Shown: one piece after another, positions 1-64,000 of the stretch
Position numbering within the stretch: position 1 is the first letter of the stretch
How the letters are laid out: each line of letters opens with the position of its first letter
Origin: a bacterium
Lineage (GTDB): Bacteria > UBA4055
Length of the DNA: 64,000 nucleotides
Assembly (NCBI GenBank): GCA_029559475.1
Contig: JAKQBN010000061.1
Coordinates: forward strand, 3,488 to 67,487
Direction of reading: 5' to 3'
Position numbers and translations under genes: made by a program
The notes under the pieces: model-generated
The model's database searches: none
What the model was told of the DNA's origin: nothing
The model's input: only the letters and a program-made list of their open reading frames with translations

Positions 1-559
1 CATAAGCGCTTATACATTTTACTGTCCAGTTAGCCGTATTTGTATCTGAAGCCTCATGATATCCATAGTATGTCTGGGTAGGACTCCACATTACTGCATA
101 TAACCTGTCGTTTGAATCTATTTTTAAATTCAAACCATTATTACAATAATAAACTTCAACCTGATCACTCCATTCAATTCCGTTGTATTTTTTGTAGTAA
201 ATTCTGTTACTTTCAGACACATAAACGATATGTATATTATTTTGTGAATCGCATACAGCTTTTGTATCATACAATTTTTCGGTGTTTTCAGGCGTAATGT
301 TTATTGTTTCAGTCCAAGACAATCCGCCGTCTGCTGATTTTCGAAATTCGACATGTCCGCGCCAAACAAAAGGGTCTTCAGTTTCGATCCATCTTATCCA
401 GAAGGCGTATATAACACCGTTGTTATCGACAGTGATCGCCGGGCCTGAATTTGTAGTTGCAGGATAATTTCCGTCTTCTGATAGCTGGATCGGTGTGCTC
501 CAATCGTATTGGGCGAAAAGAGAAAATGTGAGTGTAAGGATAAATAATATGTATTTCAT
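1..559 (-). CDS. Secreted BNR/Asp-box repeat protein (sialidase-like), N-terminal part; the C-terminus lies beyond the window start
   Basis: Reverse-strand ORF starting at ATG 559 (MKYILFILTLTFSLFAQ signal-peptide-like), open to the window edge. Contains an Asp-box SADGGLSWTE (S-x-D-x-G-x-T-W). Not in the ORF track because no stop falls in the window. Confidence 0.45.
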   Translation of the reverse strand, partial: MKYILFILTLTFSLFAQYDWSTPIQLSEDGNYPATTNSGPAITVDNNGVIYAFWIRWIETEDPFVWRGHVEFRKSADGGLSWTETINITPENTEKLYDTKAVCDSQNNIHIVYVSESNRIYYKKYNGIEWSDQVEVYYCNNGLNLKIDSNDRLYAVMWSPTQTYYGYHEASDTNTANWTVKCISAY

Positions 560-636
560 AGAGTACCTCCTATTTTTATTTTAAATAATAACCTGTGCTA
601 ACATTCCACTTATATCCCAGCCTGTTTCAAATAATT

Positions 637-2280
637 TTATCTATCTGAGCTATAATATAATAATAACAGATGAAAAAACAAAGAATTATATTTTTCTTTC
701 AATGATTTTCGTTTATTTATCTTCGCTAATATCTCGTAACTGTCAATAGTTCCGTCATATAATTTATCTAACTTAGTTTCTGAAGCAATTAATAGTTCCG
801 CTGTATCTCTGTAATTGTCGTTCTTTTGTTCTTTGAGATAGAATATTGTTCGTTTCAAATTATACTCAGCCATATGCAGCCTGCCTGATGTCTGACAGTT
901 ACATGCGTAAAGGTAGCGGCTTTTTCCGGCATGATAATAGTCTTTCAAATCTTCTGCGAGTCTGATCGATCTTCTCAGACAGGCGGACGATCTTTTTCTG
1001 TCTCCTCTTCTTAAAAAAATATCCGCAAGCATCATGAGCGCATGAAGTTCATAAAATTTGCTTTTAACTTTCACTGCATCTGAAACAAGTATATTAAGAC
1101 ATTTAACGGCTTTTAATAATTCGCGATTTCTGTACTCTATATGAGCTAAATAAAGATATATCGACATTTCTGTTTCTTTAGTGCTGTACTTGAGTGAAGC
1201 GCTCAGGCACCGTGTCAACAGTTGTTCGGCACGTTTAAGATCATTGAGCATAAAGTAATGCACGCCTTTTTTATGATCAAGCCTGAACTTAATGCTTTCA
1301 TTACCGGTTTTTTCAGAATAATCCTTTAACCGGCGGTAAATATCATCTATTGTTCTGCTGTCGTAATATTTGTAATAAACATAAACATTAAAAAGGTTTT
1401 CGAGCGAATTATAGTATTCTCTGACATTACTGTTCGTATTATTATATTCTGCTGCTTCGGTCATTTTTTTAATATAGCTGTCATAATCACCACGAAGGTA
1501 ATTGTGGACCTGCATAATATTCATGCAGTATCCTATTACATTTCTGTCGTGAGTTTCATTAGCAGATTTCATACAGCTGCAGGAATACTCTTCAGCCTTT
1601 GTGTAATCTTTTTCAATTACTGTTAGGCTGTACATTGCTCTAAAATACATATACTGTAATAAAGGATCATCAGTCTCTTTTACAACAGCCGCAGACATTT
1701 CAAGGTACTTCTTCGCTTTTGCAGTATTTAATTGCACTGAGTATATAAGGCTGATATAATAATTGATCTCTGATGCGGTGTTCTTTTCGTAATCTCTTTT
1801 ACAGAATGCCAGAGCAGTTTTAAAATACTGTAACGCTGCCAGATAATCAGCCGCATAATAACAACTCAATCCTTTTGATAACAGCTTTTCTGGATCTTTG
1901 ATTTCTGTTTCAAGTTGTTCCTTTGATATTTCATTGCTTTTAATCTGACCACTTGCAGTTTTCAGCCTTACAGATAATAATGATATGCTGCACTTAAGCT
2001 TGAACTTCTCACGGAGCCGTGTTAAAGTTATTTCAGGATGCGAATCTTTGAATTCTTTTAATTTTGCTAGCAGACCGGAACTGATCTTTTGTTCCTCAGT
2101 ACCGTAGCTCTTTCTGTTTAGACCTGCTTCTCCGTGCTTTCTATATTGTTCAAGCCAGCGGCCTATAGAATTCCGCGGGACATTATATACTGCCGAAGCT
2201 TTTTTTATATTCGTCTGCAGCGCGTAATCGCAGATTTCGGTTTTTAATTCTGCAGGGTATTTATAATTCTTTTTAACCAT
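637..2280 (-). CDS. N-terminal helix-turn-helix (transposase/resolvase-like HTH) fused to a long TPR-like repeat region
   Basis: The N-terminus ELKTEICDYALQTNIKKASAVYNVPRNSIGRWLEQYRKHGEAGL resembles IS3/IS630-type HTH. The rest has repeated A/Y/L-rich TPR-like units (YYAADYLAALQYFKTALAF, YYISLIYSVQLNTAKAKKYLE etc.). Confidence 0.45.
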   Translation of the reverse strand: MVKKNYKYPAELKTEICDYALQTNIKKASAVYNVPRNSIGRWLEQYRKHGEAGLNRKSYGTEEQKISSGLLAKLKEFKDSHPEITLTRLREKFKLKCSISLLSVRLKTASGQIKSNEISKEQLETEIKDPEKLLSKGLSCYYAADYLAALQYFKTALAFCKRDYEKNTASEINYYISLIYSVQLNTAKAKKYLEMSAAVVKETDDPLLQYMYFRAMYSLTVIEKDYTKAEEYSCSCMKSANETHDRNVIGYCMNIMQVHNYLRGDYDSYIKKMTEAAEYNNTNSNVREYYNSLENLFNVYVYYKYYDSRTIDDIYRRLKDYSEKTGNESIKFRLDHKKGVHYFMLNDLKRAEQLLTRCLSASLKYSTKETEMSIYLYLAHIEYRNRELLKAVKCLNILVSDAVKVKSKFYELHALMMLADIFLRRGDRKRSSACLRRSIRLAEDLKDYYHAGKSRYLYACNCQTSGRLHMAEYNLKRTIFYLKEQKNDNYRDTAELLIASETKLDKLYDGTIDSYEILAKINKRKSLKEKYNSLFFHLLLLYYSSDR

Positions 2281-2387
2281 ACTACAATATGGAATATAAA
2301 AAATAAAATATGTATTTGAAATAAACTAAAATATATTTTAATCGATTTTATGAAGTTCTGAAATAATACTTCATATATCCATAATAA

Positions 2388-5300
2388 CTATTTCATCAGA
2401 ACGAACTTTTTCGTAACCGAAATACCATCTGTTTCGAGCGTATAATAATACACTCCCGAATTCAACCTGCTTCCGTCGAATTCGACAGAATGTATTCCCG
2501 CAACCATTGTACCTTTGGTAAGCTCGGATACAAGCTGTCCGCTTACGTTGTAAACGCGCAGGTTTACATCTCCGGCTTCCTGTATTGCGAACCTGATCTG
2601 GGTAACAGGATTGAACGGGTTCGGATAGTTCTGGTAAAGTACCGCCGTTTCTGGAATCAGATCATCATTGCTGTTAATTCCTGTTGTAGATATTCCGGTA
2701 GCAAGGACATTGTCGATCCATACACAGTTGCTTCCGAATCCCATGCTTGCGTCTCTTGAAAAGATCCATTTGAACTCATGCGCTCCTTCAACAACCCCGT
2801 ATTCAACCTTCGTCCAGTCTGAATTCCCGCTCCATGATTTTATCAGGCTGCCGTCGATATAGAATGAAAGTTTATCGTAGCCGGTTTCTGATGAAATTTT
2901 TCTATAGAAAGCCAGATTTCCGTCTACAATAAAAGTAAGCGTTAGTGATAGCTCGGAGCTCTGCCCGTCCCCGACCGGCCCTGAACACGCACTATAGCTT
3001 CCTTCATAGACTACAGTACTGTCGGCTATCCAGTTCACATCGCCGGACAGCGCCCATCCGTTCTTTGTAAAATCCCCGCTTTCGAATCCGTCCGTGAGAC
3101 CGACAACAACATCATAATCGTATTCAAGTTTTTGTCCCGAACCGGATACGGCCGTCATTTTATATCTGATAAAAGATGAATTCGGGATATTATCGCTGTA
3201 ATAACACTCGAGCTGCACATCCGAGAATGACCCTGCCTCAATGCTGTCTATTTTCACCGGATCTGTTATTGTAACATCGAATCCGGTCAGCTGATCAATT
3301 GAAACGTTCAGATCGTAAACAGGCGCGTGTCCTTTATTCTCTATCCTGAAGATCACCGGCTGAGTCTGCCCCTGAAGAGCTGACTGCTGATTAAAGGAGT
3401 GGGATGAAGATAGAACAGGCGAACAGGCTCTCAGATAAATATCCGAACCGTAAGATCTTTTCGAATAAGTATCGGTCATCTCTATATGCAACTTTATGTT
3501 TTCCTGATCCGGCACAAGAGGGTCAATGCTGAATGATATTTCATTGTTTAACCATGAACCGTCTGATAGAATCGTCAAATCCGAATACGAGCAGCTGTCA
3601 TTTATAAAAGAAATGTATGGGCTTTCGCAAATTGCTTTTAATGTAATTCCCGAACTGCTTTCAAGACCTATGTTCTTTATATTCAGGTTCATTACCGATT
3701 CGGTTCCGTAATAAGCCGAGCTGAACGAATAGCTGTTCACTTTCAGGTAAGGTCCTTCCGGCGGATGCACATTAACAGCTGTCTGTTTCGTCTCAAGATT
3801 GAATCCTGTTACGGTGATTATCACTTCTCCGTCCGGGATCGAATGATAAATAGTCGCATCACCGTTCGCGTCTGTAACTGCAGAAAAATTCACTCCGTTC
3901 TGTGAAAGCGTAACCCTAGCGCCGGCAACAGGCGAACCTCCCGATAATATTCTTGTAGAATAAGCTTCCGGAAATACTGCGTTATTCGTATTTTCTATTA
4001 GCTCCGGAGTATCTGTTCTGACTTGAAGCGACGCATCTCCGAATACCGTCCATGTTTGAATAGTTTCCTGCGCATCTTTGTCGCTGTAGCCTTCAGCCAA
4101 CATAAGAACGCATCCGTTGAGAGCTACGGAACCGAACGTTGTCCTCTGATCTGATTTAGTAGTATTAGTTCCGTTTCCGGGATTTGCTGAATAATCATAT
4201 CCGCCTGTCAGAATATCGTTCATATAGTCCTGACCTTTCATCGGCGGAACCCATGCCTGATTGATAGTCGACATAAGAGTAGCTGCCGCTCCTCCGCCGG
4301 ATTTTCTGAGCCATGCCTCTGCAAAACAGGTTCCAGAATGGAATGCGCCGTTCACGCAGGCGACTGAGAAAATGACCGGAAGTTTTAATCCGTTTGTCGA
4401 GTTGTTAACATTTGTCGAACTGTAGGAACTTGTTACCCAGAATGTTTCGGCACCGTGACCGCAGTAATTGATTATTCCGAGCCCCGAGTTGACGAAATTC
4501 GCCACCTGCGAAGCGGAAGCTGAAGTTCCGTACTGTTCATTCACAGTCGAATATGTAGTCGGAAGAAGTTTATTTTCCTTTATTATATCGATATGATCAT
4601 AATCTATCTCTCCATCGTCTCCGATCCCGCTTCCTTCGTTCGATCCTATTCCCAAACCGTACTTATACCAAGTTGCGGTCAGATCAGGATCTCTTTCGTA
4701 GGCTATAGTTTTATTAACCATTGTAGTTACGTCGGAATTCGAACCGGCGGAAAATCTTCCGATAATGATCTCGGGATATATATCGGTCCCGGCAACGCAT
4801 CCCAGCATCGGATCCATAGGCGCGTTCTGCTCGGTTCCGAGATCGCTCTTTATATCCGACCAGTCTCCGACAAGCTGTACATAAAGTATTTCCGGATTCG
4901 AGACGTAAGCACCGGCTATTAAAGACTTTACATTCGTAAGAGCTGCGACGACAGACTTCGTCACTTTGAAACCACGCTGTCTTTTCCAGTCTATGTAAGG
5001 CTGGATCACGGAACTGTCTCTCGGGGTGCAGATAACTAGAATATCGCCCTCTTCCCCGATCTGATGAGCAAATTTCGGTTCTTTATAATTAATGAATAGA
5101 GATCTGTATATGCCCGACATCGTACGGGTTAAGTTTTGCGGTTTAATTGTAAGAGGATTTGATGATGCCCCTTTATTTTCTGAATAATTAATTTTTATGC
5201 TTTTATATACTCTGAGAATTCTCTTTTCTGAATTATATGCGAAAGGGTATGCAGAAACATTAACGCCCCTTATATCTCTGAATATATAAGGATCGGAATG

Positions 5301-5786
5301 ATCGTAAATGTATGAAGGATACATTTCATCTTTTACTGATGCCGGGTCGGTTTCGTAAGGTATTCTGTCCGGATCCTGATCTCTGTATATTACGCCTCTG
5401 GAAGGCAGGAGCGGATGATCAAGCTTTAATTCTGTATAATCCCCGTATTCCGCAGATAAAACCGCGTCATTCTTATCTCCGATTTGAACAGCCGCGCTTA
5501 TCCTGGGGATCTCCGCGAAACCTTTTTTATTTAATACTGAGCTGCCGTCAAAAACGATCCTTGAAAAATACTGCCCGTTTTTAAAAACTGTTTCCGTTTT
5601 GAAATCATTTACGATAAATAATATTTCGCCGGCATTTATAGAATTCTGTTTGTGCGACACTGAAAAATCTGCCGATAACAGAAACTCTGCAGAACCGGAC
5701 ATCAGTATCGTGGCCATTATGATCGTTCTTGTTAAAATATTCATCTTTGACTCCGAAAATTTGGCATAAAAGTAATTCATAAGCAT
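2388..5786 (-). CDS. Peptidase family C25 (gingipain-like) cysteine protease with T9SS C-terminal sorting domain
   Basis: Signal peptide. Catalytic His context INYCGHGAETFW and Cys context PVIFSVACVNGAFH match gingipain. The C-terminus LYQNYPNPFNPVTQIRF...GVYYYTLETDGISVTKKFVLMK is a Por secretion tail. Confidence 0.75.
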   Translation of the reverse strand: MLMNYFYAKFSESKMNILTRTIIMATILMSGSAEFLLSADFSVSHKQNSINAGEILFIVNDFKTETVFKNGQYFSRIVFDGSSVLNKKGFAEIPRISAAVQIGDKNDAVLSAEYGDYTELKLDHPLLPSRGVIYRDQDPDRIPYETDPASVKDEMYPSYIYDHSDPYIFRDIRGVNVSAYPFAYNSEKRILRVYKSIKINYSENKGASSNPLTIKPQNLTRTMSGIYRSLFINYKEPKFAHQIGEEGDILVICTPRDSSVIQPYIDWKRQRGFKVTKSVVAALTNVKSLIAGAYVSNPEILYVQLVGDWSDIKSDLGTEQNAPMDPMLGCVAGTDIYPEIIIGRFSAGSNSDVTTMVNKTIAYERDPDLTATWYKYGLGIGSNEGSGIGDDGEIDYDHIDIIKENKLLPTTYSTVNEQYGTSASASQVANFVNSGLGIINYCGHGAETFWVTSSYSSTNVNNSTNGLKLPVIFSVACVNGAFHSGTCFAEAWLRKSGGGAAATLMSTINQAWVPPMKGQDYMNDILTGGYDYSANPGNGTNTTKSDQRTTFGSVALNGCVLMLAEGYSDKDAQETIQTWTVFGDASLQVRTDTPELIENTNNAVFPEAYSTRILSGGSPVAGARVTLSQNGVNFSAVTDANGDATIYHSIPDGEVIITVTGFNLETKQTAVNVHPPEGPYLKVNSYSFSSAYYGTESVMNLNIKNIGLESSSGITLKAICESPYISFINDSCSYSDLTILSDGSWLNNEISFSIDPLVPDQENIKLHIEMTDTYSKRSYGSDIYLRACSPVLSSSHSFNQQSALQGQTQPVIFRIENKGHAPVYDLNVSIDQLTGFDVTITDPVKIDSIEAGSFSDVQLECYYSDNIPNSSFIRYKMTAVSGSGQKLEYDYDVVVGLTDGFESGDFTKNGWALSGDVNWIADSTVVYEGSYSACSGPVGDGQSSELSLTLTFIVDGNLAFYRKISSETGYDKLSFYIDGSLIKSWSGNSDWTKVEYGVVEGAHEFKWIFSRDASMGFGSNCVWIDNVLATGISTTGINSNDDLIPETAVLYQNYPNPFNPVTQIRFAIQEAGDVNLRVYNVSGQLVSELTKGTMVAGIHSVEFDGSRLNSGVYYYTLETDGISVTKKFVLMK

Positions 5787-5855
5787 TTAAAAATCAATGC
5801 TGAATATCATCTTTGCTATATACTTTTAACCGGTAGAATATAAAGGATAAATTTC

Positions 5856-5884
5856 TTGACTTCAAAAAACTCAAAGTTTATATT
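5856..5884 (+). promoter_or_regulatory. Sigma70-like promoter (TTGACT-N17-TATATT) upstream of acpP
   Basis: -35 TTGACT at 5856-5861, 17-nt spacer, -10 TATATT at 5879-5884. It lies about 40 nt upstream of the GGAGA RBS of acpP. Confidence 0.4.
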
Positions 5885-5925
5885 TCCGGTCTACTGATAA
5901 TTAACAAAAACCAAAGGAGATAGAA

Positions 5926-6162
5926 ATGTCAGTTGAACAGAAAGTCAAAGAAATCATAATGGACGAACTCGGTGTAGATGAAGCTGCGGTAGTTCCTGAA
6001 GCATCTTTTATAAATGATCTCGGCGCAGATTCGCTCGCTACTGTTGAACTCGTTATGAAATTCGAAGACGAATTTGACATAAAGATCGAAGAAGAAGAAG
6101 CAGAAAAGATCACTACTGTTGGTTCAGCGATCGATTTCATAAAAAAACAGCTCGGTGAGTAA
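5926..6162 (+). CDS. acpP: Acyl carrier protein
   Basis: 78 aa with the DSL phosphopantetheine attachment motif ([13 protein letters not shown]). RBS AAAGGAGA. Directly upstream of fabF. Confidence 0.95.
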
Positions 6163-6268
6163 ATCACGTCTGATTGAATAAATATAAGGAATAAGGGAAA
6201 GTATTTTCCCTTATTTTTTATAGAATAATACTGGCGAATTAAAAAATACAAAAAAAAGTTGGATTATT

Positions 6269-7510
6269 ATGAAAAGAAGGGTTGTAGTTACCGGAATGGG
6301 TGTCTTCACGGCACTCGGAACAGAAGTTGAAGAATTTTATAATAATCTCCTCAACGGAGTATCGGGGATCAGTACGATCGAACGGTTCGACACTTCAGAA
6401 CTGACAGTGAAGATCGCGGGCGAGATAAAAAATTACGATCCGGAAAAATATTTCGAGAGGAACGAGGCTAAAAGACTGGACAGGTTCACCCAGTACGCCC
6501 TTATTGCTGCAGAGAGCGCGATGAAAGATTCCGGACTTGACCTGAACACAGTGGACAGGGACAAATTCGCTGTGATTACTGCTTCAGGTATAGGCGGAAT
6601 GGAGACATGGCAGGCGAACTACAAGATCATGATGGAAAAAGGAACACGCAGGGTAAGCCCCCTTTTTATTCCGATGATGATCTCCGATATCGCTGCCGGG
6701 AGAATTTCAATTAAATGGGATCTTAAAGGCCCGAACTATTCTCTTACTTCAGCCTGCGCATCATCCGGCCACGCGATAGGAACTGCTTACAGAACTATTC
6801 AGTACGGAGATGCTGATTTCGCGATATGCGGCGGGGCCGAAGCTGTTATTACCGACCTTGCGATAGCGGGTTTCGCGAACATGAAAGCGCTTTCAACAAG
6901 AAATGACGATCCCAAAACCGCCAGCAGACCTTTCGACAGGGACAGGGACGGTTTTGTTATGGGCGAAGGCTCCGGGATGCTGATCCTTGAAGAATATGAG
7001 CACGCGGTAAAAAGAGGAGCAAGAATTTACGGAGAGATCGCCGGTATAGGTTTCTCGGGCGACGCGAAAGACATCGTAGCTCCCGATCCTGAAGGCAACG
7101 GCGCAAAAAGAGCTATGCTTTCTGCGATAAGCGACGCGGGAATAAAGCCGGAAGATATAGATCATATAAATACCCACGGCACCGCCACTCCTCCGGGAGA
7201 TCTTGCAGAAACCATGGGTATTAAAGCGGCTTTCGGAGCTCACGCTTATAATATAGCGGTAAATTCCACTAAGTCGATGACGGGACATCTTCTTGGAGCT
7301 GCCGGAGCGATAGAACTCATAGGCACGATCAAAGCCGTTCAGACGGATACTGTGCATCCTACGATTAACCAGTTCAACCCCGATCCCGCATGCGATCTGA
7401 ATTACACTCCGAATAAATCTATAACTAGAAAAGTCAGATATGCTATAAGCAATACTTTCGGATTCGGCGGGCATAACGCTTCGATACTTGTGAAAAAATT
7501 CGAAGGCTAA
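6269..7510 (+). CDS. fabF: 3-oxoacyl-ACP synthase II
   Basis: 413 aa, MKRRVVVTGMGVFTALG..., active-site Cys context SACASSGHAIG, C-terminal His residues HINTHGT/GHLLGAAG. acpP-fabF synteny. Confidence 0.95.
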   Translation: MKRRVVVTGMGVFTALGTEVEEFYNNLLNGVSGISTIERFDTSELTVKIAGEIKNYDPEKYFERNEAKRLDRFTQYALIAAESAMKDSGLDLNTVDRDKFAVITASGIGGMETWQANYKIMMEKGTRRVSPLFIPMMISDIAAGRISIKWDLKGPNYSLTSACASSGHAIGTAYRTIQYGDADFAICGGAEAVITDLAIAGFANMKALSTRNDDPKTASRPFDRDRDGFVMGEGSGMLILEEYEHAVKRGARIYGEIAGIGFSGDAKDIVAPDPEGNGAKRAMLSAISDAGIKPEDIDHINTHGTATPPGDLAETMGIKAAFGAHAYNIAVNSTKSMTGHLLGAAGAIELIGTIKAVQTDTVHPTINQFNPDPACDLNYTPNKSITRKVRYAISNTFGFGGHNASILVKKFEG

Positions 7511-7512
7511 TT

Positions 7513-8277
7513 TTGTTCGGAAAACTTCTTTCATTTTTAAATTTTTCAAAGAAAAATAATACTCTTGAGCTCCCCGTAAATATCGGGGAGCTTGAATTTA
7601 TACTCGGTCATAAATTCAAGAACAAAGAACTTCTTATCCGCGCTCTGACCCACAGATCATATTCTGCCCAGGATAACGGGAACGGAGAATCGAACGAAAG
7701 GCTCGAATTCCTCGGCGACTCTGTGTTAAGTTTTATCGTAGCTGAATATTTATTCATTAATTATAAAGATAAACCCGAGGGCGATTTAAGCAAGATGCGA
7801 TCTATTCTCGTATCGGGTGAAAATCTCTGCCGGGTAGCGAGAGATATCAGCCTAGGTAAATTCATTCTTGTGAGTGAATTCGAGGAAAGATCCGGCGGAA
7901 GAGATAAGGATTCTCTGCTTGAAGACTGCATGGAATCAGTGATCGGCGCGGTTTATTCCGACAGCGGAATAGAAAAAGCCCGCGAATTGATAAACAGGAT
8001 AATTCTGGATAACTGCGGATCGGTGATCGCCGAAAAAAAGAATACAAATTATAAATCAGAGCTTCTGGAGCTTGTTCAGTCGTTCGGAATAGACCCGCCG
8101 AGATACGAGATAATCAGAGAGGAAGGACCTGAGCACGATAAAACTTTTACCGTAAGCGTGATCGTGAAGGGAGAAACATTAGCCGAAGGGAAAGCGAATT
8201 CGAAAAAGAAAGCGGAACAGATCGCCAGCTCGAATGCGCTTGACAGGATCAACGGCAATCCTGACATACTGAAATAA
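7513..8277 (+). CDS. rnc: Ribonuclease III
   Basis: RNase III signature ERLEFLGDSVL and a C-terminal dsRBD. The start is TTG at 7513; no in-frame ATG lies upstream of the conserved LTHRSY region. Confidence 0.9.
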   Translation: MFGKLLSFLNFSKKNNTLELPVNIGELEFILGHKFKNKELLIRALTHRSYSAQDNGNGESNERLEFLGDSVLSFIVAEYLFINYKDKPEGDLSKMRSILVSGENLCRVARDISLGKFILVSEFEERSGGRDKDSLLEDCMESVIGAVYSDSGIEKARELINRIILDNCGSVIAEKKNTNYKSELLELVQSFGIDPPRYEIIREEGPEHDKTFTVSVIVKGETLAEGKANSKKKAEQIASSNALDRINGNPDILK

Positions 8278-8282
8278 AAAAA

Positions 8283-8299
8283 GGCGGTTTTAAACCGCC
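8283..8299. repeat. Left copy of a 17-bp palindromic target-site duplication (GGCGGTTTTAAACCGCC) flanking the IS
   Basis: An identical 17-mer recurs at 10028-10044. It is preceded by an A-run (8276-8282); the right copy is followed by a T-run. Confidence 0.5.
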
Positions 8300-10027
8300 T
8301 CAGACTGTCGAAAAAGTTCTTGAGAAATCAGGGACTTTTTTTTTACATTTGAATTATACACGCACGCATACATTACATATAATGAAATAGATGCAAAATA
8401 CACAATATTTTTCTTGCGTTAGGATTGTTTTATGCTTATATTTCTTGTATAACTGATTTCGGAGAAATTATGCTTAAAAAACAAGAAACAAAACAGTCAG
8501 AAATAGAGATGGTGATCTTGGAAGACCTTATTCCGGAAAATCATCTCTTGAGAAAAATCTCAAAGCATATTGACTTCAGCTTCGTCAGAGACAAGCTCAG
8601 TCCATTTTACTGCGACGACAACGGCAGACCTCCGGTAGATCCGGTAGTATTGTTCAAGATTTATTTTCTGGGATTTTTATACGGGATAAGGTCTGAAAGG
8701 CAACTTATGCGTGAGATAGAAGTTAATCTTGCCTACCGCTGGTTTTTAGGATATAAGATCAATGATCCGGTACCCCACCACTCCACTCTAAGTTTTAACA
8801 GGCTACACCGTTTTCAAGACAGCGATGTTTTTAGAGAACTTTTTGATGAGGTTGTTTTTTTAGCTATCCGGAAAAAACTTGTTACAGGCGAAGTATTATA
8901 TACGGACTCGACCCACTTGAAAGCTAACGCCAACAAGAAGAAGTTCGAAAAGAGGGATGTAGAAGGCACGGCGAAGCATTATCTGGATGAGCTTGAAGAA
9001 GATGTAAACAAGGATCGTCTTCGGCACGGAAAGAAAGAGCTGAATGATAAGCCTAAAGAGTCTGAAGTAAAAGAAGTACGAGTAAGCACTACCGATCCGG
9101 ACAGCGGATATATGTGCAGGGACTTTAAGGAGGAAGGGTTCGCTTATCTTGACCACAGAACAGTTGACGGTAAGCACAATATAATAACTGATGTTCATGT
9201 TACGCCGGGCAATGTTCACGACAGCATACCGTATATAGAGAGACTTGATCATCAGATAAACAGGTTCGGGTTTGATGTTCAAGCAGTAGGTCTTGATGCA
9301 GGCTATAATACGGTCGCAGTATGTCACGGATTAAAGCAGCGCAACATTTATGGAGTACTTGCCTACAAAGCACCGAGCTCAGATAAAGATCACATTAGGA
9401 AGAAATTTTTTACATATGATAAAGAACAAGATATTTATATATGTCCGGAAGGATGCCGCCTTAAATATCAAAACACAGGCAGGGATGGTTATCAGCAATT
9501 TGTGTCTGACCCTGAGATATGCTCAAAATGTCCGAGGCTTGCAGAATGTACAAAGGAGAGGAATCACAGAAAGCTTATAGCTCGGCATGTATGGGAGGAT
9601 GACAAGACAGAGATGGACAAGAACAGGCTTACTGAATACGGGAAAGAAATATACAAACGGCGGAAGGAAACGGTTGAACGAAGCTTTGCTGATGCTAAAC
9701 AGCTTCATGGCTACAGATACGCACGATACCGAGGCATCTTAAGCGTCACTTTCCAATGCATCATGACCGCTATCTGCCAGAACATTAAAAAGATAGCTAA
9801 CTTACTGGATAAAAGACCGGAGACAATAGTGCCTGTGTTATCGTCTAAATTATCAGCCTTAATTTTAGCCTCATATATGCTTATAAACGTACTTTTTGAC
9901 CAAATTGAAAGTGCCACCAATATTTTTAAGAAAAATAAGCGTTGCTTAAAAAGCGGCTAATCAAATCAAAAAATGTTATCTCAAAAAGAAAACCCCCGAG
10001 AAAATCGGGGGTTGTTCTACAATCTGA
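8300..10027 (+). mobile_element. IS1182-family insertion sequence (~1.73 kb) with imperfect terminal inverted repeats
   Basis: Left end TCAGACTGTCGAA..., right end (reverse complement) TCAGATTGTAGAA..., about 13/16 matching. Single transposase ORF. Flanked by the identical 17-bp direct repeat. An internal hairpin CCCCCGAGAAAATCGGGGG (9993-10011) follows the transposase stop. Confidence 0.65.
8470..9960 (+). CDS. IS1182/IS5-family DDE transposase
   Basis: The N-terminus LEDLIPENHLLRKISKHIDFSFVRDKL...YCDDNGRPPVDPVVLFK is an InsH-N/DUF772-type domain. The C-terminus ERSFADAKQLHGYRYARYRGI...NIKKIANLL is a DDE transposase tail. The likely start is MLKKQETKQ at 8470 (GGAGA RBS) rather than 8425. 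Confidence 0.85.
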   Translation: MLKKQETKQSEIEMVILEDLIPENHLLRKISKHIDFSFVRDKLSPFYCDDNGRPPVDPVVLFKIYFLGFLYGIRSERQLMREIEVNLAYRWFLGYKINDPVPHHSTLSFNRLHRFQDSDVFRELFDEVVFLAIRKKLVTGEVLYTDSTHLKANANKKKFEKRDVEGTAKHYLDELEEDVNKDRLRHGKKELNDKPKESEVKEVRVSTTDPDSGYMCRDFKEEGFAYLDHRTVDGKHNIITDVHVTPGNVHDSIPYIERLDHQINRFGFDVQAVGLDAGYNTVAVCHGLKQRNIYGVLAYKAPSSDKDHIRKKFFTYDKEQDIYICPEGCRLKYQNTGRDGYQQFVSDPEICSKCPRLAECTKERNHRKLIARHVWEDDKTEMDKNRLTEYGKEIYKRRKETVERSFADAKQLHGYRYARYRGILSVTFQCIMTAICQNIKKIANLLDKRPETIVPVLSSKLSALILASYMLINVLFDQIESATNIFKKNKRCLKSG

Positions 10028-10044
10028 GGCGGTTTTAAACCGCC
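10028..10044. repeat. Right copy of the 17-bp palindromic target-site duplication. With the downstream T-run it forms an intrinsic-terminator-like hairpin abutting the rplT stop
   Basis: GGCGGTTTTAAACCGCC followed by TTTTTTT (10045-10051). The rplT stop codon (10050-10052) overlaps the T-run. Confidence 0.5.
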
Positions 10045-10049
10045 TTTTT

Positions 10050-10394
10050 TTATCTAACGCTGTCAACGAGCTTTTTGAATCCGGCCGGATCCTCGACTGC
10101 CATTCCGGCGAGCACTTTACGGTCCAGCTCAATATTCTTAACTGAAAGCTTGTGCATGAATTCAGAATACGACATGCCGTTCTCCCTTGCGGCGGCATTG
10201 ATCCTGATTATCCACAGCTCTCTGAATTTTCTTTTCTTTACTTTTCTGTCTCTGTAGGCGTACTGACCCGCCCTCTTCGACGCGTCGTATGCTGCTTCCA
10301 GCAGTTTACCGCGTCTTCCCCAATAACCTTTAACGGCCTTTAAGACCTTTTTTCTGCGGTTACGGGAGGCTACTCTTGTGTTAGCTCTTGGCAT
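10050..10394 (-). CDS. rplT: 50S ribosomal protein L20
   Basis: [28 protein letters not shown]... is a canonical L20 N-terminus. Confidence 0.95.
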
Positions 10395-10423
10395 TTTTTC
10401 TCCTTTTTTTTACGATTTCTGTC

Positions 10424-10621
10424 TTACACTCCTGTTAAAAGTGTCCTTACTCTTACGGAATCAACTTCAGACAGAATGTCGCCTCTTCTTGATTTTCTTT
10501 TTCTTTTCTGGGACCTGTTCGAAAGCAGATGGCTTGTGAATGCGGAACCTATCTTTACTTTTCCGCTCGCTGTAAGCCTCATTCTCTTTCTGGCTGCCCT
10601 GTGCGATTTGATCTTTGGCAT
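10424..10621 (-). CDS. rpmI: 50S ribosomal protein L35
   Basis: MPKIKSHRAARKRMRLTASGKV... is a canonical L35. Confidence 0.9.
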   Translation of the reverse strand: MPKIKSHRAARKRMRLTASGKVKIGSAFTSHLLSNRSQKRKRKSRRGDILSEVDSVRVRTLLTGV

Positions 10622-10652
10622 TTCCTGTACTCCTGTACTCGTTTTTTCAGCG

Positions 10653-11195
10653 TTATTTTTTAGTTAATATCATAGATATTCTTCTAATTCCCTCCTGCTC
10701 GATCTCCTTATCCATCTTCGCGATATCCTCAACGAATGAATAAAAAGTCTTTAAGAGTTCCATTCCCATATCTTTGTGAGCTATCTCCCTTCCCCTGTAC
10801 TGAAGAAAAACTTTTACCTTGTTGCCTTCTTCCAGAAACTCCCTTGCCTTTTTGGATTTTATCTCCATGTCGTGATTGTCAATGTTAACCGACATTATCC
10901 TGATTGTCTTCAATGAGACCGTATGCTGTTTTTTCTTTGTTTCCTTTTCTTTCCTTGCCAGTTCATAACGGTATTTTCCGTAATCAACTATCTTGCATAC
11001 GGGAGGATTCGCGTTCGGTGCTATTTCAACCAGATCCAGGCTTTTTGAAGCTGCTATATCATTAGCCTCTTTTGAACTTACTATTCCGAGCTGTTCTCCG
11101 CTCTCGCTGATCAACCTTACTTTTTCGTAAGTGATCATTTCGTTGATCGGGAGTTCGTTCTCGTCTTTTTTCTTGGGAGTGAAGGTTTTTTTAAT
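10653..11195 (-). CDS. infC: Translation initiation factor IF-3, initiating at a non-canonical AUU codon
   Basis: The ORF-track ATG (11138) lacks the conserved N-terminal region. In frame upstream: ATT(11195) AAA AAA ACC ... CCG ATC AAC GAA ATG gives IKKTFTPKKKDENELPINE-MITYEKVRLI. An SD AGGTGA lies 6 nt upstream of ATT and a TGA closes the frame one codon further up. thrS-infC-rpmI-rplT synteny. Confidence 0.8.
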   Translation of the reverse strand: MKKTFTPKKKDENELPINEMITYEKVRLISESGEQLGIVSSKEANDIAASKSLDLVEIAPNANPPVCKIVDYGKYRYELARKEKETKKKQHTVSLKTIRIMSVNIDNHDMEIKSKKAREFLEEGNKVKVFLQYRGREIAHKDMGMELLKTFYSFVEDIAKMDKEIEQEGIRRISMILTKK

Positions 11196-11215
11196 ATCTC
11201 ACCTCGTAATTTATT

Positions 11216-13147
11216 TTACAGTTCCAGCTTATATCCCTCGGGAAGAGCTCTGTTATCTCTCTCGAGTCTGATCTTTTCGATGAATGAATCCAGGGTGAAT
11301 TCGCCGATATTGCCTTTTTTATGCTGTCTTATAGTGAACATTCCCGTATCTCTTTCTTTTTCGCCGATAACGAGCATGTAAGGTATTCTTTTCACGCCTT
11401 CCGCTTCTCTTATTTTATAACCTATCTTCTCGGATCTTTCATCAAAATCCACTCTGAAAGCGGCAGCTGTTAATTTAGAGAGTACTTCTTTTGCGAAATC
11501 ATTGAATTTGTCGCTTACGGGCATAACAGACACCTGTACCGGTGCAAGCCATAACGGGAAGAATCCGCCGAAATGTTCGAGAATTATACCGAGGAACCTT
11601 TCGAGAGAGCCGTAAAGCGCTCTGTGGATCATTATGACCCTTTTCTTATCTGAATTTTCATCTACATAGGTAAGGTCGAAACGCTCAGGAAGATTCATAT
11701 CGAGCTGTACGGTCCCGCACTGCCATGCCTTGCCGAGAGCATTCTTTACATAAATATCTATTTTAGGTCCGTAGAATGCGGCATCGCCTTCGTTGACCAC
11801 ATAATCCTGACCGTATTCGTCAAGAGCGGCCTTAAGCCCGGCGGTCGCGAGTTCCCAGTTCTCAAGCGTGCCAATATATTTCTCGCCCCTTGTTGAAAGA
11901 GCCAGCGAATATTCAAGTCCGAATGTTTTATATATTCTGTCAGTCAGTCTGATCACTCCTAAGATCTCATCCTTGATCTGATCGGGCCGCATATAAATAT
12001 GCGCGTCATCCTGAGTAAAGGCTATCACTCTGAACAATCCTGAGAGAGCCCCGCTGAACTCTTTTCTGTGGACGTGTCCCAGTTCCGAAATTCTCATCGG
12101 AAGTTCGCGGTATGAATGCAGTCCGGCCTTGTACCAGAGCATTCCGCCCGGGCAGTTCATAGGTTTTACAGCATTTTCAACGCCTTCCATTTCTGTCACG
12201 AACATATTGTCTTTATAATTCATCCAGTGACCGGAAGTCTCCCAGAGCGATTTTGTCATAAGCTGCGGGGTCTGGATCTCTTTATAATTGTCTTTATTAT
12301 GTTCGTATCTCCAATAATCTATGAGAAGCTGTTTAACTATTACTCCGTTGTGGTGATAGAAAGGAATGCCCGGAGCTTCCTGATGGAAGCTGAAAAGGTC
12401 TAATTCTCTTCCGAGTTTTCTGTGATCCCTTTTCTCGGCTTCCTCTCTTATCTTTAAGAACATTTCAAGTTCTTCAGATGACGGAAAGCTTATCCCGTAG
12501 ATCCTCTGGAGCATCGCATTCTTTGAATCGCCGCGCCAGTACGCTCCGGAAGTTGCGAGCGTCTTGAATTTTTTAATGGTGCCGGTACTTAATATATGAG
12601 GACCTCTGCACAGGTCGGTAAATTCGCCGTTAGTGTACATTGATATCACAGCATCTTCAGGCAGAGCTTCGATGAGTTCGACCTTGTATATTTCGTTTTT
12701 CGACCTGAAAAATTCAAGAGCTTCTTTTCTAGAAACTTCTTTTCTTTCGAATTTCTGGTTCTCTTTTATGATCTTATTGACTTCAGTTTCGATCTTTAAA
12801 AGGTCTTCATCCGTGAATGGTTCGTGCTCGAAATCATAATAGAATCCCTGCTCGATAGCCGGGCCGATCGCGACTCTTGTTCCCGGGAACAGCCTTATTA
12901 CAGCCTGAGCCATTATATGTGATGTCGAATGCCAGTACAGTTCCTGCCCTTCAGGATCAGAGAACTTGAAGAATTTTATTTTTGCGTCTGCTTCTATCTT
13001 TGCGCTCAGATCGCACATCCTTCCGTCAACGTTCATGCATAGAACTTCTTTTGCAAGGCCGGGACTTATGCTTTTCGCTATCTCGATCCCGGAAATGCTT
13101 TCCGGATATTCTTTTGTTTTCCCGTCGGGAAAAGTGATCTTTACCAT
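11216..13147 (-). CDS. thrS: Threonine--tRNA ligase
   Basis: 643 aa. N-terminal TGS domain (MVKITFPDGKTKEY), class II core HRALYGSLERF, and synteny with infC. Confidence 0.95.
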   Translation of the reverse strand: MVKITFPDGKTKEYPESISGIEIAKSISPGLAKEVLCMNVDGRMCDLSAKIEADAKIKFFKFSDPEGQELYWHSTSHIMAQAVIRLFPGTRVAIGPAIEQGFYYDFEHEPFTDEDLLKIETEVNKIIKENQKFERKEVSRKEALEFFRSKNEIYKVELIEALPEDAVISMYTNGEFTDLCRGPHILSTGTIKKFKTLATSGAYWRGDSKNAMLQRIYGISFPSSEELEMFLKIREEAEKRDHRKLGRELDLFSFHQEAPGIPFYHHNGVIVKQLLIDYWRYEHNKDNYKEIQTPQLMTKSLWETSGHWMNYKDNMFVTEMEGVENAVKPMNCPGGMLWYKAGLHSYRELPMRISELGHVHRKEFSGALSGLFRVIAFTQDDAHIYMRPDQIKDEILGVIRLTDRIYKTFGLEYSLALSTRGEKYIGTLENWELATAGLKAALDEYGQDYVVNEGDAAFYGPKIDIYVKNALGKAWQCGTVQLDMNLPERFDLTYVDENSDKKRVIMIHRALYGSLERFLGIILEHFGGFFPLWLAPVQVSVMPVSDKFNDFAKEVLSKLTAAAFRVDFDERSEKIGYKIREAEGVKRIPYMLVIGEKERDTGMFTIRQHKKGNIGEFTLDSFIEKIRLERDNRALPEGYKLEL

Positions 13148-13235
13148 GATCTTCTTCTTTTTTACATTATCCTACGCTTGCTGCGTAAGCGCGTTAATAT
13201 ATAATAATTTACCTTTCAAGTCAAGTAAAAACAGT

Positions 13236-13757
13236 TCATTCATTTTCTGTTTTTTTCTTATCTAGGAAAAGATATTGTACCGCTAAAAGGATCATCCCGA
13301 CCGTAACGAATGAATCCGCGATATTGAATATCGGCCATCTTTCCATAATTATATCCGGAAAATCGCAGTCTATAAAATCGACGACTTTTCCGTAGAAAGC
13401 CCTGTCTATCATGTTGCCTATCGCTCCGCCCAGGATCATGCCGAAAGCCCACAGCTCGAGTTTTTTACTGATATTCGTTTTCAACATCAGGTAAACGATA
13501 AAAAGCGATGCTATGAACGATACCGATGTCAGAAAATACCTTCCCCCGAGATCAATGCTGAAAGCGATCCCGGTATTGTAAGCCAAAGTGAATCTCGCGA
13601 ATTCCTCTCCGACAGCTTTTACGGAACAGCCGTCAGCGTTCAGAAGAAATTTCTCAAAGAATTTTTTTGACAGCTGATCGCAGATTATGATCAGACCCGA
13701 AAGCAGAAAGAACGGATATTTGTTCTTTAGATCGTCTTTTGTTAGCCGCAGCTGCAA
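13236..13757 (-). CDS. lspA: Lipoprotein signal peptidase (signal peptidase II)
   Basis: Conserved GNMIDR and FNIADSFVTVG motifs, multi-TM, downstream of ileS. Confidence 0.9.
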   Translation of the reverse strand: MQLRLTKDDLKNKYPFFLLSGLIIICDQLSKKFFEKFLLNADGCSVKAVGEEFARFTLAYNTGIAFSIDLGGRYFLTSVSFIASLFIVYLMLKTNISKKLELWAFGMILGGAIGNMIDRAFYGKVVDFIDCDFPDIIMERWPIFNIADSFVTVGMILLAVQYLFLDKKKTENE

Positions 13758-14132
13758 TTAATCCTTTCTCTCTTTATTTGCCTTGCATTCGAAGCAGAGA
13801 GTTGCGTGAGGAACTATCTTCAGCCTTTTCTTGTCAATAAGCGCTCCGCACGTCCTGCAGACACCGTAAGTACCGTTGTCGATCCTTTTCAGTGCTGCAT
13901 CGAGGTTCGCTATGAATTTACCCTCTCTCTGAGCCATATAGAAGTCCATTTCTCTGGCCTGGTGCTCAGTTCCCAGCTCTTCCGTGTGGGTTTCTCCTGT
14001 CTGCTCGACTATTGATTCAGAATTAGTTTCGATGCTGTGGTCGATTATTTCCTTCGTTTCCTCGATCTGTTCAAGTATGATCTTTCTGAAGGCTTCTAGC
14101 TCTGTTTTGCTGTATTTTTTCTTTTCGGCCAT
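13758..14132 (-). CDS. DksA/TraR-family C4-type zinc-finger protein
   Basis: C-terminal CRTCGALIDKKRLKIVPHATLCFECK four-Cys finger, coiled-coil N-terminus. Lies between ileS and lspA as in many FCB-group genomes. Confidence 0.8.
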   Translation of the reverse strand: MAEKKKYSKTELEAFRKIILEQIEETKEIIDHSIETNSESIVEQTGETHTEELGTEHQAREMDFYMAQREGKFIANLDAALKRIDNGTYGVCRTCGALIDKKRLKIVPHATLCFECKANKERKD

Positions 14133-14153
14133 TTGCGCTCCTTTGTTTATGAT

Positions 14154-17100
14154 TTAATTAATTCTTTCGATCTTTAATATGCATTCGTGTCCGTTTATAT
14201 CCAAAACCTCGCCCTGAACTTTATCACCGCATTTTAATATTTCGACTGCCAGGGTTTCGGAGGATATATATTCTTTCTGCTTATCTATCGCTGAAGACAG
14301 TTCGTCATCGGCTGTATATTTTACTTTTATCCTATCTGCAATGTCGAAACCGCTGTCTTTTCTTAAGTTCTGGATACGGTTGATCAGCTCTCTCGCATGG
14401 CATTCGATCAGAAGTTCGGGAGTGACCGTAGTATCTAATGATACCGTTATGTCTTTTTCAGAAACCGAGAATATTCCCGGTTTGGATTCATGCTGAACCG
14501 TCATATCCTCAAGGGTTATCGTTTCGCCTTCGATCGTTATTCCGCTGCCTGTTTCAAGCTGTCTTATTTCCGCAAGGGTCAGCTGAGATATCGCGGCTGA
14601 TATAACTTTCACTTTCTGTCCGTATTTTTTTCCGAGTACCCTAAAATTCGGTTTAGCTGTTATTTTTGCAAGCTCTTCCTCGTTCTCTATTACGATCACG
14701 TCTTTAATGTTCAGCTCTTCTTTTATCAGATCGCTGTATTCCGTTACCGCTTTCTGAGTAACTTCTTTATTGGCAACGACAGTGAAAGATGAAAGCGGCT
14801 GTCTTATCTTTATGTTCTTCTCGTTCCTGAGTATCCTTCCGAGTTTTACGGCAGTCTCTACGAAAGACATCTTTTCTTCGAGCTCGAGATCGATGAATCT
14901 TTCGTCAACTTCAGGATAATCCCTTAAATGGACTGAATCTGCAGACTTCGGAAATACGGACAGCTCAAGATTCTGGTAGAGTTCTTCCGCCACGAACGGC
15001 ATGACCGGAGCGATCAGCTTTGTAAGTATTGAAAGCACTTCGTAAAGCGTTTCGTATGCGTGTTTTTTGTCCTGATCGTTCTCGCTTTTCCAGAATCTTC
15101 TTCTCGACCTTCTTATGTACCAGTTCGTGAGCTTATCTATGAAATCGACCATGGCCGGCAGCACATTATAAAGCTTGTATGCCGACATCTGATCATTAAC
15201 TTCTTTGGTTAAACTCTGAAGGTAAGACATGATCCATCTGTCGAGGTCGTTCGTCAGATCTTCGGGCTTGAAATATTCGGGTTGCGGTTGCCAGTTGTCT
15301 ATTCTGGCGTATGTTACAAGAAAGCTGTAACTGTTCCATAAAGGCAGCATAACTTTTTTTATTACTTCCATTATCCCTGCTTCAGAAAATCTGAGATTTT
15401 CGGCTCTCACTGCGGGAGAATTTATAAGATACATTCTCATCGCGTCAGCACCGTACTTATCGAGAATTTCCGTTACCGGAGGATAATTTCTCTTCGATTT
15501 GCTCATCTTGCTTCCGTCTTCAGCCAGAACCGTGCCGTTTACGATCACGTTCTTGAAAGCGGGTTTGTTGAAAAGTGTCGTTGAAAGAACGTGAAGCTTG
15601 TTGAACCAGCCTCGTGTCTGATCTATTCCTTCCGCTATGAAATCGCACGGAAAATTTTCTTCGAACCTTTCCTTGTTCTCAAAAGGATAGTGATTCTGGG
15701 CATAGGGCATTGAGCCCGACTCGAACCAGCAGTCCAATACTTCGGGAGTGCGTTTCATTTCTCCGCCGCAGGAGCATTTAAAGGTCATTTTATCGACGAA
15801 ATGTTTGTGGATATCGGTTATTTCGGAAAGTCCTGTTCTCTCCTTAAGCTCCTGAACCGATCCCACGCACTCGGTGTTTCCGCATTTTTCGCATACCCAT
15901 ATCGGCAGCGGAGAACCCCAGTATCTGTTTCTTGAAAGATGCCATTCTGGCATTTGTTCCAGAAGATTACCGAACCTTCCGTATTTAATGTTTTCAGGTA
16001 TCCAGTTTATGCTCTCGTTATTCGCTATAAGATCTGACTTTACCGGTTCAATTTCCATCACCCAGCTGTCGGTCGCTTTCTGTATAAGCGGAGTATCGCA
16101 TCTCCAGCAGTGAGGATAACTGTGCTGCACGGTATCGTGCTTTATCAGCTTGCCGGCGGCTTTCAGATCCTTTATTATGTGCTTGTCCGCGGCCTTTATG
16201 TTCTGGCCTTCGTAATCGGGAACTTCAGAATTGAACCTGCCCATATCATCAACAGGATTCAGTACAGGTATATTATATTTCTTCCCGGCCTCAAAGTCCT
16301 CCTGTCCAAAAGCGGGCGCTTGATGAACTATACCCGTTCCGTCCTCTGTTGAAACGTAATCAGCCTCGATCACTGTGTGTATGAACTCATTCATGTCTTT
16401 ATAATAATCGAACAGCGGTACGTATTTTAAGCCTACTAGTTCAGAACCTTTCACGGTCTTTATTATCTCGAATTCGCCTTCTTTGAAGATATGATGTATC
16501 CTGTCAACAGCAAGTATAAGTGTCCTGTTGTTCGCTATGTCTTTTACATAAGCGTACTCTATGCTGTTCTTTACAGCGAGAGCCGCATTCGACGGAAGTG
16601 TCCACGGTGTTGTCGTCCATGCTGTCAGATACAGATTCTCTTCGCCTTTGACCTTGAATATAACAGTAACGGACGGGTCCTGAACATCTTTGTAGCAGTC
16701 GGTTCCGGCCTCATGCTTGGACAGAGGCGTCGAACATCTCGTGCAGAAAGGATTTACCCTGTAGCCTCTTTTTATAAGCCCTTTGTCCCAGATGGATTTG
16801 AAAACCCACCATACGCTTTCCATATAGCCGATGTCCATCGTCTTATAATCATTCTCAAAATCAACCCACCTGCCCGATCGCTCCACGATCTTTTCCCATT
16901 CGTCAACGTATTTCAGAACGATACCCCTGCATGATTCGTTGAATTTATCTATTCCGAAAGCTTCAATGTCTTTTTTAGATTCGAACTTCAGTTCTTTTTC
17001 TACTTCGTATTCAACAGGAAGACCGTGACAGTCCCAGCCGAACCTTCTCGAAACATATTTTCCCTTCATCGTCCAGTATCTCGGGATAACATCCTTTAAA

Positions 17101-17291
17101 GTCCCGCCGACTAAGTGACCGTAATGCGGCAGTCCTGTCGCGAAAGGGGGGCCGTCGTAAAAAACGTATTCCTTTTTACCCTTTCTCTGATCGAGCGATT
17201 TTTTAAACGTATCGTTATCCTTCCAGAACCTTAATACTTTTGCTTCAAGTCCGGGAAAATTCACCTTTGCATCAACTTCTTTAAACATCAT
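14154..17291 (-). CDS. ileS: Isoleucine--tRNA ligase
   Basis: 1045 aa. HIGH motif (PPFATGLPHYGHL), KMSKS motif, C-terminal zinc-binding region. Confidence 0.95.
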   Translation of the reverse strand: MMFKEVDAKVNFPGLEAKVLRFWKDNDTFKKSLDQRKGKKEYVFYDGPPFATGLPHYGHLVGGTLKDVIPRYWTMKGKYVSRRFGWDCHGLPVEYEVEKELKFESKKDIEAFGIDKFNESCRGIVLKYVDEWEKIVERSGRWVDFENDYKTMDIGYMESVWWVFKSIWDKGLIKRGYRVNPFCTRCSTPLSKHEAGTDCYKDVQDPSVTVIFKVKGEENLYLTAWTTTPWTLPSNAALAVKNSIEYAYVKDIANNRTLILAVDRIHHIFKEGEFEIIKTVKGSELVGLKYVPLFDYYKDMNEFIHTVIEADYVSTEDGTGIVHQAPAFGQEDFEAGKKYNIPVLNPVDDMGRFNSEVPDYEGQNIKAADKHIIKDLKAAGKLIKHDTVQHSYPHCWRCDTPLIQKATDSWVMEIEPVKSDLIANNESINWIPENIKYGRFGNLLEQMPEWHLSRNRYWGSPLPIWVCEKCGNTECVGSVQELKERTGLSEITDIHKHFVDKMTFKCSCGGEMKRTPEVLDCWFESGSMPYAQNHYPFENKERFEENFPCDFIAEGIDQTRGWFNKLHVLSTTLFNKPAFKNVIVNGTVLAEDGSKMSKSKRNYPPVTEILDKYGADAMRMYLINSPAVRAENLRFSEAGIMEVIKKVMLPLWNSYSFLVTYARIDNWQPQPEYFKPEDLTNDLDRWIMSYLQSLTKEVNDQMSAYKLYNVLPAMVDFIDKLTNWYIRRSRRRFWKSENDQDKKHAYETLYEVLSILTKLIAPVMPFVAEELYQNLELSVFPKSADSVHLRDYPEVDERFIDLELEEKMSFVETAVKLGRILRNEKNIKIRQPLSSFTVVANKEVTQKAVTEYSDLIKEELNIKDVIVIENEEELAKITAKPNFRVLGKKYGQKVKVISAAISQLTLAEIRQLETGSGITIEGETITLEDMTVQHESKPGIFSVSEKDITVSLDTTVTPELLIECHARELINRIQNLRKDSGFDIADRIKVKYTADDELSSAIDKQKEYISSETLAVEILKCGDKVQGEVLDINGHECILKIERIN

Positions 17292-17297
17292 TTTCCT

Positions 17298-17960
17298 CTA
17301 CTGCTTCATTTCCGTATAGCCTTCCGGCCTCTTAGTGTATTTTTCATCTATTTTATCAATTATCTTCATGGCTGTGATCTCTTTTTCAGATACGACAGTA
17401 CCGCCTATCCTGGCCACTTCTCTGACCACGATGCCGCCCGTAGCCTTGATCTTGTCCATCATGTTCTTAATGTTCTTCGAATCCTTCTGCATCTTTTCCT
17501 GCTGCCTGATCATCAGGTCCGCCGGGAATCCTGTATCTTTCGCGACATACATATCGAGATCCATCGCCATATCCATAACTTTCGCGTTCCCGAGATACTT
17601 TTCCGTATTCCACGGTCCTATCTTCTTTTTTTCGCCTGTCGTTTTCATTTCGAAATCTTTAAGCTGGGAGTCTGTCGAATACATAATATCAGTAAGCTCT
17701 TTGAACGTCTTTTTGTAGAAAGTCTTATTCGTAGTATTGTAGAATTCATAAGCTTTATCGTCGATGTAAGTAATGCTGAATTCATCTGCGATAATTATCA
17801 GATCGTCAGATATAAAAGTCTCCTGCGTCAGCGTATCCATTCTTCCGTCAGCCTGAGCCGAAGCGATAAGGATCTGCTTAACGTAATAGTTTTTTGAAAA
17901 TGCCGGAAACACCGTGATCAAAACGGCTGCGAGTAATAAATATTTTTTCAGGTTTTTCAC
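17298..17960 (-). CDS. Hypothetical secreted protein (signal peptide)
   Basis: MKNLKKYLLLAAVLITVFPAFS signal peptide. No recognisable catalytic motif. Confidence 0.4.
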   Translation of the reverse strand: MKNLKKYLLLAAVLITVFPAFSKNYYVKQILIASAQADGRMDTLTQETFISDDLIIIADEFSITYIDDKAYEFYNTTNKTFYKKTFKELTDIMYSTDSQLKDFEMKTTGEKKKIGPWNTEKYLGNAKVMDMAMDLDMYVAKDTGFPADLMIRQQEKMQKDSKNIKNMMDKIKATGGIVVREVARIGGTVVSEKEITAMKIIDKIDEKYTKRPEGYTEMKQ

Positions 17961-18138
17961 CAGTCCTCCTTTACCTAATTAACAGCTACGCTGTAAAATA
18001 AAGTCAGAGAATATATTAAAATATTATAATAATATCAAGAGAGAAAAAGTAATTTACTTTAAGAGATAACGCATTTTGTAATAAAGACTTTAGTGTTTGT
18101 GACAAACGATGGCGATGGGAGTTTTTTGACGATTTATT

Positions 18139-19362
18139 TTAAATTGATTTCAACGCGCTGTCCAGACTTATACATTTGAGCGGGATTTCCGGATAAGCAT
18201 TTGTAAAAGCTCTGTATTTCGATTCTGAAAAAGCAGACTTATCATATTTTACTTCGTAGGCATATAATTTACCTTTGTCGTTTTGCACTACAAAGTCAAC
18301 TTCATTCTTATCATTTGTGCGCCAGAATTTAGTGTTTTCGGGTCCGTACTTATCTTTCAGCATAAGGTAAACATAATTTTCAAGCAATTCGCCTTTATCC
18401 TGCCTCAATCCTATCGGGCTGTAATTATTGATAAGCGCATTCCTTAATCCGAGATCCGCAAAGTACAGCTTAGGCATTTTTCTTAGTTCGGAAGACATAT
18501 TATTGTAATACGGCCGCATCAGATGAATATGAAATGATTTGCGCATAACCCATATATATTGCGAAACGGTTTTATTATCCATAGCTATATCTGAAGTCAG
18601 ACTGTTAACGTTAAGAAGTTCGCCGATCCTTGAAGCGAATAATTTCATAAGATTAAGATATTTTTCCTGAAAGCCGAGATTGCTTTCCGCCGCATCTTTT
18701 TTTGCGTAAGAATCCGCTATTTCATTAAGTACCGATTTCTTTGCCTTCTCACTACCGCTCAGCACGACTTCCGGATAACCGCCCCATATAAGATAATCAT
18801 ATAAATACTCTTTTATTCTGTCTGAATATAAAAGCGGGATATCAGACGTATTCAGTACTTCTGCAAGCTCATTTTCGCCTTTAAATATAAGTGTTTCTTT
18901 TAGTGACATTGTCGGCAGTTCGTATATTCTTTTTCTTCCCGCCAGCGAATCTTTAAATTTACTGTCGATATAAAAACTTGATGACCCCGTTACGATAAAT
19001 TTTATACCTTCGAGATAAGTGTCGTAATGGTATTTTAAAAAATTGGACGGATCTTTCAGATACTGTATCTCGTCAATTAAAACATATCTTCTTTCCTTAC
19101 CTTCCGGTTTTGCTATAAGCTGCAGAAGATTTTTTGGATTTGCATCGAGGAGATTAAGTATTTCCCTGTCTTCAAGCGTAAAATAAAAAACTGACCGCTT
19201 GTTTTTTTTAAGGAATTCTGATGTTTGTTTTAAAAGAGTTGTTTTTCCTGTTTGCCTTGCACCGATGATCAGAGATATGTGTTTTTCAGGAATGTCTTTT
19301 TTTATGTCGTTTAGTAGCTGTCTTTCCAAAATTATTGCCCTTTTTCTATGTTTGCATTCCAA
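18139..19362 (-). CDS. AAA+ ATPase with DUF4143-type C-terminal domain
   Basis: Walker A IIGARQTGKTTLLKQ, Walker B RYVLIDEIQY, then the conserved C-terminal domain typical of AAA_14/DUF4143 proteins. Confidence 0.7.
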   Translation of the reverse strand: MECKHRKRAIILERQLLNDIKKDIPEKHISLIIGARQTGKTTLLKQTSEFLKKNKRSVFYFTLEDREILNLLDANPKNLLQLIAKPEGKERRYVLIDEIQYLKDPSNFLKYHYDTYLEGIKFIVTGSSSFYIDSKFKDSLAGRKRIYELPTMSLKETLIFKGENELAEVLNTSDIPLLYSDRIKEYLYDYLIWGGYPEVVLSGSEKAKKSVLNEIADSYAKKDAAESNLGFQEKYLNLMKLFASRIGELLNVNSLTSDIAMDNKTVSQYIWVMRKSFHIHLMRPYYNNMSSELRKMPKLYFADLGLRNALINNYSPIGLRQDKGELLENYVYLMLKDKYGPENTKFWRTNDKNEVDFVVQNDKGKLYAYEVKYDKSAFSESKYRAFTNAYPEIPLKCISLDSALKSI

Positions 19363-19415
19363 TATTCTTGGGATAATTTAATACTTTCATTCCAAAAAAA
19401 CAAGAACTAAATGCT

Positions 19416-20804
19416 TTACAGTTTATTGAACCAGCTTTTTTTATCCTTTCTGACTTCAGATGAAGCGTAAACTTTATAATCGGTAAAAATGGTTGTCTGT
19501 CCGTCATAGACTGTTATGACCGAAGTGTTGTATGAAAGTTTGTCCTTGTTCGCGCCTGTGATTAGCTCGACTGATCTTTTCTTGTTCGGTTCGGTCAGCC
19601 CTTCAGCGATAAATGCTTTTAATTTTTCCGTGCAGACGCCGATGTCGCCCGTTATCTCTATTACTGATTCGGTATCGTTTTTGGATATCTCGCCGTTGCT
19701 GAACATGAAATCAGTCCCGGTCAGCCTTATAATTTTAATTTTTTCTTTGTTCTGAAAAACTGCTTTGATAAGTTCGCTGACATTTAATGTCCTGTTGACA
19801 GGAATTGATTCTCCTTTATCGTTCTTTTCATAGAAAACCGCGTCGAGTGAGAAGTCCGCAGCCTCTATTCTAGCGCTTCCGCAGTCAAACTCAGGTTCTT
19901 CCTGTTTGATAGGTTTAACCGGCTCAGAGATTTTTTCTTTCTTAACTTCAGAATTTATTTTTTGATCAGCCTTCTTTTCAGACTTTATAACCTCTGCAAT
20001 GATCTCTTTTTTCTCTTCGCTCTTAACTATAATTTCAGGTTTCTTTTCAGGTTCTTTTTTTACAGTCTCCTGCTTAACTGTTTCCTGTTTCTTTTCTTCT
20101 TTTACTAACGGCTCAGTTTTTATTTCGGCTGTAACAGGTACCACCGTGACAGGAGGATAATTTTCAAGAGTGAAAAACCAGCTTTTTGGATCTCTGAACG
20201 GATCGCTGCCTATGTAGAAACGGTAATCAGGATATAATGAAAAATGATCGTCGAAAAAAGTCAGTTTGGATGAAAAATAAGCGTCGTTGTCGTGGCTTTT
20301 CCCCCATATCCATTCGAGAGAGCTTTTCTGATTTGAAGTTAGGGCTGTATTCTCGATCAGCTCCCTGATCTTATCCTTTGATCTGTACGCAGGTTCTTTT
20401 TCCAAGTCTTTGAACGAATTGTCGGCCAGTGATATTTTTTTCCCGTTTCCGTTGTCTATATCGAGCTTGTTTATCCTTAATATCTTCGCATTTGCTATCA
20501 CATTCGATAAAGAATCAAGTATTTCCGAGATCGTCATGTCCGTTCTGTAATCAAACTCATACTTAAATTTATTTCTTTTATAGACATCAACTCCGAACGG
20601 CCGGAATATCTTTTTAGATGATGATAATTTTTCAAGCAGAGATCTAAGTTCATCCCCTGCATAACGCGATCTGACAGAATCAAGCACGGAGCTTATCTTT
20701 AGCGAATCTGATGTTATTTCGTTGCTTTTCTTTAAATAATCGCCGTCCGACGCAAAAAGCCCGGCCAGCAAAAATAATATTATAGAAACAAGCGCTTTAT
20801 TCAT
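19416..20804 (-). CDS. Hypothetical secreted protein with a Lys/Glu-rich low-complexity repeat region
   Basis: Signal peptide MNKALVSIILFLLAGLFA. Central KQETVKQETVKKEPEKKPEIIVKSEEKKEII repeats. Confidence 0.4.
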   Translation of the reverse strand: MNKALVSIILFLLAGLFASDGDYLKKSNEITSDSLKISSVLDSVRSRYAGDELRSLLEKLSSSKKIFRPFGVDVYKRNKFKYEFDYRTDMTISEILDSLSNVIANAKILRINKLDIDNGNGKKISLADNSFKDLEKEPAYRSKDKIRELIENTALTSNQKSSLEWIWGKSHDNDAYFSSKLTFFDDHFSLYPDYRFYIGSDPFRDPKSWFFTLENYPPVTVVPVTAEIKTEPLVKEEKKQETVKQETVKKEPEKKPEIIVKSEEKKEIIAEVIKSEKKADQKINSEVKKEKISEPVKPIKQEEPEFDCGSARIEAADFSLDAVFYEKNDKGESIPVNRTLNVSELIKAVFQNKEKIKIIRLTGTDFMFSNGEISKNDTESVIEITGDIGVCTEKLKAFIAEGLTEPNKKRSVELITGANKDKLSYNTSVITVYDGQTTIFTDYKVYASSEVRKDKKSWFNKL

Positions 20805-20863
20805 AATGACAGGTAAGTTAATCCGTAAATATAAAAAAGAAAATCAAAATATCGTTGAAACAT

Positions 20864-20886
20864 AAAAAAAGCGGGATAGACCCGCT
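20864..20886 (-). terminator. Rho-independent terminator downstream of the HesB-like gene
   Basis: Minus-strand RNA forms GCGGG-UCUAU-CCCGC followed by a U-run (plus-strand AAAAAAA at 20864-20870). Confidence 0.5.
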
Positions 20887-20890
20887 AATT

Positions 20891-21199
20891 TTATGAGCAC
20901 TCGTTCACATCTTTCAGCTTGAGTGAAAAGCCCGATCCATAAAACCTTTTTTCGTTATAATCGAGAGTAGCACCGCCGTATCTTTTTAAAAACTCCACGC
21001 TTCTCGGATCTACCAAAAATTCGATTTCTGAAATCTTAAGCACGTTATCTTCCGCGCCTTTGTTATCCAAAGCTATACCTAGCCTCGGTCCGCCTCATCC
21101 GATACCGTCAAAATAAACTCTTACGAACTGGTTTTTATTTTCCGGTTTCTCCAGAACTTCTTTCACTTTTACCGCCGCAGTATCTGTTACTATAAGCAT
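20891..21199 (-). CDS. HesB/IscA-like (A-type Fe-S carrier fold) protein with an in-frame TGA at the conserved Cys position: candidate selenocysteine-containing protein
   Basis: ATG at 21199 with GGTGGA RBS. Translation MLIVTDTAAVKVKEVLEKPENKNQFVRVYFDGIG-[TGA 21097..21095]-GGPRLGIALDNKGAEDNVLKISEIEFLVDPRSVEFLKRYGGATLDYNEKRFYGSGFSLKLKDVNECS, stop TAA at 20891. The TGA aligns with the Cys of the GGCSG motif of IscA/ErpA. The frame stays coherent for 67 codons after the TGA. Absent from the ORF track because of the internal TGA. Confidence 0.5.
21067..21088 (-). promoter_or_regulatory. Stem-loop 6 nt downstream of the in-frame UGA (possible bacterial SECIS)
   Basis: mRNA reads UGA GGCGGA CCGAGGCUA-GGUA-UAGCUUUGG. 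The 9-bp stem (two G-U pairs) has a 4-nt loop containing G and U. Confidence 0.35.
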
Positions 21200-21268
21200 T
21201 TCCACCTCAGGGATTTTTTAATTTTACTAAATATAGTATCTTCTATATATCATAGTTGATGATTTTAA

Positions 21269-22543
21269 TCAGATTTTTTCAAATATTTCAACGGGATTTT
21301 CTACTAGAAGCACTTTGTATCCTGTTTTTTCGCTCAGATCATCGGGAGTGATATCGTCTAAGAACTTTCCGTCGTAATTCAATATTGTTGAAGGGATGAG
21401 AAGCAGATCATCTCCGGATTTTGCTTTCCCCACAGATTTTATAATATCTTTCCCTCCCAAAAGCCCCGCTACAGTAACGCTACGACCGAAAAGCATATTC
21501 TCAGCTTTGATAAGTCTGACACTCAGATTTTTTACTTTTTTTAATTCAGGCATAACTATTCTATTCATTATTTCATAAAACAGCTCTCCTGTTACGATCG
21601 TAACAGATGCCTTTTTATTGATCTTCTCAGGGATCGCATCGACCGATTCAAGAAATCTTTCTATAAAATTCCTTGCCGGTCCCACTCCGTCCTCGTACTG
21701 AAGATAATCCTCGTAAAACTCCTCTTCAGGAAGTTCAATTCCTGATGTTATAAAAAATTCATCCGCCGGGAACACGAAGCCGGTACCGGTTTCTTTTTTA
21801 TACTTCTTATTAAGTTTGAAGATAAGCTTTACCGTTTCTGCTGCTATCTCCTTTGTTACAGGCTCTATTTTTGGAAGGTTCTTTCTAAAAGACGTGAGGC
21901 CTACCGGAACAACGGCCACCGATCTGACCATCGGATAAAACCCGCGCATTACCCGAATTGTATCTTCAAGTATCTTTCCGTCATTATATCCGGGACACAT
22001 AACGATCTGGGTATGAAGTTCTATACCGTTATCCGTCAGATACTTCATTTTTTCTAAAAGTTTATCGTCTTTCTTTATGCCGAGAAGTTTTTTTCTGACG
22101 TCGTCGTTCACTGAATGTACCGAAATATATAAAGGACTCAGCTTCATTTTAACAATTCTGTCGAGCTCTTTCGGCGTAATAGTTGTCAGCGTGAAATAAT
22201 TACCGTAAAGGAATGAGAATCTATAGTCCTCATCTTTAACATAAATTGTTTTGCGCATTCCTTTCGGGTTCTGACTTATGAAACAGAAAATGCAGTTGTT
22301 ACCACAATGCCTGATCTTTAGATCTTCTACTTCTATACCGTTGTTGCCGGCGGTTTCGAAAGCTGCTTTATAAGCCCCCGCCTTTCCCTCAACAACAAAT
22401 GACAGTGGTTCGTCCGCACAGTAATAATTAAAATCAATGGCGTCTTCGATCTGTTTGCCGTTAACAGATATCAGGCTGTCGCCTTTTCTGATACCCGCCT
22501 TATAGGAAGGCGAGTTTTTTTCGACCGATACGATTTTTACCAT
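21269..22543 (-). CDS. PDZ-domain radical SAM protein (DUF512 family)
   Basis: N-terminal PDZ (KAGIRKGDSLISVNGKQI) and a CX3CX2C cluster HCGNNCIFCF. Confidence 0.6.
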   Translation of the reverse strand: MVKIVSVEKNSPSYKAGIRKGDSLISVNGKQIEDAIDFNYYCADEPLSFVVEGKAGAYKAAFETAGNNGIEVEDLKIRHCGNNCIFCFISQNPKGMRKTIYVKDEDYRFSFLYGNYFTLTTITPKELDRIVKMKLSPLYISVHSVNDDVRKKLLGIKKDDKLLEKMKYLTDNGIELHTQIVMCPGYNDGKILEDTIRVMRGFYPMVRSVAVVPVGLTSFRKNLPKIEPVTKEIAAETVKLIFKLNKKYKKETGTGFVFPADEFFITSGIELPEEEFYEDYLQYEDGVGPARNFIERFLESVDAIPEKINKKASVTIVTGELFYEIMNRIVMPELKKVKNLSVRLIKAENMLFGRSVTVAGLLGGKDIIKSVGKAKSGDDLLLIPSTILNYDGKFLDDITPDDLSEKTGYKVLLVENPVEIFEKI

Positions 22544-22549
22544 TAAACC

Positions 22550-25441
22550 CTACTTGAAATATTTCGTAAAGGGTGTTTTCCAGCAGTTCTCGATCTGGAC
22601 CATGTCGATATCAATTATCTTTCCTTTGAAATCATAGACTACTGCCGAGTATTTGGAAGTTGTAGTACCTATCTGTACGGCAAGTCCGGTTTCTACAAGC
22701 TCTTCGGCAGATTCGAGATCTTTCATTTCGACAACGAAAGCTGCAGGTACTTCCGCGAACAGGGTCTTAACCTTATCGTTCACGTGAATATTGAAACCTT
22801 TTTTCCCTCCGATCGCCATTTCAGCCAGAGTTATAAGAGCTCCCCCTTCGCTAACGTCCGAAGCGGAAAGAATACTGCCGTTCTGTATGTTATTGTACAT
22901 GAGTTCATAAACATCTTTCGCTGTCTGCATTTTTATTTCGGGAACCCGGGTTCCGAGTTGTCCCAGCCTGTCGAAGAATATCGATCCTCCGAGATGTGCT
23001 GCACTGTAATCGCCGATAAGGAGGATAGGAGAACCTGATCTTTTGAGATCGGGCGAAACAGTCTTTCTCCAGTCATCAGTGACCGCTCTTGCAGAAACGC
23101 ATACAACCGGCGGAATTTCTATAGTAACATCTTTCGATTTGTAGGTTGATGAAAGCGAATCTTTACCTGAAATGATAGGAGTTCCAAAGAATTTGCAGGC
23201 CTCACTCAATGCTACGGCCGTCTGGTACAGGTCGGCAAGATTCGTTTCTGTCGGTTTCGGCCAGATGTGATTCTCTATCAAAAATATTCTTTTCGGGTCT
23301 CCGCCTAATGCTATCACGTTGCTCATAGCTTCATAATATGCCCAAAGAGTTCCTTTATACGGATCGATCCTATTCAGGACGGGATTTAACCCGTGCCCGA
23401 AAATAAGAGCCGCGTCAGAATTCTTTAAAGGTTTCAGGATGCAACCGCCGGTCGGACCGTCGTTCTTCTTTCCGCATAAAGGACCTTCCACGCATGTTCC
23501 CTGCACTCCGTGGTCGTACTGTCGGATCACGGGCTCTTTTGAACAGACATTGAGATGGGAAATTATATCTTTAAAAGCTTCTGTATAATTTATCTCTTCT
23601 TCATAATATTCGCCGTCTTCAAGCCCTGTCTTCGGCTTTGTTGTAGCGGTAATTGTCTCAAGAGGCTGGCCGTCGTGCAGGAACTCCATGTCGAGATCAC
23701 AGACGAGTTCGCCGCCGTCGTAAATGGTCAGCTTTTTTGTGTTCGTCGCCTCGCCGAGCACGAAGAATCCCACGTTATATTTTGCGCACACTTTTTTGAT
23801 CATGTCAAGCTTTTCTTTCGGAACGGCGGCTACCATTCTTTCTTGCGATTCTGATATCCACTTTTCGAATGATGAAAGTCCGGGATATTTTAACGGGATA
23901 TTGTCCAGATGAACAACTGCGCCTGTCTTCTCTCCCATTTCTCCGACCGCTGATGAATATCCGCCCGCGCCGCAGTCTGTGAGCGCGGTGAATACATCCA
24001 TATCGCGGAGTTCTAAAAGGCAGTCGAACATCCTTTTTTCTTCTATCGGATTACCGATCTGAACCGCACCGCTGTTCAGTGACGATGTCTTTTCCGTCAT
24101 TTCGGCTGACGAGAAAGTCGCGCCGTGAATACCGTCCTTGCCTGTTTTTCCTCCGAAGGAAACAAAAAGGTCGCCTTTTCCACATTTACCCTTTTTGGCA
24201 TACTTTATCGGAATTATTCCGTCCGCGCCTACAAGCACTGTCGGTTTAGGTCCGAAATCCTTGTGAAAATGGAATGAACCGTTGTTCGTCGGTATCCCCA
24301 TCCTGTTCCCGTAATCCCTGACGCCTTCTATGACGCCTGTGAGGATCCTTCTCGGGTGAAGACAACCCGGGAACACCTCTTCCTGCTTCATGTCCGGATC
24401 GCCCAGACAGAATACGTCTATTGAAGAAATGTTTTTCGCTCCCTTGCCAGTACCGGCTATGTCCCTTAATACCCCGCCCGTTCCTGTCATTGCTCCGCCG
24501 TAAGGATCGAGCCCTGAAGGAGAATTATGGGTCTCGGCCTTGATACAGATGCCGTATTCCACCCCATCCGCTTCGGCAAATCTGAAAACGCCGGAATTAT
24601 CCTCGAATTTCGAGACCACATCAGGATGCGCGATCGCTTTTTCGGTATCTTTCACAAGCCCTATGATCGATCTTTTTTCCGCGCCGTCTAATATCACTTT
24701 CGCCTTGAAGGTCTTATGCCCGCAATGCTCCGACCATGTCTGGGCTATAGTTTCCAGCTCGACGTCGTATGCGTCCCTTCCGAGTTTTTTATAATAATTC
24801 TGAATAGTTTTCATCTCTTTAAGATTAAGGAAAAGCTTATAATCCGAAGCCTCCATCAGCTCTCTATCGGTCATTGTCCTTATAGGGATCATCTCCGTCT
24901 TTCTCGGTTTAAGGCTGACAGTAAGATCATCGGGCTTTTTTAATAGCTGCATCTGTATCTGGGCGTTCATTAATGACCTGTCCCTGATCGTCTCAAGCTG
25001 AGCAGCACTTAGATCATCTTTAAAGTAATAAGTATATGATATCATCACCGCTTCATGAGCTATCTTTTTATCTTTAAGCTCCTCCGATATTGTTTCCGCT
25101 TCGGGATTCATGACCCCCGGCTGGAACGATATTTCGATCTTCTTCGGATATTCGCTGTAGAATTCTCCGTTCACGATATATTTTTCCGTTATCGGACATG
25201 CAAGTATCTCCGACGCTATCCTTCCGGCATCTTCGGCCGGGATCCCCTGAACGTAAAAGTTCTTGACTATCTTCATGTCTTTGATCTTTATATTGAGAAA
25301 TTCCCTGATCTGATGCGATATGTGCTTTTCTTTAGGATCGCTTACAGCAGGGATCACCGAGATTTTCTGAATGTTTGCCGACATTATGACCTCACATAAA
25401 AAATAAGCCCTAAATATACTGTTTTGCCGGATTCTTTGCAA
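22550..25441 (-). CDS. purL: Phosphoribosylformylglycinamidine synthase (long PurL form, AIR-synthase-related) with N-terminal extension
   Basis: WSEHCGHKTF (PurL SEHCxYK-type motif), SPSGLDPYGGAMTGTGGVLRDI, duplicated AIRS domains, 963 aa. The start may be the internal MSANIQKI rather than the TTG at 25441. Confidence 0.75.
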   Translation of the reverse strand: MQRIRQNSIFRAYFLCEVIMSANIQKISVIPAVSDPKEKHISHQIREFLNIKIKDMKIVKNFYVQGIPAEDAGRIASEILACPITEKYIVNGEFYSEYPKKIEISFQPGVMNPEAETISEELKDKKIAHEAVMISYTYYFKDDLSAAQLETIRDRSLMNAQIQMQLLKKPDDLTVSLKPRKTEMIPIRTMTDRELMEASDYKLFLNLKEMKTIQNYYKKLGRDAYDVELETIAQTWSEHCGHKTFKAKVILDGAEKRSIIGLVKDTEKAIAHPDVVSKFEDNSGVFRFAEADGVEYGICIKAETHNSPSGLDPYGGAMTGTGGVLRDIAGTGKGAKNISSIDVFCLGDPDMKQEEVFPGCLHPRRILTGVIEGVRDYGNRMGIPTNNGSFHFHKDFGPKPTVLVGADGIIPIKYAKKGKCGKGDLFVSFGGKTGKDGIHGATFSSAEMTEKTSSLNSGAVQIGNPIEEKRMFDCLLELRDMDVFTALTDCGAGGYSSAVGEMGEKTGAVVHLDNIPLKYPGLSSFEKWISESQERMVAAVPKEKLDMIKKVCAKYNVGFFVLGEATNTKKLTIYDGGELVCDLDMEFLHDGQPLETITATTKPKTGLEDGEYYEEEINYTEAFKDIISHLNVCSKEPVIRQYDHGVQGTCVEGPLCGKKNDGPTGGCILKPLKNSDAALIFGHGLNPVLNRIDPYKGTLWAYYEAMSNVIALGGDPKRIFLIENHIWPKPTETNLADLYQTAVALSEACKFFGTPIISGKDSLSSTYKSKDVTIEIPPVVCVSARAVTDDWRKTVSPDLKRSGSPILLIGDYSAAHLGGSIFFDRLGQLGTRVPEIKMQTAKDVYELMYNNIQNGSILSASDVSEGGALITLAEMAIGGKKGFNIHVNDKVKTLFAEVPAAFVVEMKDLESAEELVETGLAVQIGTTTSKYSAVVYDFKGKIIDIDMVQIENCWKTPFTKYFK

Positions 25442-25490
25442 GTTTATAAATAATTAAAAAATACCTTATTATTAATTATAATAATTTCTG

Positions 25491-25519
25491 TTGACACGGA
25501 TTTTAACATACTTTATATT
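25491..25519 (+). promoter_or_regulatory. Sigma70-like promoter (TTGACA-N17-TATATT) for arcC and downstream kor genes
   Basis: TTGACA at 25491-25496, -10 TATATT at 25514-25519. The ORF-track start of the next ORF is a TTG inside this promoter, so the true start is downstream. Confidence 0.45.
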
Positions 25520-25547
25520 TTCTTCCTGTTTAATTAAATCTGCAGGG

Positions 25548-26501
25548 ATGCAAATGTACAACAAAAGGGTCGTGATCGCGATCGGGGGCAACTCACTCAC
25601 TCCGACGGACAATTCCAACTGGATAGGTTCCCAGTTCAAGAACACAAGAACAAGCATTGAATCGCTTATTCCGCTTGTAGAAAAAGGATATTCTGTAACC
25701 ATTACTCACGGGAACGGACCGCAGGTCGGCGTAGCTTTAAGAAGGGTCGAAGAGACCAGGGATAAACTTCCCGATATCCCTCTGGGCGTTCTTGTAGCGG
25801 ATACTGAGGGAAGCATGGGCTATATGATCGAACAGTCGCTTCAGAATAAATTATTCGATAAAGGGCTGAAGATCCCTGTTGCTACGATACTGACCCAGGT
25901 TCTCGTGGACCAGAACGATCCGGCGCTCACCAATCCTACTAAATATATCGGCAGCTTCTATACGGAAGAGGAAGCTAAAAAACTTGCCGCTGTGAACGGC
26001 TGGATCGTAAAACAGGACGCTGACAGAGGCTGGAGAAGGGTCGTAGGCTCTCCGAAACCTATAGACATTGTAAACAAAAATATAATAAAACAGCTGCTGG
26101 ATCAGAAAAATATTGTTATAGCTGCAGGCGGAGGCGGAATACCTGTATATCTTGACGAGAAAAAGCATTTTGAAGGCGTGGATGCGGTTATCGACAAAGA
26201 TATGGCGAGCGCTCTACTCGCAAATGAGATCGGAGCTGACGAACTTTTTATTATGACGGCTGTAAGCAAGGTTTCTCTCAATTTTAAGAAACCGGACCAG
26301 GTCGATCTTGATGTAATGACACTGTCCGAAGCTGATAAATATCTGAACGAGGGACATTTCCCCTATGGAAGCATGGGTCCGAAAATGAAGTCGGCCATTA
26401 TGTTTTTAAGGAACGGCGGAAAAAGAGTGATCATTACCGCTATCGATAATCTTATGGACGCTATTGAAGGTAAAGACGGCACAAGCATTGTGCAGGATTA
26501 A
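25548..26501 (+). CDS. arcC: Carbamate kinase
   Basis: MQMYNKRVVIAIGGNSL..., ITHGNGPQVG, GWRRVV(G)SPKP, IAAGGGGIPV. This is a near-canonical carbamate kinase. Confidence 0.85.
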   Translation: MQMYNKRVVIAIGGNSLTPTDNSNWIGSQFKNTRTSIESLIPLVEKGYSVTITHGNGPQVGVALRRVEETRDKLPDIPLGVLVADTEGSMGYMIEQSLQNKLFDKGLKIPVATILTQVLVDQNDPALTNPTKYIGSFYTEEEAKKLAAVNGWIVKQDADRGWRRVVGSPKPIDIVNKNIIKQLLDQKNIVIAAGGGGIPVYLDEKKHFEGVDAVIDKDMASALLANEIGADELFIMTAVSKVSLNFKKPDQVDLDVMTLSEADKYLNEGHFPYGSMGPKMKSAIMFLRNGGKRVIITAIDNLMDAIEGKDGTSIVQD

Positions 26502-26518
26502 CATAAATAAAACTCAGG

Positions 26519-26806
26519 ATGGAAATCACAATGAGTGAAAAAATCAATATCCCGGATCACTACAGAAGATGGGAAGCCGATATAAAGATCGGTAAAAAAG
26601 ACGACCATGTTACGATCGGCTACTGGAGAGACGGCTGTAAAGGTTGTGGAATATGCGTAGACGTATGCCCCAAAAAAGTTTGGGAAATAATCGAAGCGAA
26701 AGACAAGTGGAACGGACAGGTGGTTCAGGTGACTGACGCATCCAAATGCATCAAATGCATGCTTTGCGAGATACACTGCCCGGATTTCTGCATAAAGATC
26801 TATTAA
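26519..26806 (+). CDS. korD: 2-oxoacid:ferredoxin oxidoreductase delta subunit (2x[4Fe-4S] ferredoxin)
   Basis: CKGCGICVDVCP and CIKCMLCEIHCP motifs. First gene of a 4-gene oxidoreductase cluster. Confidence 0.8.
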   Translation: MEITMSEKINIPDHYRRWEADIKIGKKDDHVTIGYWRDGCKGCGICVDVCPKKVWEIIEAKDKWNGQVVQVTDASKCIKCMLCEIHCPDFCIKIY

Positions 26807-26827
26807 AAAATTAAAAGAGGTATAACC

Positions 26828-27961
26828 TTGAAGAAATCAGTACGATTCTACTCCGGAGCGGAACTTGTGGCGATAGCGGCTGTTGATGCCGGCTGCAGGT
26901 TTTTCGGAGGTTATCCTATTACTCCTTCCTCAGAGATAGCTGAAACCATGTCTCTAATGCTGCCTAAGGTCGGAGGAACATACATACAAATGGAGGACGA
27001 AATAGCCGCTATGGGTTCGATTATCGGAGCTTCTCTAGCCGGCGAAAAGGTCCTGACTGCTACCAGCGGTCCCGGATTTTCTCTTAAGCAGGAAAATATC
27101 GGATATGCCTATATGGCTGAAGTTCCATGCGTAATTTGCAATGTTATGCGCGGAGGCCCGTCAACTGGTCTTCCTACAGCTTTGGCTCAGGCTGACATTA
27201 TGCAGGCTAAATGGGGAACCCACGGAGATCATCCCGTAATAGCTTTAACTCCCGCCTATCTTGAAGAAATTTATGAGCTCACTATTAAGGCTTTCAACTT
27301 TGCTGAAATTTACAGAATGCCTATAATGCTGCTTCTCGATGAAGTAATTGCTCACCTGAGTGCTGCGATTGAGCTTCCGGACAAAGAGCGTCTTGTTATC
27401 AAGAACAGAAGAAGACCGACCGTGCCTCCGGAAAAATATTATCCCTACGATACTGCCTACGGAGATGTACCCCCGATGGCTAATTTCTTTGAAGGTTACA
27501 GATTTCATGTAACAGGTTTAAGCCACGATAAGACAGGATTCCCTACTACCGACCCTGAAATTGTACAGGCTGACCAGGAAAGGCACTTGAGAAAGGTGAA
27601 CAGCAAAAAAAGCGAGATCGTTGATTATGAGTATTATAAAATGAAAGATGCTGACATAGTGATCTTCGCCTATGGCTCGACGGCCAGAGCCGCAAGAGTA
27701 GCTGTTGACAATGCCCGCAGTCTCGGAATTAATGTCGGAATGATGAGACTCAGAGTTATATGGCCTCTCCCTGATGCCGAAATATTAAAACTTTGCAGTA
27801 AATCAAAAGCCATAATCATTCCAGAAATGAACATGGGACAATTAAGCGAAGTTATCGAAAGATATGCTGCTGACAGAACTAAAATAATGAGAATAAATCA
27901 TGTAGGCGGGGTTCCGATCCACCCGACAGATATACTCAATGTAATAAAGGAGGCGTTATAA
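26828..27961 (+). CDS. korA: 2-oxoacid:ferredoxin oxidoreductase alpha subunit
   Basis: Pyruvate/2-oxoglutarate:ferredoxin oxidoreductase alpha domain (GGYPITPSSEI...). Overlaps korB by 1 nt. Confidence 0.8.
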   Translation: MKKSVRFYSGAELVAIAAVDAGCRFFGGYPITPSSEIAETMSLMLPKVGGTYIQMEDEIAAMGSIIGASLAGEKVLTATSGPGFSLKQENIGYAYMAEVPCVICNVMRGGPSTGLPTALAQADIMQAKWGTHGDHPVIALTPAYLEEIYELTIKAFNFAEIYRMPIMLLLDEVIAHLSAAIELPDKERLVIKNRRRPTVPPEKYYPYDTAYGDVPPMANFFEGYRFHVTGLSHDKTGFPTTDPEIVQADQERHLRKVNSKKSEIVDYEYYKMKDADIVIFAYGSTARAARVAVDNARSLGINVGMMRLRVIWPLPDAEILKLCSKSKAIIIPEMNMGQLSEVIERYAADRTKIMRINHVGGVPIHPTDILNVIKEAL

Positions 27962-28815
27962 TGGCTTTCGAATATGAAAAATATCTTAGAATGGATAAAA
28001 TACCTCACCTCTGGTGCCCTGGATGCGGGATCGGAGTGGTACTGAAAGCGATGCTGAGAGCCGTTGAGAATATGGGGTGGAACAAGGATGATGTAGCTTT
28101 CGTTTCAGGCATTGGATGTACAAGTAGAGCGCCCGGATACATTGACTGTAACACTCTCCATACTACACACGGAAGAGCTCTTGCTTTCGCAACGGGTATA
28201 AAGCTTGCAAGACCGGCAAAACATGTCGTCATATTCTCAGGCGACGGCGATGCGACAGCTATCGGCGGAAACCACTTTATTCACGCCTGCAGACGAAATA
28301 TTAATATGACGCTCGTCGTCGTTAACAACAACACCTATGGTATGACCGGCGGACAGCATTCCCCGACAACTCCGATAGGCTATAAGACCAGCACTACCGT
28401 TTACGGAAATATCGACCCTACATTCGATATCTGTATGCTGGCGAGAGGAGCCGGAGCATCTTATGTGGCGAGAGCTACTGTGAACAAAGGCAAACAGCTT
28501 GAAAAATATATTACAAAAGGTTTCGAACATAACGGATTTTCTGTTATCGTCGCAACCGCAAACTGCCATACCCAGTTCGGCAGAAAGAACAAGATGGGAG
28601 ATCCGATCTCCGCAAGAAAATGGATAGCCGACAGAGAAATCCCGCTGGAAAAAGCGAGAGAAATGAAGGCTGAAGAGCTCAAAGACAGGGTAATTACCGG
28701 CGAGTTCATTACAGAAGAACCTGAAAAAACAAGATGGGACAACTACAACCACCCCGTACATGAATACACCGAAGCTTATCAAACGATCCGGGATAAAGCT
28801 CAGGAAAAAAAATAA
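27961..28815 (+). CDS. korB: 2-oxoacid:ferredoxin oxidoreductase beta subunit (TPP-binding)
   Basis: WCPGCGIG and the GDGD TPP-binding motif (IFSGDGDATAIGGNH). Confidence 0.85.
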   Translation: MAFEYEKYLRMDKIPHLWCPGCGIGVVLKAMLRAVENMGWNKDDVAFVSGIGCTSRAPGYIDCNTLHTTHGRALAFATGIKLARPAKHVVIFSGDGDATAIGGNHFIHACRRNINMTLVVVNNNTYGMTGGQHSPTTPIGYKTSTTVYGNIDPTFDICMLARGAGASYVARATVNKGKQLEKYITKGFEHNGFSVIVATANCHTQFGRKNKMGDPISARKWIADREIPLEKAREMKAEELKDRVITGEFITEEPEKTRWDNYNHPVHEYTEAYQTIRDKAQEKK

Positions 28816-28833
28816 CAACGACGGAGACATAAT

Positions 28834-29439
28834 ATGAAAACAGAACATTATGAAGCCCGGTTTGCGGGAGTTGGAGGACAGGGCGTTATCCTTGCGGGAA
28901 AAATACTGGCTTACGGTATGGTAAGTTTTGAGGAATGCAAGGCTATTGAAACACCTACATATACCGCTCAAGTAAGAGGCGGAGCCACGAAAGTTGATGT
29001 CGTAATCGATAAAAAGCATATTGAATATCCCAGATCAGAAAATCTCGATTTTTTTCTCTCGCTCCATCAGAAATCCTTCAATATATATTATAAGGAAATA
29101 AAAAAGGATGCGATAGTCGTCGTAGATCCGAACCTTACGCCTAAAGTTCCATCAGAAATACCGCAGAAGCTTGTCGTCGTGGATCTTGTTGAGATAGCTA
29201 AGAAGACAATGGGTAAAACCCTTTACTCTGCAGTCATCGCTGTAGGACTTTTCGCGGGAATGACCGGGATAATATCTGACAGCCATATACAGCAGGCAGT
29301 TCTTGATAATGCGCCGAAAGGGACCGAGATAGATAACCTGAAGGCTGTCAAGATCGGTCTTGAGCTCGGGAAAAAAGCACTTGCATCGAAAGAGCATGTC
29401 GTCAGGCTCACGATAGAAGACGCGAAAATCACGGAATAA
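28834..29439 (+). CDS. korC: 2-oxoacid:ferredoxin oxidoreductase gamma subunit
   Basis: FAGVGGQGVILAGKILA is a gamma-subunit signature. Confidence 0.8.
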   Translation: MKTEHYEARFAGVGGQGVILAGKILAYGMVSFEECKAIETPTYTAQVRGGATKVDVVIDKKHIEYPRSENLDFFLSLHQKSFNIYYKEIKKDAIVVVDPNLTPKVPSEIPQKLVVVDLVEIAKKTMGKTLYSAVIAVGLFAGMTGIISDSHIQQAVLDNAPKGTEIDNLKAVKIGLELGKKALASKEHVVRLTIEDAKITE

Positions 29440-29448
29440 AATTAATTT

Positions 29449-29474
29449 AAAGCCGCTTTATGCGGCTTTTTTTA
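29449..29474 (+). terminator. Rho-independent terminator after korC
   Basis: AAGCCGC-UUUA-UGCGGCUU followed by a U-run. Confidence 0.55.
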
Positions 29475-29486
29475 ACGGAGGATCTT

Positions 29487-29924
29487 ATGCTCGAACAAAG
29501 CCTTCTTATGGTAAAACCCCATGCTTTTACCGCAAAAAAGACTGGGACAATTATCTCTATGCTTGAAGAAAATAATTTTCAGATCGTCGGTATAAAATCC
29601 ATCAAGCTGACTCCCGAACTGGCGAGAAGATTCTACTTCGTTCATCAGGGGAAAGAGTTCTTTGAAAGGCTGATAAATTATATGAGCACAGGAACAGTCG
29701 CCGCTATCTGCGTAGAAAAAGAGAACTGCGTAGCTGACTTAAGAAAATTTATCGGCGCTACCGACCCCTCAAAAGCTGCCGAGGGCACGATCAGAAAAGC
29801 TGTCGGCGTAACTGTGGAGCAGAACGGCGTTCATGCGTCCGATTCCGTCGATAACGCAAAAAAAGAGATCAGATTTTTCTTCTCGGACATCGAACTTTAT
29901 TCTTACAGATACCTGCAGTATTAG
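29487..29924 (+). CDS. ndk: Nucleoside diphosphate kinase
   Basis: LEQSLLMVKPHAF..., active-site His in NGVHASDS. The start is ATG 29487 with GGAGG RBS; the longer ORF-track start overlaps the terminator. Confidence 0.9.
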   Translation: MLEQSLLMVKPHAFTAKKTGTIISMLEENNFQIVGIKSIKLTPELARRFYFVHQGKEFFERLINYMSTGTVAAICVEKENCVADLRKFIGATDPSKAAEGTIRKAVGVTVEQNGVHASDSVDNAKKEIRFFFSDIELYSYRYLQY

Positions 29925-29933
29925 AGGATAATT

Positions 29934-29999
29934 ATGTCGCAGTTCCACAGGCTGATTTATATTGACAAAATGATAAATAAAGGGTCGTTACAGCTATGA
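29934..29999 (+). CDS. 21-codon upstream ORF (MSQFHRLIYIDKMINKGSLQL) that duplicates the WYL-regulator N-terminus and is translationally coupled (ATGA) to it
   Basis: A strong GAGGA RBS precedes ATG 29934, while the WYL ATG 29996 has no SD and overlaps the uORF stop (CTATGAGAG). The uORF peptide HRLIYIDKMINKGSL parallels ERIVYIDRTIKQKGSI of the downstream protein. Confidence 0.35.
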   Translation: MSQFHRLIYIDKMINKGSLQL

Positions 30000-30964
30000 G
30001 AGAAAAAAGCAAGATCGAGAGAATAGTCTATATCGACAGAACTATTAAGCAGAAAGGTTCAATAACAAAAAAGCAGATAATGGACTGGTCCGGTGCCTGC
30101 GAATCATCAGTTAAGAACGATATAGATTTTTTAAAAAATGAACTGAACGCACCCATTTATTATTCCGGCAAGAAAAAAGGCTACGCATACAAAGAAGATG
30201 TTCCATTCGAACTCTTAACATTTTTAAGCGAAAATATGGTGATCCTTTACGCTCTTTTGAAGGAATTCTTCTCGAACAGGAATTTTATGCCTGTAATAAC
30301 TGACAAGATACTAAAAGGTCTGAAGGATGAACTGCCTTCAGAATATAAAAACATTGATGGCAAGATAAGCTTCAGACTTTCTGAAGCTGAGAATCCTGAG
30401 ATGGATAAATTCGAGATCATTTTCAACTCGATACTAAACGAGACCTGCCTTGAAATTCATTATTCTGACGCTAAAGGCGTGAGTAGTGAGAGGAGTATCG
30501 AACCGCTTCACATTTACCACTATCAGGGGAAATGGTCTGTTTTTTCTTATTGCAAGAAAGCAAGGGATTACAGGGTATTCAACCTTTCGAGAATCACTAA
30601 ACTTGAAACAACTAGTAATAAATTCAGGATTGCTAATCACCCGCAGAACGTAATTGAAAATCACCTTAACGAAGCTTTCGGAGTAGCCAGAGGAAAAGAG
30701 ATCGAACAGGCCGTGATATGGTTCTATGAGCCGACAAGCCATCATGTAACCGATCAGAAGTGGCATCCTGATCAGATAACAGATCATATCACAAGAAAAG
30801 GCAAAAACATCCTGCAGTTTACGCTTCCAGTAGCTAAATACGAGGAGCTTGTCGGAAGAGTTCTGAGGTATGCGCCTGATGCTGAAGTCAGATCGCCAAT
30901 AGATATGCGTAATATGTGGCTAGACAAAATTAAGTCCCTTTCTGAAAAGTATCTGAAAAAATAA
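29996..30964 (+). CDS. WYL-domain transcriptional regulator (HTH-WYL-WCX architecture, BrxR/CapW-like)
   Basis: N-terminal HTH (IERIVYIDRTIKQKGSITKKQIMDWSGACESSVKNDIDFL). WYL-domain core (IEPLHIYHYQGKWSVFSYCKKARDYRVFNLSRI). C-terminal extension. First gene of the accessory island. Confidence 0.7.
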   Translation: MREKSKIERIVYIDRTIKQKGSITKKQIMDWSGACESSVKNDIDFLKNELNAPIYYSGKKKGYAYKEDVPFELLTFLSENMVILYALLKEFFSNRNFMPVITDKILKGLKDELPSEYKNIDGKISFRLSEAENPEMDKFEIIFNSILNETCLEIHYSDAKGVSSERSIEPLHIYHYQGKWSVFSYCKKARDYRVFNLSRITKLETTSNKFRIANHPQNVIENHLNEAFGVARGKEIEQAVIWFYEPTSHHVTDQKWHPDQITDHITRKGKNILQFTLPVAKYEELVGRVLRYAPDAEVRSPIDMRNMWLDKIKSLSEKYLKK

Positions 30965-31165
30965 AGCCTAACTTAATATTTACATAATAAGTCATTATTC
31001 TTGACCCGGTGCACCTGTATATTATTATTTATAGTATCTGTATAGAAAAAATAAAAATTAAGATATGAATGAACCATATACTTTTAATTTTCACAGATCA
31101 GGACAGTTTTTTTACCAGGTTGCATCTGTATCTTGTATTTATGTAATCCGGTATGAGGTGTAATT

Positions 31166-31399
31166 ATGGAAAAGATCAACTGTAAGAAATGCAGCGCAAC
31201 AATAGCTACTCCCGGCTATGCGAGTAGGACTTTTGCAGGAACTTATATGACCTGCTCCCAATGCGGTACTGAACTCAAAAAAGTTTCATATATTCTAAAG
31301 TTAAGTGAAGTTCAGGTCGCATTCGTATGTAAGAAATGCATCGCCATAATCAAAAAAAGGACCGGGCTCAAATGTCCGATATGCGGCACTATAAATTGA
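31166..31399 (+). CDS. Small double zinc-ribbon protein
   Basis: Four CxxC pairs: CKKC...CSQCG and CKKC...CPICG. 77 aa. RBS GAGGTG. Confidence 0.4.
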   Translation: MEKINCKKCSATIATPGYASRTFAGTYMTCSQCGTELKKVSYILKLSEVQVAFVCKKCIAIIKKRTGLKCPICGTIN

Positions 31400-31417
31400 T
31401 ATAAAGAAAATAAGGAG

Positions 31418-31651
31418 GTGAAAATGCAGAATGAAAAAGAAGCGGCTTACTGGAAAGCTGTTCAGAAATGGGCGGAAAAAGCGCAGACGCTTGTGCAGTA
31501 TCAGCAGAAAAACATGAAATGGTTCCTTTCGCCCGAGATAGTTCAGTGGTGCACGCCGAGCTACGAAAGTGAAGTGTCACAGCTTGAAAGAGAGGTCGAA
31601 AGACTCGAAAAAGAAGCTGACAGACTGGAAGTAGAAGCAGGATTAAACTAA
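31418..31651 (+). CDS. Small coiled-coil protein
   Basis: RBS AAGGAGG before the ATG. C-terminal EVSQLEREVERLEKEADRLEVEAG heptads. Confidence 0.35.
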   Translation: MKMQNEKEAAYWKAVQKWAEKAQTLVQYQQKNMKWFLSPEIVQWCTPSYESEVSQLEREVERLEKEADRLEVEAGLN

Positions 31652-31668
31652 ACAAAAAGAGGTGAAAA

Positions 31669-31884
31669 ATGAGCTTAGGGAAAGCTTTGCTTATCGGAGC
31701 TGCGGGGCTCGCGGCGGGATTATTAATAGCCGCATGGGCGGAAACAATGGACAGTGACTCATCAGATACTGATACGGATCTCGATCTTGACGATACCGGA
31801 GATTACACATATATCGGTGATTCGGATGAAACAATCGAAAGTGAGACTGATGAAACTTTGACAGACCAGATTCCGCAGGTATGA
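31669..31884 (+). CDS. Small single-pass membrane protein with a highly acidic Asp/Ser/Thr-rich tail
   Basis: RBS AGAGGTG. A TM helix LLIGAAGLAAGLLIAAWA is followed by DSDSSDTDTDLDLDDTGDYTYIGDSDETIESETDETLTD. Confidence 0.35.
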   Translation: MSLGKALLIGAAGLAAGLLIAAWAETMDSDSSDTDTDLDLDDTGDYTYIGDSDETIESETDETLTDQIPQV

Positions 31885-31908
31885 AAAAGGCGGGTAATTC
31901 CGCCTTTT
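31885..31908 (+). terminator. Rho-independent terminator
   Basis: AGGCGG-GUAAUU-CCGCCU followed by UUUU. Confidence 0.5.
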
Positions 31909-32008
31909 ATCCATGCGATTCTAGCAGACGTTATTATGATTCATGGATATACAATGGTATCATTGGAACTTAGAATCTCAAACTTAAATTAAAAGAAAGG
32001 AAATATTT

Positions 32009-32545
32009 ATGAAAAACGAAATCTATGACAAAACCAGGCTGCAAAGTGCCTTTGACAATCTTGACACTATACTCACGGAGTTAGATGTTAAAGATGAGTG
32101 TAGTAAGTTGTATAGCTTTATCGAATTTAAAGACTATGAAAAAGCCCTCGAAAGAGCCGAACTGATTATCATGAAACTACTGCCTAAATTCTGTACTAAG
32201 GAAGGCGAATTCTGCGAAGTTGATCAGTTTGTTATACTTGATTTTACTTATGCTATGTATGGCAAAGGATATTCTCTGTTCAAGCTCGGTAAATATTCTC
32301 AGGCTTATTTATACTTTAAAGATGTTTTTGACACTCTTCAGGAAAACTGCATTAGGCCTACCGGCGATCTGTTCTATTATATGGCTAAATCAAAACAGCT
32401 TTCAGATGATTTTGGTAAAGCATCGGCATTTTCATCAGGAAAGTTCTCAGGCTTCATGAAGCTTTTAGGACCCGAATTCCCTACCATTCCTGGAAATATG
32501 CGTGAACCAATTAAAAAACTAAAAAAGAAAGGTGATAAAAAATGA
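32009..32545 (+). CDS. Hypothetical protein, paralogous to the 40164 ORF
   Basis: The shared block FKDYEKALERAELIIMKL here matches AKKHYRKALTRAEIILSTL in 40164..40601. Overlaps the next gene (ATGA). Confidence 0.35.
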   Translation: MKNEIYDKTRLQSAFDNLDTILTELDVKDECSKLYSFIEFKDYEKALERAELIIMKLLPKFCTKEGEFCEVDQFVILDFTYAMYGKGYSLFKLGKYSQAYLYFKDVFDTLQENCIRPTGDLFYYMAKSKQLSDDFGKASAFSSGKFSGFMKLLGPEFPTIPGNMREPIKKLKKKGDKK

Positions 32546-33051
32546 TCATTCACGACTATTGCAAAAACTGTCCGTATTATCTAATAAATATGGCCGATAA
32601 GGGCTCACTGTCAAAAGAGGATAACGGTTCGGACACTATACTTGTTTTTCAGTCACCCGGCCGAAAAGAATGGGTAAATAAAAAGCCTTTAAGCTCAGAC
32701 TCTCCCCGTTCATGTAACGGGATCGTGTCGCGTTCCTGGGAAAGAACAGGAAGAAAGCGCGAAGAATTCGATATAACCAATGCGGTTCAATGCTATCCCG
32801 GTCAGGATCAGAAAACCAAACGCGATCTCCCGCCCGATCCCAAAGCCGTAGAACAATGCCTGTACTGCCTAGAGAAAGAAATTCTGTCTAAAAAGTATAA
32901 GATCGTTATTGCCTTCGGGAAAACTGCCGAAAAATCAGTGAACAGGATCGTTGAAAAACATAATCTTGATACTATCGTGATCAATTCTAAGCATCCTGTG
33001 GCAGGCGTAATAAAAAGAGATATTGATAATTTATGGACAAAGAAACAATAA
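32542..33051 (+). CDS. Uracil-DNA glycosylase superfamily protein (family-4-like layout) with divergent active-site motif
   Basis: N-terminal CKNCPYY, then ILVFQSPGRKE at the motif-A position (GEAPG in family 4), ITNAVQCYPG at the family-4 VKCRPP position, and a C-terminal KIVIAFGKTA. Confidence 0.45.
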   Translation: MIIHDYCKNCPYYLINMADKGSLSKEDNGSDTILVFQSPGRKEWVNKKPLSSDSPRSCNGIVSRSWERTGRKREEFDITNAVQCYPGQDQKTKRDLPPDPKAVEQCLYCLEKEILSKKYKIVIAFGKTAEKSVNRIVEKHNLDTIVINSKHPVAGVIKRDIDNLWTKKQ

Positions 33052-33785
33052 AAGGGGAATTTATGGATACTCTCTTAAGCGGTATTGATACAATAGACAG
33101 CGGACTGGAAGGATTTTCATTAGGAGAAATGGTTATCTCCGCTTCCAGGCCCGGGCATGGCAATATCTACCTTCTGTTGTCGATCGTGAGGGGAATTTAT
33201 TACGACTTCATTGATAGGTACAAATGCCTGGTTTTCTCGAACTCTGAAAAAAGCAGGCTAAAACCTTTACAGCCCGGAGATGAAGATATATTTATTTACT
33301 ATAAGTTCCAGAGCGATTCATTAACGGGTTTTTTCTCCGAACTTGAAGATCAGATTAAACTAAACGATACGAAGATCTTGATTATCGACTACAATGAAAC
33401 CAGTTTTCAGAAGAATAAGAACTTCTTCATCGGTCTTAAAAATATAGCAGTTAGAAAAAATATTCTTATCTTCATTAAATCGTATTTGACGCGGCAGTCC
33501 GCACGAAAATCGTGGTTCAATCCTCAGATAGCAGATATTGAGGGAGCACCAGTAGTTGAAAAGATCGCGGATAAGTATATAATCATGCACCGTCTTGATG
33601 TTCTCGGTATCAAGGATGCTTCCGGGCGTGATCAGACAAATATCGTCGATATCAGGCTCTGTGCAAGAGATCTGTGCCATACAGGCTCTAAGTACATTTA
33701 TTTCAACAGCGACAAGAATATTTTCGAAAATTTCACTCCGCTTCATAACAGATACGGGTACTACTATCTTTACAGTGAAAACTAA
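33033..33785 (+). CDS. DnaB-C-terminal-like (RecA-fold) protein with a degenerate Walker A
   Basis: VISASRPGHGNIYLLLSIV aligns with DnaB IIAARPSMGKTAFALN (K to N, T to I). ILIIDYNETSF matches the DnaB lvvIDYLQ block, LKNIAVRKNILIFIKSYLTRQ matches the LK-LAkEl-vPV block, and ADIEGAPVVEKIADKYIIMHR matches the SDLRESGAIEQDADvV-flyR block. No N-terminal helicase domain. Confidence 0.4.
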   Translation: MDKETIKGEFMDTLLSGIDTIDSGLEGFSLGEMVISASRPGHGNIYLLLSIVRGIYYDFIDRYKCLVFSNSEKSRLKPLQPGDEDIFIYYKFQSDSLTGFFSELEDQIKLNDTKILIIDYNETSFQKNKNFFIGLKNIAVRKNILIFIKSYLTRQSARKSWFNPQIADIEGAPVVEKIADKYIIMHRLDVLGIKDASGRDQTNIVDIRLCARDLCHTGSKYIYFNSDKNIFENFTPLHNRYGYYYLYSEN

Positions 33786-33817
33786 GACAGCAAAATAAAT
33801 AATTTAAGGGAGAATTT

Positions 33818-34165
33818 ATGACTATCCATTATTCAAAGCAAATTTACAGCGAATTAGCCACTATCAAAGCTGAATTTGACAGGATTGCTGAAAATTTATA
33901 CAAAATAAAAAAGAAGTATTATGCAATAAATTTCGACATCTCTGAGAATGAAAAGCTCGAAGAGGAGATATTCAAAAACGAGTGCGCCCTGGAAGCTCTC
34001 GAAGACACCGATGAAGAAATTTTATCAAAGATCCGTAATAAGATCGCAGGATTACAGAAAAGAATAGAAGATAATAAAAACCAAGATACGATACTGAAAA
34101 GCATTGATGATATTTTCTTGGATATTGATCAGAAAATTCAGATTCTGGATCACCAGATCGATTGA
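33818..34165 (+). CDS. Small coiled-coil protein
   Basis: RBS AAGGGAG. Heptad-rich sequence, 115 aa. Confidence 0.3.
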   Translation: MTIHYSKQIYSELATIKAEFDRIAENLYKIKKKYYAINFDISENEKLEEEIFKNECALEALEDTDEEILSKIRNKIAGLQKRIEDNKNQDTILKSIDDIFLDIDQKIQILDHQID

Positions 34166-34239
34166 GCATGACCCGTTCATTGAAATAGAATCAGACCTTT
34201 TACTGAAAACTCACTAAATTTTAATTAAACGGAGTAATT

Positions 34240-34455
34240 ATGAAAAACAACCATAAAATCAGCTTCATAAAGCCTGTACCTTATGCAGTGCCTGACTTAA
34301 GATTCTGCAATATATATTGCTTTAAAGAAATTATCATGCCTGATGACCGGATTGGCAATATCGGTGATTCATGGACATATTGTGTAATCGATTCGCAGGA
34401 AATATTTTATAATCCTTTATGTAAATCAAACGGAGACTATAGCTATGAATGCTGA
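34240..34455 (+). CDS. Hypothetical small protein
   Basis: RBS ACGGAG. 71 aa. Overlaps the next ORF. Confidence 0.25.
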   Translation: MKNNHKISFIKPVPYAVPDLRFCNIYCFKEIIMPDDRIGNIGDSWTYCVIDSQEIFYNPLCKSNGDYSYEC

Positions 34456-34861
34456 AAAAGAAATTACAGATAAGATTTTTTTTAAAAATCCCAGAACCGG
34501 AGAAACTCAGACTGTAGGCAGTAACTTAAACATCATATTTGGAGTGTTTTCCGTAATGTGCGGAATACCATTATTTATCAGAAGGCTTAACTCATGGGGA
34601 TATGTTATGCTAGCTTTACAAAGCGTGTATATGCTCCTATACCCTCAGTTCAGAGAAGGCGATTATTGCTCGATCTTTTTTTTACTTTTCGTTGAAATCA
34701 TAATCAGCTTATATTTAGGCATCAAAGGTAACAGGCTCCTTACGATCTATTACTTTGAGAACGGGTGGATTATGGAAAATCCTCATAATGAAATGGTCCG
34801 GAACACATTCAAAAAATGGAAACTTGAACCTGAAGTAATCCCTCGCAAGGGAGTCAAATGA
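34445..34861 (+). CDS. Hypothetical membrane protein
   Basis: Hydrophobic segments (IIFGVFSVMCGIPLFI, CSIFFLLFVEIIISLYLGI). Confidence 0.3.
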   Translation: MNAEKEITDKIFFKNPRTGETQTVGSNLNIIFGVFSVMCGIPLFIRRLNSWGYVMLALQSVYMLLYPQFREGDYCSIFFLLFVEIIISLYLGIKGNRLLTIYYFENGWIMENPHNEMVRNTFKKWKLEPEVIPRKGVK

Positions 34862-34885
34862 AAAACAGAAAAGAACAAATTTCTA

Positions 34886-35278
34886 TGCTACAAATGTAAT
34901 GGCAACGAAACAAGGCTACACAACCTGCGATCTGTCGGTATCGGAGGTCATACCGACAGGCAGGACTGTGTGAATTGCGATAATTACACAACTATTCTCA
35001 ACTGCGCAGAGCGCGAATTATTCGAAGAGATCTCACTCAGAATCGATAAGAACAGACTCAAATTCATCGGGATCATCAACGACGATAAAACCGAAGTAGG
35101 CTCAGTACACTTCGGAGCCGTTTTCTTATACAAACTCGATGATATTGAAAAAATAAAAAACACTACCGAAATCGAATCATACCAATGGCTGAGCATGAAA
35201 GAGATTGACGGTACAGATAATCTTGAAGAATGGAGCAGAATAGCTATGATCCTGTATAAAGATTTTTTCCTAAAATGA
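34886..35278 (+). CDS. Nudix-box-containing fragment (possible gene remnant)
   Basis: An in-frame ATG at 34886 gives MYKCNGNETRLHNLRSVGIGGHTD...ILNCAERELFEEISL. RELFEEIS matches the Nudix REUxEExGU core but the Gx5E spacing is disrupted. The ORF-track version starts at GTG 34970. Confidence 0.3.
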   Translation, partial: CYKCNGNETRLHNLRSVGIGGHTDRQDCVNCDNYTTILNCAERELFEEISLRIDKNRLKFIGIINDDKTEVGSVHFGAVFLYKLDDIEKIKNTTEIESYQWLSMKEIDGTDNLEEWSRIAMILYKDFFLK

Positions 35279-35348
35279 AAATTATTCAGCTTGACTTTAC
35301 CTCCCGGAAAATTGCATATTTACACAACCTGAATCGAGAGGTAAAAGG

Positions 35349-36278
35349 ATGGCGATTGTTAATGTTGAATATTGTGGTAATGTAATAATTCCTTCTTTGG
35401 ATATCGAAATTACCAACCAGCACATCATAAATGCAACGGAGTTTAATTTAAATATTTTTAAACGACAAGGCATTACTTTTACTGGAACTGGGCAAAATAT
35501 TTCACAAGTTGATATTGATTTTGATCCGAGTAAAAATGCCGTTCCAGATGTATGGAGGTATACAATAAAAATTGATAAAAAAAGATGTTTATCACTCGTA
35601 AAATCAAAAGTAGGTTACAGAACATGCCACGTTGAAGCATGTAAGAACTTCCTCAATAACAAAAATTTTCCTCAAGATGTAGATATTGCAAAATGCATTT
35701 CAAATGCAAAATGCAAATTTTATAAAAAATACCCAGTTATCCTTCTCCTTCTCGAATCTCCTCATAAAAATGAGTATACTAATGCTTTCATTCAAATCGC
35801 ACCAGCGCAAAAAAGTACAGGAAAATGCATAGAGAGTAATATAATAAGTCTAATAGAAGAAATAAATAAGCGCATAAATCCTCAATTACCCATAAATACA
35901 AACTACAAGCTGATAATAGCAAATCCTATACCGTTTCAAACTTCATTACACATTTTAAAAAATAAAGATTCAGGATTTGATGATAACCAAAGAAAGTTAA
36001 GAGATAGAATTTGGAAATCACTCTGGCATCAAAATAGCTTAAGATACAATTTTCTAAATCGTCTGAACAACGATTACAAGCCCGATCTTGTTATAAATGC
36101 CTGTACAGAAAATCTGCAACCTTTGGTTTCCTGTTGCATAATTTGCGGAACTTGCTATCCTTTAGTTGAAACCAAACACCCAGCTAATCATTGGAATAAA
36201 TATACAAAAAATAATAAAAGCAAATTCACTCCTGCGGAAATTCTGAAACTTAGATTTGGAATAGAAGTGATCAGATAA
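35349..36278 (+). CDS. Hypothetical Cys-rich protein
   Basis: 309 aa. RBS GAGAGGTAAAAGG. The C-terminus has CCIICGTCYP. Confidence 0.3.
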   Translation: MAIVNVEYCGNVIIPSLDIEITNQHIINATEFNLNIFKRQGITFTGTGQNISQVDIDFDPSKNAVPDVWRYTIKIDKKRCLSLVKSKVGYRTCHVEACKNFLNNKNFPQDVDIAKCISNAKCKFYKKYPVILLLLESPHKNEYTNAFIQIAPAQKSTGKCIESNIISLIEEINKRINPQLPINTNYKLIIANPIPFQTSLHILKNKDSGFDDNQRKLRDRIWKSLWHQNSLRYNFLNRLNNDYKPDLVINACTENLQPLVSCCIICGTCYPLVETKHPANHWNKYTKNNKSKFTPAEILKLRFGIEVIR

Positions 36279-36371
36279 TTCATTTCTCTATCATAACTCC
36301 TAATTTTTCTTTGACTTAAACCCTCATTCTTTGTAAATTCAGGTTATATTTTATAAAGGATCAACCCACAG

Positions 36372-38777
36372 ATGAGTTTATATGAAAAATTACAAAAAGC
36401 TACAAGCGAAGAAGATGTTAAAGACGCATATATCAAAGCTCTGGGATTAAAAAACTACTCGAAAAATCTGATTGACCTGCAAACAAAAGAAATCTGGTTT
36501 GAAGCAAAAGATACGAAAAGAAATTCAACGTACGCTATGTTCACACAATTGATGCATTATGTTCAGGCCGCTTTGAACAAAGGCGAATATATTCCGCCAT
36601 TTTTGGCAGTAATTGATACCGAAAAAGCAGCGATAATGAAAAGCTCGGATGTTATACCTTTCTTAGCAAAGAAAACAATAAAATGGGGTAAATCTGCGAG
36701 CCAGTACACACAAGAAGCGCTTGATGAAATCTCAACACATATCGGTACTCATTTTGTTTCGTTTAAAATATCTACGCATGAAGAAGAATTTATTAGCACT
36801 GTAAAAGAAGCTATAAAATCAGGCGATATAATCAGGACTAATATCACTCCTGATAACCTCAAGCAGGTATTTGATAAATGGGTATCTATGATAGGCAGGG
36901 AAATAAAAGAAGTCGATGAGAAAGATTATGCTTTGCTATTCTACGCGGATATTATGCACGATGGGGTAATGGCAACTCATAGTAATTTAACTGCTCAACT
37001 GCTACATAAAAACGACGCCCCGGTATTTAGCTTAAATGGGCACTTATACGAGCTTGGAAACAAGGAAGGTTACCGTCAGTTTTGGGCAATTTACCAAAAG
37101 CCACCTAAAGAGGAATACCGGAATTATTTACTTGAGAGGCGCGATAGTTTGATTCCTCTTGACGAGAGAGTATATAAAGGCGGCTATTACACACCTTTGA
37201 ATGTCGTAGATAAGGCTTACGATAAACTTACTGAAACATTAGGCAAGAACTGGCAGAAAGATTACATAGTTTGGGATATGTGTTGCGGGGTAGGAAATTT
37301 AGAGGTTAAGCATAGTAATCATCGAAATATTTTTATGTCAACATTGGATATGGCCGATGTTGATATTATGCAAGCTACAAAAACCTGCGTGGCAGCCCAG
37401 CGTTTTCAATATGATTATTTAAACGACGATATCACAGATAATGGACAAATTGATTATACCCTCACAAATAAAGTACCTTCAAGTTTACTGAAAGCTATAA
37501 AGGAAGAAAAAAAGATTTTAGTGTTGATTAATCCTCCCTATGCTGAATCAACAAGTTCAGATAATATTAATACAGGAGGGGCTTCAGACTCAAGTAAGAC
37601 TGGCATTGCAAAAACAAAGCTAGCACAATCAGCTATGAGTGAGTATGGTAAAGCAAGTAATGAACTCTTTACTCAGTTTGTTGTCAGAATAGCTAAAGAA
37701 ATGCCTAATGCAACTTTAGCTATGTTTAGCACTATGAAGTATGTCAATTCTCAAACATTAGAAATATTTCGTTCTGTTTGGAATGCAAAATATTTGGATG
37801 GTTTCGTTGTACATAGCAAAACCTTTGATGGGTTGAAAGGCGATTTTCCAATTGGATTCTTAATATGGAAAACGGATCAAAAATCAAAAACCAAACAACC
37901 CATAGTAGAAATATCCACTGAAGTGTTAGACAGACATGTCAATCCCATTGGTGAAAAATGCTTTTACAATATTTCTAACGATTTACTTCTAACTAATTGG
38001 ATAAAACGTCCCAAAACAAATGAAACAGAAGTTATCCCATTAAAAAATGCAATTACTCCTGCAACCGCGAATAAAGATTTAAGAGGAACTAAGTGGTCTA
38101 AAGATGCTCTTGCGTTTTGTTGGTGTAATGGTAATGATGTACAACAAGCTTCACGAACCGCATTATTCTCTTCTGGTTTCAATGGTGGTCATGGATTATT
38201 TGTTAATCCTGAAAATCTCTGGCAAGTCGCAATAATGTTTTCAGTTCGTCAATTAGTTAAACACACATGGGTTAATCATAATGACCAGTTTTTAATACCA
38301 ACAGAGCCATTATCTTATGAGTTTAAAACCGATTGTTTAATTTTCATGTTGTTTCATGGTAAAAATCTTTCAGCAAGTGCAAATGATCTAAAATGGAATG
38401 ATAAAAAGTGGTCAATAGTAAATCATTTCATCCCCTTTACTGAAGTAGAAGTAAATTCGCCAGGCCGTTTTGAATCGGACTTTATGGTTCAGTACCTGGC
38501 TGATAAAGAGCTTTCTCCTGAAGCTAAAACAGTTTTAGATGGGGGAAGAAAATTATGGCAAAGCTATTTTTCTGAGACTGATGTTAGATCTGTACGAGAT
38601 AAATACTGTCTTAACAGAACTGATGTCGGCTGGTATCAGGTTCGTAAAGCACTTGAAGAGAGAAATGCCAGCGGAGATTTCATTCCGGTTAGTTTCAAAC
38701 CCTTAGAAGAAGCATATAAGAACTTAACCGATAAGCTGAACCCGCAAGTTTATGAGCTTGGGTTCTTGCGTAAATAA
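36372..38777 (+). CDS. MmeI-like Type IIL/IIG restriction-modification protein (N-terminal PD-ExK nuclease + gamma-class N6-adenine methyltransferase + C-terminal target-recognition region)
   Basis: The N-terminus IDLQTKEIWFEAKDT...AMFTQLMHYVQAALNKGEYIPPFLAVIDTEKAAI parallels the MmeI catalytic region VDLFWPGILLIEMK...AYDQALDYF...LPRYVLVCDFQRFRL (D-x8/9-E-x-K). MTase motif I VWDMCCGVGNL. Motif IV VLINPPYAES. Confidence 0.6.
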   Translation: MSLYEKLQKATSEEDVKDAYIKALGLKNYSKNLIDLQTKEIWFEAKDTKRNSTYAMFTQLMHYVQAALNKGEYIPPFLAVIDTEKAAIMKSSDVIPFLAKKTIKWGKSASQYTQEALDEISTHIGTHFVSFKISTHEEEFISTVKEAIKSGDIIRTNITPDNLKQVFDKWVSMIGREIKEVDEKDYALLFYADIMHDGVMATHSNLTAQLLHKNDAPVFSLNGHLYELGNKEGYRQFWAIYQKPPKEEYRNYLLERRDSLIPLDERVYKGGYYTPLNVVDKAYDKLTETLGKNWQKDYIVWDMCCGVGNLEVKHSNHRNIFMSTLDMADVDIMQATKTCVAAQRFQYDYLNDDITDNGQIDYTLTNKVPSSLLKAIKEEKKILVLINPPYAESTSSDNINTGGASDSSKTGIAKTKLAQSAMSEYGKASNELFTQFVVRIAKEMPNATLAMFSTMKYVNSQTLEIFRSVWNAKYLDGFVVHSKTFDGLKGDFPIGFLIWKTDQKSKTKQPIVEISTEVLDRHVNPIGEKCFYNISNDLLLTNWIKRPKTNETEVIPLKNAITPATANKDLRGTKWSKDALAFCWCNGNDVQQASRTALFSSGFNGGHGLFVNPENLWQVAIMFSVRQLVKHTWVNHNDQFLIPTEPLSYEFKTDCLIFMLFHGKNLSASANDLKWNDKKWSIVNHFIPFTEVEVNSPGRFESDFMVQYLADKELSPEAKTVLDGGRKLWQSYFSETDVRSVRDKYCLNRTDVGWYQVRKALEERNASGDFIPVSFKPLEEAYKNLTDKLNPQVYELGFLRK

Positions 38778-38798
38778 ATATAAATCTTTCTCTGGAGG

Positions 38799-39839
38799 AT
38801 GTTAATGTCTGATAACAATATACCTGAAAACAATAATAATAGTTTGGAAAATATTGCCAAAGATTACACTGAAAAAATGCTTTCTAAATCGATAAGTAAT
38901 ATTAATTTAGACTCTTTGAAAGGTAATTCCGATAAGATAAAAGAAATTAAAGATAAAATATCATTTCATTCAATACATAGCGAACCGGTTCTTATCACAG
39001 GTGCAAGTGGTACAGGTAAAAGGCTCGTGGCTCATCTGATTCATAGCAACAGTATCTATAAAGAAAAGCCATACAAAGAAATAAACTGTCTGCTTTTTTC
39101 TAACGATAGGTTTAATTTTGACGAACTTATAGATCTTCCTAATGGTGGCACTATCTATATTAGTAATACTCATCAACTGCCTTTGCAAGCTCAATTAAAT
39201 ATAATATATCTACTTTACGACGACTTTAAGAATGAAAAGCCCTCGATACCTAAAGTACGGTTTATCTTTAGTGCAGAGAGTAATCTCATTGAATATGTAG
39301 ATAAAGGCAGCCTCCAGAAAAGCTTCTTTGATCTTATAAGTAACTTTGAAATTAAAACACCAAGTTTATACGAGATCAAAGACGATATTAAGATATTAGC
39401 TGAAAGCTTAGTTGACAAACTAAACCAAAAGTATTTAAAGCAAATTGTGTTACGTTCTGATGCCTATGCTGTTCTAAAAAATCAATTATACATGAATAAT
39501 GTACATGACTTAAAGAATGTTTTGATAAAATCTTTTATTCACGCTATGTACGAAGATAATGAAATAATCATGGCTGGGGATATAAAGAAGCATTTTGAAC
39601 CTTACATAATCAAATGCATAGACGAAATACTCGTACCGATACCAATGCCTGAAAATAAGTCTCTTTCATCATACCTTGAAGAGATTAAGATCAAAATTTA
39701 TGAATCTGCTTTGAACCATACTTCAAAGACTTTAGGCAAAAAGAGCCAGAAAAAAGCTAGTGAGTTTCTAAATGAAGATCAATCAACAATATCCAGGTTA
39801 GAAAATAAAAGAAAAACCAAATTTCTTAAATCACTATAA
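38799..39839 (+). CDS. Degenerate sigma-54-activator-like AAA+ domain protein with C-terminal HTH (catalytic motifs and GAFTGA loop absent)
   Basis: PVLITGASGTGKRLVAHLIHSNS and PYKEINC match the bEBP Walker A/NC region. Walker B is replaced (GGTIYISNT versus GTLFLDEI). No GAFTGA. The arginine-finger region is FFDL instead of FReDL. The C-terminus TLGKKSQKKASEFLNEDQSTISRL is Fis-type HTH-like. Confidence 0.5.
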   Translation: MLMSDNNIPENNNNSLENIAKDYTEKMLSKSISNINLDSLKGNSDKIKEIKDKISFHSIHSEPVLITGASGTGKRLVAHLIHSNSIYKEKPYKEINCLLFSNDRFNFDELIDLPNGGTIYISNTHQLPLQAQLNIIYLLYDDFKNEKPSIPKVRFIFSAESNLIEYVDKGSLQKSFFDLISNFEIKTPSLYEIKDDIKILAESLVDKLNQKYLKQIVLRSDAYAVLKNQLYMNNVHDLKNVLIKSFIHAMYEDNEIIMAGDIKKHFEPYIIKCIDEILVPIPMPENKSLSSYLEEIKIKIYESALNHTSKTLGKKSQKKASEFLNEDQSTISRLENKRKTKFLKSL

Positions 39840-39865
39840 TAATTTTTCACTTACATCAATTATAT

Positions 39866-39891
39866 ATTATTAATATATATATATTAATAAT
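39866..39891. repeat. Perfect 26-bp AT-only palindrome ATTATTAATATATATATATTAATAAT
   Basis: Exact reverse-complement symmetry. It sits in a 320-bp AT-rich intergenic spacer inside the island. Confidence 0.6.
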
Positions 39892-40102
39892 TGAAGAACT
39901 ATATCGTCTTCATTCCATTGCAAACTTATGAATATTTAAAGTACTGCCCATTACAGAATCAAAAAAATGTTTATCTATTACTTAGGCACAATTAAGTATT
40001 ATATCAATTCGTATATTATTTTTTAATTATTACTTACAGCATTATTTCATATTCGAATATTTATAGCTATTATACATAAATTTTCATAATCGATTTTTTT
40101 AC

Positions 40103-40131
40103 TTGACAAAGGTTTTTTTTTATTTTATAAT
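40103..40131 (+). promoter_or_regulatory. Consensus sigma70 promoter TTGACA-N17-TATAAT
   Basis: TTGACA 40103-40108 and TATAAT 40126-40131, about 30 nt upstream of the 40164 ORF. Confidence 0.5.
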
Positions 40132-40163
40132 TCGGGAGAAGTTAAAATAAAAAAAGGATCAGG

Positions 40164-40601
40164 ATGACTTGTAAAAACAACGAAATAGACACCGAAATGG
40201 TGCAAGACGCAGAACTTGAAGCACAAAAGGAAATAGAGTATGCGATAGCCGATAAAGCTGTAAGCGAACTCTTCAAATCAATAGCTAAGAAACACTACAG
40301 AAAAGCTCTTACAAGAGCAGAAATAATTTTAAGCACCCTAAATGATTCCGTAACTCCCAGAGTTTTCACGGATAAAGAAGAATTTTATGTTAGATACTCA
40401 ACTTATATCAGGGCATATTGCCACCTGATGGTTCACAATTATAAAATGGCCTTAACGGGTTATAATGATTTACTAAGATTTAATGAAAGCACTAATGCTG
40501 TAACACCAGATTTTGTAATCACTGAGCTCAAAGAAGCTCAGAATAAATCAGAAAAGATGGTCCAACCGAGACAGAAGCAACAATTAAAAAACCAGAGGTA
40601 A
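40164..40601 (+). CDS. Hypothetical protein (paralog of 32009 ORF), first gene of cassette A
   Basis: RBS AAAAGGA. Shared motif KHYRKALTRAEIIL. Confidence 0.35.
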   Translation: MTCKNNEIDTEMVQDAELEAQKEIEYAIADKAVSELFKSIAKKHYRKALTRAEIILSTLNDSVTPRVFTDKEEFYVRYSTYIRAYCHLMVHNYKMALTGYNDLLRFNESTNAVTPDFVITELKEAQNKSEKMVQPRQKQQLKNQR

Positions 40602-40604
40602 AAA

Positions 40605-40844
40605 ATGAGAAGGCGAAAGAATAATAAACAGCATCTTTATTACAATGGTGTATGTAATTCTCAAAAGAAGAATCCTTATGAATTCGAATACAATTTCACA
40701 TATAATAAAGATAGAACAGCTGTGAAAAGGTACGCATTTAATTCTGGGAACAAGGTGGTTAACGAAACGTTCCAGGAATGTATGGGGTGGTTGAATCTTG
40801 CGAAAGAGGGAATAGATGTTGTGTTTTGCTTGTTAGGAGGATAG
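40605..40844 (+). CDS. Small basic protein with Arg-rich N-terminus (cassette A partner)
   Basis: MRRRKNNKQ...YNFTYNKDRTAVKRYAFNSGNKVVNETFQECMGWLNLAKEGIDVVF. Paralogous to the 41374 ORF. Confidence 0.35.
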   Translation: MRRRKNNKQHLYYNGVCNSQKKNPYEFEYNFTYNKDRTAVKRYAFNSGNKVVNETFQECMGWLNLAKEGIDVVFCLLGG

Positions 40845-40916
40845 CTTTGACTTATAACCTGATATCTAATTCTAACTAAACTTAAAAGCCCAAAAATAAA
40901 AATATAAGGAGCAATT

Positions 40917-41381
40917 ATGAAACAGAAAGATCTTTACGGACAACCAATAACATGTGAAAACAATAGTAGTGATACGCTTATAATGCTTGATATGCCTGAT
41001 AAAAAGTCTCGTACTTCTCATAATTTAATCAGTATGCTTGAAAAATCCTGGGTGCGGGCAGCCTTAAGCATGAAGGATTTCGATCTCTTCTTTGCTTCAA
41101 ACTGCAGTCATCAGGAAGACGAAATCAATATTGGGTTGCCCATCGAAAAGTATGCTTACGATCATTATATTGAACTGCTTAAGAAGAACATCGTCAAAAA
41201 AGGGATTAAGTATAAACGGGTCATTGCACTGGGTGATTTCTCAGAGAAAGTCGCATGGGACATATCAGACGAAATTGCAGAAAAGGACTCAAAAATCGTT
41301 TTCCTACAGATACCATTAAATAATGTTTACGATGAGGATCTGGATAGAATCTGGACCGAAGAGGAGGGCAAAAATGATTAG
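40917..41381 (+). CDS. Hypothetical protein, first gene of cassette B
   Basis: RBS TAAGGAG. 154 aa, acidic C-terminus. Overlaps the next ORF (ATGATTAG). Confidence 0.3.
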   Translation: MKQKDLYGQPITCENNSSDTLIMLDMPDKKSRTSHNLISMLEKSWVRAALSMKDFDLFFASNCSHQEDEINIGLPIEKYAYDHYIELLKKNIVKKGIKYKRVIALGDFSEKVAWDISDEIAEKDSKIVFLQIPLNNVYDEDLDRIWTEEEGKND

Positions 41382-41571
41382 AAGAATTAAAAGAATAAGG
41401 AGATCGAAAAGATTCAAGTATAATTTTGAACTAGGAACGAACCCTATGGTAAAAAGAACATACCGTTATTCTTCAGGTAACGATACGGTCGATGATATCT
41501 TCCACGAGAGTGTAGCTTGTTTGAACACTGTCAAAGAAGTCATCGATATTTTTTTTGATTTCATTACGTAA
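41374..41571 (+). CDS. Small basic protein with Arg-rich N-terminus (cassette B partner)
   Basis: MIRRIKRIRRSKRFKYNFELGTNPMVKRTYRYSSGNDTVDDIFHESVACLNTVKEVIDIFF aligns with the 40605 ORF along its length. Confidence 0.35.
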   Translation: MIRRIKRIRRSKRFKYNFELGTNPMVKRTYRYSSGNDTVDDIFHESVACLNTVKEVIDIFFDFIT

Positions 41572-41619
41572 TCACAGTAATCTAACTACAAGGCGAACAT
41601 GCCTGTAAATATTAACATT

Positions 41620-41649
41620 GGCCAGCAATATCAAAGCTGGCCTTTTTTT
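41620..41649 (+). terminator. Rho-independent terminator ending the island's plus-strand block
   Basis: GGCCAGC-AAUAUCAAA-GCUGGCC followed by UUUUUUU. Confidence 0.55.
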
Positions 41650-41729
41650 ATCCTTTTCTTTTGATGTAGTCTAAGTTATTATTAAATTCGGCATAAAAAC
41701 ATTACAGATACAATACGGATATATTTGAT

Positions 41730-41879
41730 CTATTTTTTAGGTTCTTCTTCGTGCGGAAGCAGTTTGTCTATAGCCACGATCAGAAAGAAAAAAATGAACA
41801 TGAATAAAAATAATGCCGTCATTCCTTTGAAGGATATGTCAATGGCCTGTGAATAAACCGATACTATTTCATTTGTCAT
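41730..41879 (-). CDS. Small single-TM protein downstream of the decarboxylase beta subunit (possible small decarboxylase subunit)
   Basis: 49 aa, MTNEIVSVYSQAIDISFKGMTALFLFMFIFFFLIVAIDKLLPHEEEPKK. Begins 11 nt after the upstream gene. Below the ORF-track size cutoff. Confidence 0.3.
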   Translation of the reverse strand: MTNEIVSVYSQAIDISFKGMTALFLFMFIFFFLIVAIDKLLPHEEEPKK

Positions 41880-41889
41880 AATTTTCTCC

Positions 41890-43023
41890 TTAGTGTACCA
41901 ACGCTAAGATTAGTCCGCCCGCAAGAACCGATCCGATCTGGCCGGATACATTCGCACTGACTGCATGCATTAAAAGATAATTTGTGGGATCTTCTTTGAG
42001 ACCCATCGTATGAATTACCCTGGACGACATCGGGAAAGCCGAAATTCCTGCCGCGCCTATCATAGGATTGACTTTCTTTTTTAAGAAGAAGTTTAGAAGC
42101 TTGGCAAAAAGTACGCCGCCCGCCGTATCGAACATAAAAGCTATCAGTCCAAGACCGATTATAAAAAGTGTTGAGACCTGAAGAAATCTGTCCGCGGTCA
42201 TCGTTGATGCTATAGTGATACCGAGAAGAAGAGTAACGAGGCTGGCAAGTTCATTCTGGGCAGCGAGTGAAAGTTTGTTGAGCACGCCGCATTCCCTTAC
42301 GAGGTTTCCGAACATCAGAAATCCTATCAGCGCGACTGCAGTGGGAGCAAATAAACCGGTCAGAATTGTAACCAGTATCGGGAACAGAACGAGAGTAGCT
42401 CTCGATATTTTTCTATCGTTCCCTCCTCCGTCCATTCTCATCATCCGTTCTTCTTTTGTGGTGAGCATTTTAATAATAGGCGGCTGAATTATAGGTACTA
42501 ACGCCATATATGAATAAGCCGCTACTGATATCGGGCCAAGAAGATTTGGGGCAAATCTTGTCGCTACATAGATCGAAGTCGGGCCGTCTGCTGAGCCGAT
42601 CACCCCTATTGAAGCAGCTTCCTTTATATCGAATCCGAGAAGTGTTGCAAGGATCATTGTGAAAAATATTCCGAACTGCGCAGCTGCGCCAAATAAAAGA
42701 AGCTTGGGATTTCTGAAAAGAGGGCTGAAATCTATCATAGCGCCTATTGCTACAAATATCAGCAGCGGGAATATCTCCGTTAAAATTCCGACCCTGAAAA
42801 ATATCGAAAGTGCTCCTTCAACGACATGACCGCCTTCGACCTGATCAAGTACTGAAGTATATGGTATATTAGCGAGAATAGCTCCGAAACCTATTGGCAG
42901 AAGCAAAGTGGGCTCGTAATTTTTCTTAACGGCAAGAAAGATAAGTGTTCCGCCGATCATCATCATGACGAGCATCTGCCATGTCATTGATGTAAGCCCT
43001 ACCATTAAACCTTCCATGCACAC
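41890..43023 (-). CDS. Na+-translocating decarboxylase beta subunit (OadB/MmdB/GcdB family)
   Basis: N-terminus ...LAVKKNYEPTLLLPIGFGAILANIP and the multi-TM profile match the oxaloacetate/methylmalonyl-CoA/glutaconyl-CoA decarboxylase beta family. GTG start. Confidence 0.7.
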   Translation of the reverse strand: MCMEGLMVGLTSMTWQMLVMMMIGGTLIFLAVKKNYEPTLLLPIGFGAILANIPYTSVLDQVEGGHVVEGALSIFFRVGILTEIFPLLIFVAIGAMIDFSPLFRNPKLLLFGAAAQFGIFFTMILATLLGFDIKEAASIGVIGSADGPTSIYVATRFAPNLLGPISVAAYSYMALVPIIQPPIIKMLTTKEERMMRMDGGGNDRKISRATLVLFPILVTILTGLFAPTAVALIGFLMFGNLVRECGVLNKLSLAAQNELASLVTLLLGITIASTMTADRFLQVSTLFIIGLGLIAFMFDTAGGVLFAKLLNFFLKKKVNPMIGAAGISAFPMSSRVIHTMGLKEDPTNYLLMHAVSANVSGQIGSVLAGGLILALVH

Positions 43024-43054
43024 CTCTATATTAAAAACGAACTTAAATTAAAAA

Positions 43055-43138
43055 TGCCCGGGACTGGGCTCGAACCAGCACAGCATTGCTGCCACCAGAC
43101 CCTGAACCTGGCGTGTCTGCCAATTCCACCACCCGGGC
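43055..43138 (-). tRNA. tRNA-Leu (anticodon CAG), class II with long variable arm; CCA not encoded
   Basis: GCCCGGGTGGTGGAATTGGCAGACACGCCAGGTTCAGGGTCTGGTGGCAGCAATGCTGTGCTGGTTCGAGCCCAGTCCCGGGCA. 7-bp acceptor, anticodon loop UUCAGGG, GTTCGAG T-loop. Close to E. coli tRNA-Leu(CAG). Confidence 0.85.
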
Positions 43139-43508
43139 AATTCATACAGGCGGTAAATATATTATATTTTATTGCCGCGGTCAAGTAATTTATACTGAAA
43201 ATGATATGGGACAGGGCATAACTTAATTCCGTATCTCATCCTGCAACCATTAATCTCAATCACTTCTTTATTAAGTGTGTCGTACCGGCGAAAGAGAAGA
43301 TGTAACGGATATCGATCCGTCTTGAATTATGACCTGTCCTATCACCTTAATAGGTAATTATGATCTGATACAATTCGTATGTAGGCCGCTCCGTTTACAC
43401 CTCTTTACCAGCCGGTATCTGACAGTTTTATAGAAGCGATTGAACGGATGGATCAGGAGTGGTCTGAATATGAAGTTGCATCAGATCGATGGGCAGTTGA
43501 AAGTGCTA

Positions 43509-45764
43509 CTAATCATCATCAGTCGAGGAAATTAGGACATCGCGGGACTTGGAACCCTGATGCGGTCCGACGACACCGTCCCTTTCAAGCTGATCAATAA
43601 GCTTTCCCGCCCTCGCGTAGCCTACGGACAGACCTCTCTGAAGCATCGAAACGGATGCCATCCCGGTTTTTATCACCATACGTTTAGCCTCTGCGTATTT
43701 GGGATCTTCAGATGCGGATCCTCCGAATTCATCCTCATCGCCACCCATCGCAGCTATCATTGCTGATGACGGTTTTGCCTTGATAGAAATTTTATCGAAA
43801 TCGTGCGGCTGTTTGGAAATATGATCTACGACTTTGTTGATCTCTTTGGTCTCTACAAGCGCGTTCTGGATCCTGACAAGATCTGATTCGCCCGGCGGAA
43901 TAAGAAGCATATCGCCTTTGCCGAGAAGAGATTCCGCGCCTTTACCGTCAAGAATAGTGCGCGAATCGACCTGACTGATCACCCTGAAAGCGATACGGGT
44001 CGGGAAATTCGCCTTGATCGATCCTGTAACGACTTTAACAGATGGTCTCTGGGTAGCCAGAACAAGATGGATCCCTATCGCCCTTGCCATCTGAGCGAGA
44101 CGGCAGATCGGATCCTCTACAGCTTTACCGGAGGTCATCATGAGATCGCCGTATTCATCCATAATACAAACAATGTAAGGCAGCTTTTTAAACGGTTCGC
44201 TTGTAAACTCATTCAGCTTCAGCTCGCCGGATTCGATCAGCGTGTTATACTCCTCGATATTCCTCGTACCGGACTGATTCAGAAGATCGTATCGTTTCTC
44301 CATTTCCGTAACGAGAGCTTCAAGCAGCCTCACAGCATCTTCGGGGCTGGTTACAACGGCATCGTCAATGCCGTCTATCTGAAGAAGATGGTGCTTGAGA
44401 AGGCCGGAATATACAGATAGCTCGACTTTTTTCGGATCTATCATGCAGAACTGCACTTCTTCCGGCGTGGCTCTGTAAAGGATCGAAACGATAAGTCCGT
44501 TAATGCAGACCGATTTACCTGATCCTGTCGAACCTGCTATTAAAAGATGAGGAGTTTTCGCGAGATCGAGAATATAGTTTTCGCCGTTGATCATCTTACC
44601 GAGTGCGATCGCGAGTTTCGATTTGTGCTTAGCGAATTTTTCGGATGAGATAATGGATTTTAAATATACGACCGAAGGATTCGAATTCGGTATCTCCACG
44701 CCTATTGTACCTTTACCTGGTATAGGAGCTACGATCCTGATGCTTTTCGCCTTTAAGGCCATAGCAAGGTCATCCTCTAAAGAAGTGACCCTCGATACTT
44801 TAACTCCCTTCGCAAGTTCAATTTCATACTGAGTGATCACCGGCCCGGGATTGATCTTCACGACCTTGGCCTCGAGAGAAAATTCTCTGAGTTTCTCTTC
44901 TAGCTTTACGCCCGTGTCTCTGAGTATCTGAGTATCTTCTATAATATTTGCATTGCTTTTAGATTCGTTCAGAAGTTCGATATCCGGCGGAACATATTTA
45001 TATTTCTTGTCTATCTTAGCCTTATATTCTACCGATCTTTCTATGACAGCTTCTTCGATCTTAAAATTATTTCCGTGATCTTTCTTTTCTGCTGATGCTG
45101 GGATAACCTGCGCAGGGATTATTTCAGTTTCTTCACTCTTTTCTTCCGCGGCTTTACTTGCCTCTTCTTCCTTTAACCTCATTTCTTTTTCTAGCTTTCT
45201 TTTAGCAAAGTACTTTCTGACAGAATTATAGATCCAATACAGAAACCTGAATGTTTTATCGAAAGGATAAATTATGAATCTTACTAGCTGAGTCAGCCTG
45301 AAGTTAGATATGAAGAGTACGATTATGAAAAAAAGTGCTAAAAGTGCGATGATGCTCCCGGAGTAACCGAGATATTCGATCATTTTTCTGCTGAATATAA
45401 ACCCTAGCAGCCCTAATATATCTCCGTACTCATACTGACTTGCGCTGAAAAATTCGCTGTCGGTGCCGTAATTCCAGACCCCGATGGCAGCCGATGCGGT
45501 CGAAGCAAGAACTATAAACGCAATAAAATTCTTTGCGTGCCTGAACGGTGATTCCATTTTTATGAAATGATAGCCTTCGACAAATAAAAATACCGGAATC
45601 AGGAAGCTGACTTTATCTCCGAATGTAAGAGAATATAAGAACTGCACCATGCCGCTGAATTTGCCGAGAGAATCCTTCGATATCAGACCGAAGAGTATTA
45701 AAAGACCGATCGCAATGAATATCACGCCGAATATATCATGAAGCTTTTCCCGAGTTAGTTTCAT
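43509..45764 (-). CDS. ftsK: DNA translocase FtsK
   Basis: N-terminal TM segments, Walker A GSTGSGKSVCINGLI, and a C-terminal gamma domain. Confidence 0.9.
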   Translation of the reverse strand: MKLTREKLHDIFGVIFIAIGLLILFGLISKDSLGKFSGMVQFLYSLTFGDKVSFLIPVFLFVEGYHFIKMESPFRHAKNFIAFIVLASTASAAIGVWNYGTDSEFFSASQYEYGDILGLLGFIFSRKMIEYLGYSGSIIALLALFFIIVLFISNFRLTQLVRFIIYPFDKTFRFLYWIYNSVRKYFAKRKLEKEMRLKEEEASKAAEEKSEETEIIPAQVIPASAEKKDHGNNFKIEEAVIERSVEYKAKIDKKYKYVPPDIELLNESKSNANIIEDTQILRDTGVKLEEKLREFSLEAKVVKINPGPVITQYEIELAKGVKVSRVTSLEDDLAMALKAKSIRIVAPIPGKGTIGVEIPNSNPSVVYLKSIISSEKFAKHKSKLAIALGKMINGENYILDLAKTPHLLIAGSTGSGKSVCINGLIVSILYRATPEEVQFCMIDPKKVELSVYSGLLKHHLLQIDGIDDAVVTSPEDAVRLLEALVTEMEKRYDLLNQSGTRNIEEYNTLIESGELKLNEFTSEPFKKLPYIVCIMDEYGDLMMTSGKAVEDPICRLAQMARAIGIHLVLATQRPSVKVVTGSIKANFPTRIAFRVISQVDSRTILDGKGAESLLGKGDMLLIPPGESDLVRIQNALVETKEINKVVDHISKQPHDFDKISIKAKPSSAMIAAMGGDEDEFGGSASEDPKYAEAKRMVIKTGMASVSMLQRGLSVGYARAGKLIDQLERDGVVGPHQGSKSRDVLISSTDDD

Positions 45765-45782
45765 TTTGCCTCTAAATCTGAA

Positions 45783-46562
45783 TTAATAAAATACTGCCGA
45801 CAGATAGCCTACAACTCCGGATCTGTCGCCTGATATATCGCCTGAATTCCTGTAGTCGAGCACTTCAGATTTTAGTCCCAGGCTGACCGCGCATTTGATT
45901 AGCGCTTCTATTCCTGTCATTCCGCAAGCCTCTCCGTTTTCGATCATCGAAAGATCAAGGCCGTTTATGCCGATGACAATATTGCTGTCGATCTTCCTGC
46001 ATTTTTCGTACGGATGGTAATGGCTGAGATCGGAGGATATTATAACAAGATCTTTGCCTTCTTCTATCACTGTATTAAGCACTTCGGAAAGTTTGTCGCT
46101 GCTGTAATCTCCGTAAACGAAAACGGAAATGCTTTCAGCATCAATGTATTTTTTTATGAACGGCAGCTGTATTTCCGCGCTGTGTTCGTAAAGATGCACT
46201 TGATCAATAGATGTCAGCATATGTTTTTTTACGAGCGAATCTGTCAGTTCCCGGTTTACTTTAAAATTCTTGCCTACGAACTGGTATTCGTCGAAGCCGG
46301 CACCGCTCATTCCGGAAAACGCCACTCTGTGAGAAGGGGCGAAGATCACCGCCGATCTGTATTTATACCCTTCCGCAGCTTTGTATGCGTATGTCGCCGT
46401 CAACCCGGAATAATACAGTCCCGCGTGAGGTGCTATCAGCGCTTTAGGCTTACCGTTTTTTTTCTGCTTTACCTGCGATCCGAAAGCGGACATCATTTCG
46501 TCGAGTTCGGCTTCATCTGACGGATAGAACGCGCCTTCTACTGCCGGATACCGTATTTTCAT
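45783..46562 (-). CDS. MEMO1-family protein (AmmeMemoRadiSam system protein B-like)
   Basis: YPAVEGAFYPSD...APHAGLYYSG are Memo-like extradiol-dioxygenase-fold motifs. Confidence 0.7.
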   Translation of the reverse strand: MKIRYPAVEGAFYPSDEAELDEMMSAFGSQVKQKKNGKPKALIAPHAGLYYSGLTATYAYKAAEGYKYRSAVIFAPSHRVAFSGMSGAGFDEYQFVGKNFKVNRELTDSLVKKHMLTSIDQVHLYEHSAEIQLPFIKKYIDAESISVFVYGDYSSDKLSEVLNTVIEEGKDLVIISSDLSHYHPYEKCRKIDSNIVIGINGLDLSMIENGEACGMTGIEALIKCAVSLGLKSEVLDYRNSGDISGDRSGVVGYLSAVFY

Positions 46563-47094
46563 GATGTCCTCCCGATAATTGTTACTGCTTTGTTTAAGCC
46601 GAAAGAAATATATTAAAGTTTATAATGTTTTACAATCTATAATTTGAAATAATTAATATGCTCGACATAACTTCATCTCAAAACGGACCCTGCCTCATCA
46701 GTCTGATCGCTTGTATATGGCTGATTTCGAACCTGCAGGTAAAGATGTGTAACGGGATCCGTTTTTATATGAATTATGTTTCGCTGCATAAACCATGGAG
46801 GTTATAAGTCGAGTCATATATTTTGAGAAGCAGGAACGCACCCAAGCGTTGTCTTTTGAACGAGCCATATTTCCGGAGAAAAAATATCAAAGATCGTGCC
46901 GATACGTGATTTTTTCAAATTATTTCATAATTAATGCAGACATTTTTTTGGAGGATATCATGGCGAGTGATATAAATTTCCGATATATGACAAATGTTGT
47001 TTTTATTTACCGAAATATTTATTAGATTTTTACGGAAAACTCTATTATATTGTAAAGTTTTCAAAATTGAAATAATAAATTAAAGGATAAAAAG

Positions 47095-49659
47095 ATGAAG
47101 ATCAGGATCGCAATGCTAACGCTGTTATTCGCCGCGTCACTGTTCGGAGCTATGCTCAGGAACATACCTTTTTCAGTCACTCAGCCGGACGGAACAAAAC
47201 TCGACTTGTTCAGTTCGGGAGATGAATACTTCAACAGGCTCCACGACCAAAACGATTACACGATAATACAGGGAGACGACGGCTGGTACTACTACGGGAT
47301 AAATTCAGGAGATGAAGTAATCCCTTCAAAACACATCCTTGGAAAAATAAACCCTGCTCTTACCGGCATACCTTCAGGCGTAAAGATCTCTGAAAAATTA
47401 TACAGGCAGAAAGTTGAAACAAAAAGATCGGTAAAGAACGGTCAGAAAGACGCGCCGACAACGGGGACAATAAACAATCTAGTTATCTTCATTAGATTCT
47501 CAGATGAAGGGTCAACGATATTCAACAGACAGCGCTCATACTACGATGCTTATTTCAACAAATCGGAGGGACCTTCGCTTCAGCACTACTATAAAGAAGT
47601 TTCGTATAACAGACTTGAAGTAAACACAATTTATTACCCTCACGTAGATGACTTCTCAACTAACCTGTCTTATCAGGACACTCAGCCGAGAGGATATTTC
47701 CAGCCATATAATGCAACGACCAATCCTATCGGCTACCAGAACGACAGTCAGAGCACTACTAGAGAGCATGAACTTCTTGAAAGGGCGGTGAATGCCGTAG
47801 CAGCTGAAGTACCGACATCACTCGACATCGATGCTGACGGTGACGGAAACGTGGATAACGTAATATTTCTTATAAGCGGCGCACCCGGAGAATGGGCATC
47901 TTTACTCTGGCCTCATATGTGGTACCTTTACACAAAAAACGTTACAATAAACAGAAAAAGAGTCTGGAACTACAATTTCGATCTAACAGGAACCACGACA
48001 TATTTTACTGTCGGTGTTATAGCCCATGAATTCTTTCACACACTCGGTGCACCGGATCTTTATCATTACTACAATGATACCGCACCTGATGCGGTAGGAT
48101 CCTGGGATGTTATGAACGGCACATCAAATCCGCCTCAGTACATGGGAGCCTGGATGAAATACAAATACGGCCACTGGATAGATACTCTGCATGTCGCGGA
48201 TTCACCCGGAACATATACTTTAAATCCGCTTCATTCAGAAACGCGCAACATTTACAAGATCCCTTCCCCCGCCTCTTTAAACGAATTCTTTATACTCGAA
48301 TACAGGAAACAGACCGGTCTTTATGAGCCGGGACTTCCCGGAACTGCCAGCGGGATTTTGATCTACAGGATTAATTCAAATTACGACGGTAATGCTGACG
48401 GTCCGCCGGATGAAGTTTATTTGTTCAGGCCGAACGGAACGTTAACTGCGTCAGGACAGCTTTCCAGTGCTATCTTCAGCGCGGAAACCGGAAGAACCGA
48501 TTTTAACTTTTCCACAAATCCTTACCCGTTCCTTTCGGACGGTTCCGACGGCGATATCAATATAACCAATATCACTTCGGCTGGCGAGACGATATCGTTC
48601 ACTATCTCCTTGAACGTACTTCCGCCTAAAAACCTTGTGTCTTCTCTCGGTTACGGGAGCGTAGAACTCAACTGGACTGAACCCGATCCTGTTGCGGGAG
48701 CATCGGTATCGAAATATTACGTTTACAGGGACGGATTACTATTATCGGATGCTGTTACAGAAACTAGATATATTGACAATACCGTAACTGAAAGTTCGAC
48801 TTATGTTTATTCAGTATCCGCTTATTATACAGGCGGATCGACAGGCGAATCAATGACCGTTTCTTCAGGATCTGTAACCTACAAAGCTCCTTTCGCAGCG
48901 CCCTATTCGACAGATTTCGCAGACGCGGCGGACTGGTCTCAGGTATCGGAGAACTGCACTCCGAGATGGGAATCTTCTTCTACATCGAACGCTGGAGGTT
49001 CTTCTCCGGAAATGATCGCCGTACTTGAAAATTTCAATCCGGCAGTTTCCAGACTACTAACGCCTCCTATCTCGACGACCGGTATAGACACTTTGAGAAT
49101 ATCATTTAAGCATTATTATGATGCCTACGAGGCCGGCGTTGATTATAAAGTTCAGATAAGTCAGAATAAATACGACTGGACTGACACTCCCTGGTCTTTT
49201 TCAGCTTCGGACGCAGACGTTGGACCCGAAACGGTCGTTCTTGATATTGTATCTTTCCCCGACCCTGTTTATGTAGCATGGACACTGGACGGCAACCAAT
49301 GGGCTTACGACGGCTGGTACATTGACGATGTCAGAGTTTCTGCAAAGAACCCGACATCTGTTAACGATGTCGCTGTTCCAAGTGAAATAAAACTTTACGG
49401 GAACTATCCCAATCCTTTCAATCCGGAGACAACCATATCGTTCAGCATTCCTGAAAACTCTTACACCGAACTCAAGATCTTTGACATGAAAGGTTCTCTA
49501 GTAAGAACTCTTGTTTCAGGACAGCTCAAAGCCGGGCTTCACAAAATGAAATGGGACGGAAGAGACGATCGCGATAGTCAGCTTTCCAGCGGCGTGTATT
49601 ACATTTCTCTGAACGTGAAGGGCGAAAGGCTGATAAGCAGATCGCTGATGATAAAATAA
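47095..49659 (+). CDS. M6-family (immune inhibitor A-like) metallopeptidase with T9SS C-terminal sorting domain
   Basis: Signal peptide. HEFFHTLGAPDLYHY (HExxH...D-Y of M6). The C-terminus LYGNYPNPFNPETTISF...GVYYISLNVKGERLISRSLMIK is a Por tail. Confidence 0.75.
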   Translation: MKIRIAMLTLLFAASLFGAMLRNIPFSVTQPDGTKLDLFSSGDEYFNRLHDQNDYTIIQGDDGWYYYGINSGDEVIPSKHILGKINPALTGIPSGVKISEKLYRQKVETKRSVKNGQKDAPTTGTINNLVIFIRFSDEGSTIFNRQRSYYDAYFNKSEGPSLQHYYKEVSYNRLEVNTIYYPHVDDFSTNLSYQDTQPRGYFQPYNATTNPIGYQNDSQSTTREHELLERAVNAVAAEVPTSLDIDADGDGNVDNVIFLISGAPGEWASLLWPHMWYLYTKNVTINRKRVWNYNFDLTGTTTYFTVGVIAHEFFHTLGAPDLYHYYNDTAPDAVGSWDVMNGTSNPPQYMGAWMKYKYGHWIDTLHVADSPGTYTLNPLHSETRNIYKIPSPASLNEFFILEYRKQTGLYEPGLPGTASGILIYRINSNYDGNADGPPDEVYLFRPNGTLTASGQLSSAIFSAETGRTDFNFSTNPYPFLSDGSDGDINITNITSAGETISFTISLNVLPPKNLVSSLGYGSVELNWTEPDPVAGASVSKYYVYRDGLLLSDAVTETRYIDNTVTESSTYVYSVSAYYTGGSTGESMTVSSGSVTYKAPFAAPYSTDFADAADWSQVSENCTPRWESSSTSNAGGSSPEMIAVLENFNPAVSRLLTPPISTTGIDTLRISFKHYYDAYEAGVDYKVQISQNKYDWTDTPWSFSASDADVGPETVVLDIVSFPDPVYVAWTLDGNQWAYDGWYIDDVRVSAKNPTSVNDVAVPSEIKLYGNYPNPFNPETTISFSIPENSYTELKIFDMKGSLVRTLVSGQLKAGLHKMKWDGRDDRDSQLSSGVYYISLNVKGERLISRSLMIK

Positions 49660-49678
49660 ATCTATAACGGAGTAACCT

Positions 49679-52450
49679 ATGATCCGCCTCATATTTGCAT
49701 TGATCCTGATTTTATCACTGACTACGGAATCAGCTGAACTTGTAAATTTGAATCCTGACCCGAAAGGCGAAAAATGGATCGCCGGAGGGTTTAAAGCACC
49801 TGACAACTTCGACAGGTCTAAGCTTGATTTTATAGCTCCGCACGCAGTTAAGCACAGAGAACTTCCCTTTCGTGTAGACAATTCTCTTCATAAATATTTC
49901 AGACCTATATTCAATCAGGTCGGCGGAAGCTGTTCGCAGGCGGCGGGAGTCGGATATACCTATACTTATGAAATAGACAGGCTGAGAGACGTTCCTGCCA
50001 ATTTACCTGAAAACCAGTATCCCACGCATTTTACATATAATTTTCTTAACGACGGAAGCGGCGAGAACGGATCGTGGTGGGCTGACGGCTGGGATATTAT
50101 CAGTTCTTCTGGGATAATGAATATCAAGGATTACGGCGGATCGTTCGCGACAGGCGGGAACTCAAGATGGATCTCAGGCATTGCACCGTGGACTAATGGT
50201 CAGGTGAACAGGATAGCGTCATACACTTCGATCGATGTGGGAACGCCCGAAGGATTGAATGTTCTGAAAGGCTGGCTTTACGATCATAATGAAAATTCCC
50301 CGTACGGCGGACTTGCTGTATTCGCGGCAGGAGCGACCGGATATTCAGAGAAACTTCTTCCCGCAGGAACGTACGAAGCAGGAAAAAAGGTTATAACGAA
50401 ATGGGGGCCTGAGGTCAATCACGCCATGACCTACGTAGGATACGACGACAGCGTCAGATTCGATTATAACGGTGACGGCAGATATACGAACGATGTCGAT
50501 ATTAACCGTGACCATGTAGTTGACATGCATGACTGGGAAATCGGCGCGGTGATAGTCGCTAACAGCTGGGGTGATTCGTTCGGCGATTCCGGATTTATAT
50601 ATCAGATGTACAAACTTCTTGCAGATTCGTATGAAAACGGCGGAATTTTCTATTCTTTTGTCGATGTAGTTACTCCACAGATCGTAGATCAGCCGCGATG
50701 GTCGGTCGAAGTAAAAATGAAACATGAACAGAGGAACACTTACAGGATAAGTTCAGGTGCTTCGCAGAATATATATTCTTCTTCACCATCAAACACTTAC
50801 ACTTACCCCTTTATGAAAAATCAGGGCGGAACATTTTATCCTCAGGGTATTAAGACCGAAGCGAACAAATATATTGAGTTCGCGATTGACATAACAGGAA
50901 TAGTCGGGCATATCGATCCTTCAAGGCCGTTCAGATACTATTTCATGCTAGACGAGAACGATGTTTATAATAAATATGACGGAGAAATAATCGATGTCGC
51001 GGTAATTGATAATCTGACAGGGCGAAGATATTATAACACATCGGGCAGCACTCCTGTAGTAAATCATGGAAAAACTACCATTTCGGTAATTATAGACGAA
51101 AATACATTCGTACCGGAATGTCTGACAGCATATGCAGGCGACGGCATTGTAAAGCTGAACTGGTCGGCACCTGAATTAAGATCCACAGAATTCGAGAGTT
51201 TCAGCGTTTACCGTGACGGTTCTCTTTTAGAATCGGGTCTGACAGAATGTTCATATATCGATCAGGATGTTACAAACGGAAATTTATATACATACAAAGT
51301 AGCCGCTGTATTCTCGGGAACTTTTACGGGAGAAATAATGTCGTTTCAGGTTCAGGCTATGCCGAATGATCCTTCAGCTCTTCCCTATTTTACCGACTTT
51401 GAAGAGGGTGCGGACGGATGGACATTTTCAAATCTTCTTACTACAGGCTGGCTCATAGGAGACACTTCATTCGGTTCAGAATACTGTGATTATACAGGAA
51501 ACGACACACAGTTCCTTCTTGCCAATCCGGACGGTGCCGGGGACAAAACAGTTGTGATAGATCATGCGGTGTCTCCGTTATTAAATATTAGTTACTACAG
51601 CGGTCTGAGCCTCGAATTCGATTATATTCTTAATAACGAATCAGACGAATTCTACTTCTGCGATATTTCTGTAATGTATAGAACCGGCCTTGATCAGGAA
51701 TGGGTGCTTCTGGAACAGCTTTCAGACGCGGACAGCTGGACACACAAAGCAATTAATATCCCTGTCGAAGCCTCGGCCTCGAACTGCACTCAGATATCTT
51801 TCTTTATCGATAACCATTATCAGTGGTCAATGGGCGGGGGAGGTATAGACAACGTTCAATTGAACGGAACTATGAACACCATTGCTCCGGTGATAACTGA
51901 ATTCGCTCCGGAAAATCCTCAGATATCGCTCAGCACATACGAAAGCGTTCAGTTCTCGGTCACAGCAGAAGATCCTGATACAGGATCTTCCGGACTGCAG
52001 TATTTGTGGTACGTCGACGATATATTGGCTCAGTCGGGGAATTCATCGGGGTTCTTATCAGGATTTGAAAAGGCCGGCAGCTATGAAATAAAGGCTGTTG
52101 TTACTGACGGCTACAGTGAAGATTCCATGACCTGGACCGTAATGCAGACCGGAACTGATGAGAACGTTCCTCTTACCACCGAACTTTATCAGAACTATCC
52201 TAATCCGTTCAATCCCGATACTGTGATACGATTCGATAATTCAAGAGCTTCATCAGTTAAGCTGGTAATATATAACTGCAGCGGACAGAACGTGAGGACG
52301 CTTGTTAAAGGAAATCTCGCAGCCGGTAAATATTCTTTTATATGGGACGGAAAGGATTTTAAAGGCGCTTCTCTTTCATCCGGAGTCTATTATTACAGGA
52401 TAGAAGCTGATTCTTATATAAAAAGCCATAAAATGATGCTTTTTAAATGA
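49679..52450 (+). CDS. Papain-like (C1 family) cysteine peptidase with T9SS C-terminal sorting domain
   Basis: The catalytic triad contexts are NQVGGSCSQAAG (Cys), VNHAMTYVGYDDS (His) and IVANSWGDSFGDSGFIY (Asn). The C-terminus LYQNYPNPFNPDTVIRF...GVYYYRIEA. Confidence 0.7.
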   Translation: MIRLIFALILILSLTTESAELVNLNPDPKGEKWIAGGFKAPDNFDRSKLDFIAPHAVKHRELPFRVDNSLHKYFRPIFNQVGGSCSQAAGVGYTYTYEIDRLRDVPANLPENQYPTHFTYNFLNDGSGENGSWWADGWDIISSSGIMNIKDYGGSFATGGNSRWISGIAPWTNGQVNRIASYTSIDVGTPEGLNVLKGWLYDHNENSPYGGLAVFAAGATGYSEKLLPAGTYEAGKKVITKWGPEVNHAMTYVGYDDSVRFDYNGDGRYTNDVDINRDHVVDMHDWEIGAVIVANSWGDSFGDSGFIYQMYKLLADSYENGGIFYSFVDVVTPQIVDQPRWSVEVKMKHEQRNTYRISSGASQNIYSSSPSNTYTYPFMKNQGGTFYPQGIKTEANKYIEFAIDITGIVGHIDPSRPFRYYFMLDENDVYNKYDGEIIDVAVIDNLTGRRYYNTSGSTPVVNHGKTTISVIIDENTFVPECLTAYAGDGIVKLNWSAPELRSTEFESFSVYRDGSLLESGLTECSYIDQDVTNGNLYTYKVAAVFSGTFTGEIMSFQVQAMPNDPSALPYFTDFEEGADGWTFSNLLTTGWLIGDTSFGSEYCDYTGNDTQFLLANPDGAGDKTVVIDHAVSPLLNISYYSGLSLEFDYILNNESDEFYFCDISVMYRTGLDQEWVLLEQLSDADSWTHKAINIPVEASASNCTQISFFIDNHYQWSMGGGGIDNVQLNGTMNTIAPVITEFAPENPQISLSTYESVQFSVTAEDPDTGSSGLQYLWYVDDILAQSGNSSGFLSGFEKAGSYEIKAVVTDGYSEDSMTWTVMQTGTDENVPLTTELYQNYPNPFNPDTVIRFDNSRASSVKLVIYNCSGQNVRTLVKGNLAAGKYSFIWDGKDFKGASLSSGVYYYRIEADSYIKSHKMMLFK

Positions 52451-53091
52451 TAGAACTGAACAGATACATCGAACATACTGTGCTTAAACAAGGAATTACC
52501 GAATCCCTCATAAGGGATAATTTCGAGCTTTGCACCGGATATGGACTTCCTGTCTTCGTTATACCGCCGGCAATGGTAAAATTCGCTTCCTCGTTAAGGT
52601 TCGACAAAGCCGTATCTATCTGCACGGTCATTGGTTTCCCTCTCGGATATAATACGCACAAAACCAAAATGTACGAGATCTCGGACGCCATCGAGAAAGG
52701 CGCGGATCATATCGACCTTGTGATCAATAACAGCATTATTAAAGACGCCGCCTGGGACAGATTTGATGCCGAAATGGCTGAATACAGGAAAGCCTGCAGC
52801 GGTAAAATTCTAAAAATAATAGTCGAGACATCCATTATCACCAGAAACGAGCTTGACAGGATTGCTCAGACCCTTGTGAACAACGGGATCGATTATATTA
52901 AAACATCTACCGGAATGGTCGGCGACGGTGCGAAACTCGACGACATTAAATTCCTTAAAGAATATTACGGAAATAAGATAAAGATCAAAGCTTCAGGCGG
53001 AATTAAAACAAAGGAACAAGTATTAGAGTTCATCGAAGCCGGAGCTGACAAAATAGGCACATCATCAGCAAAACAGATCCTGGAAAATTAA
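52447..53091 (+). CDS. deoC: Deoxyribose-phosphate aldolase
   Basis: Lys-bearing IDLVINN and KASGGIKT motifs. 214 aa. Confidence 0.9.
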   Translation: MIELNRYIEHTVLKQGITESLIRDNFELCTGYGLPVFVIPPAMVKFASSLRFDKAVSICTVIGFPLGYNTHKTKMYEISDAIEKGADHIDLVINNSIIKDAAWDRFDAEMAEYRKACSGKILKIIVETSIITRNELDRIAQTLVNNGIDYIKTSTGMVGDGAKLDDIKFLKEYYGNKIKIKASGGIKTKEQVLEFIEAGADKIGTSSAKQILEN

Positions 53092-53262
53092 TAATTAGTT
53101 CATAGATTTACTTAAGTCTAACATACATCCATTTTGAAAGATAAGAATTTATGTGATTTATTTATGCATAACAAACAGGTTCAAAATTCAATACAGTTGC
53201 GTCTGTAAAAAAAAATCATTATTATTACTATTGTGTTTAATCTTACAAGAGGAAGGTAGAAT

Positions 53263-54702
53263 ATGAAAATTAAATTTATTACCGTATTAATGATGGTTTT
53301 TGCAGCGTTGTTGTATTCCGTCACCTCGCATGATCTTTACAATACTGCCTGTAATTTTATTACAGTACACAAATTAAACATAAACGCCTCTCAAAATCAT
53401 CATGAGCTAATAAATGGCGAAGTTTGCCTTGCTTACGCATATTCTTGCTACCCTACAGGTTTCGTGGTTGTCTGCGCTGATGATAAACTGCCGCCGGTGA
53501 TCGCATACAGCGACAGGAACGACTTCGATCCTGCCTCTCCGCTCGCATCTCTATTGAAAGCCGACCTCTCGAAACGGCTCGAGAATTATGAGAAAATGGA
53601 TAGCTCTGAAAAAGAAAAGATAAGTGAAAAATGGGAGTTTTTATCAAATGATAAATCTACTCCTGAATATGAGCAGTGGCCGCCCGAGGGGACGACTTCG
53701 ACAGGCGGATGGACCGAGACCAGATGGAATCAGGGTGCGCCTTATAATAAATTCTGCCCGATGGATCTTTCCTCCAATTCACGATCATATACAGGCTGTC
53801 CTGCTACCGCTATGTCCCAGCTTTTAAATTATCATAAACAACTGAACGGAACACGTTTTCAGTACCGAAAAGACAGGTATTATCACAGTTATACCCAGAA
53901 TTTTTGGATAGATGATGCCAGCGAGACTTACGGTTTTCTCGATTTTGATCAAACAAATATTTATCTGGACAGCATAGAATCAAAATGGGCTGAAGGCAGG
54001 ACCATTAATACTGACGATATCGCCGCATTGAACTGGGCCTGCGGTATCGCTACAAAATCGGTTTTTTCAGCATCAGGCTCCGGAACATTCGGCGTTGATC
54101 AGGCTTATGACGCTTATAAAAGATTCGGATTTATGAACTGTGTTCTCATGGGCAGCGTATATTCAGATAAGGATATAAAAACTAAAATGGCCGATAACAT
54201 AAAGGTCGGATTACCTGTGCATCTCGCTACAGTTGACGAAGCATGGTCATCAGGACACAACGTTGTTTGCGACGGATATAATACGGATGATTATTTCAGG
54301 CTGAATTTCGGATGGGGCGGCAGCGCTGACGGATGGTACAGCCTGCCCGAGGGGTTCCCCTATTCCCTGACCGTATTTGAAGGGATTGTCGCCGATATAA
54401 ACCTGCCTACTGGAATTGAAGAATATCCAGCCCTCGCGACCGGCTTTGATCTTTACCAGAACTACCCTAATCCGTTCAACCCGGCGACCGAAATAAAGTT
54501 CAGCCTTGCTGTAGACGCTAAAGTGAACCTCTCCGTTTACAACACCAACGGCCAGCTTGTACACACTCTCCTTGACGGTAAGACGGAAAAAGGTTATCAT
54601 ACAGTCAACTTCGATGCCTCAGAACTAAATTCAGGAATGTACCTGTACAGGCTCGATGTTAACGGAAATTTGCAGACAAGAAAAATGATAATGTTGAAAT
54701 AA
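53263..54702 (+). CDS. C10-family (streptopain-like) cysteine peptidase with T9SS C-terminal sorting domain
   Basis: WNQGAPYNKFCP...YTGCPATAMSQLLNYHK matches the SpeB active-site Cys context. The C-terminus LYQNYPNPFNPATEIKF...GMYLYRLDVNGNLQTRKMIMLK. Confidence 0.75.
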   Translation: MKIKFITVLMMVFAALLYSVTSHDLYNTACNFITVHKLNINASQNHHELINGEVCLAYAYSCYPTGFVVVCADDKLPPVIAYSDRNDFDPASPLASLLKADLSKRLENYEKMDSSEKEKISEKWEFLSNDKSTPEYEQWPPEGTTSTGGWTETRWNQGAPYNKFCPMDLSSNSRSYTGCPATAMSQLLNYHKQLNGTRFQYRKDRYYHSYTQNFWIDDASETYGFLDFDQTNIYLDSIESKWAEGRTINTDDIAALNWACGIATKSVFSASGSGTFGVDQAYDAYKRFGFMNCVLMGSVYSDKDIKTKMADNIKVGLPVHLATVDEAWSSGHNVVCDGYNTDDYFRLNFGWGGSADGWYSLPEGFPYSLTVFEGIVADINLPTGIEEYPALATGFDLYQNYPNPFNPATEIKFSLAVDAKVNLSVYNTNGQLVHTLLDGKTEKGYHTVNFDASELNSGMYLYRLDVNGNLQTRKMIMLK

Positions 54703-54789
54703 TATTTCAGTATTTTCTTAAAATTACTTGATTTTAATGCGTTCTGTGCCTATATTGTATATACGTAAAATTTGAAATTAGGAGTAATT

Positions 54790-55017
54790 ATGATAAAAAA
54801 ATTGGTTAAACACGGAAATAGTTCTGCACTAATTATTGACAAACCTATTATCGAGATGCTGCATATTGACGAAAATACGAATCTTGAATTGTCAACAGAC
54901 GGAGTCAATATAATTATTTCCCCGGTTAGCGGAATAAACAGAACGAATTTGCTGAAAAATTCCCTCCAGAAGATAAATGAAAAACATATCAATACACTTA
55001 AGAAACTTGCAAAATGA
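54790..55017 (+). CDS. AbrB/MazE-fold antitoxin (partner of Doc)
   Basis: MIKKLVKHGNSSALIIDKPIIEML is a swapped-hairpin AbrB/SpoVT-like fold. GGAG RBS. The stop overlaps the doc ATG (ATGA). The ORF-track start at 54772 is a TTG. Confidence 0.65.
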   Translation: MIKKLVKHGNSSALIIDKPIIEMLHIDENTNLELSTDGVNIIISPVSGINRTNLLKNSLQKINEKHINTLKKLAK

Positions 55018-55409
55018 CCGATCAAGATATACTTTTTCTGACCCTTGCCGAAATAATAGATATTCATCACAACCAGATAGAATTATACGGCGGGATCGAA
55101 GGTATCAGAGATATCTCTCTTTTAAGCTCAGCTATTTCTATACCGCAATCAACATTCGACGGATATTTCTTGCACGATGACCTTTTTGAAATGGCTTCAG
55201 CTTATATTTATCACCTATGTCAGAACCATCCTTTTGTTGACGGCAATAAAAGAGTTGCTCTGGTCGCCGGCCTTATATTTTTGGATTTCAACGGCATAAG
55301 ATTAGATGATCCTGATGAAAAACTTTATCCAATGATGATTAAAGTTGCATCTGGAAAAGGCGATAAAGAGTATATTAGTAGCGTTTTAAGAAAGCTGTAT
55401 AATAGTTAA
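55014..55409 (+). CDS. doc: Doc (death-on-curing) Fic-family toxin
   Basis: The Fic/Doc motif HPFVDGNKR is present. Confidence 0.85.
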   Translation: MTDQDILFLTLAEIIDIHHNQIELYGGIEGIRDISLLSSAISIPQSTFDGYFLHDDLFEMASAYIYHLCQNHPFVDGNKRVALVAGLIFLDFNGIRLDDPDEKLYPMMIKVASGKGDKEYISSVLRKLYNS

Positions 55410-55411
55410 CA

Positions 55412-56233
55412 CTATCTGCTTCTCTGCCTCAAGGCTTCGTAGAGAATAATTGTGGCTGCCTGATTGACATTTAAAGAATCGGCTACGCCTTTCATGGGAA
55501 TGCTGACTAAAATATCGGCATTCTTTTTCATGGATTCGGATAATCCGAATGCTTCCGATCCTACAACGATCGCTGTTTTCTTTGTAAAATCAGCATCTAA
55601 ATAAACCGTTTCGCCGTAAGGATCGGCTGAAACTATCTGAAATTTCTTCGATTTTAAATACGCTATCGTATCATCGGTCGATGCTTCGATGATCTTCTTT
55701 GAGAATATCGTTCCGGTCGATGCTCTGATGACATTCGGATTTCTGTAATCGGTGATCTTGTCAGCCAGAATTATCGTATCAATCCCAGCCCCGTCCGCCG
55801 TTCTGATGAGCGCGCCTAAGTTGCCGGGTTTCTCGACCGATTCGGCTATTAAAATGAATGAACATTCAGGATCAATGTCCTGTAAGTTCAAAGCCTGAAA
55901 TTCGGCTTTTATGATAATTCCGAAAGGCTGGCTTTTATAAGCTATTTTCTCAAAAACAGCCTTGGTAAGATAAAAGATATTATCCGTTAATTTCGCGATC
56001 TCGTTTAAAATATCCTTTTCGTACCTTCCGAAAATCTCTTCGCAGATAAAAACATCTCTGAATTTTATCCCTGCGTCGATCGCCCTTACTATCTCTCTTT
56101 CGTCCTCGATAAGAATGTCACAGGCTGAAACTTTACCGTTCTTATCCCTGAATCTGACAAGCTCTTTTATCTTCGGATTCTGAAGGCTACTTATCATTTC
56201 TTTCATTTTACATGCCTCTTGCTTTCGTTCCAT
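55412..56233 (-). CDS. TrmH/SpoU-family RNA 2'-O-methyltransferase (RlmB-like)
   Basis: C-terminal SPOUT motifs (LIAESVEKPGNLGALIRTADGAG, GSEAFGLS). Confidence 0.75.
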   Translation of the reverse strand: MERKQEACKMKEMISSLQNPKIKELVRFRDKNGKVSACDILIEDEREIVRAIDAGIKFRDVFICEEIFGRYEKDILNEIAKLTDNIFYLTKAVFEKIAYKSQPFGIIIKAEFQALNLQDIDPECSFILIAESVEKPGNLGALIRTADGAGIDTIILADKITDYRNPNVIRASTGTIFSKKIIEASTDDTIAYLKSKKFQIVSADPYGETVYLDADFTKKTAIVVGSEAFGLSESMKKNADILVSIPMKGVADSLNVNQAATIILYEALRQRSR

Positions 56234-56973
56234 ATCGCGTCAAGCTCTTCAAGAGATCTGTCCTGTAATTTTCCGCCTGATCTTTCGACTTTTTCTTCAA
56301 TATAATTAAATCTGCCTATGAATTTATTGTTCGCCTTCTGAAGTGCATCCTCCGGATTGACGTTCAGTTTTTTCGCAAGATTGACCATTACGAAAAGAAT
56401 ATCTCCGAGTTCTTCCTCGATATTCTCCGGATCGTTCTTCTTTATACCCTCTTCAAGCTCTGTGATCTCTTCTTTTACTTTTTCTAAGATGTCAACCGAG
56501 TTCTGCCACTCGAAACCTACCGCTCCCGCCTTCTGCTGAAGCCTTAATGACCTTAAAAGCGCGTTGAACGATCTGGGAACTCCGTCAAGTATCCTTTTCT
56601 TGCCTTCCTTTTCCTTCTTTATTATCTCCCAGTTGTTCTTTACCTGATCGGGAGTTAAAGTTTTCTTTTCACCGAAGATGTGTGGATGACGCAGTTCAAG
56701 TTTATCAGAAATGCTTTTCGCCACATCTTCGATATCGAATTCGCCTTTTTCTGAAGCTATCTGCGACTGAAATATTATCTGAAGAAGAAGATCGCCAAGT
56801 TCTTTTTTAAGTTCGGACTTATCTTTATCCTCAATAGCCTCAATGACTTCATAAGCCTCTTCAAGAATGTATTTTCTTAAACTTTCATGGGTTTGTTCGA
56901 GATCCCACGGACAGCCTTCTTTTTTATCCCTCAGCTTTTTCATAATATTTACAAGTCGCTGCATCTGTTCCAT
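56203..56973 (-). CDS. mazG: Nucleoside triphosphate pyrophosphohydrolase MazG
   Basis: CPWDLEQTHESLRKYILEEAYEVIEAI plus a second EExxE repeat. Confidence 0.85.
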   Translation of the reverse strand: MEQMQRLVNIMKKLRDKKEGCPWDLEQTHESLRKYILEEAYEVIEAIEDKDKSELKKELGDLLLQIIFQSQIASEKGEFDIEDVAKSISDKLELRHPHIFGEKKTLTPDQVKNNWEIIKKEKEGKKRILDGVPRSFNALLRSLRLQQKAGAVGFEWQNSVDILEKVKEEITELEEGIKKNDPENIEEELGDILFVMVNLAKKLNVNPEDALQKANNKFIGRFNYIEEKVERSGGKLQDRSLEELDAIWNESKRHVK

Positions 56974-57094
56974 ATCAACTCCGTTTAAAAGTTCAAATAT
57001 ACGAAATTGTTAAACAATTATCATTCAAATTCGTATAATATTTGACACTAAAGGTAAAAAAGTGTATTTTACATTTGAAATAAACGGGGAAACT

Positions 57095-57736
57095 ATGAAA
57101 AAACTGATTTCGTTCCTTATGATCTTTTCGATCCTGTCCGCATCTTACGCTATCTCCGGACAGAAAATAATATCGAATATAAAGGACAATTATAAAAAGA
57201 TGAAAACCTTCGAGAGCGACTTTACACAGATACAGATGTGGGAGCTTGCATCGGAGGAAAGCAGGATCACCGGTAAAATTTATATGAATTCGGATGATTC
57301 GTTCAGGGTCGAGATGCCTGAAGGAGATTACATAATTAGCAACGGAAAAACGGTATGGAGATATTCGACCGAGAACTCGCAGGTTCTTATCGAAGATGTC
57401 AAGAATAACGAGGAATCAATGATACCGGGAAAGCTTTTTTTTGATTTTACCGACAGATACAACCTCAAGGATTATTCCGAAAAGAAAGAGGACGGCAAAG
57501 TAATTTATATGCTCGATCTCGAAGCGCCTAAGGGCAAGGACAGATTCATTTACAGGCTTAAAGTAAAAGTGAACTCTGATTTTCTGCCGGTGGAAATAGA
57601 AAGCTTCGATCTTGACGAGAACAAGAACGTTTACATTCTTGAAAACATTAAGATCAATACAGAGATCGCTAAAGACAAATTCACATACGTAAAAAAAGAT
57701 GGAACTGAAGTGATAGATCTGAGAAAGAAAAAATGA
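57095..57736 (+). CDS. LolA-like outer-membrane lipoprotein carrier family protein
   Basis: Signal peptide MKKLISFLMIFSILSASYA. FESDFTQ and the half-barrel-type length. The start is ATG 57095 rather than 57062. Confidence 0.5.
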   Translation: MKKLISFLMIFSILSASYAISGQKIISNIKDNYKKMKTFESDFTQIQMWELASEESRITGKIYMNSDDSFRVEMPEGDYIISNGKTVWRYSTENSQVLIEDVKNNEESMIPGKLFFDFTDRYNLKDYSEKKEDGKVIYMLDLEAPKGKDRFIYRLKVKVNSDFLPVEIESFDLDENKNVYILENIKINTEIAKDKFTYVKKDGTEVIDLRKKK

Positions 57737-58575
57737 TAGTTCGTGCGAACTGCAAGCTCAACCTTCACCTGAAAGTAACAGGAAAACTGCCCGACGGATA
57801 TCACTCTCTGGAGACGATCTTCCAGGAGATACCCTTTTATGATGAGATCGATATAGTCTCGTCTGATAAAGACGTTATACAATTTACTTCTAAAGGAATA
57901 AACATACCCGGCAGCGGGAACAATATCTGCGTGAAAGCGGCGGAACTACTCAAAAATAATTTCAATATAAATAAAGGATGCAGGATCACTCTTAAAAAGA
58001 ACGTTCCCATAGGAGCGGGCCTCGGAGGAGGTTCATCTGATGCCGCGGCTGTCCTTAAAGCACTTAATGTTCTCTGGGGCTTAAACCTTACTGATGAAGA
58101 ACTTGAAAAACTTGGCCTGAAACTAGGCGCTGATGTACCTTTTTTCATAAAAGGCGGATGCGCATGGGCGGAAGGAAAAGGTGAACTTTTAAAACGCATT
58201 GAACCGCTTCTTAAAAACGGGTCTATTTTACTTATATATCCTCACATACACATCAGTACGCCGGATGCATATAAAAAACTGAATTTAAACTTGACAAATT
58301 TATCGGGCAATGTTATATTTGCCGAAGTCTCAAAACCGGGTGTGTCCCTGAACGTCATTCGTGCGGGATTCATTAACGATTTTGAGAGTGTGGTGTTCAG
58401 AGAATACCCTGAAATAGGTCATATTAAGGAATTATTGCTAAGCGAAGGAGCGGCACTTGCCGCGATGTCGGGCAGCGGATCGTCGGTTTTCGGATTTTTT
58501 ACGGATGAAAAACGGCTGATCAGAGCTTCCGGGCTGATGGATAAGAACTACTTCGTTCATGCTGTAAAACTATAG
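57733..58575 (+). CDS. ispE: 4-(cytidine 5'-diphospho)-2-C-methyl-D-erythritol kinase
   Basis: GHMP kinase motif PIGAGLGGGSSDAAA. N-terminus MIVRANCKLNLHLKVTGK. Confidence 0.9.
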   Translation: MIVRANCKLNLHLKVTGKLPDGYHSLETIFQEIPFYDEIDIVSSDKDVIQFTSKGINIPGSGNNICVKAAELLKNNFNINKGCRITLKKNVPIGAGLGGGSSDAAAVLKALNVLWGLNLTDEELEKLGLKLGADVPFFIKGGCAWAEGKGELLKRIEPLLKNGSILLIYPHIHISTPDAYKKLNLNLTNLSGNVIFAEVSKPGVSLNVIRAGFINDFESVVFREYPEIGHIKELLLSEGAALAAMSGSGSSVFGFFTDEKRLIRASGLMDKNYFVHAVKL

Positions 58576-58586
58576 CGGAGGACACA

Positions 58587-58886
58587 TTGGAGATTACCGA
58601 AATCAGAGTAAATCTAAGGGACGAAGAGAAGCTCAAGGCATTTGTTCACGTAACTTTCGACAATGCTTTTATTATCAGAGGGCTGAAGATAATCCAGGGA
58701 AAGGACGGCCTTTTCGTATGTATGCCCAGCCGCAAGCTTCCGGATGGTACCTATAAGGACATCGCTCATCCGATAGTGGATGATTTTAGGATAAAGCTTG
58801 AAAAAGAGATCCTTGATAAGTACGCCGAAGAGCTTTCGAACAAAGTTGAGGGCAAAAGCTCCGGCAGTTCCGATCAGGACGAATAA
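58587..58886 (+). CDS. spoVG: Septation protein SpoVG
   Basis: MEITEIRVNLRDEEKLKAFVHVTFDNAFIIRGLKIIQGKDGLFVCMPSRK. Confidence 0.9.
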   Translation: MEITEIRVNLRDEEKLKAFVHVTFDNAFIIRGLKIIQGKDGLFVCMPSRKLPDGTYKDIAHPIVDDFRIKLEKEILDKYAEELSNKVEGKSSGSSDQDE

Positions 58887-58895
58887 TTTCATTGC

Positions 58896-58968
58896 TGGGG
58901 TATCGCCAAGTGGCTAAGGCTCCGGGTTCTGGTTCCGGCATTCGGGGGTTCGAATCCCTCTACCCCTG
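58896..58968 (+). tRNA. tRNA-Gln (anticodon CUG)
   Basis: TGGGGTATCGCCAAGTGGCTAAGGCTCCGGGTTCTGGTTCCGGCATTCGGGGGTTCGAATCCCTCTACCCCTG. Near-identical scaffold to E. coli tRNA-Gln. Anticodon loop UUCUGGU. Position 1 is U opposite U72. Confidence 0.8.
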
Positions 58969-59004
58969 CTCTTTAAAATATAAACCTTGATGATAAGCAT
59001 GTAG

Positions 59005-59077
59005 AGGGGTATCGCCAAGTGGAAAGGCACCGGGTTTTGGTCCCGGCACTCCGGAGGTTCGAATCCTTCTACCCCTG
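59005..59077 (+). tRNA. tRNA-Gln (anticodon UUG)
   Basis: AGGGGTATCGCCAAGTGGAAAGGCACCGGGTTTTGGTCCCGGCACTCCGGAGGTTCGAATCCTTCTACCCCTG. Anticodon loop UUUUGGU. Confidence 0.8.
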
Positions 59078-59112
59078 CAAATTTAACAAACCAAGAAAAG
59101 AGGCAGCTTAAG

Positions 59113-59817
59113 ATGTCAGAAAAATTAGTAGCGCAATTAAAGAGCGTAGACAGCAAAAGGGTGATCAAAGCAAAAAGAAAAACAGGCCTGATACCCGTTA
59201 ATCTCTACGGTCCCGGAATAGAGAACAGCCATTCATATTATGTGAATGAGATCGATCTCAACCGCGCGATAAAATCCGGAAAGAAAATTCACGAGATCAC
59301 ATCCGAGATCGGCGATTTTAAAGTCGTTTTAAAAGAGGTTCAGAGACACCCCGTATCATGGAAACTTGTCCACGTCGATATGCTGTCTTTAGCACCCGGT
59401 AAAAAAGTCACCGTAAAGATACCTTTAAGGTTCGAAGGTATTCCTTTCGGCGTAAAGAACATGGGCGGCGTTCTGATCGAGAACTCAAGGGAGATAGAAG
59501 TTGAAGCTATGGCTGAATTCATTCCCAACGAGATCAAGATCGACGTTTCACCTCTCAAGCTGAAAGACACTATTCACGCCAGAGATATCAAAATGGATAA
59601 TATCAGGATCGCTTCTCCTGCCGATATGCTTCTCGCAAGAGTCGGAATTACCAGGGCTGCAGTTTCTGACGCCGGCGGATCCGCAGGCGCTGAGCTTGCC
59701 GCTCACGTTGAAGGCGCTCCGGCCGCTGCTGCAAAACCGGGTGAAAAAGCCGCCGCTCCTGCTGGTGCCGCAAAACCCGCAGAAAAAGCTGATGCAAAGC
59801 ATCCTGAAAAAAAGTAG
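59113..59817 (+). CDS. rplY: 50S ribosomal protein L25 / general stress protein Ctc (long form with Ala/Pro/Lys-rich C-terminal tail)
   Basis: L25 N-terminal domain (KAKRKTGLIPVNLYGPG). spoVG-tRNA-rplY-pth synteny. C-terminal low-complexity AAAKPGEKAAAPAGAAKPAEKA. Confidence 0.85.
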   Translation: MSEKLVAQLKSVDSKRVIKAKRKTGLIPVNLYGPGIENSHSYYVNEIDLNRAIKSGKKIHEITSEIGDFKVVLKEVQRHPVSWKLVHVDMLSLAPGKKVTVKIPLRFEGIPFGVKNMGGVLIENSREIEVEAMAEFIPNEIKIDVSPLKLKDTIHARDIKMDNIRIASPADMLLARVGITRAAVSDAGGSAGAELAAHVEGAPAAAAKPGEKAAAPAGAAKPAEKADAKHPEKK

Positions 59818-59855
59818 CTGAATTCAAACATCATTGAAATAAAATAGAAGAAACC

Positions 59856-60482
59856 GTGCAGATAATAATCGGTCTGGGAAATCCGGGAAACAGGTACGCA
59901 GATACCTGGCATAACCTCGGATTTATATCGGTCGACCGTTTTGCAGAGAAGCATGGTCTGTTGTTTAAAGCCGGAAAAGGCAAGTTTTATGCCGCGTCCG
60001 GCTTTTTCAATTCTGAAAAGATCATTCTTGTAAAACCGACGACCTACATGAACCTCTCAGGTGAGGCGGTCTCGCAGATCATTAATTATTTTGAGGCGGA
60101 GACGGGAAGCATTCTGGTAGTCTATGACGATATCAATCTCCCGCTGGGAACTGTCAGGCTGAGAAAATCCGGTTCTGCGGGCGGTCATAACGGATTAAGA
60201 TCGATAATAGGAACGCTGGACACTCAGGATTTTGCGAGGCTCAGGATTGGATTCAGGACCGATCAGATAAATTCGATCCTTACCAACAATCCCGCTATCC
60301 TTCCTGATCTTGTTCTGGCGAAGATACCATCCGCACTTCATGCCGATGTTCTGGAAACGGTCGACAGAAGCGTGGAAGCGATAGAATCGGTTCTTGAGAA
60401 CGGCATCGACAGAACGATGAACAGGTTCAACGAGAAGAATTCTGAGCAGGAAAAACCGGACAGCGCGGAAAAAGCCGATTAA
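59856..60482 (+). CDS. pth: Peptidyl-tRNA hydrolase
   Basis: (M)QIIIGLGNPGNRYADTWHNLGF, HNGLRS. GTG start. Confidence 0.9.
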   Translation: MQIIIGLGNPGNRYADTWHNLGFISVDRFAEKHGLLFKAGKGKFYAASGFFNSEKIILVKPTTYMNLSGEAVSQIINYFEAETGSILVVYDDINLPLGTVRLRKSGSAGGHNGLRSIIGTLDTQDFARLRIGFRTDQINSILTNNPAILPDLVLAKIPSALHADVLETVDRSVEAIESVLENGIDRTMNRFNEKNSEQEKPDSAEKAD

Positions 60483-60581
60483 TTTGATTGACTTGAAATA
60501 AAAAAAGATTTATATTTGGCGCGTGAAAAATTCTTGCCGGAATGCAATATTTTCGGCCAAAGACCAAAAGAAGGAGGAAAA

Positions 60582-60956
60582 ATGAACAGGTACGAAACGA
60601 TGGTGATTATTGATCCGGCGCTCGATCAGGAAAAGATCGATTCCGTTATTTCCCGTTATACGGAAATGATAAAAACGGACGGAGAGATAATAACTGTTGA
60701 CCAGTGGGGTAAAAAAAGGCTTGCATACCCTATCAAAAAGAAGCCTACGGGTTACTATGTTCTTTACAAGTACACTGCCGGAAATAAAGTCCCGCAGAAC
60801 CTTGTGAACGACATGAACATCAATTCTTCGATCCTCCGCTACATGACCCTCGTAGTGGATAAAAAAGCCCTTAAGCAGGAACAGCTCGATATAGCCGGCG
60901 CTGGAAAGTTGCTGAAGGAAGCGGAAGAAAAAGAAAATGCAAAAGTTAACGAGTAA
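60582..60956 (+). CDS. rpsF: 30S ribosomal protein S6
   Basis: MNRYETMVIIDPALDQEKID... Strong SD AAGGAGGA before ATG 60582. The longer ORF-track start is not supported. Confidence 0.9.
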   Translation: MNRYETMVIIDPALDQEKIDSVISRYTEMIKTDGEIITVDQWGKKRLAYPIKKKPTGYYVLYKYTAGNKVPQNLVNDMNINSSILRYMTLVVDKKALKQEQLDIAGAGKLLKEAEEKENAKVNE

Positions 60957-60970
60957 CCTGAGGTGATGAA

Positions 60971-61198
60971 ATGATAAAAGAAAAGAAAAAAAGAATCTGC
61001 AGATTTTGCGAAGAGAACATAGTTTACATCGATTATAAAAACGATAAGCAGCTCGCAAAATTTACAACCGAACAGGGCAAGATAATTCCGAGAAGGACAT
61101 CGGGCGTATGCGCCAAGCATCAGAGAATGCTGACAAACGCCATCAAAAGAGCAAGAATAGTAGCCTTAATGCCGTTCGTCGACAACACAGCAAGATAA
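60971..61198 (+). CDS. rpsR: 30S ribosomal protein S18
   Basis: [53 protein letters not shown]. Confidence 0.9.
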
Positions 61199-61211
61199 AA
61201 AGGAGCCTAAA

Positions 61212-61658
61212 ATGTTTGTAATATTAAGACAGGATGTTGACAAGGTTGGTAAAGCCGGCGAGGTTATAAAGGTAAAAGACGGTTTCGGAAGAAACTTTCT
61301 CATACCCAGAAATTTTGCTTTCCCGGCGACCGACGCCCATATGAACAGATATAAAGAAAGCACAAAATCAAAAGGATATAAAGAAGCTCAGCTTAAGAAA
61401 TCAGATGTATATCTACAGAAAGCGCTTTCCGACAAAACGGTCGTTATAAAAATGAAAGTCGGCGAAGAAGACAAACTCTTCGGATCCGTAACTTCTCAGA
61501 ACATAGCAGACGAACTTAAAGCTATGGGCATAGAGATCGATAAAAGAAGAATTCAGCTCGAGGAGAACATCAAGCACCTCGGCGAATTCAAAGTACCGTA
61601 TAAAGCTCATTCCGAAACAGAGATCAGCATCAGCGTAAACGTTATAGCCGAAGCCTGA
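61212..61658 (+). CDS. rplI: 50S ribosomal protein L9
   Basis: MFVILRQDVDKVGKAGEVIKVKDGFGRNFLIP. Confidence 0.9.
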   Translation: MFVILRQDVDKVGKAGEVIKVKDGFGRNFLIPRNFAFPATDAHMNRYKESTKSKGYKEAQLKKSDVYLQKALSDKTVVIKMKVGEEDKLFGSVTSQNIADELKAMGIEIDKRRIQLEENIKHLGEFKVPYKAHSETEISISVNVIAEA

Positions 61659-61682
61659 TAGAAGTATCTTAACCGATATAAA

Positions 61683-61707
61683 AGCCGGACTGTTCCGGCT
61701 TTTTTTT
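61683..61707 (+). terminator. Rho-independent terminator after rplI
   Basis: AGCCGGA-CUGU-UCCGGCU followed by UUUUUUUU. Confidence 0.6.
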
Positions 61708-61780
61708 ATTTTTATAATTTTATTTGAAAAACACAAAGTAATTTATTACACTTCATTACTGTTAACCACCGGAGAAAGCT

Positions 61781-62974
61781 ATGTACAATATAAGCTTTGA
61801 AAGCGAGATCGAGGATGAAGAAAAAGCATCCATTCTGATCGTTGACGATGAAGAACTCATACTTCAGTCGCTTCAGATGATACTCGAAAGATATTTTAAT
61901 GTTATAAAACTTTCAGATCCGTTAAAAGTCTTCGATGTGCTGAAAAACAATACGATCGATATTCTGATAAGCGACGAGATGATGCCCGGAATGAGAGGCT
62001 GCGAACTTGCAGAAAAAGTCCATAACGAATATCCGAATATCTGCAAGATCATACTTAGCGGTAATTCAGACAAAAAGGATATAGTAACCGCAATAAATAA
62101 AGGCCATATCTATTCGTTCCTTTTTAAGCCGGTAGACGTAAATCAGCTTCTTCAGGCGGTAAAGCAGGGTCTCGATAATAAACGGATGAAAGAGATGATC
62201 GAGGAGCAGAATAAAAATCTGGAGGAAAAGAACAGAAAGCTGCTTGAAGAGGTTCTTAAGAAAAGCACAAAGATTATCGAGATGGAAAAATTCTACGAAC
62301 TGGGTAAATTTTCGGCATCGATCGTTCACGACCTTAACAGTCCTCTTCAGACACTGATCACGGGATATCAGCTGCTTGAGGACGAGATCCACAACAGCGG
62401 CAACAGCAATGATTCTTCCGAGAATATTCTTAAGCTGATCGACAGCAGCCTTACGACAATGGAGAACATGATAAAGAGCATCTCGAACAGGATAAACAAC
62501 AATCTGTCGGAAAAACCTGTGGATTTCGACCTTAACGAACTAATACGCAAAAACATCAATTATATGCAGCTGAAGTATAACAATATCAGCTCCGTCGATG
62601 TAACTTTCATTCCGGGCGAAGAAGTTCCTAAAATGAAAGGAATACCGCTTCACTTCGATCAGATCATAACCAACCTTTTTAAAAATTCATACGACGCGAT
62701 GGAGAATTCTAACCAGAAAAAGATAGTTGTAAAAACATTTGTGAAAGCTGATAATATCTGCCTTTATCTTCTTGATACCGGCTGCGGAATTAAAGCCGAA
62801 GAACTTGATATGATCTTTAACGTCGGATTTTCGACCAAAGAGCACGGCAAAGGTACGGGTCTGGGTCTTGTGATCACAAAGCAGATGGTGAATTCTTATA
62901 AAGGCAAGATCAAAGTCGAATCCAAGTTCGGCGAAGGCACAAGCTTTTTAATCTGCTTCCCGATGAAAAAATAA
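61781..62974 (+). CDS. Hybrid two-component protein: N-terminal receiver (REC) domain fused to histidine kinase (HisKA + HATPase)
   Basis: REC: ILIVDDEELIL...ILISDEMMPGMRG...FKP. H-box SIVHDLNSPL. N-box/G-boxes NLFKNSYDAM, DTGCGI, GKGTGLGL. Confidence 0.7.
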   Translation: MYNISFESEIEDEEKASILIVDDEELILQSLQMILERYFNVIKLSDPLKVFDVLKNNTIDILISDEMMPGMRGCELAEKVHNEYPNICKIILSGNSDKKDIVTAINKGHIYSFLFKPVDVNQLLQAVKQGLDNKRMKEMIEEQNKNLEEKNRKLLEEVLKKSTKIIEMEKFYELGKFSASIVHDLNSPLQTLITGYQLLEDEIHNSGNSNDSSENILKLIDSSLTTMENMIKSISNRINNNLSEKPVDFDLNELIRKNINYMQLKYNNISSVDVTFIPGEEVPKMKGIPLHFDQIITNLFKNSYDAMENSNQKKIVVKTFVKADNICLYLLDTGCGIKAEELDMIFNVGFSTKEHGKGTGLGLVITKQMVNSYKGKIKVESKFGEGTSFLICFPMKK

Positions 62975-62976
62975 AA

Positions 62977-64000
62977 ATGAAATACAACGACAGTCAGATA
63001 CAGGCAATTGAGCATTTCAAGGGCCCGTGCCTCGTTCTCGCAGGGGCGGGCAGTGGAAAAACCCGAGTCATCGTAGGCAGGATCGAAAGGCTGATAAACG
63101 ATCACAGGATCGATCCAAAGAATATCCTCGCAGTAACATTCACAAATAAAGCAGCTCAAGAAATGCGCGAAAGGCTTGCGGCATCTGTAAAAGGGCATGA
63201 ACTTATGACATGCTCTACTTTTCACGCGCTCGGTGTAAGGCTTATAAAGGAGAATCTTGAGAATCTGGGATATTCGAAAGGATTTTCGATCTACGGATCG
63301 GCGGAACAGCACGCGGCCATAAAGAAAGCGATGCATAACCTGAACATTTCAGACGAGATGTTCGATCCTAAGCTGATCAGTTATAAAATATCCTATTTTA
63401 AAAACAGGTTCATCAGCCTTGACAACGTTACGGCTATCGATCCGATAACAAGCGTCTCGAAGCGCATTATACCCGAGTACGACAGGATATTAAAAGCGAA
63501 CAATGCTCTTGACTTTGACGACCTGCTGTTAAAGATGCTCGAACTTTTCAAAGACAAATCTCTGCTTGAAAAATATCAGAACAGGTACAGATTCATCCTG
63601 ATAGACGAATTTCAGGACACCAATCCCGTTCAGAACAGAATAGTCTTAAAACTCGGTGAAAAGTACGGTAATGTGTTCGTAGTAGGCGATGACGATCAGT
63701 CAATTTACGGATTCAGAGGAGCGGATTTCAGAAACATACTCGACTTTGAGAAGCACTGGGACGACTGCAGGATTATTATACTCAACGTAAATTACCGCTC
63801 GACACCGACAATACTCAAAGCCGCATCGGCCGTGATCAACAATAACCTGGAAAGAAAAAATAAGCAGGTCGAGACACATTTTAAAGAACATCTCCCCATT
63901 GAATATTTTTCCGCGCTTAATGAAAAGCACGAAGCTGATCTTATCTGTGAAAAGATCAAAGAACTGGGGAAAAGATATTCCGATCACGCGGTTCTATTAC
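62977..64000 (+). CDS. UvrD/PcrA-family ATP-dependent DNA helicase (5' part; continues beyond window)
   Basis: LNDSQIQAIEHFKGPCLVLAGAGSGKTRVIVGRIERL (Walker A), TFTNKAAQEMRERL, DFDDLL, LIDEFQDTN. Confidence 0.85.
   Translation, partial: MKYNDSQIQAIEHFKGPCLVLAGAGSGKTRVIVGRIERLINDHRIDPKNILAVTFTNKAAQEMRERLAASVKGHELMTCSTFHALGVRLIKENLENLGYSKGFSIYGSAEQHAAIKKAMHNLNISDEMFDPKLISYKISYFKNRFISLDNVTAIDPITSVSKRIIPEYDRILKANNALDFDDLLLKMLELFKDKSLLEKYQNRYRFILIDEFQDTNPVQNRIVLKLGEKYGNVFVVGDDDQSIYGFRGADFRNILDFEKHWDDCRIIILNVNYRSTPTILKAASAVINNNLERKNKQVETHFKEHLPIEYFSALNEKHEADLICEKIKELGKRYSDHAVLL

Follow-up and report, generated by a model that had tools for sequence, protein, structure and literature searches.

A mosaic insert downstream of ndk in a Candidatus Delongbacteria genome, probably the local content of a phage-defence hotspot

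We begin by asking what a long run of mostly unfamiliar genes between ndk and the decarboxylase gene oadB represents, and whether it is one unit. The window is the whole stretch of DNA analysed here (64,000 nucleotides). The original prediction, made from the letters of the window, took the run as an AT-rich, defence-like accessory island ending at 41650, whose gene content, apart from the R-M enzyme and the regulator, maps onto no named defence system. The features that frame the question are:

29460-29924, ndk (Pfam NDK, 3.6e-46)
29932..41702, + strand, the whole insert (blastn to L016, a related genome in which the ndk-oadB site is empty; GC)
41620..41649, + strand, intrinsic-terminator-like hairpin at the end of the + strand block (GGCCAGC, 9-nt loop, GCTGGCC, then TTTTTTT)
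41890-43023, convergent OAD beta subunit gene (4.5e-151)
43054-43139, tRNA-Leu(cag)

The limits of the block come from L016 (loci of related genomes are cited by L numbers), in which ndk (93% identical to that of the window) and oadB (98%) lie 35 bp apart. The blastn alignment of the window with L016 ends at 29931 and picks up again at 41703, so the insert is 29932-41702, its junctions are defined at base level, and the right edge moves from the predicted position to 41702. With 11.77 kb in the window where L016 has 35 bp, the block is accessory, as had been proposed, and L016 and L031 show the locus to be dispensable. The flanking genes and the tRNA named in the prediction are all found, and the island is indeed poorer in GC (35.4%) than the 10 kb on either side (43.2% and 43.8%). 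Its ORFs all lie on the + strand: 18 of 71-801 aa between 29996 and 41571, and one of 21 codons at 29934-29999; no - strand ORF within the interval is comparably long. The predicted terminator is also present; a consensus scan missed it for the only reason that its loop limit is 8 nt. PADLOC finds no complete named system in the island, and its strong matches there are confined to the WYL regulator and the AAA+-HTH regulator. The earlier domain calls (WYL, UDG, DnaB_C with a dead Walker A, partial NUDIX, degenerate sigma54-type AAA+) are all reproduced.

The next question is whether the insert has a single origin, and we examine its left part, which we call the backbone (29996-34861), together with the scar that precedes it:

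29934..29999, + strand, scar of another WYL allele, 21 codons, MSQFHRLIYIDKMINKGSLQL* (translation match)
29996..30964, + strand, 322-aa regulator with WYL and WCX domains (Pfam WYL 1.3e-14, WCX 1.3e-7)
31166..31399, + strand, 77-aa double zinc-ribbon protein (four CxxC pairs; weak zinc-ribbon Pfam matches)
31418..31651, + strand, 77-aa coiled-coil protein, CC77 (identity across loci)
31669..31884, + strand, 71-aa protein with a hydrophobic N-terminal segment (predicted TM) and an acidic tail
33033..33785, + strand, 250-aa DnaB C-terminal-domain pseudo-ATPase, constant partner of the WYL gene (Pfam DnaB_C 5.6e-9)
33818..34165, + strand, 115-aa acidic coiled-coil protein (by-eye resemblance)
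34240..34861, + strand, two overlapping small genes, for a 71-aa protein and a 138-aa hydrophobic, predicted membrane protein (TM138)

Two classes of composition divide the insert. Most backbone genes have a host-like GC3 (0.40-0.49; flanks 0.41-0.50), while the 309-aa, 801-aa and AAA+ genes further right form a second class (0.25-0.30). The backbone, about 5 kb from the WYL gene to the DnaB_C-like gene and TM138, stands at the same position in at least nine other Delongbacteria loci. Its most conserved member is CC77, which has no family match: its identity in L013, L040 and L046-L049 is 75-80%, against about 50% for the WYL protein in these loci. The zinc-ribbon protein is 65-70% identical in L013, L047 and L048, the acidic-tail protein 55-59% in L013, L040 and L047, and TM138 48% identical to the gene that follows the DnaB_C-like gene in L045; neither TM138 nor the 71-aa protein beside it has a family match. 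The 115-aa protein resembles the acidic coiled-coil proteins (113-116 aa) of L013, L040 and L047 by eye only, tblastn giving no significant match; the sister genes lie between the zinc-ribbon and CC77 genes, whereas here the gene follows DnaB_C. The left part, native in composition, thus recurs at the same place in related genomes, which goes part of the way to a finding that the prediction had named as counting against accessory status; the right part is foreign, and a single island made of one system is not supported.

What follows the same WYL gene and backbone varies by locus: type III-D CRISPR effectors in L048 (Cas10d at 1e-133, Cas7, Cas5), a HerA/mad8-like ATPase in L045, PDC-S29/EcsC (8e-90) and LRAT-domain proteins in L040, and a PIN toxin-antitoxin pair in L012, L039, L040 and L045. 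Since the downstream genes differ in this way, we read the ndk site as a defence hotspot, which bears out its predicted defence-like character. The backbone itself, being syntenic and compositionally native, could serve not defence but some ordinary housekeeping function specific to the lineage.

We turn to the regulator, where the PADLOC WYL model covers residues 6-303 (3.5e-31). The solved structures nearest to its WYL domain are PafBC (6.8e-10), BrxR (7qfz, 4.6e-9) and CapW (7tb5, 1e-5); an N-terminal wHTH was not confirmed, and a search near the gene gave no convincing operator repeat. That WYL regulators head mosaic defence islands is well established (PMC9122601), and CapW is a sensor of ssDNA (PMC11662680). 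Like the wHTH-WYL-WCX regulators BrxR and CapW, the protein has the WYL and WCX architecture, is encoded first in a unidirectional block, and precedes defence genes that vary between genomes. It differs in that only its WYL domain aligns, with PafBC scoring slightly better, in that its host belongs to the Delongbacteria whereas 97% of BrxR homologues in a survey were proteobacterial (PMC9122601), and in its invariable pairing with a dead DnaB C-terminal-domain protein, a partner not described for BrxR or CapW. Gene position and the BrxR/CapW precedent (PMC9122601, PMC11662680) suggest that it may regulate the block. The scar, whose translation matches the WYL N-termini of L013 and L015 (MSQFHRLIYIDRMI), runs into the first codons of today's WYL gene, and WYL identity among the loci is incongruent with ndk identity; both point to recombination at the locus.

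The constant partner of the regulator belongs to a family found in 10 loci, all of them in Delongbacteria and all with the order korABC-ndk-(TA)-WYL-...-DnaB_C-like. Its homology to the DnaB C-terminal domain is clear on both sides of the fold (family profile against DnaB 4nmn, 1.8e-17). Unlike DnaB, the protein (250 aa in all) has no N-terminal domain or linker, its family was found in one clade only and always beside a WYL gene, and its Walker A reads SRPGHGN instead of ARPGMGKT (GHGN for GK[ST]) and its DLRESG motif DIEGxP, so that neither the lysine of Walker A nor the arginine-finger motif is left. It cannot work as a conventional helicase, and any role it may have is one that we infer.

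The remaining genes, one pair of which is set inside the backbone, make up the part that varies by genome:

32009..32545, + strand, 178-aa TPR-like protein (weak TPR_1 match, 9.5e-4)
32542..33051, + strand, UDG-A, 169-aa divergent family-4-type UDG-superfamily protein (Pfam UDG 1.3e-11)
34970..35278, + strand, 5'-truncated Nudix fragment, 102 aa, GTG start (partial Pfam NUDIX match)
35349..36278, + strand, 309-aa protein of an unnamed family, here 'ESPH' (no family model)
36372..38777, + strand, 801-aa single-chain nuclease-methyltransferase-TRD protein, Type IIL/ISP-like
38799..39839, + strand, 346-aa AAA+ protein, catalytically degenerate, weak HTH match (Sigma54_activ_2 2.2e-16, AAA_lid_14 3.9e-8)
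40103..40131, + strand, perfect sigma-70 consensus site TTGACA-17-TATAAT before the second cassette (12/12 in the scan; consensus match only)
40164..41571, + strand, second, degenerate cassette: TPR-like 145 aa, small 79 aa, UDG-like 154 aa, small 82 aa

The stop of the TPR-like gene (32545) overlaps the UDG-A start by 4 bp; the former is missing from the backbone of the sister loci, and UDG-A, which is known from other contexts, has no place there. UDG-A scores 45.2 bits with Pfam UDG (cut-off 24.3) and falls far under the cut-off of the family 4 model TIGR00758 (35.8 vs 125.3). Among solved structures the S. tokodaii family-4 UDG 4zbx comes nearest (4.3e-6), most members of the UDG-A family keep the four Fe-S cysteine positions, and the family alignment (A2) keeps CxxCPY, FQSPG, FDITNAVQCY and HPS. 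Because FQSPG replaces the family-4 GE(A/G)PG as motif A, glycosylase activity is not assured. Brig1, a UDG-superfamily DNA glycosylase that acts as an anti-phage defence gene, has as its closest structural match 4zby, the same protein as 4zbx (PMC11078745). Compared with Brig1 by description, UDG-A is likewise a small stand-alone member of the superfamily in a defence-island context; its coupling to a TPR-like gene sets it apart from Brig1 and the family 4 enzymes.

The predicted duplication of small-gene cassettes is seen in three paralogous pairs (7e-5 to 5e-15): the TPR-like genes at 32009 and 40164-40601 (7e-5), the UDG-like genes at 32542 and 40917 (5e-15), and the small genes at 40605 and 41323 (8e-10). 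In the second UDG copy CxxC, FQSPG, QCY and HPS are all lost, and the Nudix fragment covers only positions 43-125 of 134 in the Pfam NUDIX profile and 136-230 of 238 in phrog_8902. The decay of the second cassette and of the Nudix gene shows that selection does not maintain every part of the island.

Wider distribution was examined for two genes of the right part, the 309-aa and 801-aa genes, and both occur elsewhere without other island genes, against a reading of this part as a single unit. The ESPH protein (gene GC3 0.245) has no match in Pfam, NCBIfam, PADLOC or PHROG, yet its family numbers 702 clusters at 50% identity, with E136, S137, P138, H139, N250, T253, H277 and P278 among the invariant residues. 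It is possibly a member of the UDG superfamily. A homologue adjoins a UDG-A gene in L043, and lone copies occur in prophage-like IMG/VR contigs.

The 801-aa protein has more than 5000 homologues. None of the loci inspected for its gene carries another island gene; it stands alone in several phyla, with cases in Mucilaginibacter, Methylococcales and Alkanindiges, and on 10-kb plasmids. The nearest folds are DrdV, LlaBIII and MmeI, and the D..ExK and NPPY motifs are invariant in the family. The protein is shorter than MmeI (919 aa) and the DrdV chains (about 1015 residues), lacks the helicase domain of Type ISP enzymes, and shows no detectable sequence relationship to any of the three: it matches no family model, Pfam MmeI_*, N6_Mtase and Eco57I included, its family profile finds nothing among PDB sequences, and the PADLOC Type II methyltransferase models match weakly (2.9e-4). 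With these Type IIL and Type ISP enzymes (PMC2731913, PMC4833311) it shares an N-terminal PD-ExK domain, in which D starts beta 2 and ExK ends beta 3, together with a helical linker, an N6-adenine methyltransferase of the gamma class whose motif I precedes NPPY, and a TRD at the C-terminus; its gene likewise has neither a companion methylase nor constant neighbours. It matches the description of the MmeI family as N-terminal PD-ExK, helical arm, gamma-class methyltransferase and TRD without constant neighbours (PMC2731913). The MmeI-like restriction-modification call thus stands in architecture, fold and motifs, from which such a function is predicted, but not as a match to an MmeI Pfam model.

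The AAA+ protein has the core, the lid domain and a weak C-terminal HTH (HTH_3 at only 0.017, under its cut-off) of sigma-54 enhancer-binding and RtcR-like CARF-AAA-HTH proteins, and PADLOC RtcR_PspF2 CARF_AAA_HTH matches its C-terminal part only (1.4e-29). Aligned to PspF, however, it has lost the GAFTGA loop, the Walker B acidic pair DE (now SN) and the arginine fingers. It has no CARF or receiver domain and scores far under all NCBIfam cut-offs.

How else could this content be explained? A decayed integrative element, a prophage remnant or phage satellite that lost its integrase, would account for an AT-rich, unidirectional block with gene remnants and numerous small ORFs of acidic, coiled-coil and zinc-ribbon type, for WYL and Nudix genes that match PHROG families, and for the ESPH family in prophage-like contigs. 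We consider it improbable: as the prediction had noted, domain and profile searches place no integrase or recombinase domain in any island ORF, and they find no replication initiator, structural or packaging gene; no direct repeats flank the insert, its junction is not at the tRNA gene, none of 50,697 phage records matches the 801-aa protein, and the left third is syntenic across the clade with host-like GC3. We likewise hold it unlikely that the genes form a DNA-damage or repair regulon under a PafBC/DriD-type WYL activator, in which nucleotide sanitation and DNA repair fall to the UDG-like, Nudix and RecA-fold DnaB_C-like proteins by ndk, with the R-M gene as a passenger. PafBC is indeed closest to the WYL domain, the backbone is conserved in position and native in GC3, and UDG, NUDIX and DnaB_C are classical DNA-metabolism folds, but the Nudix gene is a fragment, the DnaB-like protein has lost its Walker A lysine and arginine-finger motif and UDG-A lacks the family-4 catalytic motif, UDG-A is outside the sister-locus backbone, the locus is dispensable, and CRISPR type III-D, HerA-like and toxin-antitoxin genes replace this content in sister loci.

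The common strand, the short or overlapping intergenic spaces and the single strong terminator would suit one new multi-component defence system of all ~18 genes, with the WYL protein as its dedicated sensor. The co-occurrence data already largely refute this, and we give it very little credence: the genes do not occur together beyond this strain, no locus inspected pairs the 801-aa gene with another of them, UDG-A is found in other contexts, the backbone has entirely different cargo elsewhere, and there are two GC3 classes and an internal perfect promoter consensus at 40103.

We therefore favour, with some confidence, a two-layer reading in which a clade of Candidatus Delongbacteria has a chromosomal phage-defence hotspot directly downstream of korABC-ndk and the interval is what that site carries here; the original interpretation is partly supported. 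The first layer would be the lineage-specific backbone, with the WYL-WCX transcription factor and the inactive DnaB C-terminal-domain protein as its core and, in most loci, the zinc-ribbon, two coiled-coil and hydrophobic-N-terminus/acidic-tail proteins; it would be inherited, and swapped within the clade by homologous recombination. The second would be cargo that varies by genome, here the TPR-like/UDG-like pair inside the backbone, the Nudix remnant, the 309-aa ESPH protein, the autonomous 801-aa Type IIL-like R-M enzyme, the inactive AAA+ protein and the decayed second TPR/UDG cassette. The WYL protein may keep the + strand operon repressed until it meets a signal of DNA damage or of ssDNA type, as shown for CapW and BrxR. 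The NPPY domain of the 801-aa enzyme would methylate one strand of its site while the PD-ExK domain cuts unmodified incoming DNA, and the UDG-like proteins could remove non-canonical bases from phage DNA, as Brig1 does. The insert is thus a patchwork, in which a lineage-specific regulator module is joined by independently mobile genes, several of them from large unnamed families.

Between ndk and oadB, the gene for the OAD beta subunit, the window carries 18 open reading frames of 71-801 aa (29996-41571), all of them on the plus strand as the original prediction had it, and no minus-strand frame of comparable length. Upstream of this island lie korA, korB, korC and ndk (NDK, 3.6e-46), and downstream, in convergent orientation, the OAD beta subunit (4.5e-151), tRNA-Leu(cag) and ftsK. 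The island was also said to be richer in AT than its flanks and to close on a strong terminator, and both statements hold: its GC content is 0.354, while the 10-kb stretches that border it have 0.432 and 0.438, and a hairpin GGCCAGC-(9 nt)-GCTGGCC-T7 stands at 41620-41649. The domain assignments made then are all recovered with Pfam, NCBIfam, PADLOC or PHROGs, and the duplicated small-gene cassettes reappear as three internal paralogies.

The exact limits come from the locus of a relative, L016, in which ndk (93% identical to that of the window) is followed directly by oadB (98% identical) and ftsK. The nucleotide alignment of the window to L016 ends at 29931 and restarts at 41703, with 35 bp between in L016, and the insert is therefore 29932-41702. 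The start had been placed exactly, while the real end lies about 50 bp past the terminator; the accessory status, to be judged by comparing the ndk-to-decarboxylase interval in relatives, is borne out by this locus without the insert. The motif ACAGATACAATACGGATAT coincides with the right junction (41703-41727 in the window, 3968-3992 in L016). It occurs once in the empty site and twice, tandem-like, after ndk in another relative, L014, where yet another gene follows, and could be a site for recombination or regulation at the oad operon's 3' end.

Searches of the island ORFs with Pfam, NCBIfam, PADLOC and PHROGs find no integrase or recombinase domain, as had been noted earlier. The flanks of the island show neither terminal direct repeats nor att-like sites, and the right junction is not at a tRNA, the tRNA-Leu gene being 1.35 kb past it. 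With neither integrase, nor flanking repeats, nor tRNA/att insertion, the island lacks the marks of an integrative mobile element (genomic island or prophage). An Rfam scan of 29000-43500 finds the tRNA alone, the entire window has no CRISPR-like spaced repeats, and promoter and terminator consensus counts show no excess over shuffled controls. An AT-rich gap of 325 bp, 5' of the degenerate second cassette, contains a sequence that agrees with the sigma-70 consensus at 12/12 positions (TTGACA-17-TATAAT, 40103-40131; a consensus match only) and a 26-bp AT palindrome (39866-39891). Elsewhere in the window, a second stretch of low GC (0.35-0.37) lies on the minus strand at 18139-20804, adjoining tRNA-Leu(caa) at 20861-20955; its genes are those of an AAA_14/DUF4143 ATPase and of a protein of 462 aa without Pfam match, and it may be a second small accessory insert.

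We turn to the relatives, which a KorB scan with one genome per species provides, together with the identity of the host, Candidatus Delongbacteria. Six contigs encode an identical KorC, all with the same island, and represent one strain or species in several samples. In other genomes the site downstream of ndk is filled differently. In L031 ftsK follows directly, in more distant genomes lolC/D are found there, and in L012 we find an RHH/PIN pair, a DUF4143 ATPase (similar to that of 18139-20804) and a WYL remnant. Several sister loci have PIN toxin-antitoxin pairs. The locus L048 carries type III-D CRISPR effector genes (Cas10d, 1.1e-133; Cas7_IIId, 1.4e-61; Cas5_IIId, 2.3e-59), L045 a HerA/mad8-like ATPase (5.8e-22) with unannotated paralogues, and L040 an EcsC protein, PDC-S29 (7.8e-90), with two LRAT-domain proteins. 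In these sister loci the backbone, with its orthologous WYL gene, precedes the CRISPR III-D, HerA-like, PDC-S29 and PIN toxin-antitoxin genes. The ndk-downstream site is a defence hotspot, and this sister-locus cargo gives the strongest support to the "defence-like" character first proposed for the island. It agrees with the published pattern of WYL regulators heading mosaic defence islands (PMC9122601).

Two of these loci deserve a closer description. The III-D set of L048 (same species as the locus L013) is compact (Cas10d of 492 aa, Cas7, Cas5; 6793-9310) and directly 3' of the backbone, and the 9.3 kb of L048 sequence contain no CRISPR array. In L045, three tandem paralogues of 366, 403 and 406 aa (8424-11967; GC 0.29-0.33), with no Pfam or PADLOC match, are followed by unknown proteins of 544 aa and 285 aa and then by the HerA/mad8-like ATPase; the genes at 8424-11967 may be an undescribed system in the ndk hotspot.

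The protein that heads the island has a WYL domain (Pfam, 54.4 bits, cut-off 21.8) and then a WCX domain (32.3 bits, cut-off 23.9); its N-terminus has no Pfam HTH match, and the alignment to the PADLOC WYL model begins at residue 6. With the BrxR/CapW regulators, which are of the wHTH-WYL-WCX kind, it shares the order of WYL and WCX and, in the sister loci, the position upstream of defence genes. Such regulators repress their operon by way of inverted repeats until a ligand such as ssDNA frees them. As candidate operator palindromes, the intergenic region between the WYL and zinc-ribbon genes (30950-31170) offers AT-rich chance-level repeats only, and the one between the AAA+ gene and the second cassette nothing convincing. 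Most genes of the backbone, which runs from the WYL gene through the DnaB_C-like gene and a 138-aa protein, have a GC3 of 0.40-0.49, close to the 0.41-0.50 of the flanking housekeeping genes; the genes of the 309-aa, 801-aa and AAA+ proteins have 0.25-0.30. From these two GC3 classes and the synteny with the sister loci we conclude that the left 5 kb are a module specific to the lineage and conserved in position, and that the right part is foreign. The earlier picture of one accessory island holds in part, since relatives carry the left 5 kb at this position and the GC3 there is host-like. Relative to the sister loci, a pair of genes for a TPR-like protein and a UDG-superfamily protein (UDG-A) is an insertion within the backbone. 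While the 309-aa, 801-aa and AAA+ genes could be taken for one co-transferred block, similar GC3 is the sole support for it, and the neighbourhoods of five close homologues (73-79% identity) do not support it.

The left end of the insert holds a short additional frame:
29934-29999, plus strand, 21-codon ORF (MSQFHRLIYIDKMINKGSLQL and a stop) for the first residues of a WYL protein of the other allele type
This peptide matches the WYL N-terminus in L013, L015, L040 and L047, and its ORF runs into the start codon of the WYL gene now in place. The WYL protein of the window is 70-71% identical to the versions of L039 and L045, though ndk there is just 72-77% identical, and shares 49-50% identity with its counterparts in L040 and L047, though ndk there reaches 89%. 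At the level of these comparisons, the incongruence of WYL and ndk identities is evidence of recombination, and 29934-29999 looks like the scar of an allelic replacement.

The backbone includes the DnaB_C-like protein (33033-33785), which word-indexed searches and an alignment-based metagenome scan find in Delongbacteria only, in 10 loci including the window; the metagenome scan gives nothing with a single protein as query and five loci with the alignment. The arrangement korABC-ndk-(PIN toxin-antitoxin)-WYL-...-DnaB_C-like is the same in 10/10 loci. The commonest backbone order is WYL, zinc ribbon, acidic coiled coil, CC77 (a 77-aa coiled-coil protein), TM-acidic and DnaB_C-like, to which L045 adds a homologue of the 138-aa hydrophobic protein of the window. 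Homology of the family to the C-terminal domain of DnaB is genuine (4nmn, 1.8e-17), but in 5/5 members ARPGMGKT is replaced by SRPGHGN (GHGN for GKT) and DLRESG by DIEGxP, so the P-loop lysine and the arginine-finger motif are gone. Replicative DnaB has an N-terminal domain and a RecA domain with GK[ST], whereas this protein consists of the C-terminal domain only, with the motifs replaced; lacking N-terminal domain, Walker A and arginine finger, it is ruled out as a replicative helicase. An AlphaFold2 model from a four-sequence alignment (pLDDT 46) is unusable. CC77 is highly conserved, 75-80% identical across loci where the WYL protein is about 50% identical, and the pairing of the DnaB_C-like protein with WYL is constant.

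UDG-A (32542-33051), from a small family marked by CxxCPY, FQSPG, FDITNAVQCY and HPS, has the UDG-superfamily fold (Pfam UDG, 45.2 bits, cut-off 24.3). The nearest solved relative of the family profile is the S. tokodaii family-4 UDG (4zbx, 4.3e-6). In family 4, however, motif A is GE(A/G)PG, where the UDG-A family has FQSPG throughout; motif B, HPS, is kept in most members and is HPV in the window protein. The FQSPG motif and a TIGR00758 equivalog score of 35.8 against a cut-off of 125.3 rule out a family 4 equivalog. In the family alignment CxxC, QC(Y/F) and a later C are conserved as candidate 4Fe-4S cysteines. For Brig1, a defence glycosylase that excises glucosyl-hmC, the structure named as most similar is 4zby (PMC11078745), of the same protein as 4zbx; Brig1 and UDG-A are tied solely by this shared nearest structure and the defence-island context. 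A second UDG copy in the island (40917-41381) has lost every conserved motif. In L041 the neighbours of UDG-A homologues are SNF2/PLD-like/AAA genes and a WYL gene, and elsewhere (L043 1-1626; ERZ1426830 contig) one follows a 1001-aa TPR protein, which by eye appears to carry a CHAT (protease) domain, with an ECF sigma factor upstream; none was found in viral contigs.

The 309-aa protein (35349-36278), which we call ESPH, represents a family without annotation that comprises 702 clusters at 50% identity and has invariant ESPH..E and HP..W. Neither Pfam nor the PDB sequences give a match, and a profile search of the PDB returns chance matches only. Aligned by hhalign to UDG-A, the family scores weakly (18% probability, E 0.0013, 72 columns), pairing LLESPH with FQSPG and NPIxxQT with TNAVQC, and ESPH proteins have HPSxW at the C-terminus. 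These colinear motifs suggest, and do not establish, a UDG-like fold. Six prophage-like IMG/VR contigs have lone ESPH copies, with genes for head, portal or replication functions as neighbours. In L043 an ESPH homologue is beside the UDG-A gene and convergent to it. A recurrent association of TPR, UDG-A and ESPH genes is suggested.

The largest protein of the island had been described as an MmeI-like Type IIL enzyme:
36372-38777, plus strand, 801-aa protein, single-chain nuclease-methyltransferase-TRD
It shares with the MmeI family an N-terminal PD-ExK nuclease with conserved D, E and K, a gamma-class N6-adenine methyltransferase (motif I before NPPY) and a C-terminal TRD. Across 23/23 sequences D35, E44-x-K46, DMCCGVGN in motif I and NPPY do not vary. 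In an AF2 model (pLDDT 72) D35 lies at beta 2 and ExK where beta 3 ends, the positions described for D70, E80 and K82 of MmeI (PMC2731913). Similarity to MmeI over the whole length is absent, however. No model in Pfam (including MmeI_*, N6_Mtase and Eco57I), NCBIfam or PHROGs matches, PADLOC methyltransferase matches are weak, and against PDB sequences phmmer finds nothing and the family profile chance matches only. The MmeI-like description thus stands for motifs and domain order, but not for membership of that family by sequence; we conclude that the protein probably works like a single-chain Type IIL restriction-modification enzyme. Enzymes of the MmeI family methylate one strand, cut about 20 nt away and need two sites.

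The 801-aa family is large (>5000 clusters at 90% identity), and the nearest members, though spread over phyla, share 73-79% identity. Excepting an identical copy, the best 120 homologues are 72-81% identical and include proteins named from Bacteroidales, Methylococcales, Mucilaginibacter, Alkanindiges and others; the TRD region is 69% conserved against 81% for the nuclease domain. In every other locus inspected, the gene stands without any other island gene: in an integrase/relaxase element of Mucilaginibacter, in housekeeping neighbourhoods of Alkanindiges and another genome, in Methylococcales, on two IMG/VR contigs, on a Rep3/ParA plasmid-like contig and on 10-kb plasmids of Acinetobacter and Fluviibacter. 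Phage records give no match. In the Methylococcales locus (L002), an ordinary Pfam-UDG gene (13078-13719) lies two genes downstream of the homologue; since tblastn finds no similarity to either UDG-like protein of the island, a link to these is rejected and the proximity is probably coincidental.

The AAA+ protein (38799-39839) keeps Walker A and has lost GAFTGA, the acidic pair of Walker B, the arginine fingers and the sensor II arginine, as read from an alignment to a PspF sequence, in which the GAFTGA loop is deleted and the Walker B DE becomes SN. With GAFTGA, Walker B and arginine fingers lost, it does not have the make-up of a sigma-54 enhancer-binding protein. Its HTH match is weak (E 0.017, below the Pfam cut-off), and in the defence library it is matched best to CARF-AAA-HTH proteins, over their AAA-HTH part; the protein may act as a regulator without being an ATPase, with putative DNA binding. 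The Nudix ORF is a 5'-truncated remnant.

What, then, is the island? We consider it rather more likely than not that it is a WYL-headed defence hotspot; anatomy, distribution and motif states are observed, and the following activities are inferred. By analogy with BrxR and CapW, the WYL repressor would keep the plus-strand block low until an ssDNA- or damage-type cue arrives (PMC11662680). The 801-aa enzyme would supply restriction-modification, and the UDG-like proteins would attack non-canonical bases of phage DNA. Three other explanations are less well supported. A DNA-damage regulon of the PafBC/DriD type has the cargo of the sister loci against it. A decayed mobile element might be sought in a block with a truncated Nudix remnant, and no integrase or flanking repeat is found in it. 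One giant new system would take all the genes together, whereas they fall into two GC3 classes and the 801-aa gene occurs alone elsewhere.

Going beyond the defence hotspot, we can imagine, at rather long odds, that WYL-WCX and the dead DnaB C-terminal domain, with the zinc-ribbon, coiled-coil and acidic partners, form a new infection sensor, and that separately the TPR-like/UDG-A pair and ESPH are new glycosylase-type defence genes against modified phage DNA. The DnaB decoy would detect phage proteins that take over the replicative helicase of the host or load it, or ssDNA at stalled forks, and would signal to the WYL repressor so that whatever defence cargo lies downstream is switched on.

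Because WYL-headed mosaic defence islands are already known, the island is not new as a category; the novelty lies in the hotspot as such, in the DnaB pseudoenzyme as partner and in two large families that no model covers. The absence of the 801-aa family from Pfam, NCBIfam, PADLOC and PHROGs means that annotation pipelines miss what looks like a common restriction-modification type, and ESPH, with about 700 unannotated clusters in prophage-like and defence contexts, could form a new UDG-superfamily branch. The hotspot belongs to an uncultured candidate phylum, and its exact empty-site reference and at least five distinct cargo sets make it useful for mining new systems. A DnaB pseudoenzyme strictly paired with a WYL regulator could bear on how such regulators sense infection.

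Follow-up and report, generated by a model that had tools for sequence, protein, structure and literature searches.

Probable remnant of a displaced WYL-regulator allele between ndk and the WYL gene that heads a variable island

How does a regulator gene come to be preceded by a short reading frame that resembles its own beginning? The question is raised by a bacterial contig of which we analyzed a 64,000-nt stretch (the window, to which all coordinates refer)—between ndk and a gene for a WYL-domain regulator lies a 21-codon ORF whose peptide parallels the regulator's N-terminus and whose stop codon overlaps the regulator's start. A preliminary description took this mini-ORF for a diverged duplicate of the regulator's own N-terminus and for a leader on which its translation depends. 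Here we argue that it is, with high probability, the orphaned 5' end of a different, displaced WYL gene, left as a scar when one allele was replaced by another. We address the mini-ORF and the alleles that it resembles, the extent of the exchanged piece, translation across the junction, and the relation of the locus to known systems.

The mini-ORF and the two WYL alleles

The gene for nucleoside diphosphate kinase, ndk (29487–29924, + strand; Pfam NDK, 3.6e-46), ends in a TAG (29922–29924) that lies inside the Shine–Dalgarno (SD) region of the next reading frame—an SD-like AGAGGA at 29923–29928 (+ strand), 5 nt before the ATG at 29934, with an anti-SD duplex of -5.8 kcal/mol. From this ATG, 9 nt past the ndk stop, the 21 codons of the mini-ORF (29934–29999, + strand) encode MSQFHRLIYIDKMINKGSLQL and run to a TGA (29997–29999) that overlaps the WYL ATG (29996–29998); the shared ATGA (29996–29999) is a 4-nt overlap on one strand, and the arrangement is as the preliminary description had it. 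The WYL gene (29996–30964, + strand) begins 71 nt past ndk and encodes an HTH-WYL-WCX regulator of 322 aa with Pfam WYL and WCX domains; it carries the allele called type B below, which we regard as the incoming one. The ribosome-binding site of the mini-ORF, described earlier as strong, proved average for the window (-5.8 against a median of -5.5 kcal/mol for the 45 ORF starts scored). The WYL ATG, said to have no SD, is in fact preceded by an SD-like AAAGGG at 29979–29984 (-4.6 kcal/mol), although the spacer of 10–11 nt is a poor one.

The mini-ORF peptide aligns in register with WYL residues 5–23, with 9 identities in 19 columns, one gap, and a Smith–Waterman score of 43 (BLOSUM62). This score was reached by none of 20000 shuffles and by two of 7354 other 21-mers of the window, both in one overlapping region; the resemblance, which thus survives a statistical alignment test, is therefore real. 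The junction is the same in three assemblies (the window, ENA ERZ773361, and JGI 3300010353), with 0 mismatches in 12,969 nt, and is therefore not an assembly-specific error. Since the window, L002, and L003 are 100% identical and the scar occurs in one strain only, these loci provide no independent evolutionary replicate.

Homologues of the WYL protein fell into two groups: type B, which consists of the window protein and P0002, and type A, which consists of 11 proteins (P0003–P0013). P0002, at 70% identity, begins MNKKIERLFYIDRTIRQKG. The window's regulator (hereafter WYL-B) has 70–71% amino acid identity to P0002 and to its counterparts in L001, L009, and L016, against 47–52% to type A; these are the only type-B relatives found, and no donor closer than 70–71% is known. 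Type-A proteins with a source name are mostly labeled Candidatus Delongbacteria. The exact window protein (P0001) is labeled 'Clostridiales bacterium' at NCBI, and related records are mostly Candidatus Delongbacteria, with one 'uncultured Bacteroidia bacterium'; the source MAG probably bears a wrong taxonomic label.

All 11 type-A N-termini fit MSQFHRL[IV]YID[RK]xI (about MSQFHRLIYID[RK]MIK), and it is here that the mini-ORF finds its closest match—13 of 14 residues are identical (alignment score 69), 33 of 33 nt are identical to the syntenic type-A gene of L006, and tblastn with the type-A N-terminus places a match of 81% over 16 aa at the mini-ORF. All type-A proteins begin with a relic-like peptide, so that the mini-ORF represents the start of a type-A protein and does not copy WYL-B; on these alignments, its similarity to WYL-B is a family resemblance between alleles. 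Type-A origin is certain for 29934–29977, and possible as far as 29991 given a 3-nt and a 1-nt deletion: past 29977, GTTACA (29986–29991) could match the GSVT of the nearest relatives after these deletions, the stretch being too short and too A-rich for certainty. WYL-B, for its part, aligns to P0002 from its own Met, and its C-terminal tail is also type B. Apart from the 16-aa N-terminal match and the paralogous WYL-B, tblastn found no further type-A pieces elsewhere in the window, including the far end of the island. Among 20 other related loci no relic like the window's was found, the best upstream scores being 16–29 against 69 here. A phage or viral source of the type-B allele was considered and rejected; there is no viral-contig relative, and the single phage-record match has 23% identity.

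These comparisons bear directly on two simpler origins. Tandem duplication of the present gene's 5' end, followed by divergence, was the origin first proposed, and it would account for a peptide that lies in register with the WYL-B N-terminus at a score that no shuffle reached; type A, however, fits far better in score (69 against 43), in residues, and in nucleotides, and we count duplication as already refuted, with next to no probability left to it. A sequencing or assembly frameshift in one longer gene is just as hard to credit. One base added near 29987 does put the relic in frame with WYL-B (MSQFHRLIYIDKMINKGSVTAMREKSKIER...), and an extra G produces the fusion MSQFHRLIYIDKMINKGSVTAMREKS..., but the three assemblies are identical and WYL-B aligns to P0002 from its own start. 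Moreover, the fused product would hold two copies of the first-helix motif, an extension found in no homologue; because the fused frames would duplicate the first helix, the junction is not a simple frameshift. The preliminary description had suggested that a single continuous gene in related strains, with the upstream peptide in frame, would point to a frameshift here. Relatives do have one gene that starts with the relic peptide; it is, however, a different allele, about 49% identical, so the argument for a simple frameshift does not apply to it.

The break in homology and the exchanged piece

That the 5' end of the WYL gene bears a replacement scar, as was also suspected at the outset, is borne out by the nearest relatives, where an intact MSQFHRLIYID... 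gene occupies the same place and homology breaks inside the mini-ORF. In L006 the gene order is that of the window—purL(-), amino-acid kinase, ferredoxin, korABC, ndk, WYL, small ORFs, and a DnaB_C-like gene, and further on OAD-beta(-), tRNA-Leu(CAG)(-), and FtsK(-). An intact type-A WYL gene directly follows ndk in L006, in L012/L013, and in L017; in L006 its ATG lies 9 nt past the ndk stop, which is the start position of the mini-ORF. Both the AGAGGA and the 9-nt gap from ndk to the ATG are identical in L006, with close variants in L013 and L017, and to judge from this identity AGAGGA (29923–29928) is the original ribosome-binding site of the displaced type-A gene, now serving the relic ORF. 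By ndk identity, L006 and L012/L013 rank as the window's nearest relatives; the ndk protein is 88–90% identical to those of these type-A loci, against 77–78% to those of L017, L007, and the type-B loci.

Blastn finds the window (21957–29977) colinear with L006 (5–8044) across ndk and the first 44 nt of the type-A gene, but no further. Type-B similarity starts at 30011 (blastn), which leaves a junction interval of ambiguous origin (29978–30010, + strand) that holds the ATGA; assigning it to type A or type B was given up, as the stretch is A-rich and two MAFFT runs conflict. An exact match of 55 nt to L006 (29912–29966) spans the last ndk codons and the stop and reaches relic codon 11. We do not treat it as exceptional—one run within 4.5 kb is longer still, gene starts are also the site of other long runs, and the match to L013 is only 24 nt.

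The exchange can also be delimited on its far side. Amino acid identity to L006/L013 is 83–96% for the flanking proteins, OAD-beta reaching 96%, against 49% for WYL. Type-B similarity extends past the WYL stop, to 30994 in blastn with L001 (30 nt) and to about 31030 in MAFFT, where AATATTTAC..AAGTCA..TTG.C..ATTAT downstream of WYL-B aligns to L001/L009 and not to the type-A loci. This type-B-like region (30965–31030, + strand) contains a promoter-like site, TTGACC-16-TATTAT, at 31001–31028 (promoter scan). Blastn similarity to L006 resumes at the ATG of the Zn-ribbon gene (31166) and covers a block of small genes at 31166–31908 in two segments (31166–31426 and 31413–31908). The block encodes, on the + strand, a 77-aa Zn-ribbon protein (31166–31399; 70% to L006/L013), the product of a second 77-aa ORF (31418–31651; 80–82%), and that of a 71-aa ORF (31669–31884; 57–65%); type-B loci lack all three, and L001/L009 contain nothing that matches them. 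The type-B match reaches about 31030 and the type-A match resumes at 31166, and the swapped piece is therefore about 1.0–1.2 kb, comprising the regulator and its downstream promoter region. On the alignments, then, the left junction is at 29977–30011, within a few bases of the WYL-B ATG, and the right junction at about 31030–31166.

Two sequence features of this region may concern the regulator itself. The motif [CT]CTGTAT occurs three times in 31013–31135 (CACCTGTATA, GTATCTGTATA, GCATCTGTATC), in the stretch that separates the promoter-like site from the Zn-ribbon gene, and AATATTTAC-N-AAGTCA, upstream of the -35 element, is common to the window and to type-B L001/L009; both are candidate operator sites for WYL-B.

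The history that we propose begins with a type-A WYL gene that would formerly have adjoined ndk in this lineage, the relic being its ribosome-binding site and its first 14 to about 20 codons. Illegitimate recombination would have replaced the body of this gene with the 1.0–1.2-kb piece, that is, with a divergent type-B allele and its downstream promoter region, and would have left the old start out of frame, its reading frame now ending at the TGA that overlaps the new ATG. The original recombinant may have been a fusion with a duplicated first helix, freed later by a 1-nt deletion; this is only speculation, because the chance of an in-frame junction is 1 in 3.

The same mosaic could in principle have arisen with the opposite polarity: type B would be ancestral, as in L001, and an L006-like tract (ndk and the first WYL-A codons) would have replaced the left flank and ended illegitimately before the WYL-B start. 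Window–L006 identity does rise from about 0.78 to 0.85 exactly in ndk (29391–29977), where identity to L007/L001 falls to 0.70, against about 0.78 to all three upstream (25491–29390), a shift that suggests another recombination breakpoint close to the boundary of korC and ndk. In addition, the tRNA-Leu and the toxin–antitoxin pair that lie between ndk and WYL-B in L001-type genomes are missing from the window. The polarity is therefore not strictly proven, as the ndk–relic tract could itself be the incoming piece, and what the alignments establish is the origin of the relic, the break in homology, and the mosaic structure. The right side, however, is L006-like as well—in the Zn-ribbon gene and two small ORFs, in OAD-beta (96%), and in the OAD-beta/tRNA-Leu/FtsK order. 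Only WYL-B and its promoter are B-like, and type B is therefore most simply the insert; we consider the reversed history improbable. The change of nearest neighbor at the korC/ndk boundary lies near a hairpin at 29449–29469.

Replacement of type A by type B, the reading that we prefer for the window, involves alleles that trade places in other lineages too. The flanks of L007 (type A) and L001 (type B) are about 91% identical, yet the islands and the WYL alleles of the two loci differ; types A and B therefore alternate between close relatives elsewhere. The homology of these two loci ends 46 nt beyond tRNA-Leu (L007 7927, L001 5321) and what follows is unrelated, L001 having a toxin–antitoxin pair and a type-B island. 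By this comparison, the whole island has been exchanged between the close relatives L007 and L001, and no relic remains.

Translation across the junction

The relic keeps an SD, an ATG, and an open frame that ends on the ATGA shared with WYL-B, which raises the possibility that it still matters for expression. In all likelihood ndk, the relic, and WYL-B are co-transcribed, and ribosomes from the old initiation site would terminate on the ATGA and could reinitiate on WYL-B; the old initiation region would in this way still contribute to the expression of the new regulator, and WYL-B would probably also initiate alone. ATGA pairs have been documented to couple by termination–reinitiation (PMC6728339, PMC10666635). 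An identical 4-nt overlap joins three further ORF pairs of the window (32542, 52447, 57733), and the downstream ORF of one of them is without an SD. The overlap makes coupling plausible, and the claim that WYL translation depends on the leader ORF is unproven; that coupling makes a substantial contribution to WYL-B translation we put at roughly even chances.

One can accept the scar origin and still regard the relic as a neutral pseudogene fragment without a role, WYL-B being translated independently and the ATGA overlap being an accident of frame that requires only one frame in three. The start region is A-rich and unstructured—RNA 29900–30050 has a minimum free energy of -17.2 against a shuffle mean of -23.5 (z +1.75), and is thus less structured than shuffled sequence—and the weak AAAGGG is present, in a window where about a quarter of the ORF starts scored have nearly no SD. 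The first 11 codons of the type-A genes, moreover, display no excess synonymous conservation (0.54 against 0.49 in the rest of the gene, seven type-A genes, p = 0.24), a result on which a hidden cis element in these codons was also rejected. Neutrality is less at ease with an SD, an ATG, and an open frame that are all kept and that end exactly on the new start; ribosomes that load on the relic must terminate at the WYL-B ATG, and some influence, positive or negative, is therefore hard to avoid. We regard a neutral relic as quite possible, while leaning somewhat against it.

At the other extreme, the relic may by exaptation have become an obligatory leader, with WYL-B translated mainly by ribosomes from ndk and the old site, and the first 20 or so WYL codons may serve generally as a preferred crossover point. 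We think this unlikely; if true, it would mean that regulator-plus-promoter modules can be swapped 'plug and play' where variable (defence-type) islands begin, with the upstream expression signals undisturbed. Nothing in the fold, Rfam, and terminator scans of the region points to an autoregulatory device for the leader ORF. An attenuator or other RNA structure was dismissed, given the unstructured region (z +1.75) and no Rfam match here; the terminator scan found none on the + strand in 29300–31300 and none on either strand inside the relic or the junction. A -1 frameshift site fusing the relic to WYL-B was likewise discarded, there being no XXXYYYZ heptamer in 29970–29996.

The island, the regulator, and known systems

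The WYL gene heads a low-GC variable island (30000–41718) between ndk and the OAD-beta gene/tRNA-Leu(CAG). GC content is 0.30–0.40 from 30.0 to 41.9 kb, against 0.42–0.47 in the flanks, and homology to L006 resumes at 41719; as GC falls from 30.0 kb, the regulator therefore stands at the head of a variable island that looks foreign. No two of the related loci agree in island content, and the islands of sister loci include Cas10/RAMP, AbiEii, Fic, and PIN-type genes. A core is conserved in the window (31166–33785), L001, L004–L008, L013, and L019: the WYL regulator is followed by a DnaB_C-like (RecA-fold) protein of about 230–250 aa, for which L005 has an ORF of only 119 aa, and the two are usually separated by small ORFs and a double Zn-ribbon protein of 77 aa. 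Compared with PADLOC and PHROGs, the WYL/DnaB_C-like cassette matched no system. In the window the cargo around this core includes a UDG family-4-like protein, a NUDIX protein, an 801-aa protein, and a sigma-54-type AAA protein; elsewhere it includes Cas10/RAMP (L008), Fic and AbiEii (L004), and two AAA_14 proteins (L005). The sigma-54-interaction AAA+ protein (38799–39839, 346 aa) is preceded by the 801-aa protein, which has no family match; the RtcR/PspF-type 'CARF_AAA_HTH' models of PADLOC match only the AAA part of the 346-aa protein, which lacks the N-terminal sensor region.

The tRNA-Leu(CAG) beside the island is 90–92% identical between loci, against about 78% in the flanks (window 43054–43139, - strand; L001 5191–5275; L007 7797–7881; L006 15521–15606). 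It stands to the far right of the island, after OAD-beta, in the window and L006, and between ndk and WYL in L001, L007, and L008; as its position differs, the island lies on different sides of the tRNA in different lineages. ARAGORN places tRNA-Leu genes at 20861–20955 and 43054–43139, neither of which is in the Rfam gathering-threshold scan; that scan listed only two tRNA-Gln (58896–59078).

The value of the locus lies in its legibility. It pins the exchange of a regulator allele, where a variable island begins, to a 34-nt junction interval; the old start can still be read, and sister genomes preserve intact 'before' states. The locus shows that a WYL regulator can be exchanged together with its downstream promoter region without displacing the neighboring genes. 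It also offers a natural example of a pseudogene fragment turned into an upstream ORF that overlaps a new gene's start. In practice, its use is mainly in annotation—the mini-ORF is not to be called a gene—and in studies of island-regulator turnover.

The regulator itself belongs to a well-known architecture. Its WYL domain matches PF13280 (1.3e-14, residues 138–204) and PADLOC WYL models (3.5e-31 and 2e-23), and its WCX domain matches PF25583 (1.3e-7, residues 237–307). In the HTH region no Pfam HTH family passed for the window protein; PADLOC PDLC01457 aligns from residue 6, and two type-A homologues carry a PF26109 match. Profile comparison gives PafBC, BrxR, and CapW as PDB relatives, the likeness to BrxR/CapW being confined to the WYL domain. 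HTH-WYL-WCX regulators of the BrxR/CapW/PafBC type head phage-defence systems and islands (PMC9122601, PMC9122589, PMC9122588). Like the BrxR homologues (PMC9122601), the window's WYL gene opens a variable island, here one of low GC. It differs from BrxR in lacking its own promoter and inverted-repeat operator upstream; it is joined to the 3' end of ndk, whose transcript it probably shares. The promoter scan found no promoter-like site in 29300–30000, the one that it did find (31001–31028) being downstream of the WYL gene, and PADLOC recognized no known defence system among 10 island proteins (7 of them downstream of the regulator), only the RtcR/PspF-like AAA and a faint MTase hint. For want of a promoter and operator of its own, for its attachment to ndk, and for the lack of a PADLOC system, we therefore file the protein as a WYL-WCX regulator and not as a BrxR orthologue.

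As a short ORF directly upstream of a gene, the relic recalls attenuator leader peptides and regulatory uORFs; unlike attenuator leaders, it comes without alternative hairpins, a terminator, a regulatory codon run, an Rfam match, or conservation beyond one strain. Like ATGA-coupled gene pairs (PMC6728339, PMC10666635, PMC12548453), relic and WYL-B share a 4-nt overlap on the same strand and a poor downstream SD; unlike in those pairs, the upstream partner is a 21-codon pseudogene relic and not a functional gene, and there is therefore no stoichiometric rationale for coupling. The closest parallel is of another kind. Gene-fragment scars occur at the borders of allelic and cassette replacements, for example those of swapped specificity or variable-island genes, and the window has their features—a truncated 5' fragment of a gene that is intact in synteny, an abrupt divergent allele after it, and the remainder of the old gene missing. 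Unlike the usual gene-fragment scar, this one keeps its SD, its ATG, and a frame that stops exactly on the new start codon, and it therefore formally behaves as an upstream ORF; the locus as a whole is a clean and thoroughly documented case of an event whose kind is already known, and not a new mechanism.

Follow-up and report, generated by a model that had tools for sequence, protein, structure and literature searches.

The island and its genes

The window, which is the whole stretch of 64,000 nucleotides that was analysed, carries a variable island at approximately 29996-41600, between ndk and oadB. The GC content of the island is 0.32-0.39, compared with 0.42-0.46 in the flanks, and the island is associated with tRNA-Leu in relatives. 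A search for DNA repeats flanking either the island or the TPR-like/UDG-like cassette described below found none. The following features are located in the island.

29996..30964, + strand: WYL-WCX transcription regulator (BrxR/CapW-like; Pfam, PADLOC), which heads the island
31001..31028, + strand: promoter-like site (TTGACC-16-TATTAT) just 3´ of the WYL gene
31166..31884, + strand: three small ORFs between the WYL regulator and the cassette, encoding a 77-aa double zinc ribbon (small ORF 1), a 77-aa coiled-coil protein (small ORF 2) and a 71-aa protein with a TM segment and an acidic tail (small ORF 3)
31885..31910, + strand: terminator-like hairpin (stem AAAGGCGGG/CCGCCUUU), which separates the small-ORF unit from the TPR/UDG/DnaB_C unit
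32009..32545, + strand: TPR-like gene, 178 aa
32542..33051, + strand: UDG-like gene, 169 aa
33033..33785, + strand: DnaB_C-like ORF as first called, 250 aa
33063..33785, + strand: the same gene from its revised start, encoding pseudo-DnaB, a DnaB C-terminal RecA-fold domain, 240 aa
33818..34165, + strand: 115-aa coiled-coil protein, 32 nt 3´ of the pseudo-helicase gene
34240..34861, + strand: 71-aa ORF overlapping a 138-aa predicted membrane protein (hydrophobic stretches read from the sequence)
35349..36278, + strand: 309-aa protein of a small family (tblastn, alignment)
40164..40601, + strand: TPR-like paralogue of the second cassette copy (27-28% identity; phmmer 5.5e-5)
40917..41381, + strand: degenerate UDG-like paralogue (tblastn 5e-13; hhalign 95.9%)

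An earlier note on this DNA presented the TPR-like, UDG-like and DnaB_C-like genes as a trio of co-directional ORFs linked by ATGA junctions. The trio itself was recovered, and the TPR-like and UDG-like genes do overlap in an ATGA, with AAAGGTGA as the Shine-Dalgarno sequence. The second junction is of another kind. In all homologues of the DnaB_C-like protein the start corresponds to the second Met (MD..., 33063), preceded by a Shine-Dalgarno sequence of its own, AAAGGGGA, and this start lies beyond an 11-nt gap after the TAA of the UDG-like gene at 33049-33051, while a start at the ATG at 33033 would give an overlap of 19 nt. The suggested co-translation of the UDG-like and DnaB_C-like genes through an ATGA is thus wrong. 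No terminator is present in the 11-nt gap, and the three genes are two separable units on one transcript. On the 5´ side, the hairpin at 31885..31910 (-15.3 kcal/mol, z -3.2) is also present 3´ of the homologous small ORF in the related locus L003. Homologues of small ORFs 2 and 3 follow the WYL gene in L002 and L003 (79-82% and 53-59% identity; tblastn).

The genes 3´ of the trio recur in related loci. A homologue of the 115-aa coiled-coil protein is located after the DnaB_C-like gene in L009 and after the WYL gene in L002 and L003. Homologues of the 34240..34861 region lie immediately 3´ of the DnaB_C-like gene in L003 and L010 (48-49% identity), and this region is likely the downstream end of the transcription unit that carries the pseudo-helicase. 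Members of the family of the 309-aa protein are neighbours of the UDG-like gene in L007 and L008 and of the pseudo-helicase block in L003. An hhalign comparison with the UDG-like family (probability 51%, E 1.6e-4) suggests that the 309-aa protein may have a UDG-like fold; as a UDG-fold candidate it had no PDB match. Neither the UDG-like nor the DnaB_C-like protein of the window is matched by a PADLOC model or by PHROGs, and the UDG-like and dead DnaB_C families are both absent from the IMG/VR scans. With the WYL regulator at its head, the island looks like a defence island, and the mobile-element or defence setting envisaged earlier for the trio is plausible.

The UDG-like protein and its cassette

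The assignment of the middle protein to the UDG superfamily, first made from its motifs, is upheld by a Pfam PF03167 match (E 1.3e-11; 45.2 bits vs a gathering score of 24.3) and by an AF2 model (pLDDT 85.5, pTM 0.82). Foldseek related this model to UdgX, family-4, SMUG1 and TDG structures with a probability of 1.00. The nearest folds are UdgX (8iil, the best match; E 3.7e-10, TM 0.66) and family-4 UDG (E 3e-8 to 1e-7, TM about 0.65). Scores against the corresponding NCBIfam models are far under their cutoffs (TIGR00758, 35.8 bits, cutoff 125.3; NF040953, 33, cutoff 250; TIGR03914 for UdgX, 29.2 bits, cutoff 190).

The family-4 layout is confirmed, with FQSPG, FDITNAVQCY, the N-terminal CxxC and AFGKTA all aligning to family-4 positions. 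Residues were mapped onto Tth UDGa through the 1ui0 alignment, which gives the window/Tth equivalences Q37=E41, S38=G42, E43=E47, L50=F54, N80=N80, C84=C84 and R94=R90. The Gln at the catalytic position, remarked on previously, is no peculiarity of this copy: it is found in 27/27 active-type homologues, where motif A reads (V/I)(F/L)Q(S/A)PG, with (V/I)FQ(S/A)PGxxEW as the clade form. Four Cys residues (C8, C11, C84 and C106) and an Arg-Asp pair are conserved over the 27 sequences; the four Cys align to the family-4 [4Fe-4S] cysteines, from which the protein is predicted to bind such a cluster. The motif-B HP is kept in 27/27, its His being equated with Tth His155 by motif and position rather than by superposition. 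The Asn that corresponds to Tth N80 is kept in 25 of the 27 sequences and is Glu in the other two. The position of the stacking Phe54 is occupied by Leu/Ile in the clade, and the invariant Arg-Asp sits beside the family-4 water-positioning site. We regard the UDG-like protein as a candidate DNA glycosylase, apparently from a previously undescribed Fe-S clade, whose specificity would be for a non-uracil base or a modified pyrimidine.

A binding-only role, as the earlier note had allowed, would make the protein a pseudo-glycosylase, which binds modified bases or DNA without catalysis and serves as a sensor or a shield. UdgX is a precedent for this, and its structural basis indicates that the fold is able to evolve tight, non-turnover DNA binding. 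The loss of the stacking Phe and the Gln in place of the family-4 Glu are in keeping with such a role, and E41Q alone costs Tth UDGa 888-fold on uracil (PMC5387724). However, the leaving-group His, which among the Tth UDGa residues with assigned roles is the largest single catalytic contributor (PMC5387724), is kept, as are the Asn (Tth N80) and the Glu (E47), and the invariant Arg-Asp may offer a replacement carboxylate. The degenerate paralogue at 40917..41381 is an example of a member of this family that has lost its function: CxxC, FQSPG, Asn, RD, the fourth Cys and HP are all gone, and the first copy is unlike it. A binding-only protein is not favoured by these features and seems quite unlikely.

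The TPR-like and UDG-like genes are a two-gene cassette in their own right, which occurs twice in the window, the second copy (40164-41381) being degenerate. This status is based on the diverged second pair in the island and on the C-terminus of the TPR-like protein, which is conserved 5´ of the UDG-like gene in L009. The earlier reading overlooked this repeated cassette. Its term 'TPR-like paralog' is right as to the paralogue (40164-40601), but the TPR-like part is weakly supported: the single Pfam match of this small helical protein, to TPR_1 (E 9.5e-4, 19.3 bits), is below the cutoff of 27.8. Among 5.8 billion proteins, no homologue of the TPR-like protein was found besides itself and the ORF at 40164-40601. 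TPR-CHAT or weakly TPR-like proteins also occur as neighbours at other UDG-like loci, but they are unrelated in sequence to the TPR-like protein of the window.

The dead DnaB_C protein and its partners

The third protein proved to be a DnaB C-terminal domain with a dead P-loop, as had been proposed. It matches Pfam PF03796 DnaB_C (36.2 bits vs a cutoff of 27), and its closest relative of solved structure is the DnaB of Aquifex (4nmn, E 4.5e-10). Compared with DnaB, Walker A is changed from ARPGMGKT to SRPGHGNI, with loss of the Lys and Thr, and ILIIDYNE occupies the Walker B position. SDLRESG is replaced by ADIEGAP (IADIEGAP) and AKNRNG by CARDLC (LCARDLC); based on Bst DnaB structures, we take RESG to be the ssDNA loop and AKxRNG to be the Arg finger. 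The sensor Gln is likewise replaced. The helicase N-terminal domain is missing, in agreement with the earlier description, and so is the linker helix, with matches beginning at DnaB residue 176 or thereabouts. Judged by its motifs, the protein is predicted neither to hydrolyse ATP nor to translocate on ssDNA. An AF2 model from a 4-sequence alignment had a pLDDT of 46.

P0016-P0022 alone have lost all of these catalytic motifs together, and the next relatives are intact short phage-type DnaB-like helicases, which match phrog_19 and phrog_243. The dead DnaB_C family comprises about 7 clusters in 1.84 billion representatives, and a GTDB genome scan added one further locus only. Pseudo-DnaB is under purifying selection, with dN/dS of 0.098-0.14 in unsaturated pairs and 0.34 for L002/L003. 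A pseudogene reading of the third ORF is ruled out by these dN/dS values, and the nearest relatives share the dead motifs.

The kinship with phage-type helicases, the tRNA-Leu association of the island in relatives and the loss of every catalytic motif are also what might be expected if the replication module of a mobile element had been left beside tRNA-Leu to decay, with no function. Such a relic is very improbable, however: nine loci retain an intact ORF, at identities as low as 20-29%, unsaturated pairs have dN/dS of 0.10-0.14, and the family-specific motifs SRPGHGN, IADIEG, GIKDxxGRDQ and RYGYYYL are conserved.

A dedicated module of the UDG-like protein and the pseudo-helicase had also been suggested; in such a module, a base-flipping sensor or glycosylase would hand over to, or be regulated by, the dead DnaB. 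The two genes are separated in the window by only the terminator-free 11-nt gap, and their adjacency is shared with L009; the UDG-like and DnaB_C-like proteins of the window and L009 are about equally diverged (50% and 51% identity), which indicates that the adjacency is old. In addition, the distant locus L034 contains a non-homologous OGG-type glycosylase within its WYL-to-dead-DnaB_C array. When co-occurrence was checked, however, the UDG-like gene was located 5´ of the pseudo-helicase in just 2/7 informative loci (window, L009) and was missing at 5/7. The latter include L001 and L010, where pseudo-helicases 89-96% identical to the L009 copy remain under purifying selection with the UDG-like gene absent. 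Conversely, a DnaB_C-like gene adjoins 2/27 UDG-like loci and is absent from 25/27. A stable hairpin (-22 kcal/mol) stands between the two genes in L009, and four genes separate the OGG-type glycosylase from the pseudo-helicase in L034. Conserved co-occurrence, the lack of which the earlier note had named as a refutation, is largely missing. A dedicated module is thus unlikely and the pairing is not obligate, though the two proteins may cooperate to some extent.

Two sets of convergent neighbours of UDG-like genes were considered as cryptic DnaB_C proteins and found to be unrelated, namely the 247-aa proteins (L004, L005, L013-15) and the 207-227-aa proteins (L007, L008). Defence and mobile-element genes abound around UDG-like homologues, the contexts comprising WYL with GmrSD and AAA, TPR-CHAT with a sigma factor, the repressor end of a Mu-like prophage, a serine recombinase, AAA_21, and SNF2 with PLD.

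The constant partner of pseudo-DnaB appears to be the WYL regulator and not the UDG-like gene. The regulator of the window matches Pfam WYL (1.3e-14) and WCX (1.3e-7) and, over residues 6-303, the PADLOC WYL model (3.5e-31). It has no separate HTH Pfam match, while its L034 orthologue has a weak HTH_11 match. A WYL gene of one regulator subfamily lies 5´ of pseudo-DnaB in 6/6 informative loci; most dead-DnaB_C loci share synteny and come from a single lineage, which makes part of this association vertical inheritance, and only L034 is an independent data point. The orthologues in L001, L002, L003 and L010 are 50-71% identical, that of L034 matches at 1.8e-25, and in L034 the WYL gene 5´ of the DnaB_C-like gene belongs to the same subfamily (1e-25 to 1e-31). 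The L034 DnaB_C-like protein is 20-29% identical to the others and 20% identical to the window copy, and its array also holds SIR2 and GmrSD. The upstream WYL regulator, as a conserved partner of the pseudo-helicase, was overlooked in the earlier reading.

The promoter-like site at 31001..31028 has 10/12 consensus matches and is a putative promoter. Over approximately 55 nt, the sequence that follows the WYL stop has its homologue between the WYL and DnaB_C-like genes of L001 and L010, where this promoter region directly precedes the DnaB_C-like gene. A 15-nt palindrome is common to the post-WYL and pre-DnaB_C regions of L002.

WYL regulators are known to detect ssDNA and to govern damage regulons (PMC10853764, PMC10693628). 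This is consistent with a role of the locus in the stress response and repair, in which the WYL protein would be a damage regulator like PafBC, DriD and SiwR, the UDG-like protein a BER enzyme acting on endogenous lesions, and pseudo-DnaB a checkpoint or restart factor of host replication. The uracil-reading Asn and the catalytic His of the UDG-like clade fit a repair enzyme, and a LexA/CI-like HTH-S24 repressor is found beside the UDG-like homologues in L011 and L012; that repressor, however, is part of a Mu-like prophage. Occurrence is rare and patchy, the surroundings are GC-poor, and homologues are located in prophages and integrative elements, beside GmrSD, CHAT and AAA_21 and not beside repair genes. 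The degenerate second UDG-like copy in the same island and the low scores on the NCBIfam family-4 and UdgX models also argue against a repair function, which we consider improbable.

Proposed roles and relation to known systems

Our preferred reading, with a probability of about 0.5, is that of a WYL-headed, defence-like island with a Brig-like antiviral glycosylase cassette and a separate, non-catalytic pseudo-DnaB unit. By analogy with the Brig proteins, the UDG-like protein and its small helper are probably antiviral. The UDG-like protein would be an active glycosylase that flips a non-canonical pyrimidine out of invading DNA and excises it; its target would most likely be a 5-substituted uracil or thymine-type base, and replication would be blocked by the abasic sites left behind. 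Three retained residues suggest an active enzyme: the leaving-group His, the E47-equivalent Glu, and the Asn by which the N3/O4 edge of uracil is read. The changes of Glu-Gly to Gln-Ser and of the stacking Phe to Leu/Ile, together with the gain of the invariant Arg-Asp, point to the proposed specificity and activity.

Pseudo-DnaB, the conserved cargo of the WYL subfamily, would act stoichiometrically and be expressed upon ssDNA sensing by the regulator. It may serve as a dominant-negative (poison) subunit of a phage or host DnaB-family helicase or, alternatively, as a decoy for the loader of such a helicase. The DnaB linker helix normally ties neighbouring subunits together, and its absence from pseudo-DnaB weakens the simple poison-subunit model. 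A bolder and rather doubtful proposal is that WYL and dead DnaB form the two-gene core of an undescribed anti-phage system, in which glycosylases of different superfamilies, the FQSPG UDG clade in the window and the OGG-type enzyme in L034, are interchangeable front ends of a feed-forward loop. Abasic sites made by the glycosylase would stall phage forks, the ssDNA would signal to the WYL regulator, and this would reinforce a replication block set up by the pseudo-helicase, which would poison or decoy DnaB-family helicases or their loaders.

If active, the UDG-like clade would represent a new UDG family, marked by an Fe-S cluster, Gln-Ser in motif A and the invariant Arg-Asp, and would add a fourth lineage to the UDG-fold antiviral glycosylases. 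In two members Asn has already changed to Glu, the switch by which cytosine-type recognition differs from uracil-type, so that such enzymes could be useful for detecting or cutting modified bases. The pairing of WYL with dead DnaB would, if true, be a rare case of a domesticated, inert replication protein selected beside an ssDNA-sensing regulator, and would offer a testable route to the idea that bacteria use dominant-negative or decoy helicase subunits against phage replication. The rarity of the UDG-like and dead DnaB_C families in databases limits the generality of these views.

The UDG-like protein has the fold and the four Cys ligands of family-4 UDG (Thermus thermophilus 1UI0, Sulfolobus tokodaii 4ZBX), as well as the ITN-x-V-x-C strand with the uracil-reading Asn, the E47-equivalent Glu, the R90-equivalent Arg and the motif-B His-Pro. 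It exhibits certain differences. Motif A is FQSPG rather than GE(A/G)PG, Leu/Ile stands in for Phe54, conservation is lost at the Asn89 position, an invariant Asp follows the Arg, and the protein is 20-35 residues shorter. Family-4 UDGs have a housekeeping context, in contrast to the defence-like island of the UDG-like gene. UdgX of Mycobacterium smegmatis is likewise a family-4-derived Fe-S protein with an altered motif A (GEQPG), but its KRRIH R-loop and cross-linking His109 are absent from the UDG-like protein, in which Arg-Asp is aligned at this place.

Precedents for UDG-fold antiviral glycosylases are Brig1 (PMC11078745), Brig2 (10.1101/2025.10.29.685425) and Brig3 (PMC13160076), with the S. 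tokodaii family-4 UDG as the closest solved structure to Brig1 (PMC11078745). No Brig entry was found among the PDB sequence matches (E up to 1) or the best 50 PDB fold matches listed, and the likeness drawn here is one of fold, base pocket and gene setting. The Brig proteins combine the UDG fold with altered base pockets, as the UDG-like protein does. Their genes are located in AT-rich defence islands or near mobile elements, resembling the low-GC, defence-like island of the window, and some have a small operon partner (Brig3-BapA), as the UDG-like gene has its TPR-like partner. E147 of Brig1 matches the Glu seen at the Asn position in 2/27 UDG-like homologues.

Homology of pseudo-DnaB to the DnaB_C of replicative helicases, including the phrog_243 and phrog_19 short forms, covers the RecA domain in full, beginning at the TGhxxLD motif and continuing to the end. 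Replicative DnaB has an N-terminal domain, a linker helix and the Walker A Lys/Thr, all of which pseudo-DnaB lacks, and the C-terminal RYGYYYL tail sets the family apart from DnaB helicases. Stand-alone DnaB_C proteins that adjoin type XI-like retron reverse transcriptases also recur in defence-type neighbourhoods, but their lineage is reported without WYL partners (10.64898/2026.05.14.725207). A link of pseudo-DnaB to these retrons was rejected because a reverse transcriptase is absent from the island. Finally, BrxR/CapW regulators head defence islands, as the WYL-WCX protein stands first in the variable, defence-like island of the window, and the promoter-like region after the WYL gene is a further feature in common (PMC9122601, PMC9122588, PMC11662680). 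The cargo of BrxR/CapW-type islands is BREX, CBASS or another named system, whereas that of the window is a dead DnaB domain.

The gene cluster and its island

The three genes lie in a low-GC stretch (~30.0-41.6 kb; GC 0.32-0.39 versus 0.42-0.46 in the surroundings) that is flanked by ndk and an oxaloacetate decarboxylase beta-subunit gene. Headed by a WYL-WCX regulator gene, the stretch looks like a defence island. A hairpin is located between the unit of TPR-like, UDG-like and inactive DnaB C-terminal-like (dead DnaB_C) genes and three small ORFs downstream of the WYL-WCX gene.

Main features of the island
29996-30964, WYL-WCX regulator gene
31885-31910, hairpin (-15.3 kcal/mol, z -3.2)
32009-32545, TPR-like gene
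32542-33051, UDG-like gene, co-directional
33033-33785, ORF of the dead DnaB_C gene, co-directional
40164-40601, paralogue of the TPR-like gene (27-28% identity)
40917-41381, paralogue of the UDG-like gene (28% identity, E 5e-13, hhalign 95.9%)

The earlier note described ATGA overlaps at both junctions of the unit. The first junction, between the TPR-like and UDG-like genes, is a genuine ATGA overlap with AAAGGTGA ahead of it. The second is an 11-nt spacer, which separates the UDG-like stop at 33051 from a Met codon at 33063; this Met is the start in every dead DnaB_C homologue and has its own ribosome-binding site, AAAGGGGA. Public gene calls start the UDG-like protein at Met17 (P0001, 153 aa). 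The N-terminal CxxC(P/S)Y, which 26 of the 27 homologues keep, shows the 169-aa version beginning at 32542 to be correct. The dead DnaB_C gene is followed after 32 nt by a 115-aa coiled-coil ORF and then by a 71-aa ORF overlapping that of a predicted 138-aa membrane protein; since the short gaps continue downstream, the unit probably contains more than three genes.

Several other ORFs are carried by the island. The 77-aa protein of 31166-31399 is built of two zinc-ribbon halves (CxxC...CxxC), and a 23-nt direct repeat inside its gene (31181-31203 and 31328-31350) encodes them. Locus L003 has another, different small zinc-ribbon ORF ahead of dead DnaB_C. The 102-aa GTG-start ORF at 34970-35278 is probably a truncated NUDIX gene, with a profile match confined to positions 43-125 of 134 and a weak PADLOC NsnC match. 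An 801-aa protein encoded within 36372-39839 bears an NPPY methyltransferase motif (LINPPYAES) and has marginal Pfam and PADLOC methyltransferase matches. Its gene is followed by that of a 346-aa sigma-54-interaction-type AAA+ protein, an unusual pairing. In three relatives (L001, 6140-6224; L003, 808-892; L010, 118-202), a tRNA-Leu(CAG) gene separates ndk from the WYL island; in the window (43054-43139, minus strand), this gene is found past oadB, on the opposite side of the island. The position of the island relative to this tRNA gene differs between the window and its relatives, and no integrase was seen.

The UDG-like protein and its relatives

The middle protein is a member of the UDG superfamily (PF03167, 45.2 bits versus a Pfam cutoff of 24.3). 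Its AlphaFold model (pLDDT 85.5, pTM 0.82) has UdgX as the closest solved fold (E 3.7e-10, TM 0.66), followed by family-4 UDGs from S. tokodaii, T. maritima and T. thermophilus, and a profile search against PDB sequences gave an agreeing ranking. The NCBIfam scores are 35.8 versus a cutoff of 125.3 for family 4 and 29.2 versus 190 for UdgX; by these profiles, the protein is a regular member of neither family. Pocket residues were mapped by HMM alignment to T. thermophilus UDGa with the definitions of Xia et al. (PMC5387724).

Pocket residues of the UDG-like protein and their T. thermophilus UDGa equivalents
Q37, E41
S38, G42
E43, E47
L50, F54
N80, N80
C84, C84
R94, R90

In addition, H151 of a C-terminal His-Pro occupies the place of motif B, an equivalence assigned from motif and position only. 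Among 27 homologues, drawn from a metagenome scan as well as the protein database, the Gln of (V/I)(F/L)Q(S/A)PGxxEW is invariant, and four cysteines, an Arg-Asp pair and the His-Pro are conserved. The base-reading position holds Asn in 25 of these sequences and Glu in the other two, which read YDITEAVQCF and YDIAEAVCCF. In T. thermophilus UDGa, E41Q alone cuts kcat/Km 888-fold, the motif-B His is worth more than three orders of magnitude, and uracil N3/O4 are read by the Asn (PMC5387724). The UDG-like protein keeps the leaving-group His, the base-reading Asn and the Glu47 equivalent; the doublet is changed, the stacking aromatic residue is gone, and an invariant Asp has been gained near the family-4 water site. 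Because of this pattern of kept and changed residues, the protein looks like a retargeted active enzyme and not like a loss of function.

The second copy at 40917-41381 retains an intact ORF, has LDMPD in place of FQSPG and is without the CxxC, the Asn, the Arg-Asp pair, the fourth Cys and the His-Pro; none of the catalytic or Fe-S motifs remains. At the sequence level, it shows an example of real decay in this family. Each second-copy gene is followed by a small ORF, and these two ORFs (40605-40844 and 41323-41571) are paralogous (35% identity, E 8e-11). In locus L009, a conserved TPR-like C-terminus is encoded upstream of the UDG-like gene. The TPR-like and UDG-like genes are therefore read as a cassette, from this C-terminus and the diverged second pair in the island. 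Beyond the in-window paralogue and the L009 C-terminus, a search of 5.8 billion sequences returned no further TPR-like homologues.

The neighbours of the UDG-like gene vary by locus: TPR-CHAT with a sigma factor; the repressor end of a Mu-like prophage; a serine recombinase; an AAA_21 ATPase; SNF2 with a PLD-like protein; and GmrSD with a double AAA protein and another WYL regulator. At five loci (P0010 on the 11.6 kb contig ERZ1426830, L007, L008, L024 and L028), the UDG-like gene is directly 3´ of a gene for a 1001-aa TPR-repeat protein, whose L028 homologue is truncated and has a CHAT domain; a sigma-70 family gene and a 193-aa ORF precede the TPR-repeat gene. The sigma-70/TPR-CHAT arrangement is reminiscent of the accessory genes for TPR-CHAT and RpoE that accompany type III-E CRISPR systems.

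A family typified by a 309-aa protein (window, 35349-36278; L007, 2226-2759, minus strand; L008, 920-1603, minus strand; L003, 4359-4871) carries LESP(H/R)xxE(Y/F), NP(I/V)x(F/Y)QxSL and a C-terminal HP. Its gene is convergent to and overlaps the UDG-like gene in L007 and L008, and lies downstream of the dead DnaB_C gene in L003. The motifs align with those of the UDG-like family in hhalign, at a probability of just 51%, and the family may have a very divergent UDG-like fold.

The dead DnaB_C protein and the WYL regulator

The third protein is a DnaB C-terminal RecA domain (Pfam DnaB_C, 36.2 bits versus 27; Aquifex DnaB 4nmn, E 4.5e-10) that has neither the N-terminal domain nor the linker. 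Alignment with intact relatives reveals SRPGHGN(I/F/L) in place of the Walker A xRPxMGKT and loss of the sensor Gln. IADIEG(A/S)P replaces the SDLRESG loop, and where intact relatives have AK(N/Q)RNG the window reads C-A-R-D-L-C, the Asp being invariant. From B. stearothermophilus DnaB structures, we take the SDLRESG loop to bind ssDNA and AK(N/Q)RNG to be the arginine finger. When 1.84 billion representatives were searched exhaustively by HMM, only three clusters came in below 1e-30, together with a fragment and one cluster at 1.5e-19. The triple motif loss is limited to these homologues (P0016-P0022); after them come intact, short DnaB-like proteins (270-350 aa) matching the phage helicase families phrog_19 and phrog_243. 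A pseudogene is ruled out by the intact ORF in nine loci, with identity down to 20-29%, and by dN/dS values of 0.098-0.14 in unsaturated pairs (0.34 for L002/L003).

The earlier note had read the motifs accurately (FQSPG, the family-4 layout and the dead P-loop), and its observation of the locus is largely right; the glycosylase and pseudo-helicase do not hold as an obligate module. Homologue-bearing contigs were retrieved and compared by tblastn and clustering. Dead DnaB_C genes were present in the window, L001, L002, L003, L009, L010, L032, L033 and L034; L032 and L033 were left out for their short upstream flank. A UDG-like gene lies directly 5´ of dead DnaB_C in only two of the seven informative loci (window and L009), and 25 of the 27 UDG-like loci are without a DnaB_C-like gene. 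From these counts, co-occurrence is largely not conserved, the outcome that the earlier note itself named as refuting its reading. L001 and L010, whose dead DnaB_C proteins are 89-91% identical to the L009 copy, have the WYL gene directly upstream with space for no further gene, and in L009 a hairpin (-22 kcal/mol) lies between the UDG-like and DnaB_C-like genes.

A WYL-WCX gene is upstream of dead DnaB_C in all six sufficiently flanked loci (window, L001, L002, L003, L010 and L034). L034 is the telling case: its dead DnaB_C protein shares only 20-29% identity with the other copies (20% with that of the window), yet its WYL protein is in the same subfamily (1e-25 to 1e-31, versus 7e-6 to the L014 WYL protein). 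L002 contains exactly two copies of the 15-nt near-palindrome GGTAAATATATTACC, one after WYL (6171-6185) and one just 5´ of dead DnaB_C (7938-7952), and this element is a candidate operator. The first ~55 nt after the WYL stop in the window include a promoter-like TTGACC-16-TATTAT site and are homologous to the intergenic region directly 5´ of the DnaB_C-like gene in L001 and L010. Together, the six loci, the L034 subfamily, the L002 near-palindrome and the homologous promoter-like region identify the WYL regulator and the pseudo-helicase as the conserved core. The variable genes between and around them encode toxin-antitoxin pairs, small zinc-ribbon proteins, glycosylases and a membrane protein. 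In L003, GGGCAATTATAATACCC, related to the L002 element, follows the WYL gene.

In the L034 array (1-9055), the genes run in the order WYL, OGG-type glycosylase (PF21790), 74-aa ORF, SIR2, a pair of unknowns, dead DnaB_C, a second pair of unknowns and GmrSD/HEC-05. On either side of its pseudo-helicase block are ORFs of 160 and 191 aa that are paralogous to each other (E 6e-42). Two unrelated glycosylases are thus found within WYL-to-pseudo-DnaB arrays, one in the window and L009 and the other in L034, an intriguing recurrence in two lineages only. A more speculative reading, in which glycosylases of different superfamilies would be interchangeable parts of such arrays, is based on this recurrence; our main conclusion is not.

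Proposed action and comparison with known systems

The pseudo-helicase would be a catalytically inert scaffold with a RecA fold, descended from a helicase of phage type and expressed from a promoter adjoining a regulator of the ssDNA-sensing type, to which WYL regulators belong (PMC11662680, PMC9122601). Most economically, it would act by interfering stoichiometrically with a DnaB-family helicase or by mimicking one. This action is only inferred, and the absence of the linker helix makes it less certain.

Excision of modified phage-DNA bases by UDG-fold proteins is by now an established bacterial defence. Brig1 acts on alpha-glucosyl-hmC and has the S. tokodaii family-4 UDG as its best structural match (PMC11078745), Brig2 acts on 5-substituted deoxyuridines (10.1101/2025.10.29.685425), and Brig3, encoded in a two-gene operon with its partner BapA, acts on 5hmC (PMC13160076). 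The UDG-like clade has in common with the Brig proteins the fold, a small partner gene and a setting of AT-rich islands and mobile elements. Our preferred substrate is a modified base of the uracil or thymine type, because the uracil-reading Asn is kept. The Glu found for Asn in two of the 27 members is the substitution that Brig1 uses (E147) for reading a cytosine derivative, and these two members suggest that specificity may vary inside the clade.

No described system matching the UDG clade or the dead DnaB domain was found in PADLOC, PHROGs or the literature. The predicted Fe-S UDG clade is new and rare, and a credible Brig-like candidate; the dead DnaB domain is rare, selected and tied to the WYL regulator. 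In kind, the former fits the antiviral UDG-fold glycosylases and the latter fits the cargo of WYL-regulated islands.
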